Source: Thermoplasmatota archaeon
GTDB lineage: Archaea > Thermoplasmatota > SW-10-69-26 > JACQPN01 > JAJPHT01
Assembly (NCBI GenBank): GCA_041658815.1
Contig: JBAZZN010000001.1
Span: forward strand, 1-33,086
Length of the DNA: 33,086 bases
Direction: 5' to 3'
In this document: one piece after another, positions 1 to 33,086 of the stretch
Numbering within the stretch: the stretch's first letter is position 1
Layout: every line of letters starts with the position of its first letter
Position numbers and translations under genes: made by a program
Notes under the pieces: generated by a model
What the model saw: only the letters and a program-made list of their open reading frames with translations
Database searches by the model: none
What the model was told of the DNA's origin: nothing

Positions 1-244
1 TGAGGTCGTCGATGCGCTCGCCATCCACTTCGACCTTGCCGCTCGTAGGCGCCTCGATGCCGCCCACGATGTTGAGGAGCGTCGTCTTGCCACTGCCGCT
101 TGGGCCAAGGAACACCGTGAAGTCTCCGCGAGGGATCTCGAGCGAGACGCCACTCAAAGCGTGGACGGTCGTGGGGCCCACCTTGTAGTCGCGCGAGACG
201 TTCGAAAGTCGAGCCACGATGTCGCCGTTGACCAGTGCGTTCAC
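1..244 (-). CDS. ABC transporter ATP-binding protein, N-terminal part; the gene runs off the left edge
   Basis: Manual minus-strand translation from GTG (242-244): VNALVNGDIVARLSNVSRDYKVGPTTVHALSGVSLEIPRGDFTVFLGPSGSGKTTLLNIVGGIE... It has a Walker A motif (GPSGSGKTT) and a LolD/MacB-like N-terminus. A GTGA overlap with the stop of the upstream ORF suggests translational coupling. Confidence 0.8.
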   Translation of the reverse strand, partial: MNALVNGDIVARLSNVSRDYKVGPTTVHALSGVSLEIPRGDFTVFLGPSGSGKTTLLNIVGGIEAPTSGKVEVDGERIDDL

Positions 245-501
245 TTGCCTTCACCCCTGTGCCCCCCGTGTCCTCCATGGCCTCCGAAAAGGTGAAGGAG
301 GGGGCACGCGAGGAGCAGCACGTACGGTAAGTAGCCCCAGAAGTGGGCGGGGTGCTGCGTGACCAAGTAGTAGAGACCCACGAGGCCGAACGCAGCAAAG
401 GCCCAAAACGTTGGACTCCTGAAGTTGACGCGGGGGTGTCTTGGCTCGTGAGCGTCGTGGGGCTCATTATCCATGCGCTCGTGTTGGACCGGCGTGGTCA
501 T
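241..501 (-). CDS. DUF2933-like small membrane protein with a His/Gly-rich tail
   Basis: Internal Met of ORF 241..651: [22 protein letters not shown]...LPYVLLLACPLLHLFGGHGGHGGHRGEGK. It has two TM helices, an ACPLxHLF motif and a HGGHGGH tail, typical of small proteins next to copA. ATGA overlap with the upstream cupredoxin gene at 498-501. Confidence 0.7.
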   Translation of the reverse strand: MTTPVQHERMDNEPHDAHEPRHPRVNFRSPTFWAFAAFGLVGLYYLVTQHPAHFWGYLPYVLLLACPLLHLFGGHGGHGGHRGEGK

Positions 502-875
502 TCGACGATCACCTTGCCTCGGAGCATCCCCATCTGGCAGGCGAACTCGTACTCTCCCTCCTTCGTGGGGAGGAACTCGACGGCGACGGTCTCGCCTGCT
601 GGGAGCTTGGCGCTTCTTTTCCACTCGGGGAAGATCACCAATTCGCTGCACGCGGCGGTCTCATCGCGTCGGAAGAGGAGACGCACGGGCCGGTTCTTCT
701 CGACAATGATCACGTCAGGCGTGTAGCCGCCCTTCACAAGGATCATGGCTTCTTGTTGGCCGCGGGTGTTCGTGGCGGCCCGCGTGCCGACGTCCCGCTT
801 CATCCAGAAGAACCAGACGATGAGGACGATCGTCGCAAGGGCTGCGAGCGTGACGAAGAGTTGGTCGAGTCTCAT
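498..875 (-). CDS. Membrane-anchored cupredoxin-like domain protein
   Basis: N-terminal TM helix followed by [33 protein letters not shown]......[18 protein letters not shown]. This matches the cupredoxin_1-type proteins commonly linked to copA. ATGA overlap with the copA stop. Confidence 0.75.
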
Positions 876-3358
876 GACGGGGCACCTCCGGTGTTGTGAC
901 GGCGGAGCCGGTTCGCGTTCGTGACGACGGTGAGGCTGCTCGCGGCCATCGCGGCGGCCGCGATCAGTGGGCTGAGGAGGAGCCCCACGAAGGGGTAGAG
1001 GATGCCCATCGCGATCGGGATGCCGATGACGTTGTACGCGAAGGCGCCCACGAGGTTCTGCCGCACGTTCCGCATCGTCGCGCGGCTGATGTCGATGGCC
1101 GTGACGACGCCCTGGAGCGACCCTCGGATGAGTGTGATGTCGCTGGCCTCGATGGCGACGTCCGTGCCCGTGCCGATGGCCATGCCGACGTCGGCTTGCG
1201 CGAGGGCAGGAGCGTCGTTGATGCCGTCCCCCACCATCGCGACCTTCTTGCCTTCGAGCTGGAGCTTGCGGACCTCGTGCGCCTTGTCCTCGGGAAGCAC
1301 TTCGGCGAGCACGCGGTCCACGCCTGCTTCCCTCGCGATGGCGGCGGCCGTCTTCTGGTTGTCGCCTGTGATCATGACGACCTCGATGCCCATCGAGCGC
1401 AAGCGCGCGATGGCGTCCTTGCTATCAGGCTTCATGGTGTCCGCGACGGCGACGATGCCAAGCGGCTTGCCATCGGCTGCGACGAACATTGGCGTCCGGC
1501 CTTGACTCGCGAGCGTCTCCCACGTTTGCGGAAGCGTTCCGAGGTCGATCTTGTGGTCGTCCATGAACTTGCGGTTGCCCACGAGCACGCGCCTGTCGCC
1601 GACCTTGCCTTGGACGCCGTGGCCAGGAACGGCTTCGAAGTCGCGCGCCTCGTCGAGCGAGAGGTTGCGATCTTGTGCGCCCTTCACGATGGCTTGGGCA
1701 AGGGGGTGTTCGCTTGCGCGCTCGAGGCTCGCCGCAGCGAGCAGGAGGTCGGCCTCGGCCACGTCAGGCGCCGGCACGACGTCCGTGAGGCTGGGCTCGC
1801 CCTTCGTGATGGTGCCCGTCTTGTCAAGGATGATAGCATCGAGCTTGCCGGCCGTCTGAAGTGCGTCACCGCTCCGGATGAGGATCCCGTTCTGGGCGCC
1901 TTTGCCGATGCCCACGGTAAGACTTGTGGGCGTGGCGAGTCCCAACGCGCAGGGGCAGGCTATGATGAGCGTCGTGACGAGCACGATGGTCGCGTAGCCA
2001 AGCGCAGGTTGGGGGCCGAAGTCGAACCAGATGACGAAGGCGATGATGCTCGCGATGATGACGGCGGGGACGAAGTAGCCACTCACCGCGTCCACGACGC
2101 GTTGGATGGGCGCCTTGCTTCCTTGCGCGTCCTGGACCAAGCGCACGATGTTCGCAAGCGCCGTGTCCTTGCCGACCTTCGTGGCGCGGAAGCGGAGCAA
2201 GCCGTTCTTGTTGATGGTCGCACCGATCACTTCGTTGCCGGGTTTCTTGTCCACGGGTATGGATTCGCCCGTGATCATGCCCTCATCCACTGCGCTCTTC
2301 CCATCGATGACCACGCCATCAACGGGGAGCTTCTCCCCCGGGCGCACGATGACCTCGTCGCCGACGACGACCTCTTCGACATCGATATCGCGCTCTTGAC
2401 CATCGCGCACGACGCGCGCGGTCTTGGCACGCAGTCCGATGAGTTTTCGGATAGCTTCGCTGCTCTTGCCCTTCGCCTTGACTTCGAGCGCGAGCCCGAG
2501 GACGACGAGGGCCGTGACGACGTCCGCGACGTCCCAGAAGACTTGTGCGAGGCTCGCGCTTGGGAAGAGCTGTGGCGCGAGGACCGCGACGGCACTGTAC
2601 GCGGCCGCCGCCGTGATGCCAAGCGCGATGAGCGTGTGCATGTTCGCACTGCGATGCTTGACCGCGCTCCAGGCGCCTGCATAGAATTGGCTTCCGCTGT
2701 AGATCATGACGGGGAGCGTGAGCAGGCCGAGGACGCCCCACGTGATGCGGCGCGTGATGCTCCCCTCTGGCATCCACGCCTGGAGCGCGGGAACCAGCTC
2801 AGGGTAGCTGAGGGCGAGGACGGGGATGCTGATGACGGTCGCGAACCAGAACTTGCGCATGAGGCCCTTGTACTCGGCGTCGCGCTCGGCGTCCTGGAGG
2901 CTCGCTTCGTCCGCATGCTCGCGCGGCTTGGGGGTCTGCTTGATCTCATAGCCCGCGCTCGTGATAGCGCGCTCGATGCGCGCGATCTGCGTTCGCTTGG
3001 GATCGTACGCGACGTGAGCCGCATTACTGCCGAGGCTCACGCTCGCGGCGACGACGCCGGGCGTCTGGCGCAGCGCTCTCTCGATACTAGTGACGCAGCT
3101 GGCACAGGACATGCCTTGGATGGGAAGCGTTAGTTGGGCAGTGCCCGTGTGGAAGCCCGCTTTCTCGATGGATCGAGCGATCTTCGCGACGTCCGTCGCC
3201 TCTGCGTCGTAGTCAACGTACGCTTTGCATGTGGCAGGGTTCACGTGCGCGCTCTTGACGCCAGGCTGGCGCTGGATCGCGCTCTCGATGGCGCGCGGCT
3301 CGCAGCCCATGACTCCACGGACTGGCAGCACGCAATGCGCGAGCGCTCGTGTCGCCAT
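872..3358 (-). CDS. copA: Copper-translocating P1B-type ATPase
   Basis: 828 aa. One HMA domain has GMSCASCV, preceded by a degenerate HMA lacking CxxC. Also present: the CPC motif ([11 protein letters not shown]), DKTGTITKG, the HP motif ([10 protein letters not shown]) and [10 protein letters not shown]. Confidence 0.95.
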
Positions 3359-3826
3359 TCAGGTGACTCCCGTGGTCGTAGGACTATGCTTGGGCACGCG
3401 CTTGAGCGCGCGGAGGGAGAGCGTGAGCCCGATGGCGTTGCTGCCGATAGCGACAAGAAGGAGGGGCCCGCGCCAAGCAGCGAGCGCTGTCGCGAATATG
3501 CTGACGCCCGCGTAGGGAAGGATCGTGGGGAGGAAGTGGGCGCAGCAAGCGATCATGGCTGTGCTGGTGACGCCCCCGCTTGCACCCGCCATGGCGCCCA
3601 TGTGGATGCGGGCGAGCATTCGGAGGTACGCCCACAAGCCCACTTGCGCGCCAAACATGGGCACGAGGAAGACGAGGTAGGGCGCGTCGAGTGGGATCTG
3701 GCCCCTCGCGTAGGGCCAACCGCTCACCACGGTGAGGACACCAACGTATAGCGTGAGTAGGCCCGCCCCTGCGACGAGGCCGGTCCAGGTCGCACGTCTG
3801 CGGCTGGCGCGTCGTGCGTCCGTCAC
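3359..3826 (-). CDS. Integral membrane protein with a conserved Cys-Cys-x-His motif; possible metal-handling role
   Basis: About four predicted TM helices with the motif IACCAHFLP. GTG start at 3824-3826 sits directly after the stop of the upstream gene, and its own stop abuts the copA start. Function is inferred from context only. Confidence 0.6.
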   Translation of the reverse strand: MTDARRASRRRATWTGLVAGAGLLTLYVGVLTVVSGWPYARGQIPLDAPYLVFLVPMFGAQVGLWAYLRMLARIHMGAMAGASGGVTSTAMIACCAHFLPTILPYAGVSIFATALAAWRGPLLLVAIGSNAIGLTLSLRALKRVPKHSPTTTGVT

Positions 3827-4195
3827 TCAGGAGACCTCCAGCGTGACTTGCATGGCGTCGGCCGCGTGCCCGGGCAAGTCGCACAGGAACGTGAACGTCC
3901 CAGCGCGTGTCGGCGTGAACGTCGCGTCCGCGGATCCTCGTGGTTGGACGGTTCCCGTGTGGACGTGGTAGTCGTGGTTCGTTAGGGTGTGCGGTTGCGT
4001 TCCAGCGTTCTTGAGCTCGATGGTGACAGGCGCGCCCACCTTGGCTTGGATGAGCGAGGGCGTGAAGGCGAGCTCCTCGGCGCCGCCTGCCGTCACGACG
4101 ATGGCAGTCCCTCTTGGGGCTGGTGCGAGGCAGCCAGCGAGGATGGTGGTTCCAGCGAGGGGCAGCACGAGCAGAAGGAGCCTCGCGCGGCGCAT
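3827..4195 (-). CDS. Blue-copper (plastocyanin/amicyanin-like) lipoprotein
   Basis: Internal Met of ORF 3827..4459: MRRARLLLLVLPLAGTTILAGC (signal peptide plus lipobox). Cupredoxin ligand pattern: H..LTNHDYHV ... FLCDLPGHAADAM (C-x4-H-x4-M). Confidence 0.8.
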   Translation of the reverse strand: MRRARLLLLVLPLAGTTILAGCLAPAPRGTAIVVTAGGAEELAFTPSLIQAKVGAPVTIELKNAGTQPHTLTNHDYHVHTGTVQPRGSADATFTPTRAGTFTFLCDLPGHAADAMQVTLEVS

Positions 4196-4200
4196 CGGCC

Positions 4201-4608
4201 TCACACGACCTTCGAGTCGCCAGTCTGAGGCTCCCCAGTGAGCGCGAACGCCCCGCCGACGATGGCTGCGATCGCACCCACGATGTAACCGCCCATCGCG
4301 AGGAGGCTCACGGCGCCAGCCGCGATGCCGATCATGCTCCACAGGCGCGTTTCGCGGCCGAGGCGGACGTGATAGGCGGCGAGAAGGACGAACGCGCCCG
4401 TGACGAGGCTGATGCCGCCCATCCACCACACCATTCCGGTCGTCCAGCCAGCGTTCCACGCGCCGCCCATCATCCCTCCCATCATCCCACTCATGCTGGG
4501 CCAGAACGTGGTCATCATGAGGACCCCTGCGAGGCCGCCCACCAGGATGAGGAGGCCGCCCACGAGGAGGAGCACGAAGCTCAGGTCTTGGTTCTTGGTC
4601 GTCGTCAT
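4201..4608 (-). CDS. Met/Gly-rich integral membrane protein; paralog of 5746..6171
   Basis: Four hydrophobic segments and a loop SMSGMMGGMMGGAWNAGW that resembles Met-rich Cu(I) motifs. It shares AAYHV and GGYIVGAIAAIVGGAFAL with the 5746..6171 product. Confidence 0.65.
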   Translation of the reverse strand: MTTTKNQDLSFVLLLVGGLLILVGGLAGVLMMTTFWPSMSGMMGGMMGGAWNAGWTTGMVWWMGGISLVTGAFVLLAAYHVRLGRETRLWSMIGIAAGAVSLLAMGGYIVGAIAAIVGGAFALTGEPQTGDSKVV

Positions 4609-4705
4609 GTGATTCCTGGTCGAACCATCGCGTCCTTCGGGTTAAGGTGCACGGTCAAGGCGGACGCGTTGGATGATGCGCGTCCAACGAGCAGCCGCTC
4701 GCGCG

Positions 4706-5275
4706 TCAAGCGCCGTCGTCTGGAAGCCTGTCTCGGACGCTCCCAAAGATCTCGGTCCACATGTCCGAGTAGGCCGATAGGAGATCTGGCGTGGGCTGGA
4801 AGGCACGCAGGAGCGCGAGCACGCGTGGCGCGTCGATGAGCCGGAAGACGCGGCCGGTCTCGGGAGGTTCGCGCGTGATGATGCCCACGTTCTCCATGCT
4901 CTTGAGGTGGTGCGTCAGCGTCGCCTTGGTGACGTGCACGACCTGCGCAAGGTCACGATGCTGGGCGGACTCGCGTTCAAGCAAGTGCAGCGCGACAGCC
5001 AGGGGCACAGGCTGGCGTAGGAGGCTAAGCCAGCGTTGCTCTTGCTGCAGCAGTGTGGCGCGTGGGCCCGTCACGGGGAACAAGCGCCGATACCCTCCTT
5101 CCTGGCGAGTTGTGACTAGGTCGAGGCGTTCCAGCGCAGCAAGGTGGTACTCGATGAGGTGAGGGTTCGTGTGGATGCGGCGCGCGATCTCTCGCAAGTG
5201 CAACCCGGGGTAAGCTTGCACGAGATTGAGGATGCGCCGGCGCATGCCGGCATCCGGAGGGATGGCCTCGCTCAC
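4706..5275 (-). CDS. Transcriptional regulator with two tandem winged-helix (ArsR-like) domains
   Basis: ILNLVQAYPGLHLREIARRIHTNPHLIEYHLAALERLDLV, then a second wHTH: HRDLAQVVHVTKATLTHHLKSMENVGII. The C-terminal PTPDLLSAYSDMW is shared with paralog 25287..25817. Start is ambiguous: GTG at 5275 or ATG at 5245; the longest ORF reaches 5362. Confidence 0.75.
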   Translation of the reverse strand: MSEAIPPDAGMRRRILNLVQAYPGLHLREIARRIHTNPHLIEYHLAALERLDLVTTRQEGGYRRLFPVTGPRATLLQQEQRWLSLLRQPVPLAVALHLLERESAQHRDLAQVVHVTKATLTHHLKSMENVGIITREPPETGRVFRLIDAPRVLALLRAFQPTPDLLSAYSDMWTEIFGSVRDRLPDDGA

Positions 5276-5288
5276 GCCCAACCTCCAG

Positions 5289-5696
5289 TCATGGTGGCGC
5301 CCAGAATGGAATGAAGAGGAGCGTGACCATGGCGAGGTCGAAGATGGCTTCCATGATCTCAATGGCTTCGTGTGCCAAGCTGTTCGTGGAAAGGAGAATG
5401 GCGACCAGTGTGCTCTTCATGAAGTGCACGCCGAACGCGGCCGCGATGAATCGGACCTTCCGTTGGCCCGTCCGCTCGGCGGCCCTCCAAGTGAGGATCG
5501 TGAGCGTGAGACTCACGACCGCCACCATACTGACGATCCAGATGCTGAACGATGTAAGGGTCAAGAGGCGCGCCCAAGGAGGATCGTGGCCTGCATGATT
5601 TAACGAGTTGGGTCCGGTCACTCCTGCGCGCGGCGCCTCGCCAAGTCCTGCACTGGCAAGAACATAATTGGACGTCGATTGAACACGTTTTGACAA
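5289..5696 (-). CDS. Small three-TM membrane protein; paralog of 25821..26138
   Basis: TLTILTWRAAERTGQRKVRFIAAAFGVHFMK...EAIFDLAMVTLLFIPF aligns with TLSVLAFRAASKRGNPGLRWVGSAFVVFAIK...LSIGDLIILILLFMPL. An alternative GTG start at 5621 gives 110 aa, close to the 105-aa paralog. That start would also leave the AT-rich 5650-5700 stretch non-coding. Confidence 0.6.
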   Translation of the reverse strand: MSKRVQSTSNYVLASAGLGEAPRAGVTGPNSLNHAGHDPPWARLLTLTSFSIWIVSMVAVVSLTLTILTWRAAERTGQRKVRFIAAAFGVHFMKSTLVAILLSTNSLAHEAIEIMEAIFDLAMVTLLFIPFWAPP

Positions 5697-5745
5697 GATT
5701 AGTTCTCACACGGTGACGTCACGAACGGTTTGATAAGGGGGGATT

Positions 5746-6171
5746 GTGACCGTGCATCGCATGATAGTGCGCACCAAGATCCAGAACTGGGGGTTGCTAA
5801 GTCTCATCACCGGAGGCATTCTCATCCTTGCGGGCAGTCTTGTCGGCTCCCTCCTCATGGGTCTTGCGAGTGGAGGAAACGACTTGCGCATGAGCGGCAT
5901 GGTGCATGCCAACCTCAACGATGGGTGGAGACTGATGATGCCATTCTGGATGGTGATCGTCGGGATCTTCGCGGGGCGCATCGTCCTCCTCGCGGCCTTC
6001 CACGTCCACACCAAGCGACAAACCGCGTCGTGGAGCATCGCGGCCATCGTCGTGGGCGCGCTCAGCCTCCTCATCGTGGGCGGCTACGTCATCGGCGCCG
6101 TGGCGGCCATCGCGGGCGGAGCGCTCGCACTCGTCGGCACGCTGCACACCCAGGCCGCGCGGGAGGGTTGA
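5746..6171 (+). CDS. Integral membrane protein; paralog of 4201..4608
   Basis: Same topology, and it shares AAFHVH and GGYVIGAVAAIAGGALAL. GTG start at 5746. An alternative ATG at 5761 lies about 28 nt after the TATA-like TTGATAAG and could give a leaderless mRNA. Confidence 0.65.
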   Translation: MTVHRMIVRTKIQNWGLLSLITGGILILAGSLVGSLLMGLASGGNDLRMSGMVHANLNDGWRLMMPFWMVIVGIFAGRIVLLAAFHVHTKRQTASWSIAAIVVGALSLLIVGGYVIGAVAAIAGGALALVGTLHTQAAREG

Positions 6172-6275
6172 CGTTTGGAAAGCGGAAAGCGCTTGGACGT
6201 GTCCGTCCACATGGTGTTCTCGATGCACAGTAGCGACGGTCGCGCGCCAAATTCCCAGGGGAGGCTCATCTCTCA

Positions 6276-7007
6276 ATGAGCAAGCGGATCACAGAGCACC
6301 GTGCTTCTAGCATGACTCAGTGCACCGAATGCGGGGCAGAGGTCGCGCAGTCCCACCTCACCGCACATGCCGCGAGGGTGCACCCGACGCCGCGCGACCG
6401 CGCTGCACAAGTCGTCGAGCGCAACTGGAAGACGTGGACATTCGTCGCGACCGTGGTGCTCGCTGTGGTCGTCGTGGGATATCTCGCGGCGCAGGGGCCA
6501 TCGTCTGCGGGCGGTGCGTCGCTCGCGGAGAAGTGGAACGGCCGCACGGCCCCGAGCTTCTCGCTCCCCGACGCGGTGGACGGTTCCACGTTCGCGTTCC
6601 CCTCCGCGAGCCCCGGCTGGACGCTCCTCTTCCTCAACGAGGGGCTCGGGTGCGCCCCGTGCGCGCAGCAGACGCAGGCGATGGACACGGACCACGCGCG
6701 CTTCGACGCCCTTGGCGTGCGGCAAGCCAGCATCCAAGTGAACTCGGTGTCGAGTCTGCGCCAGTGGGCCCAGGGGAGCGGAGTCTCGCAGGTCGCGGTC
6801 CTTTCCGATCCTGATCTCGCCGTCCAACGCGCCTACGAAACGACTGGCCGTGAGGTCAGCATGATGCCAGGAATGACGGCGGGCCACACCTTCATCCTCG
6901 TGGATCCCGACGGGATCGTGCGATGGCGTCACGACTACGGGCCAGGGACGATGTTCGTGGACCCCAATGAGATCTTCACAGCCGTGAGCCAAGCCATGGG
7001 CAGGTGA
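6276..7007 (+). CDS. Membrane-anchored thioredoxin-fold thiol:disulfide oxidoreductase (TlpA/redoxin-like) with an N-terminal Cys2-His zinc-finger-like motif
   Basis: One TM helix (WTFVATVVLAVVVVGYL), then a redoxin domain with an active-site CxxC (GLGCAPC). The N-terminus has CTECGAEVAQSHLTAHAARVH. Confidence 0.75.
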   Translation: MSKRITEHRASSMTQCTECGAEVAQSHLTAHAARVHPTPRDRAAQVVERNWKTWTFVATVVLAVVVVGYLAAQGPSSAGGASLAEKWNGRTAPSFSLPDAVDGSTFAFPSASPGWTLLFLNEGLGCAPCAQQTQAMDTDHARFDALGVRQASIQVNSVSSLRQWAQGSGVSQVAVLSDPDLAVQRAYETTGREVSMMPGMTAGHTFILVDPDGIVRWRHDYGPGTMFVDPNEIFTAVSQAMGR

Positions 7008-7013
7008 CACGCG

Positions 7014-7289
7014 GTGACGCACGTGCTGCTCATGACGAAAGAAGGCTGCAATCCGTGTGGCCGCGTCAAGCGCATCCTCGATGAGATCGCCCGCGAGCAG
7101 CGGGGCATCACGATCGAGGTCGTGGACTTCGCCTCCGAGCAGGGGTTGGCCCTCGCACTCGAGCACAACGTCCTCTATCCGCCCGCAGTCATCGTGGACG
7201 GCGCGTTCCTTGGTTACGGGAAGATCAAGGAGGACCGATTGCGCGAAGCGCTCCATGCACTCCCATCGCCGGGAGTCGATCACGGATGA
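7014..7289 (+). CDS. Small glutaredoxin/thioredoxin-like protein
   Basis: 91 aa with MTKEGCNPCGRVKRIL...YPPAVIVDG, a Grx-like fold signature with a CxxC. GTG start at 7014 (alternative ATG at 7032). ATGA overlap with the next gene. Confidence 0.75.
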   Translation: MTHVLLMTKEGCNPCGRVKRILDEIAREQRGITIEVVDFASEQGLALALEHNVLYPPAVIVDGAFLGYGKIKEDRLREALHALPSPGVDHG

Positions 7290-8299
7290 GCTTCCTCGTC
7301 GTCTCGGTCATCGTCGCGTTCGTGGCAGGCATCGTCGCGCTGGCCATGCCGTGCTGCTTCAGCGTGCTGTTGCCGTCCTATTTCGCGAGCGCGTTCCGCA
7401 AGCGGACGGCGGTGCTATCGATGACGCTCGTGTTCGCGGGCGGGATCGCGGCCGTGATCCTCCCGGTCACGCTGCTTGCCAATGCGGTGGGCGGCTTCCT
7501 CCGCGAGCGGCACAGCGTCCTGTTCGTCGCCGGCGGCTTCTTCATGGTGCTACTGGGACTCGTCTCCCTGTGGGGCAAGTCCATCATGCCGCAACTGCGG
7601 CTGCCCATCGACCTCAAGCGCACCAACGCGGCCGGCGTCTTCACGATGGGCGTCTTCTCGGGTGTGGCGACCTCGTGCTGCGCGCCGGTGCTTGCGGGGA
7701 TCATCGTCCTCTCCGCGCTCTCGACGTCCGTTCTCGCGACGATGCTCATCGGCGTCGCCTACGTGGCCGGCATGGTCGTTCCCTTGCTTGCCGCGGCCCT
7801 GCTCTGGGATCGCTCTGCCACGCGCAAGGACTCCATCCTCAGCGGGAAACTGCTGCGCTTCCGGTTGGCGGGCAAGCCCGTCGAGATCCACTCGTCGAAC
7901 CTCATCGCCGGCATCATGTTCACGCTGATGGGCGCGTTCACGATCGTGCTCGGCCTCACCGACACGATGATCCCGACGCCGGGTCTGGTGGAGGTCGGCC
8001 TCTTCCAACTGCGGCTCGAGAAGGCGGCCGAGGCGTGGTCCGCATCCCTCGCGGGCCAGATCCTCGCATGGGCGATCGTGATCGTGGGCGTCGCGCTCCT
8101 CGCCGTCCTCCTGCGTCGCGGCCTCGCGAGGACGCCGCGCGCCACGAATACCAGCGCCATCGACCCCGTCTGCAAGATGCGCGTCGATCCCGCGTCGGCG
8201 CGGTGGTCGAGCACCCGCAGGGAAGCCACGTACCACTTCTGCTCGGCAGGATGCAAGGACGCGTTCGACGAAGCCCCCGTCTCGTTCGTGCCTGAGTAA
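7286..8299 (+). CDS. CcdA/DsbD-like transmembrane thiol-disulfide protein fused to a C-terminal YHS/TRASH metal-binding domain
   Basis: Polytopic membrane domain with two Cys pairs (AMPCCFSVLLP, VATSCCAPVLAG). The C-terminal DPVCKMRVDP....ATYHFCSAGCKDAF matches the YHS domain pattern. Confidence 0.75.
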   Translation: MSFLVVSVIVAFVAGIVALAMPCCFSVLLPSYFASAFRKRTAVLSMTLVFAGGIAAVILPVTLLANAVGGFLRERHSVLFVAGGFFMVLLGLVSLWGKSIMPQLRLPIDLKRTNAAGVFTMGVFSGVATSCCAPVLAGIIVLSALSTSVLATMLIGVAYVAGMVVPLLAAALLWDRSATRKDSILSGKLLRFRLAGKPVEIHSSNLIAGIMFTLMGAFTIVLGLTDTMIPTPGLVEVGLFQLRLEKAAEAWSASLAGQILAWAIVIVGVALLAVLLRRGLARTPRATNTSAIDPVCKMRVDPASARWSSTRREATYHFCSAGCKDAFDEAPVSFVPE

Positions 8300-8303
8300 G
8301 TCG

Positions 8304-9728
8304 GTGATGAAGTTGCTCGGTCGCGCTCGTCGCTACGGCGGAAACCTCAGGCGCCGGAACATCGCGCCGTCGCTCAACGCAGCGAGGCCCGCCTGGCTCT
8401 CCGTGCTCCTGGGGGTCGGCGTCTGGGTCATCGCCTGGTACTTCAACGACGTCGGTCTCGACGCTCTTCACCACGGCGCGGTCGTTTGGCTCGTGGGTCT
8501 CGTCGCAGTCGGATACGCGGTCGTGGGGCTCTACAAGGAGGTGTCGAACCGCGTCAAGTTGCACAGATGGTTGGCCCTCGCGGCGAACGATCCGGAAGAG
8601 GCGCTCAAGCAAGCGGAATCGATCCAGCGCTTCTCTCGCATGCTTCCCCCATGGCTCCTGCGGTCCTTCCACGAGACACGCGGCGAACTCCGCCGTGGGG
8701 GGCACCGCAACGAGCGGGGACCCAGCGTGGAAACCGACGCGATCGAGCCGACACACACGCGCCTCCGACCGCCGCAAGTCACGCTCCTCGCGCTGGGCGC
8801 CCTGATCGCAGTCGTGGCGCTCGCCGCTTGGCTCTCGCCCGAGAGGATCTACTACCCTATCGTCTGGAGGTACTACTGGGGCCCCATCGTGAGCGACTAC
8901 GCGGGCGGGCCGCTCGTGCGGGGTGGCGTGACCGCGGATCCCGGATACAACGTGATGGACACCACCACATGGGCACTCATCCTCGGCGTGAGCCTGTGGA
9001 ATCTCCTTGATTCCCTCCGCCGCCGCGGCTTCCGGCTGACCCGCGCGTTCACCTACAGCCTCGTCCCCATGATCATCGCTGGCGGCACCATGAGGGGCCT
9101 CATCGAGGTCCACTGGCTTCCCGCTCCCTGGGCGTACTTCTTCATCACGCCCCTGATCTACGTCGTGTTCTTCCTCTACACGCTGGGAGCCCTCCTCCTC
9201 GGCATGCGGTGGGAGGAGCGTGGATCCGGCGGCGTCCGGCATTGGCATCTCACTCTTGCAGCCGGCATCCTCGCCGTCTTGATCACGTGGGGCGGGTGGG
9301 GAGTCCTCCTCTGGGCGGACCCCGCGGGCATCCGATGGAGCGTCCTATGGAGGATCTTCGGGACCAGCACGCTACTGACGGCTGGCATCGTGGCGGTCCT
9401 TTGGGTCCCGCGCATCCGCTTCGTTCGGGACCCGCTCTACGTGCTCGTCCTCTTCGGGCAGATCGTCGATGGGATGCAGAACTACGTCGGCACGACGGAA
9501 GGTCACGTCTCGAAGATGCTGGGGCCCCACTTCTTGGTCGCTTCCCTGGGGAACTCGGGGCTCCTCATCGCCAAGGTCTTCCTCATCGTCCCCCTACTTG
9601 CGTACCTCAAGGCGAAGGTGGAGCCCGAGGAGGACGGCAACGTGCTCCAGCTCGTCCTCCTGACCATCCTCGCACTCGGGCTTGCGATGGGCTTCCACGG
9701 CGGCGTCGGATTGCTCCTGGGTGAGTGA
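8304..9728 (+). CDS. DUF63-like archaeal integral membrane protein with a ~160-aa N-terminal extension
   Basis: 474 aa and many TM helices. The core (ADPGYNVMDTTTWALILGVSLW ... PMIIAGGTMRGL ... HFLVASLGNSGLLIAKVFLIVPLL) resembles DUF63 as I remember the family. This is recall, not a search result. Confidence 0.55.
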   Translation: MMKLLGRARRYGGNLRRRNIAPSLNAARPAWLSVLLGVGVWVIAWYFNDVGLDALHHGAVVWLVGLVAVGYAVVGLYKEVSNRVKLHRWLALAANDPEEALKQAESIQRFSRMLPPWLLRSFHETRGELRRGGHRNERGPSVETDAIEPTHTRLRPPQVTLLALGALIAVVALAAWLSPERIYYPIVWRYYWGPIVSDYAGGPLVRGGVTADPGYNVMDTTTWALILGVSLWNLLDSLRRRGFRLTRAFTYSLVPMIIAGGTMRGLIEVHWLPAPWAYFFITPLIYVVFFLYTLGALLLGMRWEERGSGGVRHWHLTLAAGILAVLITWGGWGVLLWADPAGIRWSVLWRIFGTSTLLTAGIVAVLWVPRIRFVRDPLYVLVLFGQIVDGMQNYVGTTEGHVSKMLGPHFLVASLGNSGLLIAKVFLIVPLLAYLKAKVEPEEDGNVLQLVLLTILALGLAMGFHGGVGLLLGE

Positions 9729-9788
9729 CGCGACGAGTACCAAGCCGCACCTCCTCAATGCAACCCCACCACTGACACGATCACCACG

Positions 9789-9989
9789 ATGAACGCGACC
9801 TTCCCAACGGGCCGCGACGGGACGAGTGCGGTATGGGATGGCTCGAACGCCTACGTCTTCGGAGGCAGCAACACCGATGGGAACCTGAACCAAATCGTGC
9901 GCTACACACCCCTGGGCTCGGCGAGGCCCGCGTCATCTCGGCTTCGCAAGAAGCACGAAACGAGGCCCGGTGTCCTCCAACTCCTATGA
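9789..9989 (+). pseudogene. Orphan Kelch-repeat fragment
   Basis: GRDGTSAVWDGSNAYVFGGSNTDGNLNQIVRY is a single Kelch blade. There are no further blades or signal peptide, and the rest of the ORF is low-complexity. Confidence 0.35.
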
Positions 9990-10065
9990 ACCACCCGACT
10001 TGCAGGACTATCTCGCCGCCCTCAGAATAGGGCAAGTCGAATTAACACAAATGCTATTATGGTAA

Positions 10066-10911
10066 GTGAAGTTAACCTATCTCGTGGCCTACCTGCCAGC
10101 CGTCCTCGGGACCCCCCTCAAGGGGCGCGTGCTTGAGCGGCTGCTCCGTCGCGGGCCGGGGACCGTGACGGAGCTCGCGGCCGACCTCGACGCGACACGT
10201 CAGCAGATCACGAAGGTCGTCGCCGAGCTCGCCCTCTTGGGCGTCGTTCGCGAGAAGCCTGGTGAGGATCGTCGTACGACGGTCGTGAGCATCGACGAGG
10301 AGCACCCCTTCGTCGAGCCGCTACGCGTACTCGCGATGGACGGCGGCACGTGGTACGAGACGCCCGAAGCGTGGCAGGTGCTCCTCGCGCGCCGCTACGG
10401 CCAGGATTGGTACATCGGCGGTTACGCCGCGATCCGTCGCGTCATGCAGCCCATCGACTTCGAAGCGCCCAATGTCCTTGCCAACGTCCGCGCCGCGGAA
10501 GGAAAGCTCGACGTCGCGAGCGCGCTCCAACGCGCGAGCGGCATCCAGCTCCAGGTGCGCCGCATCGAGCACATTCCTCCAGAGGTCGTCGCCGCCCGCG
10601 CGCGCGGCGTCGAAGTCTGGTTCGCGACGCCCGAACGCGGCTTCGTCGAAGCGTGGAAGCTCAAGGAGATCCCGCTCTACGGACTCATGCTCTGCCTCGT
10701 CCAAGGCCTCCACGAGGCCGTCCTCGACCCCACGAAGCTCATGAACGTCGCTCCCGCCGAGGGCATGCAAAGCGAGGTCCCGACCCTTCTCGCGGCAGCA
10801 CGCGAACGCCTCCCGCTCCGTGAGCTCGCCCGGCCGCTGAAAGCAACGCGCGCGCTAAAGCCGAGCGAAAAACAGGCCCTCGAACAGGCGATCAACACGG
10901 TGGTGGGCTAA
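10066..10911 (+). CDS. AbiEi-like antitoxin / wHTH regulator of a type IV toxin-antitoxin system
   Basis: N-terminal wHTH (GRVLERLLRRGPGTVTELAADLDATRQQITKVVAELALLGVV) plus a C-terminal domain. It lies directly upstream of, and abuts, an AbiEii nucleotidyltransferase gene. GTG start at 10066. An in-frame GTG at 10084 lies about 29 nt after the TATA-like TATTAT, so a leaderless mRNA is possible. Confidence 0.65.
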   Translation: MKLTYLVAYLPAVLGTPLKGRVLERLLRRGPGTVTELAADLDATRQQITKVVAELALLGVVREKPGEDRRTTVVSIDEEHPFVEPLRVLAMDGGTWYETPEAWQVLLARRYGQDWYIGGYAAIRRVMQPIDFEAPNVLANVRAAEGKLDVASALQRASGIQLQVRRIEHIPPEVVAARARGVEVWFATPERGFVEAWKLKEIPLYGLMLCLVQGLHEAVLDPTKLMNVAPAEGMQSEVPTLLAAARERLPLRELARPLKATRALKPSEKQALEQAINTVVG

Positions 10912-11871
10912 GTGGCGCGTGTCCTCCTGAACGCCGACGAGAAGGCCGCCGCCCGCGCCCTCATCCAGAAGACGTGGGATGCCCCCAACGTGACGCGCGA
11001 CGCGCTCACGAAGGCGGCCGACCCCTTCGGGGTCAACCCCCGCGAAGCCTACGCGAGCCTCCTCCACCTCGACACTCTGGACGCGCTGCGTGACCTGGAG
11101 TTTCTCGTGTTCAAGGGCGGCACGTGCGTCCAGACGTATCTTCCGCCCGCGTTCCAGCGCATCAGCGTCGACCTCGACTTCAACAGCCGATATCCGCACC
11201 CCAACACGGTCGAGAACGCGATCGTGGATCTCAATGCGCGCCTGCGTGCCGACGGCCGCGCCGCGACCATCCACGGCCTCGAGTACGGCTCGCTCATCCC
11301 CCAAGGTCACGACGAGCACACGGGGACCGTCGCATTCGCGCGCTACCTGCCCACGCCCTTCGACGAGACCGCGATCCTCGCCGGCACCGAGTTCCAAGCG
11401 CGACTCATCCGCGTGCAGATCAACGTGAAGCACCACGAGCTGCCGGCGCTCGATCCAATGCGACGCAAGGTCGAGTTCTTCATCCAGAAGACGCTCCAGC
11501 CTCGCCATGATATCAAGGTCGAGTGCGCGAGCGCCGCCGACCTCGAAGCGGATAAGATCCTAACCATCACGAAGAACGTCGGGGGCTTTGGCCGCGAGCG
11601 CATCAAGGACTTCTACGACCTTTTCGCCCTCAGTCGCACGAAGATCCCGCAGGACCGTGTCCGCGAGAAGCTTGACCGCGTCGCCAAACAGGCCAATGCC
11701 AAACGCGAAGACATCCTCAAGGGCGCGATCGAGCGCGCTGAGGACGTCCGCGCGCAGCACGCGACCGCGAAAGGTTTCGTCACCAGCGCCTGCAAGGACG
11801 GCAAGGTCCTCCTCGAAACGTGGGAGATGGAGATAGACGCGCTCCAAGAACGACTCCGCGCGATGCTCTGA
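10912..11871 (+). CDS. AbiEii/AbiGii-family nucleotidyltransferase toxin (DUF1814)
   Basis: FKGGTCVQTYLPPAFQRISVDLDF matches the family hallmark (KGGTAL..RFSEDLDF, a Pol-beta NTase G-G/S..DxD). A downstream KDFYDL motif is also present. GTG start sits immediately after the upstream stop. Confidence 0.85.
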   Translation: MARVLLNADEKAAARALIQKTWDAPNVTRDALTKAADPFGVNPREAYASLLHLDTLDALRDLEFLVFKGGTCVQTYLPPAFQRISVDLDFNSRYPHPNTVENAIVDLNARLRADGRAATIHGLEYGSLIPQGHDEHTGTVAFARYLPTPFDETAILAGTEFQARLIRVQINVKHHELPALDPMRRKVEFFIQKTLQPRHDIKVECASAADLEADKILTITKNVGGFGRERIKDFYDLFALSRTKIPQDRVREKLDRVAKQANAKREDILKGAIERAEDVRAQHATAKGFVTSACKDGKVLLETWEMEIDALQERLRAML

Positions 11872-11934
11872 CGCAGGCAAGACTCATTCTTCTGGGTCTT
11901 TCAGAAAGACTCGATCTTGTGAGTCTTATCGGCA

Positions 11935-12009
11935 TCAGTCGAACAGACGGGCGACGGCCCGCGCCGTCTCGTTCACGAAGCGCCGTCGCTCGCGGCGTCG
12001 AGTTTCCAT
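11935..12009 (-). CDS. Short ORF, copy 1 of a conserved C-terminal module (...RRRFVNETARAVARLFD)
   Basis: METRRRERRRFVNETARAVARLFD*. Its differences from copy 2 (13061..) in the conserved part are almost all at third codon positions. The longer ORF to 12138 crosses the att-like repeat, so I consider it unlikely. Confidence 0.4.
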   Translation of the reverse strand: METRRRERRRFVNETARAVARLFD

Positions 12010-12017
12010 TACCATGG

Positions 12018-12059
12018 TTTGCCCAACAAATCCGTCTGTCGAGGTTGAGTGGGGTGAGC
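12018..12059. repeat. att-like direct repeat holding the last 10 nt of tRNA-Phe plus its 3' flank
   Basis: 12047-12059 (gagtggggtgagc) is identical to 16099-16111. The upstream block ccaac-aaatccgtctgt matches ccaaccaaatccgtttgt at 16074-16091. Confidence 0.7.
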
Positions 12060-12203
12060 AAGCAGCCCCGATATCCGGATTTGTGCAGAGTGCGGCGGCA
12101 GGCCACTCCTTTCTGCAAGCGAGGATAGGTGGTTCCACTCTCCGAATTGCGGGCGAATACCCGTCCCCTATATGGCCGACCAGCGTGATCGCGCGGTGCT
12201 CGC

Positions 12204-13064
12204 ATGTCCATCCCGTCGGGGCCCGTGCACGCGCTCGACACGCACCCCATCTATCAGAACGCGCGACATACGCTACAAGGCCTGTTCACCGGTGAGGCGG
12301 ACGCCGAGCGAGCGGCGGCGCGGCTCGCAGATCAGAAGGGGAAGCTCGTCATCGCCTACACGCTCACGGCGCCGGACGGCTCCACGTTGTATGCGGTCGC
12401 TGCGCGCGAGCCTGTCGTTCGCCAACGACGCGCAAACATTCCGCACGACCGGACCGTTCCCTGGCAGGCAGTGAGGATCGCGCTAGACGCGTTCCGTAGC
12501 GCTGAGCGCGAGACGCGTGCCTCCGGCGCTCCGCTCCGGTGGTACAAGAAGCTCGAGGTTGACAAGCTTCGCCGCGTCCTCCTCGGATACGATTGGTCGG
12601 GCTCGAAGTTGGACGTTGCTTCGCGAATGATGAGCACCACCATCCTCACGCACCCGTTCCCGAACGCGAATCACCGGACAAGCATCACGCTCGCGAAGTA
12701 CTACCTGGCGAGCGAAGGCGTCCAATGGCCGCCTTATTCGCTTCGTGGTCGCGGCATCGACCGCTTTATCGCTGAGACCGAGCCCCATATCGTGCTGAGC
12801 AAATACCTCATCCAGCTGCGCCGCCGCCAGCCGCTGCTGTGCGTCGCACGAGCGGCTGGTTACACGGACATCGTCATCAAGCAAGGCTTCAATGCCAAGA
12901 TCGACGCCGCGGACCTCGAACTTTCCACCGAAGACATCGAGAAGAAGCACCAGGCGCGCTGCCGTGCGCTCATCGAAAAGATCGACGACGGAAAGAACGC
13001 GGACGAGCTCGGCCGCGAGGGCACGCGCGGCCTACGAGAATTCGTCGCGTGGTACTTCGGTTAA
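12204..13064 (+). CDS. Fic/Doc-family protein with a variant Doc-type motif and a long N-terminal extension
   Basis: THPFPNANHRTSITLA fits the Doc variant of the Fic motif, HxFx(D/N)(A/G)NKR, with His in place of Lys. At 286 aa it is far longer than the ~126-aa P1 Doc. Confidence 0.65.
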   Translation: MSIPSGPVHALDTHPIYQNARHTLQGLFTGEADAERAAARLADQKGKLVIAYTLTAPDGSTLYAVAAREPVVRQRRANIPHDRTVPWQAVRIALDAFRSAERETRASGAPLRWYKKLEVDKLRRVLLGYDWSGSKLDVASRMMSTTILTHPFPNANHRTSITLAKYYLASEGVQWPPYSLRGRGIDRFIAETEPHIVLSKYLIQLRRRQPLLCVARAAGYTDIVIKQGFNAKIDAADLELSTEDIEKKHQARCRALIEKIDDGKNADELGREGTRGLREFVAWYFG

Positions 13065-13318
13065 TCGAAGAGACGAGCGACCGCCCGAGCCGTCTCGTCC
13101 ACGTACGCCCGACGCGCCGGCGAAAGCTTCGGGGACCGAAACGGGACCCAACCTGGAGGGACTTCGTCAGCTGCCGCCTTCGGCGCCAACGTTGGGCGAA
13201 ACACCTTGACGTTCGAGAGTCGCGGAGCCTCGACGACTGCCCGGCTTGACCGGGCCACCCGACCGACCCCGACCTTGCGAGCGCTACGACTTCGGCTGGG
13301 CATGCACTTCACACTCAC
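13061..13318 (-). CDS. Small ORF, copy 2 of the ...YVDETARAVARLFD module
   Basis: 85-aa ORF ending SPKLSPARRAYVDETARAVARLFD*. It converges on the Doc-like gene with a 4-nt overlap. The pattern of synonymous differences from copy 1 supports coding. The start is uncertain. Confidence 0.45.
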   Translation of the reverse strand: MSVKCMPSRSRSARKVGVGRVARSSRAVVEAPRLSNVKVFRPTLAPKAAADEVPPGWVPFRSPKLSPARRAYVDETARAVARLFD

Positions 13319-13404
13319 CCCTATGCAGTCGATAGAAGGCTTAAGGTTGGGCCTTAATCGAAGGCAAATCGCGCCGTGAAATCCCCTGATAAGAGACTCA
13401 TTTC

Positions 13405-14067
13405 TTGAGCCGTATTGAAAGACTCACTTTTCCAAGCCCTGAACTTGGCGTCCGCAAGTTGGCGTACGCATGTCTCCCGGTGAGGCACGCGCTCGACTTC
13501 GACCCTCCATACGCGATCCCCGTCGTTTCGCCCAAGCTCACGAAGCGGCCGCCGCGCCCCTCGCCTACGATCATCTGGCGCGACTACGATCCGGAGGACG
13601 TTGGCAAGACCACCCTTCTCTTCCCGACCTGGGCCAAGGATGACCCCGACCAAAGCAAGCGCACGCTCCCGACGCTTCACCCGAAAGAGAGCCTCGCGAT
13701 CCTCGCCGCGACAGGAGACTCTCGTTTGACGGAGGCCGTCTTGCGCACCGCAAAGAAGCCAGATATCAAACGCGAAAGCGTCGCCACTGCCGCGAGGCGG
13801 CTCGCCATCGAGCCGCCCTCGCGCCGCCTCCACTATCCGAACTCAATTGTCTTGCTAAAGTGGCTCCTCCGGTTCGCGGAGACCGCGCGGGCGATGAGCG
13901 CCAAGGAGCGCATGACGCAGGATCTCCTCGGAGGCGGCCCCGCGGGATATCCGACGCGACGCATCGCGAAGTGGCGCGGCGCATGGTCGCCGAACTGGGT
14001 CCGCCATCGCCGAGCACGTCATTGTCACGAAGGCCGTCGCCTACGGCGACTGCCTCGGCAAGCATGA
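13405..14067 (+). CDS. Hypothetical protein (element cargo)
   Basis: 220-aa ORF with a TTG start and no recognisable motif. The Arg-rich C-terminal third may not be genuine coding sequence. Confidence 0.35.
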   Translation: MSRIERLTFPSPELGVRKLAYACLPVRHALDFDPPYAIPVVSPKLTKRPPRPSPTIIWRDYDPEDVGKTTLLFPTWAKDDPDQSKRTLPTLHPKESLAILAATGDSRLTEAVLRTAKKPDIKRESVATAARRLAIEPPSRRLHYPNSIVLLKWLLRFAETARAMSAKERMTQDLLGGGPAGYPTRRIAKWRGAWSPNWVRHRRARHCHEGRRLRRLPRQA

Positions 14068-14129
14068 CGCGCGACGGCCCGGGCCGTCTCGTTCACGAAG
14101 CGCCGTCGTTCGCGCGACAAGCGCGGCGC
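14067..14129 (-). pseudogene. Truncated copy 3 of the small-ORF module
   Basis: Manual translation gives APRLSRERRRFVNETARAVARH.... It lacks the LFD* end, has an in-frame TAG just upstream, and diverges from copies 1 and 2 exactly at 14066/14067. Confidence 0.4.
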
Positions 14130-14234
14130 CTAAGACTCCAGCTCAAAGAACATGCGCCCCAACCAGCGCCGATACGACCCTGCCCTCCAAACCGCCACGA
14201 AAGACCTTATGCATCTCCTCGACGACATCTGTAC

Positions 14235-14840
14235 GTGAGCCCGCGCCGAGCCCTCGCGCTCACCTTGCTTGCAATAAGTCTGAGCGGCGCGGTTGCATGG
14301 GTTCGACCACAGGGTTACGACGCTCCGGCCTGGTCGTTCCTCCTGCTTGTCGGCGTCATTGGCATTGCAAGCGGCGCTTGGAGCGCACTATTCCTGCCAT
14401 TGGCGGCTATTGAATTGCGGTGGCGCGGCGCACAGGTCGCAAGTGGACTTCTTCCGGCATTCGCGGTCGCGATCCCCGCCGAGTGGATGCTGAAGATGGT
14501 CGTCCGCGGACAGCTTGCCTCTGCGCCAACCGCCGAAATCCTTGCATCCTCGCGGGTAGAAGTGCTCCTCTACGCAGTCCTGCTTGTCGCAGGTGTTGTT
14601 GCCTGGTCGATTCACATCTACCGTGCGACAGCCGACATGCGGAGAGTCCTCTGGTGGAGTCCCACCTTGCTATTCCTCGTCCCGATTTCCGTTTGGGCGA
14701 CGCGGCTTGGCCTCCCAATGCTCATCGGCATCGCCACGCAGATCCTCGTCGGATTTGCATTCATCCTTGAAGCCCTCAGACCTCCAACGCGTCAACGCCT
14801 TCCGACGGCGCCAGGCGACACAATTGAGCCGCCGGCGTAA
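14235..14840 (+). CDS. Hypothetical polytopic membrane protein (element cargo)
   Basis: Internal GTG of ORF 13860..14840. From VSPRRALALTLLAISLSGAVAW onward it has 5-6 hydrophobic helices. The upstream 125 codons are Arg/Pro-rich and unlikely to be coding. Confidence 0.5.
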   Translation: MSPRRALALTLLAISLSGAVAWVRPQGYDAPAWSFLLLVGVIGIASGAWSALFLPLAAIELRWRGAQVASGLLPAFAVAIPAEWMLKMVVRGQLASAPTAEILASSRVEVLLYAVLLVAGVVAWSIHIYRATADMRRVLWWSPTLLFLVPISVWATRLGLPMLIGIATQILVGFAFILEALRPPTRQRLPTAPGDTIEPPA

Positions 14841-15040
14841 CTGCCACCGATGCCCAGCGCCGCGAGCATCGCCTTCGTCTCGGCGAGGACCTCCTGCTTC
14901 TTGCGATCCTGAATATCCTTCTCCGCATCCGGCGAGATCGGCCGGCGGCACCGCTGGCAGAACGTCGTCGTGTGCGGGTTCCGGTGCTCGCAGTACCGGC
15001 AGATGAGCTGCGAGAGTGCGGGCCCCGAGTGCTTGCCCAC
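14792..15040 (-). CDS. Zinc-ribbon domain protein
   Basis: CRYCEHRNPHTTTFCQRCRRPI matches the common zinc-ribbon pattern CxxC-x..NP..x-FCxxC. GTG start. It is in the same frame as the integrase ORF, three codons downstream including the TGA. Confidence 0.5.
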   Translation of the reverse strand: MGKHSGPALSQLICRYCEHRNPHTTTFCQRCRRPISPDAEKDIQDRKKQEVLAETKAMLAALGIGGSYAGGSIVSPGAVGRR

Positions 15041-15046
15041 GAGAGT

Positions 15047-15964
15047 TCAGCCCAGCTTCGCGCGCTCCGTCACCGCGCTGTGACGCCAGACGTGCGGGTT
15101 GCAGTCCTTCTTCAGGCCCGACTTCTTACCGGCGCGGTAGCACCACACGAGGAGCGAGTTGGGGCTCAGCCGCGTGCCGGGCGCGCGGCGGCTCCACGAG
15201 AACCACAACGGCGCCAATGGCTCGTTCTTCTTGGGGTGCTGGTCGATCCACGCCTTGAGGTAGTCCACGCAGTCGAAGACCCGGATGCGCCGCGCGCCCG
15301 TCTTGAGTCCACGCACGCCCTTGGAGAGCGTGAGGACGGCGCTCCAGATGCCGCCTTCGAGTTCCTCGAAGACGACGCTGCCCACGTTCAACGCGCAGAA
15401 TTCGCCCGCGCGGAACCCACTCTCGTACAAGACCGCGATCTCCGCCTTGTCCTGCACGCCCACATGCGCAAGCAGGAGCCGCGCGAGGTCCGCGCGCGTG
15501 ATGAGCGCGTCCGTCGGAATGTGGTCCTCGCTCCGCTTCACCTTGAGGCCTTTCGTCTCGGGCGGGTCCTGGTCGTCCGTGCCCCGCATCCACCGGAAGA
15601 ACGGCTTCAGGACTTCCTTGCGCTGCGCGAGCGTGCGAGGCGCAAGCAGGATCGGTTGCTCCGTGTCCGTCGTCGAGCCATCCACCTTGCGGCTCCGGAA
15701 GAGGCGCATGCTCTTCGCGTTGTTCACGTAGCTGATGACGTCGATCCTCGTCGACGCCTGCAAGTTCCGCATGCCGATGTGCACGCAGAAGCCGCGCAGG
15801 CAGTTCGCGTGAATCGTCAGCGTGCTTGAGCGAAGCCCGACGGCTTGGCGCTCTTGCAGCCACGTTCGCACGACGTCTCGGTTCTCACGCAGGGGGATCG
15901 TCTCGAGGATCCGCTCGATGCGTTCCCACACTTCAGCGTCTGTCTTCGTAGAGATGCTTGACAC
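15047..15964 (-). CDS. Tyrosine recombinase/integrase (XerC/D-like) lacking the C-terminal catalytic-Tyr segment
   Basis: N-terminal SAM-like domain. Catalytic domain has box I Arg (ESGFRAGE), a Lys hairpin (LSKGVRGLKTGARRIRV) and HxxR (HVWRHSAVT). The ORF stops 9 residues later (ERAKLG*), before the expected LGH...Y. Confidence 0.75.
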   Translation of the reverse strand: MSSISTKTDAEVWERIERILETIPLRENRDVVRTWLQERQAVGLRSSTLTIHANCLRGFCVHIGMRNLQASTRIDVISYVNNAKSMRLFRSRKVDGSTTDTEQPILLAPRTLAQRKEVLKPFFRWMRGTDDQDPPETKGLKVKRSEDHIPTDALITRADLARLLLAHVGVQDKAEIAVLYESGFRAGEFCALNVGSVVFEELEGGIWSAVLTLSKGVRGLKTGARRIRVFDCVDYLKAWIDQHPKKNEPLAPLWFSWSRRAPGTRLSPNSLLVWCYRAGKKSGLKKDCNPHVWRHSAVTERAKLG

Positions 15965-16067
15965 GACTCGTCACGTTTCCCGCGGACGGGAAGACCATTG
16001 CGACGCGCGTAGGCAGGCCACTCATCGAACCGCGAGTCGAAAACTCGCGGCCGAGTATGTATTTGGC

Positions 16068-16111
16068 CTTTCGCCAACCAAATCCGTTTGTTCTGTATGA
16101 GTGGGGTGAGC
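16068..16111. repeat. att-like direct repeat overlapping the 3' end of tRNA-Phe copy 1
   Basis: Partner of 12018-12059: a 13/13 identical core plus a conserved upstream block. Confidence 0.7.
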
Positions 16112-16174
16112 CGGGCTCGAACCGGCGACCTCATGATCTTCAGTCATGCGATCTCCCAACTGATCTACCACCCC
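16102..16174 (-). tRNA. tRNA-Phe (anticodon GAA), intron-less, CCA not encoded
   Basis: Hand fold of GGGGTGG-TA-GATC-AGTTGGGA-GATC-G-CATGA-CTGAAGA-TCATG-AGGTC-GCCGG-TTCGAGC-CCGGC-TCACCCC-A. All four stems pair (7/4/5/5 bp), with U33, G37 and T-loop TTCGAGC. Confidence 0.9.
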
Positions 16175-16219
16175 AGTTGGCGTTTGGCGAATGCGGGGAA
16201 GCCTCGAAAGGCTTCCGAC

Positions 16220-16413
16220 CACGGTGAGCCGGGTTCGAACCGGCGACCCCGCGAGCGAAGCGAGCGGCGACGACGCGAGGCGCGCTTCAGCGCGCCGGTG
16301 CCCGGAGGCACGCGTCGGAGTCATGATCTTCAGTCATGCGATCTCCGGACGCGTCTGCGGACGCGTCCTCTCGCGCATCTGCGGATGCGCGATCCCAACT
16401 GATCTACCACCCC
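16220..16413 (-). tRNA. Second tRNA-Phe(GAA)-like gene with two large insertions (candidate non-canonical introns) and a divergent 3' acceptor end
   Basis: Collinear with copy 1 apart from four differences. There is a 49-nt insertion in the D-loop (within 16344-16395; the boundary is ambiguous by 3 nt). There is a 72-nt insertion at 16249-16320, between tRNA positions 44 and 45. The T-loop reads TTCGAAC. The 3' strand TCACCGT gives a G2:G71 mismatch. Confidence 0.6.
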
Positions 16414-16452
16414 AGTTGGCAGACGTCGGATTCCGCTTCCCGTATTTGAGCC

Positions 16453-19296
16453 CTACCGCGCCACGGGGACGACGGTCTGCGCTTCTGATTGGACTTCGCG
16501 CGCCACGACGACCGCGCTCGCTTCGGGCGGCGGGTAGAAGAGCGGCACGAGGATGGTCGTGCTCAGGAAGATGCTCACGATGGCGAGTGCCGCCGCGAGG
16601 GCGCCTTGGCTCGACAGGACGAGCTTCATGGGGACGAAGAGGAGGAACGCGACGACCGTGGCGATGACCACGTACAAGTTGGCCTTGCCAGTCGTGCGGT
16701 ACACTTCCTCCATGCTTCCGACCTCGCGGTAGTTCCACACGTACTGGATGGCGTAGTCCGAACCGACGCTGATCAGCATCACGGTGGGCAGCATGAGCGT
16801 CATGCTGGCCTTGATGTCGAAGAGCGGCAAGGCTCCCAGCCACCAAACGCTCGCGATGATCATGGGGATCATGACAGCAAGGGTGTCGCGTGCTTTGAGG
16901 AAGACGAGAATGGCGATGCTGAGCACCGCCGCGCCGCCCACGTAGAGCGGCAACTGCGCGTGGGTGATGTAGCCTGAGACTGCTGCGAATGCGACGGCGC
17001 CACCAGGGAGGAGCCCGAGGAATTGTTCGGGACGGCCCAGCACGGCGATGGCGATGATGAGCGTGAGGAACGTCGCGATGTAGCCCACGTAGTCTAGCCA
17101 CGGCATTCCGTACTCGACGAAGAGGTAGAACGTGTCCTGCGTGCCCACGAGGTCCACGGAGCGCAGCGTCGAGGGACGCTGCATGGTGGGTGCGTTCGCG
17201 CAGGCGTAGCCGGTGGGGGTATTGCCGACGTCGCAATTGAGGTTGTTCCAATCGTCCTTGAGGCTCGCGTAGTCCTCGTTCCCGATCTTGTAGAACACAT
17301 GCGTGACGGCGAAGTTGGAGTCCGGCGACACGAAGATCGCTACTAGGGGTGACCAGATCGGGTTCGTGTACATGTATTTGATATCTGCCGCGACGCGCGC
17401 CTTGTCCATGGGGATGTTCACATATGGATCCGCGCCTGGCTGCTTCTCATAGGCGATCGCAGGGTTGTAGAGGCCAGCTTTGAGATCGTAGTACGTGCGT
17501 AGGCCCAACATGAGCGACGCGATGTTGGATGACTTTGGCACGTGTTTGCTGTCCCTTAAGAACGATTGGTCCAGGGACGCGATGTATTTGAGTGTCGCAG
17601 GGTCGGCGATGCCGCCGGGCTCCTTCGATTCGAACACGACGAGCTCCGTGCCGGAGCCACCGAGCGCTTGGTTGTAGAAGCGATAGCTCTCCTCGACGTA
17701 GTCTCCGTCCTTGAAGCCGCCCGAGATCCCGAAGTACTCCTCGATCTTCGTGCTCTCGTAGGCTAGCGCGCCCGTGACGATGACGACGAAGGCGATGGTC
17801 GCGACGCGGTTCTTCGTGATGGCCTTGCAGACGCCGCCCATCAGGATGGATGGCTTGAATGGCTTGACCTTGGCCTTCGTCTTGCGGACCGACTGGGCTG
17901 CGGGGATGAACGTGATGGAGAGGAGGAAGAGCGCACTGAACGAGAAGACCGTCAGGAGCGCGAGGTCGCGCATGATGTGGAAGCCTGCGAGGAACATCGC
18001 GAGGAGGCCGGCCACGCTCGTTATGCTCGCGATGGCGAGGGCTGCGCCAGCGCGGCGCCCCACCATTGCCCAGACGACTTCCTTGCTGCGGTCGGACGCG
18101 CTGTACTCCATGTACTGGTTCGTGACGTAGATGGCGTACTCTTTGCCCACGCCCATCGTGATCGGTACGATGAGGAGGCCGAAGAACGTGAGTGGGATGT
18201 GCAAGTAGCCCATCAGGCCGTACGTCCACACGAGGCCCATGCAGAACGAGACGAACGCGATCAGCATCGACGGCACGTCGGTGAACGCGACGACGAGCAC
18301 GAGGAACGTGACGATGAAGACGATGGGGCCCCACGTCTGGAAGTCGCTTTGCGCCAGCTCCGTCATGTGCCCGTTGATCGATTGGCCCAGGATGTAGGTG
18401 TGATCACAGTTGAAGGCGGGCCCGTTGCCAAGGATGTTCTTTTGCTGAAGAGCGGGGCAGCCCACGTCGCGCCATTCCTGCGCGGCGTGAACGAACTTCG
18501 TCGCGACTGGCACGACCTTCTCGGGGCCTTCCTTCGTGATGTTCAGGTCGTAGATGAACACCAGGATCGCGCCCGTGAAGTTCTCGTTCGTCTGCGCTTG
18601 GACGACGTCTTGTGCCGCGGCGAAGAGGACTTGGTAGTCGCGGGCGAACATGGCCGAATCGTCGGGCAGCGCGAAGGCGGAGGCGTCGGGCTCCTTGAGG
18701 GGTTTGCACTGGTCGATCGGGATGCCACCTGGCGGCGCGGCCGGGATCGCGCCGATGGAGCACGACGGGTTGGGAACGCCGCTCGCGGTGTAGTTGATGA
18801 GTTTCACGAGGTAGGGAAGCGTGATCACGTAGGGCATCTGCGCCTTTCCCGTCACGGGGTCCGTCATCTTTTCTTGGATGAACTTCGTCGCTTCTTCCGC
18901 CGCGCGGATGGAGCGCTCGCTCGTGATGTTGTCGCGGTGACAGTTGGGGTCGCGTTCTCCGCTCGCGTCGAGGGCGTTTGGATCGCACACCGTGCAGCCT
19001 TGACCGCTCTGGTCGCACTTCTGGGCGGCCTGCGAGACCTCGATCCACAGCGTGTCGGCGTTCCGGAACCCAGGGAGCTCAGTGAGCGCGCGGTAGTTCG
19101 CAGTCGCTGAGGGGTGATCGTCTGGCATGAGGTCATAGTCGGTCGATCGGACCTGGATGCCCGTGAGACCATATGCGAACACGAGCGTGACCACAAGGTA
19201 GAACGCGAGCACGACCTTCGCTCGGCGCGCGCTCCACGTGAAGATCTTCGAGACAGCGTTCCCGATGAGGTGGTCGAGATCCAGCACTCTATGCAC
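16453..19296 (-). CDS. RND-superfamily (MMPL/COG1033-like) exporter
   Basis: 947 aa with the duplicated architecture TM1, large extracytoplasmic loop, 5 TM, repeated twice. N-terminus RAKVVLAFYLVVTLVFAYGL...; typical of predicted archaeal RND exporters. Confidence 0.75.
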   Translation of the reverse strand: MHRVLDLDHLIGNAVSKIFTWSARRAKVVLAFYLVVTLVFAYGLTGIQVRSTDYDLMPDDHPSATANYRALTELPGFRNADTLWIEVSQAAQKCDQSGQGCTVCDPNALDASGERDPNCHRDNITSERSIRAAEEATKFIQEKMTDPVTGKAQMPYVITLPYLVKLINYTASGVPNPSCSIGAIPAAPPGGIPIDQCKPLKEPDASAFALPDDSAMFARDYQVLFAAAQDVVQAQTNENFTGAILVFIYDLNITKEGPEKVVPVATKFVHAAQEWRDVGCPALQQKNILGNGPAFNCDHTYILGQSINGHMTELAQSDFQTWGPIVFIVTFLVLVVAFTDVPSMLIAFVSFCMGLVWTYGLMGYLHIPLTFFGLLIVPITMGVGKEYAIYVTNQYMEYSASDRSKEVVWAMVGRRAGAALAIASITSVAGLLAMFLAGFHIMRDLALLTVFSFSALFLLSITFIPAAQSVRKTKAKVKPFKPSILMGGVCKAITKNRVATIAFVVIVTGALAYESTKIEEYFGISGGFKDGDYVEESYRFYNQALGGSGTELVVFESKEPGGIADPATLKYIASLDQSFLRDSKHVPKSSNIASLMLGLRTYYDLKAGLYNPAIAYEKQPGADPYVNIPMDKARVAADIKYMYTNPIWSPLVAIFVSPDSNFAVTHVFYKIGNEDYASLKDDWNNLNCDVGNTPTGYACANAPTMQRPSTLRSVDLVGTQDTFYLFVEYGMPWLDYVGYIATFLTLIIAIAVLGRPEQFLGLLPGGAVAFAAVSGYITHAQLPLYVGGAAVLSIAILVFLKARDTLAVMIPMIIASVWWLGALPLFDIKASMTLMLPTVMLISVGSDYAIQYVWNYREVGSMEEVYRTTGKANLYVVIATVVAFLLFVPMKLVLSSQGALAAALAIVSIFLSTTILVPLFYPPPEASAVVVAREVQSEAQTVVPVAR

Positions 19297-19547
19297 TCCC
19301 GTCCGAAAGCATCATTCTGGGAGTTATTAAGGGCTGGGTTCGGGTGGGGCTTGTCTCGTATCCCGGTCGGCTCGGGCGGCTCGTTGTGGGTCAAGCCAGT
19401 CGGTGCGGATCGCCAAGCGCGCGTTCCGAGAGCACCCGACGCAGCACACGGGGCGGGACCGTGTCCGCGGAGCGTGCCGCGAACGAGTCTTGCTGTGCTC
19501 GCCCACGAGCGCATCGCTTTCCAAACGATTAAGTCCCCTCTCCCCGA

Positions 19548-21041
19548 GTGCGAAGCATGCCGCTTCCCCAGGAGGAACGCCTCGCCGCGAGGCACCGCGT
19601 GGTCGCCCTCGTCGGCGGGGTCCTCGCGCTGTGGGCAACGAGCGGTCTGTTCGCGACGCTCCTTGACGGGCGCGTCAACGCGTTCGTGCTCCTCCTCGTG
19701 GCGTTCCCGCTTGGCAGCGTCGCGCTCGTCATCACGCGCACGGGGCATTGGCGCATCGCCTCATTCCTCGCCACGCTCGCCCTCGTCCTGATCATCGCCG
19801 GCCACGTGCTTGGTCCCCTTGGCGCCCCGACACGGCCACTCCTCATCCTTCCCGGCACGTTGGGGCTCGTCCTGCTCGTGATCGTCGCCCTCGCGGTGCC
19901 GCTTCTCGCAGGTTGGCGCTCGGACGCACTCGACCGTGCCGCCTGGACGACTGGCCGCGCTCCACCGCTGCTGCGCTCGCCATTGGACTGGCGCGCCGTC
20001 CCCGCCAACTACGCGGGAGGGTTCGGCCTGGCTGGGCAACTCGCGCTCGAAGCCGCGTTCTCCTGGCGCCCGGCCACCGCGCGCATAGGGCTCGATGTCA
20101 CACGCGAGGACCTCGCGGCTGCCCTCGCGGAAGCGGGCGCTACGTGCGAGCCGCGGGGCGGCACGACGCTGGCCATCACGCTCCCTGACGACGGCGGACA
20201 GGTGCGGGCGGACCGCGTCTGCCTCGCATTCCCCAGACGAGCGCATGCTCTCCGTGTGCGCGGCGAGAGCGCGGCCGTCCGGCGCGCCGTGCTGCTCATC
20301 GAGTCGCTCAGCGTCGGTTCGTTCGCCCGCACCGAAGCTGGCCGCCGGTTCGAAGCGCGCATCAACACGATGCTGCGTGACGCCGTGTGCGCCAACACTC
20401 TCGAAGAGCGCAGCCTCCTCGCCGAGGAAGCACAGCGGCTGGAACGCATCCTCGACGCGCGTGACCTGCCGCCGCACGAATGGACAGCGCTGCGCGCATG
20501 GAAGACACAGCGCCTCCGCCTCGCCATCGCCACCAAATTGCTATCTGAGCCAGCGGGCCCACGCGCTGAGGGCCGCGTCATCGCGCCCGCGCCCGCACTC
20601 TCCCCCGACCTCTCGCGCGTGCTCGACACGGGCCAAGGCCTCTCGACCCTGCGCCGCATCGTGTTCGTCCCCCACTGGATCGTGCCCGTGCGCGACGCGA
20701 GCGGCGAGCGCGAGGTGCTCGTGAACGCGCTCACGCACAAGCCAGAAGTGATGCAAGGCGACGAAGTGCTGCGAGCTGCCCGCGAGCAAGCGCCCTCGTT
20801 CTTCCTTGATGCGCCGCGCTCGGTGACGTTCTTGCCCGCGCCTGAGCCCACCGCGGCCGTTCTGCGCGATCTTCGTGAGGCGTTCCCCCACGCGGATGTT
20901 TCGCCCGCGGTGGCCGGCCCCGCAGAGTGGCTCCTCGTGCCATTCGTGCCAACAAGCGAGGGCTACGTGAACGCCGTGACTGGCCAGAAGGCGCCCGACC
21001 TCGGGCCAGCGGCGGGAGTGGCGGCGGTCACGCGACCGTAA
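19548..21041 (+). CDS. Hypothetical protein: N-terminal 4-TM domain plus a ~350-aa soluble domain of unknown function
   Basis: Long ORF with normal amino-acid composition and clear TM helices in the first ~120 aa. I recognise no motif. Confidence 0.55.
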   Translation: MRSMPLPQEERLAARHRVVALVGGVLALWATSGLFATLLDGRVNAFVLLLVAFPLGSVALVITRTGHWRIASFLATLALVLIIAGHVLGPLGAPTRPLLILPGTLGLVLLVIVALAVPLLAGWRSDALDRAAWTTGRAPPLLRSPLDWRAVPANYAGGFGLAGQLALEAAFSWRPATARIGLDVTREDLAAALAEAGATCEPRGGTTLAITLPDDGGQVRADRVCLAFPRRAHALRVRGESAAVRRAVLLIESLSVGSFARTEAGRRFEARINTMLRDAVCANTLEERSLLAEEAQRLERILDARDLPPHEWTALRAWKTQRLRLAIATKLLSEPAGPRAEGRVIAPAPALSPDLSRVLDTGQGLSTLRRIVFVPHWIVPVRDASGEREVLVNALTHKPEVMQGDEVLRAAREQAPSFFLDAPRSVTFLPAPEPTAAVLRDLREAFPHADVSPAVAGPAEWLLVPFVPTSEGYVNAVTGQKAPDLGPAAGVAAVTRP

Positions 21042-21840
21042 CGCTCACTTGCGCGGGGGAGTCGCGAAACCCAAGCAGCGCCAGGCCGATGAGCAGCAGT
21101 TCAAGCACAACGATATCTCGTGCGTCTGACTGCGCGTTCGGGTGGCCGCCGAACCAGTCGTCCCCGTAGATGACAGCGAGGGCCATGAGCCCGAGGATCG
21201 CGCTTCCCACGAGGAGTCCGCGCCGCGGCACGGGATAATACACGACAAGCAGGACGCTCGCGGCGAGGAGCAGTACCGTGCTGACGACTCCGCTGGCTTG
21301 AACGCAGATGGATCTGGAGGGTGGGGCCTGGCCATAGGAGTAGACGGAAGGCTGGCCACAGTCGATGGTGCCGTCCGCATTCATGTGCTCGAAGTGGACG
21401 TTGGGAAGCGCGGTGGTCCAGACCGCCAAACCAAGCCCAGTGGGAATGAGGAGAAGCGTGCCCATCAGAAGGGCGCCGATGCGGAGCGACTTTGCGCGCT
21501 CGGGTGACCCCCGCCTTGGGTTCGCGATGAGCGCGAACCCGCCCACGATGCCCAAACCCAGAGCGGATAGCATGGTCCAACCGAGGATGACGTCGAGCGC
21601 GCGTGGTGCAAAGGTGCACGTCGAGGGCGTCCGGGTGCCGTCTGACGATGCCGATGCGCTGCAGCTTGAAGTTGGCTGGAACGCCAGCGCGACAAGGCAT
21701 GCTGCGGCCACCATGAAGGACGCGACGATTCCGCCGATGAGCCAGCGTCGGTCCACGACCTCCCTTTGGCGCGCGGAGCACTTGGACTTGACCGTTTCCC
21801 CAAGGTGACACCTTGGGGAATGGCTTCCCATGCGGCTCAC
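21028..21840 (-). CDS. Hypothetical polytopic membrane protein with a Cys-containing extracytoplasmic loop
   Basis: Hydrophobic segments throughout. The GTG start overlaps the gatE stop (GTGA); an alternative ATG is at 21831. Its 3' end overlaps the convergent gene by 14 nt. Confidence 0.55.
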   Translation of the reverse strand: MSRMGSHSPRCHLGETVKSKCSARQREVVDRRWLIGGIVASFMVAAACLVALAFQPTSSCSASASSDGTRTPSTCTFAPRALDVILGWTMLSALGLGIVGGFALIANPRRGSPERAKSLRIGALLMGTLLLIPTGLGLAVWTTALPNVHFEHMNADGTIDCGQPSVYSYGQAPPSRSICVQASGVVSTVLLLAASVLLVVYYPVPRRGLLVGSAILGLMALAVIYGDDWFGGHPNAQSDARDIVVLELLLIGLALLGFRDSPAQVSVTVA

Positions 21841-23744
21841 GACAGCTTCTTTCGGAGGCGGTCCTGGACGAGCTTCGAGATGGCGTCTCCGGAGAATCGG
21901 CCCCGGTACTTGGCCATGATCGGGCCCATGATGGCGCCCGCTGCGCGTTCCTTCTGACGATCGACGATGTCTCGCTTCTCTTCGATGACGGCATCGATCG
22001 CCCGGATCACCTCGTCCTCGCTCACCCCGCCAAGCCCGAGCGCCTTCGCAGCGTCTCGCGCGCTGACGTGGTGCACAAGCACGTGCTTCACGACTTGTGG
22101 CAGCGCTTCCTTCGCAAAGGCGCCTTCCTTGAGCGCCGAGAGCGCGTCCATCGCCACGTCCTCAGGAATGTCGCGCGGGGGCTGTCCTGGCTCAGTGATA
22201 TCGGCTGGGACGTTGATGAGCACGCGCGCGGCTTCGCGCGGAAGACCCGACGCGGCCACGAGGCGCTCGAAGATCGCCGCTTCGCCGCTTCGAACGAGCT
22301 GCTTGGCTTGCTCTGCAGAGAGGTCCGGGTACTGTCGTGCGAAGCGCGCGAGCTTCTGCGCCGGCATCTCGGGAAGGGCAGACGACAGCGCCCGCAGGCG
22401 CTCTTCAGTCAGCGTGACGGGCGGCACGTCCGTCTCGGGGTACATGCGCGCGCCGCCTGGCAGCGGCCGCAGGTAGCGGGACGTCGCGTCCGCATTGAGG
22501 TCGCGCGTCTCTTCGGGCACGCCCTCGAGGAGCATCGCCGCGCGCGATAGCACGCCGTGGAGCGCGACCTCGGCGACGGCCTTCTTCTCGACCACTAAGG
22601 CGAACGCGTCGTCACCGCCGAGGCTCAGGCGCGCGTGCACCGCCTCGACCTCGGCCTCCGTGATGCCGTAGGCGGGCAGCTCGTCGCTGTGGAATATTCC
22701 CTTGACGCCGGCCTTCTGTTTGGCGTAGTCTGCCAGCTCGCGGCCCACGCGGGGCGGCGGGGCGGCGTCCTTGCCCTCGTTTGGGCCCTTCTTCCCGATG
22801 AGCCCTGCCAGATGCGGGAGCGCCACGGCGAACACCGTGTGGCCCTTCACCATCTTGGCCTCGGTGAGCGTGAACACGTCGCTCACGTCGATGATGGGAC
22901 GCGCGGCGTAGTCCGAAAGCTTCGCGCCGCGCTCAAGCAGCTTCTTCTTGATGTCGAGCAGGTGGATCTGCCGGGCGACTTCCCACTCGACGGCGGGTGC
23001 GATGAGACGCAGCTCCTGCACGCCCTTGATCTCGACGCGCGCTCCCTCGCGGATGCTGACGTTGAGATCCTGCCGGATGGTGCCGATGCCACGCTTCACG
23101 CGGCCAGTGGCCCGTAGCGCCATGCCGATGGCTTCTGCCACTTCGCGCGCGTGCTGGGGGCCCTTGAGGTCGGGCTCGGTGGCGATCTCCACGAGCGGGA
23201 TGCCGAGGCGGTCGAGACGATAGCGTTGGAGGTTGCCGACGCGGTCGAGCCGACGCGCGCTGTCCTCTTCCAGGCAAAGGGTCGCGATGCGGGACGCGCC
23301 GCCTTCGGCCTCTACGACGCCGTCGGTCGCCAGGAGCGCCGTGCGCTGGAAGCCGCCCGTGTTGGACCCGTCCACCACGATCTTGCGCATGATGTGCAAC
23401 TCGGCCACGGGCCTCGTCTTGAGGAGGAGCGCGACTTGGAGCGCGACGTCGAGCGCTTCGGGCGTGATGCTGTGGGGCGGCTCCTCGTCCATCTCGACGA
23501 GGCATGTGCTATCGCGCGAGCCGACGTACTCGAAGATGAGGGACTTGCGCGCTTCCTCTACGGCTGAGCGGTCAACTTCGCCAAGCTCGCTCGCGGTGGG
23601 CTTGAGCGCGCGCAGGAACGTGACGTCCGCGGCTTCCGTCTCGTCGAGCCGCGAGGGGCAGCGACAGAAGAGCTTGCGCGTGTCGAGCTGCTGGTGGATC
23701 TCCAGGCCAGCCTTGAAGCCGAGGGCGGCGTAGTCGAGCGTCAT
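21837..23744 (-). CDS. gatE: Glutamyl-tRNA(Gln) amidotransferase subunit E
   Basis: From the internal Met: MTLDYAALGFKAGLEIHQQLDTRKLFCRCPS..., the canonical GatE N-terminus. 635 aa, with a GatB/YqeY-like C-terminal domain. The 67 upstream codons of the ORF are Arg-rich and lie in the structured spacer. Confidence 0.9.
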   Translation of the reverse strand: MTLDYAALGFKAGLEIHQQLDTRKLFCRCPSRLDETEAADVTFLRALKPTASELGEVDRSAVEEARKSLIFEYVGSRDSTCLVEMDEEPPHSITPEALDVALQVALLLKTRPVAELHIMRKIVVDGSNTGGFQRTALLATDGVVEAEGGASRIATLCLEEDSARRLDRVGNLQRYRLDRLGIPLVEIATEPDLKGPQHAREVAEAIGMALRATGRVKRGIGTIRQDLNVSIREGARVEIKGVQELRLIAPAVEWEVARQIHLLDIKKKLLERGAKLSDYAARPIIDVSDVFTLTEAKMVKGHTVFAVALPHLAGLIGKKGPNEGKDAAPPPRVGRELADYAKQKAGVKGIFHSDELPAYGITEAEVEAVHARLSLGGDDAFALVVEKKAVAEVALHGVLSRAAMLLEGVPEETRDLNADATSRYLRPLPGGARMYPETDVPPVTLTEERLRALSSALPEMPAQKLARFARQYPDLSAEQAKQLVRSGEAAIFERLVAASGLPREAARVLINVPADITEPGQPPRDIPEDVAMDALSALKEGAFAKEALPQVVKHVLVHHVSARDAAKALGLGGVSEDEVIRAIDAVIEEKRDIVDRQKERAAGAIMGPIMAKYRGRFSGDAISKLVQDRLRKKLS

Positions 23745-23770
23745 CCACTCACCCCGCACCGCGCCTGGCA

Positions 23771-23904
23771 CCACGGAGACACGGAGAACGGAGCTGACGA
23801 ACGGTGATCGGGGGACAAGAGAGACGGAGAGGTCTGCCACTCCGTCTCTCCCTCGGTCTGGCTGACGCTGCCCAATCGATCCTCCGGCCTCCGCGTCTCC
23901 GTGG
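23771..23904. repeat. Structured palindromic element in the gatD-gatE spacer
   Basis: Outer inverted repeat CCACGGAGAC (23771-23780) / GTCTCCGTGG (23895-23904). Perfect 11-bp hairpin GAGAGACGGAG-N10-CTCCGTCTCTC (23819-23850). Tandem CACGGAGA octamers at 23772-23793. Confidence 0.6.
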
Positions 23905-23916
23905 TGATCTGCGGAC

Positions 23917-25248
23917 TCACGCTGAGCCCTCCATTGGGAATGCATCCACCGGCGATCGCGCTTCTATCTCGCCTGCAAGTGGCGTCGTGAAGAGCCGGAT
24001 GACCTCGTCTCGCGTCTTGCCGTGCGCGAGCGCCCACATGGCCTTCACGTACGCGACCTCGGGCAGCATGTCCTCGCATGGGATGACGCCGAGCCGTTGG
24101 AGGTCGCGTCCCGTCGAGTACACGTTCATGTTCACGCGGCCGTTCAAGCATTGGCTCGTCATGAATACGAACTTGCCTTCCTTGTGCAGCTTCTCGAGCG
24201 CGGGGAACGTGCGCGCGGCGACGTGGCCAAGCCCAGTGCCCACGAGGACGACGCCGTCGAGCACGACGCTCTCGATGTGGTCGGGCCACAATCCTGGGTA
24301 GCTCTGGATCATGGCGACGCGCTCGTTGAGCGCGTCATCCACGCGGACGGGGCCCGCGGCCTTGGGTCGGTGGGGCTCGGTGAGCGTGACCTTTGGGACG
24401 CCGCCGCCAGGAGGCACTTCGACCGTGCCCAGCGGGCGAGTGTTGATGCTTTGGAACGCGTCGCGGCGGCTCGTGTGCATCTTGCGGACGCGCGTGCCAC
24501 GGTGGATGTGGTCGATGCCGTCGCTCGTGCCCGCGTGCATGACGACGACGACCTCGCCGAGGTCAGTGCGCGCGGCCACCGCTACGGCAGCGTGCAGGTT
24601 CGTGCTCGCGTCGCTCGATGGGCGATCGCTGCTTCGCTGCGCGCCCACGATGACGACCGGACCTGGCAGGTCGTGAAGGAAGAAGGAGAGCGCGGCCGCC
24701 GTGAATTGGAGCGTGTCCGTGCCGTGCGTCACGACGACGCCGCGGGCGCCCGAATCGAACTCGACCTTGACCTCGCGCGCCAAGCGCTGCCAGTGCTCAG
24801 GCTGGAGGTCCTCGCTGAACATCGAGAAGACGATGCGGGTCCTGAGGTCCGCCGTGTGCAGGATCTCGGGCACGGCCGCTGCCAGTTCTTCGGGGGTCGT
24901 GACGGGCGTCACGGCGCCCGTGCGGTAGTCCACGTAGCTCGCGATGGTGCCTCCCGTCGCGAGGATGGAGACCCTTGGCTTCCCTTCGGAGCGTAGTGGG
25001 GCCTTGGGCGCGCGCGTGCGGGGAGGCACCTTGCGGGCGAGTGCAAGGCGCGTGTCGCCCGTGACGATGACGCCGACGTTGTAGCCACTGCCAAGTTTCA
25101 GCGTCAGGACGTCGGGCGCGCTGAAGGCGTGGTGCTCCATGACGAGCCCGCGCCAGGAGCGGCCATCGGCGCCCGTGACTTCGACCTCGTCGCCAAGGTC
25201 CGCGCCCACTTGTTGGAGGAGACGCGCGACAGGCGCGGGATAGTCCAT
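23917..25248 (-). CDS. gatD: Glutamyl-tRNA(Gln) amidotransferase subunit D
   Basis: Asparaginase-like domain (ILATGGTIAS, THGTDTL) preceded by the GatD N-terminal domain. Start taken at MDYPAPVARLL (25248), because the longer ORF would overlap the upstream regulator gene. Confidence 0.9.
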   Translation of the reverse strand: MDYPAPVARLLQQVGADLGDEVEVTGADGRSWRGLVMEHHAFSAPDVLTLKLGSGYNVGVIVTGDTRLALARKVPPRTRAPKAPLRSEGKPRVSILATGGTIASYVDYRTGAVTPVTTPEELAAAVPEILHTADLRTRIVFSMFSEDLQPEHWQRLAREVKVEFDSGARGVVVTHGTDTLQFTAAALSFFLHDLPGPVVIVGAQRSSDRPSSDASTNLHAAVAVAARTDLGEVVVVMHAGTSDGIDHIHRGTRVRKMHTSRRDAFQSINTRPLGTVEVPPGGGVPKVTLTEPHRPKAAGPVRVDDALNERVAMIQSYPGLWPDHIESVVLDGVVLVGTGLGHVAARTFPALEKLHKEGKFVFMTSQCLNGRVNMNVYSTGRDLQRLGVIPCEDMLPEVAYVKAMWALAHGKTRDEVIRLFTTPLAGEIEARSPVDAFPMEGSA

Positions 25249-25286
25249 GCGACCGGGAACCGCCTGACCCCGAAAAAGGTTCGGTC

Positions 25287-25817
25287 TCAGCCGTAGAGGT
25301 CTTCCCAAAGCGACGCGAAGGAGTCCAGCAGGTCCGGCGTTGGCGTGTACGCTAGGAGCAGCTTGTAGATCCGCCCCCGATCGATTAGGGTGATGCGGGG
25401 CGAGCCTTTCTCGCGGCCCACGATGCCCTCTTGTGCCAGTTTCGCCAAGTGATAGCTCACGGTGCTCTTGGCCATGCCGAGCTTCTCTACGAGCTCGCCA
25501 TGCGTGCGCGGGCCCTCGTCGAGAAGAAGGAGCACGATGTGCAGCGGCACTTCTTCGCGGAGCAATCCTACGAGGGGAAGGTCGCGTTCCGTCACGCGAG
25601 CGCTCTTCGCCTTGCGCGTGGTGTAGTAGCGCGTGTAGCCTCCCTGCTCGCGAGAGACCACGAAACCCTCCTCTTCCAGTCGCTTGAGATGATACTGCAC
25701 GAGCGGCGCGCTTTCCCCGATCTGCCGCTCGAGGCCGCGCACGTGGATGCCGGGGTACTTGCGGACCGCATCGTGAACGGCCTTGCGGATCGTGCCTTCC
25801 CGTGCGGCCTCCGCCAT
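25287..25817 (-). CDS. Tandem winged-helix (ArsR-like) transcriptional regulator; paralog of 4706..5275
   Basis: Two wHTH units (YPGIHVRGLERQIGESAPLVQYHLKRLEEEGFV and HGELVEKLGMAKSTVSYHLAKLAQEGIV) and a shared C-terminal PTPDLLDSFASLW. Confidence 0.8.
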   Translation of the reverse strand: MAEAAREGTIRKAVHDAVRKYPGIHVRGLERQIGESAPLVQYHLKRLEEEGFVVSREQGGYTRYYTTRKAKSARVTERDLPLVGLLREEVPLHIVLLLLDEGPRTHGELVEKLGMAKSTVSYHLAKLAQEGIVGREKGSPRITLIDRGRIYKLLLAYTPTPDLLDSFASLWEDLYG

Positions 25818-25820
25818 GCC

Positions 25821-26138
25821 TCAGCCTCGGCGCTTGCGGTGGAGCAACGGCATGAAGAGCAGGATGAGGATGATGAGGTCGCCGATGGACAAGCCAAGTT
25901 CGATGTCGTCGTGCGCCACGAAGTGCGTGGTGACATTGTAGGCGCTGAACAGGTTCTTGATGGCGAAGACGACGAACGCGCTTCCCACCCAGCGCAGTCC
26001 CGGGTTGCCGCGCTTGCTCGCCGCACGGAAGGCGAGGACGGAGAGCGTGGTCGCGAGGATGGCGACGATGACGGACGTCGCGCTGCTGTAGGGTGCTGCC
26101 GCGGTGTCCACGGCGCCATTCGCCAGGAAGACGAGCAT
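25821..26138 (-). CDS. Small three-TM membrane protein; paralog of 5289..5696
   Basis: 105 aa, 3 nt upstream of the regulator gene, in the same arrangement as the first cassette. Confidence 0.65.
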   Translation of the reverse strand: MLVFLANGAVDTAAAPYSSATSVIVAILATTLSVLAFRAASKRGNPGLRWVGSAFVVFAIKNLFSAYNVTTHFVAHDDIELGLSIGDLIILILLFMPLLHRKRRG

Positions 26139-26322
26139 CGGTCTGGCAAACGCGTGCGCCCCGCTTCAGGGCTTTGCATGGCGCGGCCCTGGGGGCACGG
26201 GCGGGGGTACTCCCCCGCCGCTCTTCTCGTACGCGAAGCCGCGAAGTGCGCGAAGGAACTTGATGTCCCGGTCCCCGACACGGCCACGTGCCCCGGGCCC
26301 GGCACCCACGGGCCTCCCGTCG

Positions 26323-27147
26323 TCATGTCCTGGCGAGCACCACACGCAGCCCCGCACTCACGAGGAAGACGGCCGTGCTCGCCAACGCGATGGCGGCACC
26401 ACTGGCGACGTCGTACACGAAGCTCGCGTAGAGGCCCACGATGACGCTCACCATACCGAGGAGGACGCTGATGGCCAGCGCTCCGCGGAAGCTCCGTGCG
26501 AGTTGCAGGCCGCTCGCGGCGGGCACGATCATGAGCGCGCTCACGAGGAGGACGCCGACCACGCGCGCTGAGAGCACGACCGTGATGGCGGTGAGGACGG
26601 TGAACGCCGAGTTCAGCGCGGTCACTGGCAAGCCGCTCACGCGCGCGGCGTCCTCGTTGAACGCGAGGTAGAGCAACTCCTTGTAGAAGACGACCAGCGC
26701 GACGATGAGCACGGCGCCGGCGATAGCGACGGTCAACAGGTCCGCGCGCGTCACGGCGAGGATGCTTCCGAAGAGGTAGTTGCCAACGTTCACATTGAGC
26801 CCCCCGCCTCGCGAGATGAGCGCGATGCCGATGGCGAGCCCGGCGCTGAACACGATGCCGATGGCGGTGTCGCTCTTCACTAGGCTGCGCTCGCGGAGGA
26901 ACTGGATGGCGAACCCGCCGAGGATGGCCGCCGCGAGGCCAGCCCACAATGGGTAGAGGCCAGCGACGAGGCCGATGGCGACGCCCGCAAGGCTCACGTG
27001 CGCAAGCCCGTCGCTCACGAGCGCCATGCCGCGGAGCACGTTGAAGACGCCAAGGATGGCCGCGACGAGCGCGACGACGAGGCCAGCGACGAGCGCGCGG
27101 ACCATGAAGTCGTAGCCGAAGACCTCGGTAGGTCCGGGGAGTACCAT
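26323..27147 (-). CDS. Metal ABC transporter permease (ABC-3 / ZnuB-TroCD family)
   Basis: From the internal Met: MVLPGPTEVFGYDFMVRALVAG... The sequence continues to ...SDTAIGIVFSAGLAIGIALIS...NEDAARVSGLPV... These are typical ABC-3 motifs. Confidence 0.85.
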   Translation of the reverse strand: MVLPGPTEVFGYDFMVRALVAGLVVALVAAILGVFNVLRGMALVSDGLAHVSLAGVAIGLVAGLYPLWAGLAAAILGGFAIQFLRERSLVKSDTAIGIVFSAGLAIGIALISRGGGLNVNVGNYLFGSILAVTRADLLTVAIAGAVLIVALVVFYKELLYLAFNEDAARVSGLPVTALNSAFTVLTAITVVLSARVVGVLLVSALMIVPAASGLQLARSFRGALAISVLLGMVSVIVGLYASFVYDVASGAAIALASTAVFLVSAGLRVVLART

Positions 27148-27160
27148 GCTATCTTCCTCC

Positions 27161-27239
27161 GTTGGAGTCTTGGAGTCTTGGGGCCTTTGTGGGTCTTGGC
27201 GCCACACACGCCAAGACACGAAGACTCCAAGACACCAAC
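27161..27239. repeat. 79-bp palindrome built from inverted arrays of the octamer (A)GTCTTGG
   Basis: Left arm GTTGG-AGTCTTGG-AGTCTTGG-...-GTCTTGGCG, loop CCACACA, right arm CGCCAAGAC-...-AAGACTCCAAGACACCAAC. The outer 19-bp stem has one mismatch; the inner stem is 9 bp. It lies between the ABC ATPase and permease genes. Confidence 0.7.
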
Positions 27240-27254
27240 CACCTCGGAAACACG

Positions 27255-28034
27255 CTAGTGGCCCCCAATATCAGTCTGCCGTGCGGGGTCGCCCGCGTGT
27301 GTGAGGGCGAAGTGCGCTGCGTGCTCGCGCTCGGTCTCCACGAAGCGCGAGGGCGTGCCGTCGAACACGATGCGCCGGTTCACGGACACGATGCGGTGGA
27401 CGCTCCGCGCGATGGCCTCCGTGTCGTGGCTCACCAGCACGATGGTGAGGCCGTGGTCGTGATTGAGGTGGTCGAGCAGCTCGTAGAAGCTCGCACGTGC
27501 CTCTGGGTCCACGCCAGTCGTTGGCTCGTCGAGGATGAGGACGTCGGGATCCGCCGCGAGCGCTTTGGCGAGGAGCACGCGTTGGCGCTGGCCGCCGCTC
27601 AGGCTCCCCACGAGCCGGTCCGCCAGGTGCGCGACGCCCACTTCTTCCATGGCCTTGCGCGCCTTCTCTTTGTCACTGCGGGAGAGCCAGCGGAAGAGAC
27701 CACGCCGTGCGACGCGACCCAGGAGAACGACCTCGAGCGCCGTCGCGGGGAAGCGGGCCTCGACTTGGCTGGCGTTCTGTGGCACGTAGCCGACGCGTGG
27801 CCAATCGCGGAAGCGCGCAAGTGGCATGCCGTAGAGCACCACGTGGCCCGCTTGCGTTGGCACCAGCCCGAGCATCGCCTTGAGGAGCGTCGTCTTGCCC
27901 GAGCCGTTGGGGCCCACGATGCCCACGAAGTCGCCCGCCTCGATCGTGAGCGTCGCACTTTCCAGCGCGCGCTCGTTTCCGTATGCCACGCTGACGTCGT
28001 GGAGCGCGACTGGCGGACTTGCGGAGCGGCTCAC
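27255..28034 (-). CDS. Metal ABC transporter ATP-binding protein (ZnuC-like)
   Basis: Walker A GPNGSGKTT, signature LSGGQRQR, Walker B ILDEP, and a His-containing C-terminal tail. No ATG is available. The GTG at 28034 overlaps the upstream stop (GTGA); an alternative GTG is at 28043. Confidence 0.85.
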   Translation of the reverse strand: MSRSASPPVALHDVSVAYGNERALESATLTIEAGDFVGIVGPNGSGKTTLLKAMLGLVPTQAGHVVLYGMPLARFRDWPRVGYVPQNASQVEARFPATALEVVLLGRVARRGLFRWLSRSDKEKARKAMEEVGVAHLADRLVGSLSGGQRQRVLLAKALAADPDVLILDEPTTGVDPEARASFYELLDHLNHDHGLTIVLVSHDTEAIARSVHRIVSVNRRIVFDGTPSRFVETEREHAAHFALTHAGDPARQTDIGGH

Positions 28035-28930
28035 GGCGAGCACTCCATGGCCGCGCGCAAGTGGTCGAGGTTCTTGAGCATGAGGGTCACGTAGTTCTCG
28101 CCCGCGGCTTGGCCCCTGGGCGTGACGCCCTCGATGGGGTCGAGGACGTCGGTCTTGCCGTGCACCTCCGTCGCGATGGTCTGGGCGACGCTTGGGCTCA
28201 CTAGGGTCTCGAAGAAGATCGTCGTGATGTTCTCTCGCCGCGCGAGGTCCGCCGTCTCGCGGATCTTGGCTGCGCTTGGCTCGGCGTCTGGCGAAAGGCC
28301 GCTGATGGCGAACTGCGTGAAGCCGTACTCGCTTGCGAGGTAACCGAACGCCGCGTGCGTCGTGATGATCTTGGGCTTCGCGCATTGCCCAACAAGCGCG
28401 CCACGGTACGCCGCGTCAACGCTGCGCAGGTCGGAAAGCAGGGACGCGAGCCCGTCCTGGTAGCCGGTCTTGTTCGCGGGGTCGGCTCTCTCGAGGGCAG
28501 CCTCGATGGTGCGTGCTTCCGCCATGGCCGTGACGGGGCTGACCCACGTGTGCGGGTCGCTGCCAGGCTCGCTTGGGTCCGTCGAGCTTCGAAGTGCGAT
28601 ACCAGCGGTCGCGACGACGATGCGGTCGCCCCCGCCGAGCTTGTCGTGGAACGCTTCCAACCCCGCGCCTTGGAGCACGATGAGCTTAGCGTTCGCCACC
28701 TTCGCTTGGTCACTAGGCTTGAGGTCGTAGTCGTGCGGCTCCGCGCCTGGCGGAACGATGACGCCGACGAGCTGGCCAGCGGGCCCTGCGATGCGCTGGG
28801 TGAGGTACTGTAGCGGGTAGAAAGACGCCATGACGCTGGGGCTGGACGCGTTGGTCGTCGCGGGGGAGGCGCAACCCGCCAGTGCCGCCGCTACGATGAG
28901 ACCCGCGAGCGCAAGCGAGGGCAGGCGCAT
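28031..28930 (-). CDS. Metal ABC transporter substrate-binding lipoprotein (ZnuA/TroA family)
   Basis: MRLPSLALAGLIVAAALAGC (lipobox), then SFYPLQYLTQRI...PGAEPHDYDL...DPHTW.., the cluster-9 SBP signature. An alternative GTG start is at 28945. Confidence 0.85.
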   Translation of the reverse strand: MRLPSLALAGLIVAAALAGCASPATTNASSPSVMASFYPLQYLTQRIAGPAGQLVGVIVPPGAEPHDYDLKPSDQAKVANAKLIVLQGAGLEAFHDKLGGGDRIVVATAGIALRSSTDPSEPGSDPHTWVSPVTAMAEARTIEAALERADPANKTGYQDGLASLLSDLRSVDAAYRGALVGQCAKPKIITTHAAFGYLASEYGFTQFAISGLSPDAEPSAAKIRETADLARRENITTIFFETLVSPSVAQTIATEVHGKTDVLDPIEGVTPRGQAAGENYVTLMLKNLDHLRAAMECSP

Positions 28931-28973
28931 GGGGTCGCCAAGCACGCGTCGCTCATAGTGGTTTCCGATTTCT

Positions 28974-29007
28974 TATGAAAATTTGCAACACTGGTTGTGA
29001 TTTCATA
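28974..29007. promoter_or_regulatory. Candidate NikR-type operator in the divergent AT-rich promoter region
   Basis: Perfect inverted heptamers TATGAAA (28974-28980) and TTTCATA (29001-29007), 20 bp apart. They sit in the only AT-rich stretch between the SBP gene and the nikR-like gene. Each half lies where a TATA box would be expected for one of the two genes. Confidence 0.5.
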
Positions 29008-29041
29008 GAAAGACTTAGAACATTCACAATCATGGCCGCCT

Positions 29042-29539
29042 ATGGCCGTCGTCAGCATCTCGCTGCCAGACCCGCTCCTCGCGCGGGCAGACAAGCTCAT
29101 CCAACAGCGCGGCTTCGCGGGGCGAAGCGAACTCGTGCGGGCGTGCGTGCGCGACTTCATCGCGACGAACGCTGCACCAGGAGAAGCCACCGGCCATCGC
29201 CACGCTGCCGTGACGCTCGTTTACCCGCACGGCATGGAGCGTCGCTTCTCTGATATCAGGCACACCTATTCGGACGTCGTGCGCGGCATGATGCATGGCC
29301 ATTCGGGCGAGGCGTGCGTGGAGCTCTTCGTCGTCGAGGGAGCCGCATCGCGTGTGTGCGCGTTCGGCGATGCGCTTCGCGGAACGCGTGAGGCGCTCCT
29401 CGTGAACTTCGTGTACACGGATGCGTGGGACGGAGGCACCACACCACTCGCCCATACAGATGACCCCCGGCATGGGCACGAGACAAAGACGGCGCCGCGC
29501 GGTCGGCCACCGACGGGCGCACGCAGAAAGCGAGGATAG
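29042..29539 (+). CDS. nikR: NikR-family metal-responsive regulator (ribbon-helix-helix plus C-terminal metal-binding domain)
   Basis: The N-terminus VSISLPDPLLARADKLIQQRGFAGRSELVRACVRDFI has a CopG/RHH signature. The C-terminal domain has HGHSGEAC (H-x-H-x4-C), close to the NikR high-affinity site H-x-H-x5-C. The last ~30 aa are basic and possibly not conserved. Confidence 0.75.
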   Translation: MAVVSISLPDPLLARADKLIQQRGFAGRSELVRACVRDFIATNAAPGEATGHRHAAVTLVYPHGMERRFSDIRHTYSDVVRGMMHGHSGEACVELFVVEGAASRVCAFGDALRGTREALLVNFVYTDAWDGGTTPLAHTDDPRHGHETKTAPRGRPPTGARRKRG

Positions 29540-29665
29540 TGACGCCAGCGGCCCGCCGGACTTGCGGCTGGCGTGTCGTTCTATATCAACCACGGCGCTC
29601 CCGGCCCCGGGGCGCAATTCGTCCCATAGGATCGAACGGATCCCCTCGATGTCTTCTTCCAACCT

Positions 29666-29773
29666 CCACGCTAAGACCCCAAGACGCAAAGAAGCCAAGC
29701 GACCATCGAAGAAGCGACGCCAAGCTTGTCGTCTGCTGGCTTGGCGTCTTGGGTTCTTGGAGTCTTGGCGTGG
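29666..29773. repeat. 108-bp palindrome of CCAAGAC/GTCTTGG octamer arrays centred on AAGCTT
   Basis: Left arm CTAAGACC-CCAAGACG-CAAAGAAG-CCAAGCGA. Right arm GGCTTGG-CGTCTTGG-GTTCTTGG-AGTCTTGG. The termini CCACGC/GCGTGG are complementary. Same octamer family as 27161-27239. Confidence 0.7.
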
Positions 29774-29914
29774 TCGGAACGCGCGCCTGGCCCCAATGCA
29801 TGCCACAGGCGAAACCTTTCCCCTCGGATTTGCGCCCCGGGGCCGGCGCTCCCACAACGCTTAAGCCCGCCCTAATGTTCGATGCGTGTTAAAGTCTCGT
29901 GGAGGTCCTCCGGC

Positions 29915-30598
29915 ATGAAACTCAGAACCCCGCTCCTCATCCTCGTCACGCTTGCGCTCGCGCTTTCCGTCTGTGGTTCAGCGGCCGCGCACAAGGCAGG
30001 GTACTCGCCTGATGGCAAGATCAAGATCGTCTGGGGCTTCCTCAACGAGCCCGCCGTGACCATGACGATCCTTGGCCTGGACATCACCATCAGCGACAAC
30101 GCCACTGGTGCGCTCATCGATGGCGTCACGCAGAACACGGTCCAAGCCGCCATGCACTACGGCGAGGGCACCGAGTGGGAGTTCAAGGACTTCGGCCCCG
30201 TGTCCGGTCAGCACGGCCACTACACTGCCATGATCACGCTCACGCAACCTGGCATCTACACCCTGCACCTTCAGGGGACGATCAACGGGTCCGACCTGGG
30301 CCCAAACGGCGTGGAGATCCCCAGCGCGCACGCCATCGAGGACATCAGCGAGACGTACTTCCCCCCACTCAAGGCGCCGCGTGACGACTCGGCCACCGTC
30401 GCGAAGCTCCAGAGCGACGTGAAGACACTGCAGGAGCAGGTCGCGGCGCTGAATGCGAAGATCAAGGCGCAGGCCGAGACGCCCTCGACGGTCGTCACTA
30501 CGGCTTCCCCCAAGCCCGCCCCCGGTTTCGAGGCCAGCGTGGGCCTCGTGGCGCTTGGCGCCGTCGCCCTCGCGATGGCCACGCGTCGCCGAGGCTGA
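29915..30598 (+). CDS. Secreted protein with a predicted N-terminal His, a coiled-coil segment and a PGF-CTERM-like anchor; functionally YcnI-like
   Basis: MKLRTPLLILVTLALALSVCGSAAA|H, then a beta-rich domain (QPGIYTLHLQGTING), a coiled coil and a Thr/Ser/Pro linker. The C-terminus is PAPGFEASVGLVALGAVALAMATRRRG. An alternative ATG is at 29882. Confidence 0.65.
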   Translation: MKLRTPLLILVTLALALSVCGSAAAHKAGYSPDGKIKIVWGFLNEPAVTMTILGLDITISDNATGALIDGVTQNTVQAAMHYGEGTEWEFKDFGPVSGQHGHYTAMITLTQPGIYTLHLQGTINGSDLGPNGVEIPSAHAIEDISETYFPPLKAPRDDSATVAKLQSDVKTLQEQVAALNAKIKAQAETPSTVVTTASPKPAPGFEASVGLVALGAVALAMATRRRG

Positions 30599-30607
30599 TG
30601 CTGTAGG

Positions 30608-32314
30608 ATGCGAGCGCTCGCGCACCCGTCAAGTGTACCTCCGGGGGGCAAGCCCCCCCGGTTTCCGATCTTGCTCGTGACCACGCGCGCCCTCCTCCCT
30701 CTTTTCCTTGTGCTCTTCTTGCTCCCCGCCGCGTCAGCGCACGCGAGCCTGCAGTCAGCTTCTCCGCAGCCGAATGGCCACGCGGACGCCGGCGTGAGCG
30801 TCATCGAAGTGCGCTTCACGGAGGACGTCGAGCCGCAATACACGACGCTTGGCATCGTGGACCTCAAGCAGAAGGATTGGGCCAACGGCCCCGCCCAGTT
30901 CGATGACGCACACCACAACGTCGTCCGCTTGAGGGTGGACCCTCTCTTGGATGGCGTGTACACAGTGAACTGGCGTGCGCTCAGCGTGGACTCGCACACG
31001 ACGCAGGGCTCGTTCCTCTTCAGCGTCGGCGCGGCGCGCTTGACCTACACGCCTCCGCTGAGCGCGCATGACCACACGGATGACCAAGCGCAGGTGCTGC
31101 GCGAGGGCGCCGCGCGTTGGGCTTACTATGGCTGCATGTTCATAGGGATCGGCACTCCGGTCTTCCTCAGCGTCATGGAGCGCGCCCGTATGCCGGCCCT
31201 TGCGCCCACGCTCCTCACCGCCGTCGCTGCCATCGCCGGCGCGGTGGCCGCGTACGTGGGCCTACTGTTCCTGGCGGAGCGAACGGGGCTCTCGTTCACG
31301 CAAGCCTCGCACACTGCTGCTGGGTCCTCCTTCGATTGGCGCGGCACGCTGCTCGTGGCCGCGGGGATCGCGTTCGTCGTCGCGGTCGCCATCAAGCCAG
31401 CCCGCAGGCCCGCATTGCTCATCGGCGCTGCGCTCGCTGGGGGCTCGCTCGTGTGGGCCTCGCTGGGAAGCCACGCCGCAGCGGGCCGCGAGCTGCATTG
31501 GGCAAGCGTCACCATGGACGTGCTTCACCTCCTGATGGGCGCCCTGTGGGTCGGCGGCGTCGCCGCGTTCCTGTTCGCGGCCCGCGGGAAAAGCGGAAGG
31601 GAAGTCGGCTTGCTCATCGCACGCTTCACGCCGCTGGCCATCGCGAGCGTGGCGGTGATCCTCGTGACGGGGACGTACGCGAGCGTGCGCCACATCCCGC
31701 GTGTCGCTGACCTTTGGATGCAGCCCTATGGCCGACTGGTCTCGCTCAAGATCATCCTCTTCGTCGTGCTCCTGGCACTGGGCGCATACAACAAACAGGT
31801 CGTGATGCCCCGCCTGCTCTCAAGCAAGGAGGGCACCGCAGGGTTCCGCCGCGTGCTCGCGCTCGAAGCGATCCTCATGGCGGTCGTGGTGGGCGCTGCC
31901 GGCGCGCTTGCGTCGTCCTCGCCCCCTGACAAGGCAGTGGAGGAGGGCACGCAAGGCGTCTCATCCTACGCGGAGTTCGCGCAAGCCACTGCGACGACGC
32001 ATGTCGTGATGAGCGTCTCGCCCAACCCCATCACGGTCGGTATCCAGAACCTCACCATCGAACTTCATCCGCTCTCCGTGACGGCGGTCGGTAAGGGTGC
32101 AAGCATCGCCGTGAAGGTCTCAGCGCCAGGGGCGAGCGAGCCTGGCGTCTTCTTCGAGCCGGGGCCCAAACGCCTCGCGGACGACACTTGGGCGATGGAG
32201 GACGGCATCTTCACGTCCCCAGGGAGTTGGAACGTGTGGGTCCTCGTGCAGCGGCCGGAGGTCAGCGAGTTCTCCAAGTTGCACTTCACGGTGCCAGTCG
32301 AGGTGCCGTCGTGA
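30608..32314 (+). CDS. CopC-CopD fusion copper transport/resistance protein (YcnJ-like) with an extra C-terminal extracytoplasmic domain
   Basis: Signal peptide ending ASA|H. CopC domain (HASLQSASPQPNG...VYTVNWRALSVDSHTTQGSFLFSV), then about 8 TM helices of CopD type, then a C-terminal beta-rich domain. Confidence 0.8.
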   Translation: MRALAHPSSVPPGGKPPRFPILLVTTRALLPLFLVLFLLPAASAHASLQSASPQPNGHADAGVSVIEVRFTEDVEPQYTTLGIVDLKQKDWANGPAQFDDAHHNVVRLRVDPLLDGVYTVNWRALSVDSHTTQGSFLFSVGAARLTYTPPLSAHDHTDDQAQVLREGAARWAYYGCMFIGIGTPVFLSVMERARMPALAPTLLTAVAAIAGAVAAYVGLLFLAERTGLSFTQASHTAAGSSFDWRGTLLVAAGIAFVVAVAIKPARRPALLIGAALAGGSLVWASLGSHAAAGRELHWASVTMDVLHLLMGALWVGGVAAFLFAARGKSGREVGLLIARFTPLAIASVAVILVTGTYASVRHIPRVADLWMQPYGRLVSLKIILFVVLLALGAYNKQVVMPRLLSSKEGTAGFRRVLALEAILMAVVVGAAGALASSSPPDKAVEEGTQGVSSYAEFAQATATTHVVMSVSPNPITVGIQNLTIELHPLSVTAVGKGASIAVKVSAPGASEPGVFFEPGPKRLADDTWAMEDGIFTSPGSWNVWVLVQRPEVSEFSKLHFTVPVEVPS

Positions 32315-32316
32315 TC

Positions 32317-32907
32317 CTACTTCCGCCGCAGCACGACGCCAACGAGCGCCAGCGCCACCACGGCGCCAATGAGCCCGTCGCCAGGCACGGTCTTGGGTTG
32401 GTTGCGAAGCTGGTCCAGATCGGTCCTGAGCTGCTGGACCTCGACTTGCAGTTCTTGGGTGGTGGGCTGGCCAGCCGTGCTGGGGAACGCGTCGGCGCTG
32501 CCGTCCATCACTTCCTCGATGTGGAAGTCGTTGTTGATGGCGGCTTGTCCCTGGATGTTCCCTTGGAGGCGGATGACGTAGAGACCAGGTTGGGAAGGCA
32601 GGAACGCGGCCGAATAGTTGCCCGGCGCTTCGTCCGATGGAGTGAGCGTGAGGTCCTTGCGCGCATCACCAAGGATGACGGTCATCTTCACCGTGTTCTC
32701 CAGCCCGGAGATGCCTTGTTCGTTGGACGCGCGCCACACTTGCATGAAGATCGCGTCGCGGTCGCCCGAAGAGGGCGGCTCGTGTTCCCACCCGACCTTC
32801 ACCATGAAGGGGCCCACCGTCTGGGTCACGTGGGCCGAAGCAGTGGGGATGCTCGCGATGGTGAGGAGCGGAAGCAGGAGGACGAGGACGATGGACCAAC
32901 GCAACAC
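32317..32907 (-). CDS. Paralog of 29915..30598: secreted N-terminal-His protein with a coiled coil and C-terminal TM anchor
   Basis: Signal peptide ...TASA|HVTQTV, shared core QPGLYVIRLQGNIQG, a coiled coil, and the end VPGDGLIGAVVALALVGVVLRRK. GTG start. Confidence 0.65.
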   Translation of the reverse strand: MLRWSIVLVLLLPLLTIASIPTASAHVTQTVGPFMVKVGWEHEPPSSGDRDAIFMQVWRASNEQGISGLENTVKMTVILGDARKDLTLTPSDEAPGNYSAAFLPSQPGLYVIRLQGNIQGQAAINNDFHIEEVMDGSADAFPSTAGQPTTQELQVEVQQLRTDLDQLRNQPKTVPGDGLIGAVVALALVGVVLRRK

Positions 32908-33086
32908 GGGTCACCCGATACGGCCACGACTACGACCCCACGCAAAGCTCTTGCGAACTGAAAAGGGGGGTTTGGGTCCCACCAAACCGAGCCCGGTGAA
33001 AAACGCAGACCGGGCCTGAAACGTGGTTCTTGCCTGTGAGGCGGTGGACCCGTCGGCTTTATCCCCCACTCGAAACCCCCTCGGGA

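Follow-up and report, generated by a model that had tools for sequence, protein, structure and literature searches.

In the Phd-Doc system of phage P1, the small protein Phd is encoded upstream of the toxin Doc in a shared operon, and its C-terminal helix folds onto Doc, whose motif reads HxFx(D/N)(A/G)NKR. Class I Fic systems of the VbhA-VbhT type pair a Fic/Doc-fold enzyme with a small protein that blocks it by one helix and carries the inhibitory motif (S/T)xxxE(G/N). Type II toxin-antitoxin pairs are not built in convergent orientation. Genes lying tail-to-tail, with transcripts that must overlap at their 3' ends, are found in type I pairs of the bsrG/SR4 type and in peptide-encoding dual-function RNAs, and archaeal tRNA genes can anchor stacked elements with partial tRNA 3' copies and tyrosine integrases.

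The window analyzed here, a stretch of 33,086 nucleotides from a Thermoplasmatota archaeon (GCA_041658815.1, JBAZZN010000001.1:1-33086), held a locus that resembled each of these systems in part (Table 1). Its Doc-like gene, DUF8172, carries HPFPNANHR, a motif of the Doc type (HxFxNANxR), matches the DOC_P1 profile weakly and the Doc fold locally, and travels in toxin-module islands together with a small gene, sORF, whose predicted product is largely disordered and helix-ended, like the Doc-binding C-terminus of Phd. However, sORF is convergent with DUF8172, with overlapping stops, instead of upstream in a shared operon, and its product lacks sequence similarity to Phd and a recognizable DNA-binding domain; the 286-aa DUF8172 product has a beta-rich N-terminal domain and is extended at its C-terminus, and in its motif His takes the place of the Doc Lys. 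This likeness, drawn from sequence and predicted structures, makes DUF8172 a candidate toxin and sORF a putative antitoxin. As with VbhA-VbhT, one helix of a small protein (~50-80 aa) could suffice to block an enzyme of the Fic/Doc fold, but gene order and orientation differ and the inhibitory motif is absent: the invariant Glu of sORF precedes T or S, and no S/T stands four residues before it (alignment A2). The tail-to-tail layout of bsrG/SR4 recurs, except that sORF encodes a protein under purifying selection and that the large gene is enzyme-like, not a small membrane peptide. Shared with stacked tRNA-gene elements are the tRNA-Phe anchor, a partial tRNA 3' copy at 12050-12059, a tyrosine integrase, homologous arms at two junctions and, in contig L073 (run SRR33270662), a 1.9-kb islet bounded by GCTCACCCCACTT repeats, whereas the repeated block is not the att core but a gene piece adjoining it; the integrase is a pseudogene, and erosion has reached most units.

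The explanation that we consider probable is that sORF is a gene partnering DUF8172, that two further copies of its 3' end (copies 1 and 3) are relics in a tRNA-Phe island, and that the sORF product would have a neutralizing or regulatory role.

Table 1. Features of the locus, with positions counted from the first letter of the window.
Feature	Position	Strand	Remarks
AAGAC[TC]C inverted-motif cluster by copy 1	11879..11931		relic promoter/operator of an L073-type operon
Copy 1, sister-sORF relic	11935..11994	-	last 19 codons, ...RERRRFVNETARAVARLFD, and stop; N-terminal two thirds gone
tRNA-Phe 3' remnant and arm sequence	12018..12059	-	GCTCACCCCA at 12050-12059; stacked-unit junction
DUF8172+sORF two-gene module	12141..13360		extent of homology to the independent contig L049
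Doc-like toxin candidate, Pfam DUF8172 (PF26511)	12204..13064	+	stop overlaps sORF stop by 4 nt
sORF, intact small gene	13061..13303	-	80 codons from ATG 13303; alternative GTG start 13318
Eroded operon once facing copy 3	13438..14071	+	blastn against L073
Copy 3, sister-sORF relic	14067..14129	-	APRLSRERRRFVNETARAVAR; last 3 codons and stop missing
Tyrosine integrase pseudogene of the island	14792..15964	-	Pfam Phage_integrase
Possible fourth sORF-tail remnant, strongly degenerate	16022..16060	-	11973-12058 aligns locally and weakly, with indels, to 16022-16110; lead only
tRNA-Phe(GAA), island anchor	16101..16174	-	ARAGORN; Rfam tRNA 64.8 bits

The repeated block and the small gene sORF

The repeat search of the window returned a single family, with 11946-11994 as the reference and members at 13072-13120 (76%) and 14066-14114 (94%). 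Translation of the minus strand bore out the three copies described in the earlier note: copy 1, which ends its frame correctly; copy 2 at 13061-13129 (...PARRAYVDETARAVARLFD and stop), within the ORF 13061..13318; and copy 3, where divergence begins at the Leu codon. Successive copies follow at distances of 1126 and 994 nt, and no others were found in a search of the archaeon's own genome. Across the last 12 codons and the stop, copies 1 and 2 differ at six positions, five of them synonymous third positions (11938, 11944, 11950, 11956 and 11962) and the sixth distinguishing the stop codons TGA and TAA. Copies 1 and 3 differ at 3 of 49 nt (11950, 11962 and 11989), all third positions, and 11950 and 11962 carry three different bases across the three copies. 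The pattern of silent differences reported earlier, with homology in copy 3 lost at Leu, was thereby reproduced, and its reading as selection on a peptide, not on a DNA site, was supported, as the differences track minus-strand third codon positions. Plus-strand coding of the block was rejected because the variable sites would fall at first and second codon positions. The synonymous-only differences date from the time when each copy belonged to a working gene.

Alternatively, the block could be a non-coding DNA or RNA element placed after cargo genes, such as an attC-like site, an att core or a terminator hairpin; it contains a GC-rich palindrome (GACGGCCCGGGCCGTC, perfect in copy 3), and its spacing is cassette-like, beside a tyrosine integrase. 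We regard this as very improbable. All differences in the ETARAVARLFD tail (12 codons and stop) obey minus-strand codon phase, the stem mismatches of copy 2 are uncompensated, the wobble bases show no covariation across 8 homologues, the block has no Rfam match, and the protein is kept in 15 further loci despite low DNA identity; the integrase, moreover, targets tRNA-Phe and is dead. The palindrome arises automatically from the codons ACN GCN CGN GCN GTC (T-A-R-A-V). A terminator was rejected because no T-run follows the hairpin. attC sites are imperfect palindromes with R''/R' core sites (RYYYAAC / GTTRRRY), conserved in structure above sequence; the block has no GTTRRRY/RYYYAAC pair, its palindrome is a by-product of the codons and its variation follows their phase. 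An integron IntI/attI array was dismissed, as the integrase adjoins tRNA-Phe, is a pseudogene and has a tRNA-integrating orthologue in genome G012, and an att core was dismissed as well, since the tRNA-derived repeat lies at 12050-12059 / 16102-16111 and the three copies share no sequence with tRNA-Phe.

The conserved block is instead the 3' end of a small protein gene, sORF, where a C-terminal helix is encoded; copy 2 forms the last 23 codons of this gene. The family was defined by alignments A1/A2; its profile includes the C-terminal helix ...ERR.FV.ET.RAVA..xD with the stop right after Asp, its members have 46-82 codons, and its consensus reads W.PF..P.LS.ERR.FV.ETARAVAxMxD*. In a six-frame HMM search, copy 2 matched this profile at E=1.4e-23 over model positions 2-55. 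The comparison of dN and dS proposed in the earlier note was made with the orthologue on L049: over 80 codons, differences at the three codon positions numbered 17/14/46, with pN 0.199 and pS 0.652 (dN 0.231, dS 1.52) for codons outside the overlap with DUF8172. At a dN/dS of about 0.15, sORF is under purifying selection. Its composition (GC3 0.70, below the 0.79-0.89 of neighboring genes, and GC2 0.62) had hinted that the N-terminal part was non-coding, a reading overruled by this comparison. AlphaFold2 predicted a single helix at residues 62-78 (block-mean pLDDT 82-93) and disorder in the remainder, and there was no match among Pfam, NCBIfam and PADLOC models. sORF is a real archaeal gene, unannotated so far, and its family is almost never called by gene finders, with only 5 members at E≤0.001 among 1.84 billion cluster representatives.

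Scans with back-translated patterns, (V[ND])ETARAVAR(LFD), returned only the three copies of the window within the order (15 genomes including its own), nothing in IMG/VR, 7 matches in GTDB genomes, all inside unrelated bacterial proteins, and 11 in JGI metagenomes, all by chance; the last 40 ORF residues, used as query in a word-index protein search, gave no candidate. The pattern scans missed the relatives because these have G, V or M in some places and because the closest of them occurs only in Logan. Where exact patterns failed, relatives were reached via the neighboring gene DUF8172. As a point of method, synonymous-only variation in short repeats had rightly pointed to a hidden gene.

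Pairing of sORF with DUF8172

The DUF8172 assignment was taken from a precomputed Pfam label on 26 homologues, and the HPFPNANHR motif (H150-R158) was invariant in 23 homologues (alignment A3). The match to NCBIfam DOC_P1 (E=7e-4, 19.8 bits) lay below the cut-off of 38.65, and the installed Pfam library gave no Fic match. With the AlphaFold2 model (pLDDT 93.6), Foldseek found local matches to P1 Doc (3kh2_A, 3dd7_A and 3k33_A), structures that come from Phd-Doc complexes, and these matches were weak (probability 0.35-0.63, E>1, about 85 columns, range 82-86). DUF8172 may accordingly be called a Doc candidate only. Comparison of the gene with L049 gave dN/dS values of 0.144/1.11, and a literature search returned nothing on DUF8172 and no described convergent partner of Doc.

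A search for homologues and their neighborhoods recovered the sORF family with its frame conserved, and at 15 of 16 homologue 3' ends sORF lay tail-to-tail with DUF8172, which answered the earlier question of co-occurrence with Doc genes. The stops overlap by 4 nt in the window (TTAA at 13061-13064), in L049, L050, L051, L052 and L053, and also in L075 and L076; the genes are separated by 2 nt in L074, by 8 nt in genome G002, which holds two copies of the pair (one DUF8172 5'-truncated, its sORF intact), and by 33 nt in L054. An L054-type sORF stands beside DUF8172 in L072, the gap there being unmeasured, and the two genes are also neighbors in G119 and G062. Overall, the stop-to-stop distance was -4 to +8 nt in 13 of 15 DUF8172 pairs. 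The sole exception to the pairing was L055/L056, where an IS transposase directly follows DUF8172. Pairwise identities of the two genes were correlated across 8 pairs (Spearman 0.78, Mantel p=0.003), indicating co-divergence, and DUF8172 had no other conserved neighbors, those upstream differing at every locus examined. By blastn, positions 12141-13360 of the window aligned to L049 146-1363 at 74.6% identity, with non-homologous flanks; DUF8172 and sORF thus form a mobile 1.2-kb two-gene module.

Among the three copies, only copy 2 occupies the DUF8172 3' end, and copies 1 and 3 have no DUF8172 remnant alongside. The earlier suggestion that the copies belong to a family of small proteins partnering cargo or toxin genes was therefore supported for copy 2, by its pairing and co-divergence, and failed for copies 1 and 3, which are truncated pseudogene tails and not working partners. 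Until now an uncharacterized family, DUF8172 is given a conserved partner gene and, with it, a toxin-antitoxin-like hypothesis open to testing.

Copies 1 and 3 in the tRNA-Phe island

Against the family HMM, copy 1 matched only model positions 37-55 (E=1.3e-6), with the correct stop, and copy 3 only positions 31-52 (E=7.1e-7), with its end missing and its frame closed upstream by a TAG at 14130-14132. Copy 1 aligned to the sORF of L073 at 3112-3174 (76%), and copy 3 to 3095-3146 of the same gene (86.5% identical). From these alignments, copies 1 and 3 are truncated 19-20-codon pseudogene tails of a sister sORF lineage. The intact unit of L073 runs tRNA-Phe, sORF, convergent 210-aa gene and HTH gene. 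In the window, an HTH-regulator remnant that has lost its N-terminal wHTH (13438-13996) aligned to L073 4313-3755 at 79%, and a 73-nt fragment of the 210-aa partner gene (13999-14071) aligned to 3430-3358 at 92%. Homology to the 210-aa gene ends at 14071, so that this alignment and that of copy 3 share 6 nt, as would be expected where a deletion joined them. Beyond the PRLS codons, no L073 homology was detected upstream of copy 3, the alignment score being no better than for shuffled sequence. Copy 3 is thus the residue of an L073-type unit after deletions.

These comparisons also qualified the claim that each copy is convergent with a plus-strand gene. The 4-nt overlap with the Doc-like gene stood, and copy 3 does begin at the stop of the ORF 13405..14067, but that ORF is a joint reading of the HTH-regulator remnant and the 210-aa gene fragment, a chimera of two eroded genes. 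Copy 1 lies 64 nt past the AbiEii stop, with the relic promoter cluster intervening, and is no partner of AbiEii. The AbiEii gene (10912-11871; PF08843, E=8e-18, also PADLOC AbiEii models) follows a gene with weak HTH matches (10066-10911), and this AbiE pair (AbiEi-type wHTH and AbiEii) needs no copy 1 to be complete. The earlier phrase "orphaned 3' ends" described copies 1 and 3 aptly; the cause offered, repeated integration into one target gene, did not hold, as L073 points to deletions inside stacked modules.

Copies 1 and 3 might also be halves of one sORF tail, split by a 2.07-kb insertion (11995-14065) with a 49-bp target duplication or by recombination of a circular element, which would make the tail an integration hotspot. 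They are direct repeats, 94% identical and 2120 nt apart, and copy 3 keeps four upstream codons (PRLS) where copy 1 keeps LFD*, so that joined they give the full family tail. Nevertheless, the deletion junction with the 210-aa fragment accounts for where copy 3 stops on its left, and the segment between the copies holds the native neighbors of copy 3 in L073 order, unlike a foreign insert. The right flank of copy 1 (11973-12058) aligned to the arm beside tRNA-Phe (16022-16110); since this edge is common to the arm at the live tRNA-Phe, the junction is older than the locus. A split tail is accordingly improbable, and we retain the reading of separate relics. Copy 1 is a 5'-truncated tail inside an attachment-site arm, adjoining a tRNA-Phe 3' remnant.

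The segment 12018..12059 is a 79% direct repeat of 16070-16111, and the native tRNA-Phe trailers of relatives are T-rich and differ from the arm. Distal-end sequence at 12048-12083 aligned to L073 4831-4866. The integrase has an in-frame TGA (15047-15049) and, compared with its 71%-identical orthologue in G012, lacks ~45 codons including the catalytic Tyr region; no sORF-like block was present in the arms of its relatives in G012 and G010. An SSV-type integrase ORF split across the att site was rejected, as the two arms are in different frames and the integrase ORF is located at another place. The locus is a decaying island of stacked toxin-like modules at tRNA-Phe with a dead integrase, and it illustrates how such decay can combine stacked units, precise operon loss and surviving gene tails.

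The inverted-motif cluster beside copy 1 aligned at 77% to L073 4635-4686, a segment immediately 5' of where the HTH gene begins. AAGACTC motifs had been listed near each copy: those at 11879, 11906, 11921 (minus strand) and 14132 were exact, the one placed at 13417 lies at 13419, and that around 13394 is imperfect (AAGAGACTC). The window has 10 matches to AAGACTC against 2.8 expected, and similar clusters were found genome-wide.

Proposed function of sORF

Our best guess, by analogy, is that the sORF product partners the DUF8172 toxin candidate in an antitoxin-like or regulatory role. With a convergent promoter of its own, sORF would yield a mostly disordered protein terminating in one arginine-rich amphipathic helix, and this protein could neutralize or regulate DUF8172 as the Phd helix does by folding onto Doc. 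Because the stops overlap, the 3' ends of the sORF and DUF8172 mRNAs must overlap too, so the action of the protein may be reinforced by antisense effects or transcriptional interference. Should the two genes form a toxin-antitoxin system, their convergent overlapping-stop layout departs from textbook type II operons, and such a pair would be missed by searches for co-directional pairs. That type II pairs are not built convergently is also a point against an antitoxin, as are the weak Doc assignment of DUF8172 and the GC3 of sORF, lower than that of neighboring genes. A further point is the sORF subtype PRLSRERRRFVNET..., whose near-identical tail faces DUF8172 in L051 and L050 and the unrelated 210-aa gene in L073 and at copy 3: a helix fitted to one toxin would be unexpected opposite the 210-aa gene, unless the toxin was swapped recently.

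The same subtype would suit a different role, in which sORF guards the 3' ends of cassettes whatever the toxin, as antisense RNA or a transcriptional roadblock, with a generic helix serving, for example, in RNA binding. The stop-to-stop distance is held whatever the partner (the range given above for DUF8172, +3 nt for the 210-aa gene of L073), the L073 sORF starts 49 nt behind tRNA-Phe, which leaves no evident space for a separate promoter, and the RERRR-type helix is reminiscent of arginine-rich RNA-binding peptides. However, a partner other than DUF8172 occurs in one lineage only (L073 and the window relics), and sORF co-diverges with DUF8172, as expected of a specific pair. We consider this role unlikely and keep to sORF as a partner of DUF8172. 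A paralogous intact HTH+212-aa pair on contig C167 of the same genome has no sORF, which counts against both roles.

A joint reading, which we hold to be doubtful, would make sORF an unrecognized archaeal toxin control that stands convergent and stop-to-stop with unrelated toxin families (Doc-like DUF8172 and the HTH-linked 210-aa gene), acting via its antisense transcript and its arginine-rich helix, while its tail would serve as homology for cassette exchange in tRNA-linked islands. The 210-aa gene of L073 had no Pfam, NCBIfam, PADLOC or PDB-sequence match and was not similar to AbiEii; a GS...DxD motif, spotted by eye, would be its one sign of a nucleotidyltransferase.

Variation among the three copies

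A repeat search of the window returned a single three-member family, at 11946-11994, 13072-13120 (76%) and 14066-14114 (94%), and no further copies were found elsewhere in the same genome. The family and the codon phase of its differences bore out an earlier note, which had described three copies with a synonymous third-position pattern on the minus strand. Copies 1 and 2 differed six times across the final 12 codons and stop; as the note had described, five differences were synonymous third-position changes (11938, 11944, 11950, 11956 and 11962), and the sixth lay in the stop codon (TGA vs. TAA). Copies 1 and 3 showed 3 differences in 49 nt, all at third positions, and at two fourfold-degenerate sites all three copies had different bases. 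On a plus-strand reading, the variable sites would occupy codon position one or two. AAGACTC motifs were present near the copies, as reported, and enriched (10 in the window vs. 2.8 expected), but one lay at 13419 rather than 13417, and that near 13394 was imperfect.

In the first two positions of each codon, the T-A-R-A-V stretch of the repeat (ACN GCN CGN GCN GTC) was self-complementary, and in the hairpin wobble bases stood opposite wobble bases. The repeat block was nevertheless rejected as a terminator or non-coding recombination site, because no covariation of the wobble bases was seen, whether between the three copies or between homologues, the two mismatches in the copy 2 palindrome were uncompensated, and the block matched nothing in Rfam and lacked both attC-type core sites and a T-run. 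Judged from the sequence, the palindrome is incidental to the TARAV codons.

Features of the window and their counterparts in contig L073
Feature	Window	Strand	L073	Identity	Remark
Copy 1 peptide	11935-11994	-			...RERRRFVNETARAVARLFD, stop
Copy 2 peptide	13061-13129	-			...KLSPARRAYVDETARAVARLFD, stop; end of ORF 13061..13318
Copy 3 peptide	14067-14129	-			APRLSRERRRFVNETARAVAR, diverging afterwards
Motif cluster upstream of HTH gene	11880-11931		4686-4635	77%
sORF, copy 1	11932-11994		3174-3112	76%
Distal end and core	12048-12083		4866-4831	86%
HTH gene	13438-13996		4313-3755	79%	N-terminal wHTH lost
210-aa gene fragment	13999-14071		3430-3358	92%
sORF, copy 3	14080-14131		3146-3095	86.5%
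Tyrosine integrase pseudogene	14792-15964	-			adjoining tRNA-Phe
tRNA-Phe	16101-16174	-			island anchor
CAAGAC[TAC]C arrays	27165-27227				also own contigs C45, C49, C114, C160, C281, C284, C332

A small gene convergent with DUF8172

The first searches, which used exact back-translated peptide patterns, recovered only the window's three copies from 15 genomes of the order (its own included), no match in IMG/VR, and chance matches only in GTDB genomes and JGI metagenomes. An early word-index protein search with the ORF end gave no match, and ORF 13061..13318 was, in its upstream part, not coding-like in base composition. A purely local repeat seemed likely after the failed scans and the composition result, but relatives were then found via the neighbouring Doc-like gene.

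That gene (12204-13064) had 25 homologues, each labelled Pfam DUF8172 (PF26511) in a precomputed table. When their contigs were inspected beyond the stop of DUF8172, a small convergent gene (sORF) bearing the same C-terminal motif was present at 15/16 distinct 3' ends, yielding both the homologues with a conserved reading frame and the co-occurrence with the Doc-like gene to which the earlier note had pointed. At the sole exception (L055/L056), an IS transposase was inserted directly behind DUF8172. The window's 4-nt stop overlap (TTAA, CTAA or CTAG) recurred at five loci (L049, L050, L051, L052 and L053); the gap was 33 nt in L054, whose sORF type was also present in L072. Genome G002, of the same order, carried two sORF copies 2.16 kb apart, one adjoining a 5'-truncated DUF8172, and the arrangement was also found in G119, G062, L074, L075 and L076. 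The family consensus was M..LR.V.V..P ... W.PF..P.LS.ERR.FV.ETARAVAxMxD*, with invariant Arg, Glu and final Asp. No other gene was conserved beside DUF8172 among the neighbourhoods examined.

Between the window and L049, the sORF (80 codons) differed at codon positions 17/14/46 (pN 0.199, pS 0.652, dN 0.231, dS 1.52), upholding the proposed selection on the peptide; for DUF8172 (80% identical), dN was 0.144 and dS 1.11. This conservation is the sORF's own, since it does not overlap the DUF8172 coding sequence beyond the stop codons. Pairwise identities of the two genes correlated across 8 loci (Spearman 0.78, Mantel p=0.003), and because L049 homology stopped at 12141 and 13360, the pair formed a 1.2-kb module in differing surroundings. 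On these sequence comparisons, the sORF is a protein-coding gene travelling with DUF8172.

The sORF was almost never predicted by gene callers, and no model for it was found in Pfam, NCBIfam or PADLOC. A profile search of 1.84 billion representatives recovered only 5 family members at E≤0.001, a word-index search with the sORF recovered 4, and among 401 sampled genomes of the phylum, true matches were confined to the window's genome and G002. In G002, contig C4 (L062, 5247-9397) carried a tandem duplication of a methyltransferase, DUF8172 and sORF unit, in which the second DUF8172 was 5'-truncated and its sORF intact; the surrounding defence island also encoded a canonical Fic protein (HPFEDGNGR) and a DpnII-like restriction-modification pair.

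Relic copies and the tRNA-Phe island

The sORF profile matched copy 1 at model positions 37-55 only, with the stop correct, and copy 3 at positions 31-52 only, with the end absent. Both (PRLSRERRRFVNET...) belonged to the L050/L051/L073 subtype, distinct from that of copy 2. L073 (Logan SRR33270662), found by searching with the sORF itself, began its order with tRNA-Phe and, 49 nt on, an intact sORF; after another 3 nt came the stop codon of a convergent 210-aa gene, which overlapped an HTH-regulator gene, and further along lay a cluster of AAGACNC motifs and GCTCACCCCACTT for the second time. By this sequence, L073 shows the intact state of the copy 3-type unit. The sORF, 210-aa gene, HTH gene and promoter cluster were the only content of a 1.9-kb integrase-less islet (2893-4867) at tRNA-Phe, between 13-nt direct repeats GCTCACCCCACTT; a HEPN/nucleotidyltransferase pair lay directly outside it.

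Piecewise alignment with L073 identified ORF 13405..14067 (+), taken in the earlier note as one gene facing copy 3, as a chimera of two eroded genes: the HTH regulator without its wHTH, joined to 73 nt that remain of its operon partner, the 210-aa gene. Own contig C167 (3500-4965) carried a paralogous pair in intact form. The 210-aa gene and sORF alignments overlapped by 6 nt (14066-14071); by the same alignment, the last three codons of copy 3 were lost with the 3' end of the 210-aa gene in one deletion. Upstream of copy 3, no L073 homology was recognisable past the PRLS codons. Copy 1 was likewise resolved as an sORF tail fused to a relic promoter cluster, the operon between them gone. This junction is older than the present locus, as the arm beside the live tRNA repeats its layout in more degenerate form.

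CAAGAC[TAC]C octamers, arrayed inverted around a short spacer, occurred at at least nine places in the genome and look, by sequence, like operators of a single DNA-binding protein. The motif clusters by copies 1-3 were of this type.

The integrase carried an in-frame TGA (15047-15049) and, against its 71%-identical G012 orthologue, had lost ~45 codons, the catalytic Tyr among them (SVYTH in G012); its zinc-ribbon tail stayed in frame. Ten nucleotides matching the tRNA 3' end (12050-12059), together with 32 nt of flank, repeated the sequence beside the live tRNA, and arm homology (11973-12058 vs. 16022-16110) reached the upstream half of copy 1. Because the T-rich tRNA trailers of island-free relatives matched neither flank, both flanks are element arms, and the region is therefore a stack of integrated units. 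An archaeal DUF63 gene was also present in the window.

Upstream of the working tRNA-Phe lay a second, broken copy (16223-16420, minus strand) with two GC-rich palindromic insertions and without the last acceptor-stem bases. Own contig C95 (3250-3620) held another tRNA; behind it lay a related integrase truncated to an N-terminal fragment, with a TTCCCG...CGGGAA hairpin directly upstream of its start codon, as at window 15977-15992.

Predicted structure and likeness to known systems

AlphaFold2 (single chain, 7-sequence alignment) predicted the sORF product to be disordered apart from one helix spanning residues 62-78, where block-mean pLDDT was 82-93. The single-chain DUF8172 fold was predicted with high confidence (pLDDT 93.6), and HPFPNANHR was invariant in its homologues; the DOC_P1 profile match was sub-threshold, and Foldseek matches to P1 Doc of Phd-Doc complexes were only local and non-significant. 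The simplest interpretation of these analyses is that the two genes form a toxin-antitoxin-like pair, in which the helix would neutralise or regulate the Doc-like enzyme, as the Phd C-terminus acts on Doc. Since the stops overlap, the two mRNAs must overlap, and antisense coupling between them may contribute.

The sORF may alternatively act irrespective of toxin identity, as the subtype of copies 1 and 3 (L050, L051, L073) faces the DUF8172-unrelated 210-aa gene in L073. That gene, for which no family match was found, may represent a recent toxin swap beside a retained sORF; the paralogous operon on C167 was without an sORF.

As a putative toxin-antitoxin-like pair, the module would work most like Phd-Doc, or like those Fic proteins whose small inhibitor is a separate protein. 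It departs from type II toxin-antitoxin systems in operon architecture and from Fic inhibitor systems in lacking the inhibitory motif (S/T)xxxE(G/N); it is neither an integron nor an att repeat. A literature search found no account of DUF8172 or of a Doc gene with a convergent partner. The beta-rich N-terminal domain of DUF8172 (residues 1-70, window 12204-12420) was SPOR-like, with a local Foldseek match to the SPOR domain of RlpA (probability 0.94, TM 0.55 on the target).

Follow-up and report, generated by a model that had tools for sequence, protein, structure and literature searches.

A probable dead element and the remains of an earlier one at the 3' end of tRNA-Phe in an archaeon

Islands can accrete in tandem at one tRNA attachment site, where successive integrations give attL-E1-attP-like-E2-attR arrays. 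At phage HP1-type attachment sites the element carries whole tRNA genes, and integration restores the tRNA operon. Among the Thermoproteales there are tRNA genes that contain multiple bulge-helix-bulge (BHB) introns at non-canonical positions. The island PYG1 lies in the tRNA-Gln gene of Pyrococcus yayanosii, with 44-bp direct repeats at its flanks (PMC9897764, PMC5126054).

Here we describe a tRNA-Phe locus in a window of 33,086 nt, the whole stretch of DNA analysed (GCA_041658815.1 JBAZZN010000001.1:1-33086), from a Thermoplasmatota archaeon; the host is a GC-rich archaeon of Thermoplasmatota type. We consider it probable that the locus holds a dead small element (E1) at the 3' end of tRNA-Phe beside the remnant of an earlier element (E2), and that a second tRNA-Phe copy is a separate matter. 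The event at tRNA-Phe is of an ordinary kind of integration. The features of E1 and its target are as follows.

16102-16174, minus strand: tRNA-Phe(GAA) copy 1 (ARAGORN; Rfam RF00005, 64.8 bits)
16098-16111, minus strand: core repeat at Y, the left junction (attL), an exact repeat of 12046-12059
15965-16097, minus strand: integrase-proximal (P') arm of E1 with ACGGATTTGG, aligning with the tRNA-to-integrase spacers of L001, L040, L039 and L004
14792-15964, minus strand (read from 15964 to 14792): tyrosine-recombinase pseudogene (Pfam PF00589 and homologue alignment)
12060-16097, no strand assigned: E1, 4.0 kb, bounded by the X and Y cores (X-Y interval ~4.1 kb)
12060-14791, no strand assigned: remainder of E1 (GC3 profile, gene calls, Pfam marks)
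14068-14791, no strand assigned: stretch of E1 with weak coding signal (GC3 profile)
13405/13480-14067, plus strand: 195-220-aa ORF of E1 (gene call)
12204-13064, plus strand: DUF8172 protein of E1 (gene call and Pfam mark)
12063-12084, no strand assigned: inner (P) arm of E1 with CCGGATTTGT, inverted relative to the ACAAATCCG motif across the core (inverted repeat)
12046-12059, minus strand: core repeat at X, the distal end of E1, an exact repeat of the Y core

A first-pass annotation had described three sites, X, Y and Z, that share sequence, and all three are present where it placed them. X (12018-12059) and Y (16070-16111) have in common the core TGAGTGGGGTGAGC plus a diverged flank. The core, previously given as 13/13, is indeed there, and its identity is 14/14 because the preceding T is also common to both sites. 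The flanks align over 42 nt at 79% identity, with recognisable similarity extending ~70 nt. Z is the corresponding tRNA 3' segment of the second tRNA-Phe copy, and the 7-bp GGTGAGC once proposed as a crossover core makes no meaningful match by itself, being tRNA sequence common to paralogous copies. The arrangement is not an assembly artefact, because an independent assembly from another sample reproduces it wholly in two contigs 100% identical to the window (L043, spanning window positions 14790-20588 with both tRNA copies, and L006, spanning 9493-14776). The GC content of 12060-16100 (0.62-0.65), which had been suggested as a check, does not set this interval off from its flanks (window ~0.65); this low contrast counts against our preferred explanation.

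The exact 13-mer GAGTGGGGTGAGC occurs twice in the window (12047-12059 and 16099-16111), against ~0.08 occurrences expected by chance, and both lie at tRNA-related positions. Chance or low-complexity matching without any integration might be argued from the GC-rich sequence, in which 11-mers with two mismatches are as common as chance predicts. The 13-mer statistics, the adjacent integrase and the association of its family with tRNA-Phe refute this origin, to which we give next to no credence.

Copy 1 is intact, has no intron and is identical in sequence to the tRNA-Phe of locus L004. The Y core comprises the last 7 acceptor-strand nucleotides of the tRNA together with its discriminator and CTCA, and this tRNA 3' segment is repeated directly at the distal boundary (14/14 core), as in elements that target tRNA genes. 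Directly 3' of copy 1 lies the integrase, whose catalytic domain matches PF00589 (Phage_integrase; E=3.2e-9, 37.2 bits vs a cutoff of 27.1). Six homologue loci, at 54-72% identity, have the integrase, equally oriented, immediately 3' of a single tRNA-Phe without an intron (close homologue loci counted: L001-3, L040, L004, L013/L028, L039). An integrase adjoining an intact tRNA was found in the window, in these six loci and for every homologue found at 54% identity or above; homologues at 44-48% identity are not at tRNA-Phe. The integrase-adjacent tRNA-Phe of the relatives sits in a conserved host context (NUDIX gene, g19548 homologue).

Empty sites, which the first-pass annotation had named as a means of checking integration, exist in relatives. 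Locus L012 (=L026) is syntenic with the window, sharing the g19548 homologue, an MMPL protein (63.6% identical, 948 aa) and the same promoter motif, with a single tRNA-Phe and T-runs and with neither integrase nor copy 2. The tRNA-Phe sites of L019 and L021 are likewise empty, and in another host the tRNA loci of L027 and L028/L013 are identical and diverge directly after CCCCACTC, so that L027/L028 are polymorphic at the core. A same-strain empty site was sought and not found, the only orthologous one belonging to a fairly distant relative (MMPL 64% identical). Since the integrase adjoins copy 1, six relatives are placed likewise and the syntenic relative locus is empty, Y is attL at the tRNA 3' end. 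Copy 1 is the integration target and forms the attB half of attL. Site-specific integration at tRNA-Phe, as first proposed, is well supported.

The integrase itself is a pseudogene, because it has an in-frame TGA (15047-15049, after LG) and has lost the W...Y segment, including the catalytic Tyr, in a deletion of ~39 codons. Aligned homologues carry WNEAQMRAFFGW...SVYTHL... in the missing segment. The catalytic set R...K...HxxR...H/W...Y is incomplete in the window, where R185, K221, H291, R294 and H295 are kept, and complete in homologues P0001, P0003-6 and P0009. Full-length homologues (423-448 aa) align across the stop codon, taking in 95% of the sequence when it is read through. A C-terminal CxxC...CxxC zinc ribbon is kept; we know of no description of such a ribbon in characterised archaeal integrases. 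The ORF begins at 15964, which is 134 nt away from the core, and its N-terminus aligns from residue 1 with the full-length homologues; the SSV-type (partitioning) arrangement, with attP inside the integrase gene so that integration leaves the gene in two pieces at the element ends, was not found. Because the integrase lacks the catalytic Tyr, excision to a circular form carrying attP is predicted to be unlikely. Family searches of the remainder of E1 (12060-14791) gave no matches except a sub-threshold Doc-like one.

The locus resembles tRNA 3'-end islands with non-partitioning tyrosine integrases, such as PYG1, in that the integrase adjoins an intact tRNA, the far boundary carries a partial repeat of the tRNA 3' end, there is accessory or defence cargo, and relatives have empty sites. 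It differs from them in that the repeat contains just 7 tRNA nucleotides, the rest being trailer and conserved arm, in that the integrase is inactivated and bears a zinc ribbon, and in that the distal repeat abuts the arm of another element instead of host DNA. This last difference concerns the following features.

11990-12045, minus strand: flank 'a', a P'-type arm of the older second element E2 (local alignment to integrase-side flanks)
10912-11871, plus strand: AbiEii nucleotidyltransferase (Pfam PF08843, E=8e-18; PADLOC AbiEii)
10066-10911, plus strand: AbiEi-like wHTH protein, 281 aa (weak wHTH matches only)

Flank 'a' (ACGGATTTG...ATGGAAACTCG) aligns locally with integrase-side flanks at scores of 20 (Y of the window), 22 (L001), 18 (L040) and 14 (L039), compared to 6-9 with the flanks of seven empty sites and a shuffled null maximum of 9.4 +/- 1.4. 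At all seven empty or alternative sites the host flank consists either of T-runs or of unrelated sequence. Flank 'a' is the arm of an element and not host DNA. As it belongs to the integrase-proximal arm family, X is an element-to-element hybrid junction and not a true attR. The core at X is bracketed by CAAATCCG motifs in inverted orientation, within an inverted repeat (12026-12047 and 12063-12084) whose arms are 77% complementary with 15 nt between them.

A single 4.1-kb element, with a true attL at Y, a true attR at X and flank 'a' as host downstream sequence, would account for the 14-bp direct repeat with its diverged flank and for the integrase just inside Y. We think this unlikely, since flank 'a' matches the arms on the integrase side of other elements and not the host flanks, the AbiE toxin-antitoxin pair stands immediately beyond it, and the genes downstream of tRNA-Phe in syntenic L012 have no counterpart left of X. 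From the earlier proposal of X and Y as element ends we therefore retain a ~4.1-kb integrase unit bounded by them, with crossover in the core at the tRNA 3' end, and on the arm scores we drop the host origin of flank 'a'.

In the AbiE pair (10066-11871) the AbiEii gene is preceded by the wHTH AbiEi-like gene, and its position makes it probable cargo of the E2 remnant. Within 21 kb left of X we found no third core copy, no host-type T-run and no recognisable distal host junction of E2. This counts against the preferred explanation, as it is the arm similarity that carries the extent of E2 and hence the tandem model. The order in the window, tRNA - core - P'1 ... P1 - core - P'2, is exactly that predicted for accretion at a regenerated attB. 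Unlike in a full tandem array, the second element consists of an arm and perhaps the toxin-antitoxin pair, and no terminal attR was found.

In the preferred explanation, copy 1 would be the attachment site of a tyrosine-integrase family that recombines at the very 3' end of the tRNA, within a core of 13-14 bp (GCTCACCCCACTC). The order of events that we infer begins with the integration of E2; the related E1 would then have entered the regenerated tRNA, giving tRNA - core - P'(E1) - integrase ... P(E1) - core - P'(E2), where Y reads as attL and X as an attP-like E1/E2 hybrid junction. Both elements would subsequently have decayed, E1 losing the catalytic tyrosine of its integrase and E2 its integrase, so that at most the arm and probably the AbiE pair are left of E2. 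With both decayed, the arrangement would be frozen in place.

Upstream of copy 1 lies the second tRNA-Phe copy.

About 16220-16413, minus strand: tRNA-Phe paralogue, copy 2 (exons shared with copy 1)
16344-16392, minus strand: D-loop insertion of copy 2, 49 nt (comparison with copy 1)
16249-16320, minus strand: insertion of copy 2 between positions 44 and 45, 72 nt (comparison with copy 1)
16175-16219, minus strand: spacer between the copies, with the hairpin GGAAGCC-TTTCGA-GGCTTCC, then GCATTCGCCAAAC, then GCCAACT (homology to the L025 spacer)
16428-16450, minus strand: promoter-like motif CTCAAATACGGGAAGCGGAATCC directly upstream of copy 2 (similarity to the L019 and L013 leaders)

The exons of copy 2 equal those of copy 1 except for one T-loop difference (TTCGAAC vs TTCGAGC), and both copies are preceded by the same 7 nt, GCCAACT. 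After GCTCACC, copy 2 has GTGG, the reverse complement of CCAC, in place of CCAC, and then resumes with TC. Its acceptor end shows the G2:G71 mismatch noted in the first-pass annotation, a G1:U72 wobble and a G73 discriminator. Neither ARAGORN nor the Rfam tRNA models detected copy 2, and spliced copy 2 does not fold with an intact acceptor stem. Manual checking for the required 4-bp central helix found no BHB motif at either insertion: the helix would require TCAT-TCGC pairing at the 72-nt insertion and pairing of TTGG or GTTG with TCCG or GTCC at the 49-nt one, and no register fits. As the insertions lack BHB splice motifs, the label of an intron-bearing host tRNA, given to copy 2 earlier, is doubtful. 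The insertions do break an otherwise perfect tRNA at the D-loop and at 44/45, as in the intron-containing tRNAs of Thermoproteales; in contrast to these, neither boundary allows a bulge-helix-bulge to be drawn, the acceptor stem has defects, and an intact intron-less copy follows 49 nt downstream.

The same layout recurs in another organism, at locus L025, where an insertion-bearing copy, a homologous hairpin spacer and an intact copy lie behind a NUDIX gene, at a locus in which no integrase of the family was found. The 72-nt insertion is homologous to the same-site L025 insertions (0/1000 and 2/1000 shuffles reach the observed scores), as is the spacer to that of L025 (3/1000), and the distance from copy 2 to the spacer hairpin is equal in both. 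The spacer resembles the 3' portion of normal leaders, such as that of L002, and appears to be a mini-leader for copy 1. The CTCAAATACGGGAAGCGGAATCC motif is the sole significantly leader-like part upstream of copy 1 (score 29; null 17.7 +/- 2.6) and may serve as the promoter. Because copy 2, spacer and copy 1 recur as a module in L025 without E1, copy 2 was not created by E1 and is independent of its integration. Relative to L012, the window has extra DNA, which is copy 2 or else the spacer together with copy 1, and this counts against the preferred explanation.

In the alternative put forward earlier, 12060-16222 integrated at GGTGAGC within an intron-bearing copy 2, damaged this host tRNA and brought copy 1 as its replacement, much as in HP1-type sites with an element-borne intact tRNA beside the crossover. 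The junction so implied is copy 2 with a perfect GCTCACCCCA end joined to flank 'a' without copy 1, and the circular junction would be ...GGGGCTGCTT-GCTCACC-GTGGTCGGAAGCC. Copy 2 does leave the tRNA sequence after GCTCACC, within the 13-bp core, and stands directly behind the ancestral promoter motif, as the insertion-bearing copy of L025 stands behind a native leader; orthologous L012 has a single tRNA. However, copy 2 resumes with TC after four changed bases at the hairpin distance seen in L025, and the L025 insertion-bearing copy leaves the tRNA sequence at other positions. Compared by hand with its own tRNA, copy A of L025 has only substitutions in the 3' strand (7/11 positions match), with the lineage-specific G68 kept. 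The conserved P' arm motif adjoins the 13-14-bp core at Y, 120 nt from the proposed crossover (16223), and the integrase-adjacent tRNA is a host gene in conserved synteny in the six related elements; unlike at HP1-type sites, the hybrid copy would stay unrestored. Together with the L025 module and the missing BHB motifs, this makes the alternative very improbable. The 3' strand of copy 2 looks decayed rather than cleanly broken, and its departure inside the att core could be the trace of an older integrase-mediated event.

Under the preferred explanation, copy 2 would be an insertion-bearing paralogue placed behind the tRNA-Phe promoter and ahead of the functional gene, probably co-transcribed within the leader, its exons probably held identical to copy 1 by gene conversion and its 3' edge decayed. 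Alternatively, copy 2 might not be a decaying duplicate but a structured RNA with a function, retained as a mimic of tRNA-Phe in the leader of the genuine gene. The module is present in two organisms that differ in tRNA-Phe sequence and upstream genes, in both genomes the exons match the local tRNA exactly, the 44/45 insertion is significantly homologous between them, and the pairing of its basal stem is kept via double changes at 4 pairs across 3 sequences. This reading has an outside chance, as the module occurs in only 2 of ~15 distinct archaeal tRNA-Phe loci examined, a metagenome scan for the D-loop-insertion form gave no match, gene conversion can account for the exon identity, mutation alone can also yield perfect palindromes, and covariation statistics would need more than three sequences. 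In its fuller form, to which we assign a small probability, copy 2 would be a conserved structured RNA, with an anticodon arm, a covarying 44/45 hairpin insertion, a T arm and a disabled acceptor end, transcribed in the leader at an integration hot spot. If so, it might act as a decoy or regulatory mimic for tRNA-directed enzymes, such as nearby-encoded nucleotidyltransferases of the AbiEii/MenT type, or alternatively as a protective element of the attachment site.

The three sites reported by the first-pass annotation to share sequence around tRNA-Phe, X (12018-12059), Y (16070-16111) and Z (the same tRNA 3' segment in a second tRNA-Phe copy), are present as it described them. For the 13-nt match of X and Y, GAGTGGGGTGAGC has just two occurrences in the window (12047-12059 and 16099-16111), against a chance expectation of ~0.08. 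The core becomes 14/14 once the preceding T, common to both sites, is counted, and the adjoining flanks share 42 nt at 79% identity (repeat family D4). The window forms the right-hand end of an ENA metagenome contig of 67,964 nt. An independent assembly from another sample contains contigs 100% identical over window positions 9493-14776 and 14790-20588, and the arrangement of the locus is therefore no assembly artefact. Same-strain Logan contigs (L006, L043) both stop at 14776-14790, just beyond the end of the integrase remnant, where coverage could drop or the strain could be heterogeneous. The GC content is ~65% without a step at the proposed element borders, which makes composition uninformative as a marker. 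The locus, in minus-strand order, is laid out as follows.

16453-19287, minus strand: MMPL-family transporter, followed by a promoter-like motif
16220-16413, minus strand: copy 2, a tRNA-Phe paralogue bearing insertions, followed by a 45-nt hairpin spacer
16102-16174, minus strand: copy 1, the intact intron-less tRNA-Phe(GAA), followed by a 134-nt arm
15964 to 14792, minus strand: tyrosine-recombinase gene
~2.7 kb between the integrase and X: a DUF8172 protein and poorly coding DNA
Left of X: an AbiEi/AbiEii toxin-antitoxin pair, then metal-resistance genes

The recombinase family has the 3' end of tRNA-Phe as its target. All placeable homologues of at least 54% identity share one location and orientation, immediately 3' of a lone intron-less tRNA-Phe (P0001 at L001-3, P0003 at L040, P0004 at L004, the L013/L028 protein and P0023 at L039). 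The host genes upstream of these occupied tRNAs, which unoccupied loci have too, are a NUDIX gene and one homologous to window gene 19548-21041. None of the homologues at 44-48% identity (L007-L010, L044-46) is at tRNA-Phe, and they are therefore uninformative on this att site. Unoccupied sites exist in relatives. Locus L012 (the same as L026) shares synteny with the window: after the homologue of the gene at 19548 come an MMPL protein (63.6% identity across 948 aa), the TCAAATA(G)GGG motif again, a leader of ~115 nt, a lone tRNA-Phe and T-runs. An integrase and a second tRNA-Phe copy are both absent from L012, and its downstream genes have no match to window 1-16100. The tRNA-Phe sites of L019 and L021 are also unoccupied. 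The proposal of site-specific integration at tRNA-Phe, with empty sites to be found in relatives, is thus borne out. In L027 and L028/L013, which come from another host, leader and tRNA do not differ; divergence sets in directly after CCCCACTC, and L028/L013 alone carry the integrase element. The junction therefore lies in the core common to X and Y. AbiEii and MMPL look-ups for a same-strain empty site or variant returned only the same arrangement, and the attP and tRNA patterns gave no match in viral contigs. The L012 contig (JAJPHT010000045.1, 132 kb) is titled as a 'Proteobacteria bacterium' MAG; the fetched stretch is syntenic with the archaeal window and has the same tRNA-Phe variant and promoter box, which probably points to an error of binning or labelling. 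In a genome scan, the unusual tRNA-Phe variant with D-stem GATC/GATC occurred, among archaea, only in Thermoplasmatota/Thermoplasmata-labelled MAGs, which identifies the lineage of the host. A haloarchaeal host, suggested by the GC content and by matches to HVO-type domains, was rejected on this ground.

With the TGA at 15047-15049 read through, the window integrase is covered to 95% by full-length homologues (423-448 aa). It lacks ~39 residues, 'WNEAQMRAFFGW...SVYTHL...RRGLK' in alignment A1, and with them both the catalytic Y and the conserved W. Still present are R, K and HxxRH as well as the C-terminal CxxC...CxxC ribbon. Judged by its sequence, the enzyme is dead and the element that encodes it (E1, 12060-16097) is immobilised. 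A complete N-terminus, 134 nt away from the core, excludes the SSV partitioned type for this integrase. The L039 integrase (9423-10732) is likewise broken, into 139-aa and 243-aa pieces, and P0010 and P0013 are frameshifted fragments; integrase decay is common in the clade, and many tRNA-Phe islands seem to be fixed remnants. For the cargo of E1, Pfam, NCBIfam and PADLOC gave only DUF8172 and a sub-threshold Doc-like match. The cargo beside family integrases consists mainly of defence genes (L001 4914-11232; L039 15734-20732; L004 6976-13404; L007 11737-13536; L009 11679-21296), comprising type I restriction-modification, RmuC and HATPase with Z1 and DUF4420, a ThiF/multi-ubiquitin/BubE set, and HEPN and DUF499 with DUF1156. 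A search of IMG/VR for relatives of the integrase gave one marginal match.

Two att models had been put forward. The first, in which X and Y are the att repeats of a ~4.1-kb element, is essentially right for both sites, with the amendments that the element is immobilised and that X appears to be a junction between two elements. After the core, the family-conserved sequence on the integrase side reads CTCA..., then ACGGATTTGG, then GGCAAAACC, then ..ATGGAAACTCG. The outer flank of X (flank 'a', 11990-12045) aligns locally to the integrase-side flanks of Y, L001, L040 and L039 with scores of 20, 22, 18 and 14, versus 6-9 for seven empty-site flanks; shuffled sequences gave a best score of 9.4 +/- 1.4, with a maximum of 14. 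Empty sites carry T-runs where the family arms would stand. Inverted CAAATCCG motifs lie on both sides of X (inverted repeat I10), as expected of attP. Because the outer flank fits the arm pattern and these motifs bracket X, we interpret X as P(E1)-core-P'(E2), where P is the inner arm, P' the integrase-proximal arm and E2 an older neighbouring remnant. E1 would have integrated into a tRNA regenerated by its earlier relative E2, a tandem reading suggested by the similarity of the arms. E2 has no integrase, and its arm runs straight into a 49-nt repeat and then the AbiE pair; no third core copy or distal attR was found within 21 kb left of X. Extra GCTCRCCCCAC matches in L026, L013 and L019 were dismissed as chance, those read (L026, L013) being inside coding sequence. 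In the tandem arrangement, a chromosome without E1 would join copy 1 to flank 'a' as GGTTCGAGCCCGGCTCACCCCACTCAACCTCGACAG, and an E1 circle formed via the 13-bp core would read GGGGCTGCTTGCTCACCCCACTCATACAGAAC.

The second model placed integration at GGTGAGC in copy 2, with copy 1 as a replacement carried by the element. It predicts a junction of flank 'a' with an end-restored copy 2, reading GGTTCGAACCCGGCTCACCCCACTCAACC, and a circle reading GGGGCTGCTTGCTCACCGTGGTCGG. With the integrase dead, none of the four junctions predicted by the two models is expected to occur. The break in homology between the two copies at the core had been taken in its favour, but the break is not clean: GCTCACC-GTGG-TC versus GCTCACC-CCAC-TC. 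On the tRNA strand, the four changed bases of copy 2 (GTGG, window 16220-16229) are the exact reverse complement of the CCAC in copy 1, and homology resumes at TC. This looks like an inverted 4-bp segment and may be coincidence. Against integration in copy 2, the crossover adjoins the conserved arm, 120 nt away from 16223; the tRNA beside the integrase is the host gene in relatives, not an element-borne one; and the module of copy 2, spacer and copy 1 recurs in L025 without a family integrase nearby. The model is not supported.

Copy 1 is the only tRNA called by ARAGORN and Rfam. The exons of copy 2 (~16220-16413) are those of copy 1 except for one T-loop difference, and the 7 nt upstream of the tRNA are common to both (repeat family D5). 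Copy 2 has two insertions.

16344-16392: 49 nt, in the D-loop
16249-16320: 72 nt, between tRNA positions 44 and 45

Its description as an intron-bearing host tRNA is poor, because manual inspection found no possible bulge-helix-bulge at the borders of either insertion, its acceptor stem is defective and it is missed by ARAGORN and Rfam alike. The L025 module likewise comprises an insertion-bearing copy, a hairpin spacer and an intact copy, based on a different tRNA-Phe variant, with a NUDIX gene upstream. The 44/45 insertions of the two loci are homologous (observed scores reached by 0/1000 and 2/1000 shuffles), as are the hairpin spacers (3/1000), and the distance from T arm to spacer hairpin is equal. 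The basal stem of the 44/45 insertion keeps its pairing through double changes at 4 pairs across the three available sequences, and the insertion's tail (GTCGCCGCTCGCTTCGCTCGCGG) resembles a degenerate T arm and acceptor strand. In L025 the 3' strand of the insertion-bearing copy shows scattered substitutions relative to its own tRNA (7/11 matches by hand comparison) and keeps the lineage-specific G68; this copy lies behind the native long leader and therefore holds the position of the normal gene. Downstream of the intact L025 tRNA-Phe (4985-5186, minus strand) are two more partial units, each after CCAACGCATGCNNCCAGG: positions 27-73 with a homologous 49-nt insertion at 44/45, and positions 27-40 with part of the insertion. 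AT-rich DNA and a toxin-antitoxin-like gene pair follow these units, which bring the total to four tRNA-Phe-derived units.

Copy 2 sits directly behind the conserved promoter motif, the only upstream part significantly similar to relatives. Nothing promoter-like is evident in the spacer, and transcription of copy 1 therefore probably runs through copy 2. Extra tRNA-Phe copies occur in only 2 of ~15 distinct archaeal tRNA-Phe loci, and searching metagenomes specifically for a tRNA-Phe interrupted in the D-loop gave no match. Two origins for the insertions were rejected: MITEs, since they are unique within 55 kb of contig and all fetched loci, and relics of relatives' long leaders, since only the promoter motif is significantly similar. 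On the most economical reading, copy 2 is a duplicated tRNA scarred at an integration hot spot; gene conversion with the adjacent gene would keep its exons uniform as the edge decays. It may instead be a functional tRNA-like leader RNA.

A conserved TCAAATA(G/C)GGG promoter-like box stands upstream of the clade's tRNA-Phe genes (window 16428-16450; L012 4729-4853; L019, L013, L002, L004, L029, L031, L037, L039). Behind it is an unusually long, hairpin-rich 5' leader of 55-150 nt, usually with TGGCGGCTCC. The 49-nt repeat beside the E2 arm has three copies.

11946-11994: first copy, between the E2 arm and the AbiE pair
13072-13120: inside E1, 94% identical to the first
14066-14114: 76% identical to the first

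The copies lie just 3' of plus-strand genes and contain competing GC hairpins. On the minus strand they encode a conserved peptide end, ..RRFVNETARAVARLFD*, with the amino acids kept even at 76% DNA identity; the peptide ...FVNETARAVARLFD had no counterpart outside this contig. The repeat could be a terminator module or a small-gene relic.

Many islands and proviruses integrate into the 3' part of a tRNA gene, with a partial tRNA repeat marking their distal end, and tandem accretion at one tRNA is known. The att question has an ordinary answer: the locus is a tRNA-Phe integration hot spot with decayed, probably tandemly accreted elements. It works like other tRNA-gene islands, such as PYG1 of Pyrococcus yayanosii, integrated at the 3' part of a tRNA gene (PMC9897764, PMC5126054); sublocation preferences of integrase subfamilies are reviewed by Williams 2002, as cited in PMC9897764. 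The differences from such islands are minor: the window repeat holds very little of the tRNA, inverted motifs occur in the conserved arm, the integrase ends in a zinc ribbon, and both elements are decayed. The locus exemplifies how a repeat flank can be the arm of another element and not host DNA, which matters for automatic island-border calling. The target and core are now defined for an uncharacterised clade of zinc-ribbon-tailed tyrosine integrases, whose cargo in GC-rich Thermoplasmatota of soil and sediment includes defence and toxin-antitoxin genes. The one unusual item at the locus is the tRNA-Phe paralogue, which in two organisms precedes the real gene and carries a conserved insertion; should it prove functional, it would represent a novel type of tRNA-like leader RNA.

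Follow-up and report, generated by a model that had tools for sequence, protein, structure and literature searches.

The interrupted tRNA-Phe copy (copy 2) in the 33,086-nucleotide stretch of DNA analysed here (the window) is likely to be tRNA-Phe-derived debris lying in the long, hairpin-laden leader of a single working tRNA-Phe gene (copy 1), and not a gene whose transcript is spliced to a tRNA. The debris would consist of two parts, a 5' module that runs from leader position -7 to tRNA position 44 and has a pair of hairpins inserted in its D-loop, and a 3' fragment made of T-arm and acceptor sequence. Its origin most likely lies in the partial duplication or recombination of a leader-plus-tRNA unit at the target of a tyrosine integrase, with lineage-specific deletions then reshaping the product. 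Copy 2 would probably be transcribed from a conserved upstream box as the first part of pre-tRNA-Phe and be discarded along with the leader on RNase P cleavage at position +1 of copy 1. The D-loop insert appears to be a tandem-repeatable unit of 48 nt with two 9-bp hairpins, the pairing of which has been kept between two species.

Copy 1, a clean 73-nt gene according to the preliminary description, is recovered as such by both ARAGORN and Rfam (Table 1), and Rfam scans of the window and of the closest relative (L016) at E≤10 gave no match other than copy 1. Copy 2 (16220-16413, minus strand) has no ARAGORN call and no Rfam match even at E≤10. The 73 nt of copy 1 recur unchanged in L016, and near-identical genes are present in more than 10 relatives. 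The 5' 21-mer of this tRNA-Phe is confined to Thermoplasmatota-type MAGs and soil metagenomes, and the window encodes GatD/GatE, DUF63 and TrmB-type regulators, which are archaeal markers. A gene for an MMPL transporter ends just upstream of the tRNA-Phe locus. The plus-strand ORFs overlapping the tRNA region have no Pfam match and are absent from the assembly's gene-finder calls, and endA is absent from the 33-kb window. Elsewhere in the window, 8-nt tandem repeats (TTGGAGTC-like) occur at 27162-27189 and 29733-29776, 2.5 kb apart, near metal-transport/NikR genes.

Table 1. Features of the tRNA-Phe locus and of the adjoining element, in window coordinates
Feature	Position	Strand	Remarks
Promoter-like box GCTCAAATACGGG	16439..16451	-	immediately follows the MMPL stop codon; copy 2 begins 25 nt downstream
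Copy 2 (blocks A, B and C, tRNA-derived, plus two inserts)	16220..16413	-	194 nt; 45 nt from copy 1
Block A (7 nt of leader, gccaact, plus tRNA positions 1-21)	16393..16420	-	28/28 against copy 1
Insert 1, in the D-loop	16344..16392	-	49 nt; one hairpin-pair unit
Block B (tRNA positions 22-44: 3' strand of the D-stem and whole anticodon arm)	16321..16343	-	identical to copy 1
Insert 2, between positions 44 and 45	16249..16320	-	72 nt; closing stem, two hairpins and a tail
Block C (tRNA positions 45-70: variable loop, T-arm and part of the 3' acceptor strand)	16223..16248	-	25/26 against copy 1
Divergence point, GTGGTCGG in place of CCACTCAT	16215..16222	-	sequence reading; ARAGORN drawing of the in-silico spliced form
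Inter-copy spacer	16175..16216	-	perfect hairpin GGAAGCCT-TTCG-AGGCTTCC (16197-16216), then leader end CCGCATTCGCCAAACGCCAACT
Copy 1, intron-less, functional-looking tRNA-Phe(GAA)	16102..16174	-	ARAGORN; Rfam RF00005, 64.8 bits; no encoded CCA
att core GCTCACCCCACTCA	16098..16111	-	14 nt; 3' end of copy 1; left junction of the element
Tyrosine-integrase pseudogene	14849..15964	-	in-frame stop 15047-15049; 39-aa deletion covering ...SVYTH...; 138 nt downstream of copy 1
att core, second copy (GCTCACCCCACTCA)	12046..12059	-	far junction of the ~4-kb element

The preliminary description had read copy 2 as collinear with copy 1, preceded by the same seven nucleotides and interrupted by inserts of 49 and 72 nt, and our analysis confirms each of these points (Table 1). 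The tRNA part of block A (16393-16413) is identical to copy 1 at 21/21 positions and block B, when the GGA overlap is included (16321-16346, positions 19-44), at 26/26; the collinear identity of the three blocks is far beyond chance. Insert 1 has the order TCGCGCATC-CGCA-GATGCGCGA, GAG, GGACGCGTC-CGCA-GACGCGTCC, and because GGA occurs at both of its flanks there are four equivalent placements of its borders. Its two hairpins are both present and perfect, with 9-bp stems at 16347-16368 and 16371-16392, but the second is 2 bp longer than the span given earlier (16373-16390). The fold attributed to insert 2 is also found, a 6-bp closing stem (CGACGC/GCGTCG) around the hairpins GTGCC-TCCG-GGCAC (5 bp, 16298-16311) and GGCGCGC-TGAA-GCGCGCC (7 bp, 16279-16296), with a 22-nt tail that contains CGCTTCGCT. 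The 33-kb window has 11 perfect hairpins of at least 8 bp, and four of them fall between 16030 and 16392, in 1% of its length. At the 3' end copy 2 reads TCACCGT-G where copy 1 reads TCACCCC-A, giving a G1.U72 pair, a G2xG71 mismatch and G73 in place of A73. Deletion of both inserts in silico leaves a tRNA-Phe that ARAGORN can call and that has a defective acceptor end.

The orthologous locus can be recognised in relatives by the upstream MMPL gene and the conserved box, which has the consensus (G/T)YTCAAATA(C/G)GGG and is kept upstream of tRNA-Phe in all relatives. The MMPL protein is 63% identical to that of the window in L001/L009, 77% in L017/L018 and 87% in L016, where the 4-fold sites are 58.7% identical. 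A comparison of these loci had been proposed in the preliminary description, and at least ten of them carry an intron-less gene only, one tRNA-Phe being present in each of L001/L009, L017/L018, L002/L010/L011, L003, L012-L015, L140-L142 and L144. In the relatives the box lies 60-155 nt upstream of the tRNA and is followed by a GC-rich leader that contains hairpins, usually the invariant TGGCGGCTCC, and CCAACT immediately before +1; TGGCGGCTCC is missing from the window and L014 leaders. A tRNA leader this long and structured is unusual for archaea. Since the box stands 25 nt from copy 2 and no A/T-rich box precedes copy 1, copy 2 would occupy the tRNA-Phe leader, and it is probably a part of it. 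Judging from its position and conservation, the box may act as the promoter from which copy 2 and copy 1 are co-transcribed. The leader end in the spacer between the two copies, CCGCATTCGCCAAACGCCAACT, resembles those of L013, L017 and L016.

Across the clade (L001, L002, L003, L012, L013, L015, L016, L017, L140 and L144) the first GC hairpin of the leader shows compensatory changes, and often there is a further hairpin, whose loop is TTCGCT/GGTTCGCTCC. That insert 2 is native leader is at most a hypothesis. It was suggested by a 13/16 direct repeat (16433->16418 against 16322->16307), of which about two are expected by chance, and by alignments by eye with the leaders of L013 and L003, for which the local alignments have z≤1.7 and are not significant. 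An ancient T-arm relic in the GGTTCGCTCC/TTCGCT loops of all relatives' leaders was significant only in L016. The contig L001 (JAJPHT010000045.1) belongs to a MAG labelled 'Proteobacteria bacterium' and bears the archaeal locus, with the same tRNA-Phe and the same leader; the contig or the bin is probably mislabelled.

In L016 the leader starts with the box, the first hairpin and TGGCGGCTCC, and then has a degenerate piece of T-arm and 3' acceptor sequence (TCCGGTTCGATCCGGCGCGACGGCTCACCAC). Of 1000 shuffles, 19 match the T-arm as well as this piece does, a figure that leaves out the adjacent exact 8-mer GGCTCACC. This piece is followed by CCAACT and tRNA positions 1-21 (21/21) and, at the D-loop site of insert 1, by two tandem 48-nt hairpin-pair units. 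The module ends with AAGATCGCATGACTGA (tRNA positions 20-35), stopping inside the anticodon with no 3' half after it, and a 32-nt spacer then leads to the intact tRNA-Phe. Insert 1 is homologous to the tandem units (local alignment z=14), and insert 2 has no counterpart in L016. As insert 1 is shared at the same site, it is older than the split of the two lineages, and L016 carries its homologue in a fragment that is unable to make a tRNA. The position of a 3'-type piece upstream of the 5' module indicates that the pieces are separable fragments and not exons. A permuted or split tRNA in L016 was considered and rejected, positions 36-48 being absent upstream of the T-arm piece.

The preliminary description had offered, as one of two possibilities, a tRNA pseudogene invaded by GC-rich hairpin elements. 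This is closer to the evidence and essentially right, but the opposite order of the fragments in L016 suggests that copy 2 may be a composite of fragments and not one gene that received two insertions. The arrangements in the window and in L016 could both be derived, by different deletions, from an ancestor with two tandem leader-plus-tRNA units. Several observations sit less easily with an interpretation of copy 2 as debris. The blocks are collinear, and the cloverleaf that they form once both inserts are removed is assigned to tRNA-Phe by ARAGORN; the inserts stand at 20/21 and 44/45, the two points at which a tRNA can accommodate additional nucleotides; the identity of blocks A and B in both species calls for gene conversion or selection; and insert 2 is spanned by a motif resembling a splicing signal, 0.01-0.09 of which would be expected by chance (see below).

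The hairpin-pair module is the only part of copy 2 that is unusual, and mildly so. Three units from two species are available for covariation, one from the window and two from L016, two of the hairpins being a recent tandem copy. All 18 stem pairs (18/18) are paired in all three units and six of them have changed on both sides; none of 500 shuffles reaches six compensatory changes with full pairing, and slid controls pair at 26-41%. Between the species insert 1 is ~80% identical (counted on the alignment), as against 58.7% at 4-fold sites. The linkers (TCGCG/CGCGAGAGG/CCGGA) and the tetraloops are conserved among the units, and the sole non-Watson-Crick pairs are G.U on the tRNA-sense strand, which would be C.A on the other. 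Such perfect pairing, maintained through six compensatory pairs despite the divergence at 4-fold sites, points to a constraint on structure. In both species blocks A and B match the live gene without a difference, with 4-fold sites of the neighbouring gene at 58.7%, and their lack of change while neutral sites diverge needs either gene conversion from the adjacent gene or selection. From these patterns the hairpins would be either a selected leader RNA structure or palindromes maintained at the DNA level, and not introns of the bulge-helix-bulge (BHB) kind.

One may ask whether the 5' half and the hairpin-pair module together form a transcribed leader RNA element that is selected for its structure and not for decoding. 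We regard this as a tentative possibility, rather unlikely as it stands, in which a tRNA half would act as the scaffold for the hairpins. The module would comprise CCAACT and tRNA positions 1-21, one or two 48-nt units (each with two 9-bp tetraloop hairpins) and tRNA positions 19-35, and could serve as a tRNA-mimicking processing or stability element or give rise to a stable by-product RNA. The covariation, the identity of insert 1 above the 4-fold level, the conserved linkers and tetraloops, and the strand of the G.U pairs all argue for it, as does the high local density of perfect hairpins; a position between the box (16439-16451) and the mature 5' end also fits. These patterns come from two lineages and three units, however, two of whose hairpins are a recent tandem copy. 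The module is absent from more distant relatives, its position in the leader differs between the two species, and intrastrand template switching can keep palindromes perfect without selection.

The locus of the tRNA-Phe gene is also a target of integration. The att core at the 3' end of copy 1 and its second copy bound an element of ~4 kb that encodes a DUF8172 protein, ORFs of 195 and 258 aa and the integrase (Table 1), and GCTCACCCCACTCA adjoins homologous integrases in L002, L016, L140-L143 and L145. In comparison with a full-length homologue, P0037 (434 aa), the integrase of the window lacks 39 aa, and homology runs past the stop codon to 14849; with this deletion and the in-frame stop the integrase must be dead. 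The two tRNA copies had been described as lying next to an integrase, which holds for copy 1 in that the gene adjoins it, but the gene is a pseudogene. No relatives of the integrase were found in viral contigs. To the left of 12046 (10066-12045), ACGGATTTGTTGGGCAAA resembles the left end of the element itself, and an AbiEi-like/AbiEii pair comes after it; this suggests a second, tandem remnant, probably one without an integrase. The att repeat, the dead integrase and the tandem remnant together mark the locus as an integration hotspot.

Some further observations concern the elements themselves. At ~150-165 of L145 the att core GCTCACCCCACTCA occurs without a tRNA before it and is followed by a homologous element, like the junction at 12046 of the window; this is consistent with tandem integrations being common. 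A 49-nt repeat is present in three copies on the plus strand of the window (11946-11994, 13072-13120 and 14066-14114), ~1 kb apart and 76-94% identical, two of them close behind the end of an element ORF and the third where a stop and a start codon overlap. A hairpin stands shortly before the integrase start codon in the window (16030-16050), in L016 (~5470-5495) and in L140 (~575-600); its sequence differs and its fold is kept in the three elements (CCGCGAG/CTCGCGG, GGGCC/GGCCC-type and GAGCG/CGCTC), and the structure may have a regulatory role in the element.

Blocks A, B and C are direct repeats of tRNA parts next to an integrase-bearing element, and this raises the question whether the fragments are att remnants of elements whose recombination took place in the 5' part of the tRNA. 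The anticodon loop is a classical crossover site of integrating elements, and it is in this loop that the 5' fragment of L016 ends. The analogy is with the tRNA-Thr of Caldiarchaeum, a locus that has a 5' fragment ahead of the intact gene and that acquired an insert by recombining with a mobile element, an attP that carried the insert being the proposed donor of the 'intron' (Sugahara et al. 2012, PMC3293823). By that analogy, and given the integrase-element hotspot, such an origin is conceivable for copy 2, though we think it rather improbable. In the resident element family the tRNA's 3' end (GCTCACCCCACTCA) serves as att core; copy 2 holds only GCTCACC of this core and sits upstream of the gene, not at the far border of the element. 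The gap between fragment and gene is just 32-48 nt, with no element or integrase in it, and scans of viral contigs for the anticodon arm, the 5' 21-mer and the junction of block A with insert 1 gave no match to the module, a looser hairpin pattern yielding chance matches only.

In principle, the hairpin units could stem from the insertion of a small palindromic mobile repeat, REP/MITE/PATE-like, into a tRNA copy that was already dead, with the GGA at both flanks as a possible 3-nt target duplication and the perfect palindromes and the copy number of one against two as further signs of mobility. We regard this as distinctly unlikely, since the hairpins are not repeated elsewhere in the 33-kb window or among the 19 relatives' loci apart from L016, the insertion site is the same in the two species, and there is no transposase nearby.

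The other possibility raised in the preliminary description was that copy 2 is a rare multi-intron tRNA-Phe gene, from which the archaeal splicing endonuclease and a ligase would remove two non-canonical introns. A BHB was taken to be a helix of 4 bp in which each strand is followed on its 3' side by a bulge of 3 nt, with the cut after the second bulge nucleotide; it was sought at the junctions that regenerate copy 1, and the relaxed forms hBH and HBh' were counted as well. A permissive scan, which returned 245 motifs in 245 nt, was uninformative, and the junction-restricted one was negative except for one shifted motif at insert 2. Neither insert boundary, at which the earlier description had called for such a fold, has a BHB that regenerates the tRNA. 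Insert 1 has none at any of its four equivalent junction placements; the best has the central helix U.G, UxC, G-C, G.U (3/4 pairs, one of them Watson-Crick) without an outer helix, and clashes with the second perfect hairpin (hairpin b). At the junction of insert 2 that regenerates copy 1, one of the four pairs forms. A BHB-like motif shifted by 5 nt, ACUC CG|A ... GGGU CG|C (2+4+4 bp; two pairs in the outer and four in the inner helix), would cut out exactly 72 nt and leave a 73-nt product with the variable loop CUCC. Its chance expectation is ~0.01-0.09, depending on the number of placements allowed, and forcing it costs ~17 kcal/mol relative to the minimum free energy fold, which prefers the 6-bp closing stem and the hairpins.

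In the joined exons the D, anticodon and T arms are intact and the acceptor end is not. The interrupted gene has also not been kept as a gene: L016 alone shares insert 1, and its copy stops at position 35. The only solved EndA of the phylum, that of Thermoplasma acidophilum, is of the narrow-specificity alpha'2 type (PMC6379350). The collinear exon blocks, (almost) identical to copy 1, the tRNA-Phe call on the form spliced in silico and the shifted motif spanning insert 2 are what speaks for a two-intron gene. With no BHB at the junctions, an altered acceptor end, an intact copy 45 nt away and relatives that are all intron-less except for the fragment in L016, the multi-intron reading of copy 2 is not supported, and we consider it very improbable that copy 2 is a functional gene of this kind. 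The suggestion that introns protect such genes from integration does not fit either, as neither insert contains the att core, which is at the 3' end, and the element has integrated behind the copy that has no intron; the locus provides no evidence for intron-mediated protection. A chimera or collapsed repeat is conceivable in a metagenome assembly and is extremely unlikely here, as Logan contig L007 (run SRR8449812) is 100% identical to ENA contig k141_150163 over 5,799 bp spanning the region, two different assemblies though not necessarily different read sets, which excludes an assembler artefact over these 5.8 kb, and as L016, from another sample, has a related but distinct version.

Multiple and non-canonical BHB introns are known from the tRNAs of Thermoproteales, Caldiarchaeum and ARMAN (PMC4090602, PMC6379350). 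Copy 2 resembles such genes in being interrupted at positions other than 37/38 and in having an intron-less version at hand. It differs from them in that its junctions have no BHB or relaxed BHB, its acceptor end is broken, the version in the relative L016 is without a 3' half and the EndA type known from the lineage is narrow in specificity. tRNA fragments that are made at integration sites have been mistaken for genes (van der Gulik et al. 2023, PMC9897764), and the fragments in the window resemble these element-derived partial tRNAs in being direct repeats beside an intact tRNA at an integrase hotspot. Unlike them, they are found upstream, in the leader itself and 45 nt from the gene without an intervening element, do not correspond to the 3'-end att core of the resident element and carry structured hairpin inserts. 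The locus is thus a cautionary case, in which a collinear, intron-like tRNA copy lies by an integrase and one close relative reveals it as fragments. In these uncultured soil Thermoplasmatota tRNA-gene debris would build up not only downstream but also upstream of a tRNA integration hotspot, and its sequence can remain that of the live gene as neutral sites change.

The hairpin-pair module also invites comparison with palindromic repeats, of which the REP/BIME and PATE/MITE types are two classes. Like these it consists of GC-rich, perfect tandem hairpins with conserved linkers in non-coding DNA; unlike them it has no dispersed copies in the window and the relatives' loci and is found at one fixed site in two species. 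In haloarchaea a tRNA-like structure upstream of 5S rRNA is cut by tRNase Z. The fold of copy 2 as a whole, in contrast to that structure, is not conserved between the two species, but the two are alike in that a putative tRNA-derived fold stands in a non-tRNA part of a precursor. We know of no leader element of this type described for archaeal tRNA genes, and should the module turn out to be transcribed and under selection, it would add one modest new case to the structured leader elements of tRNAs.
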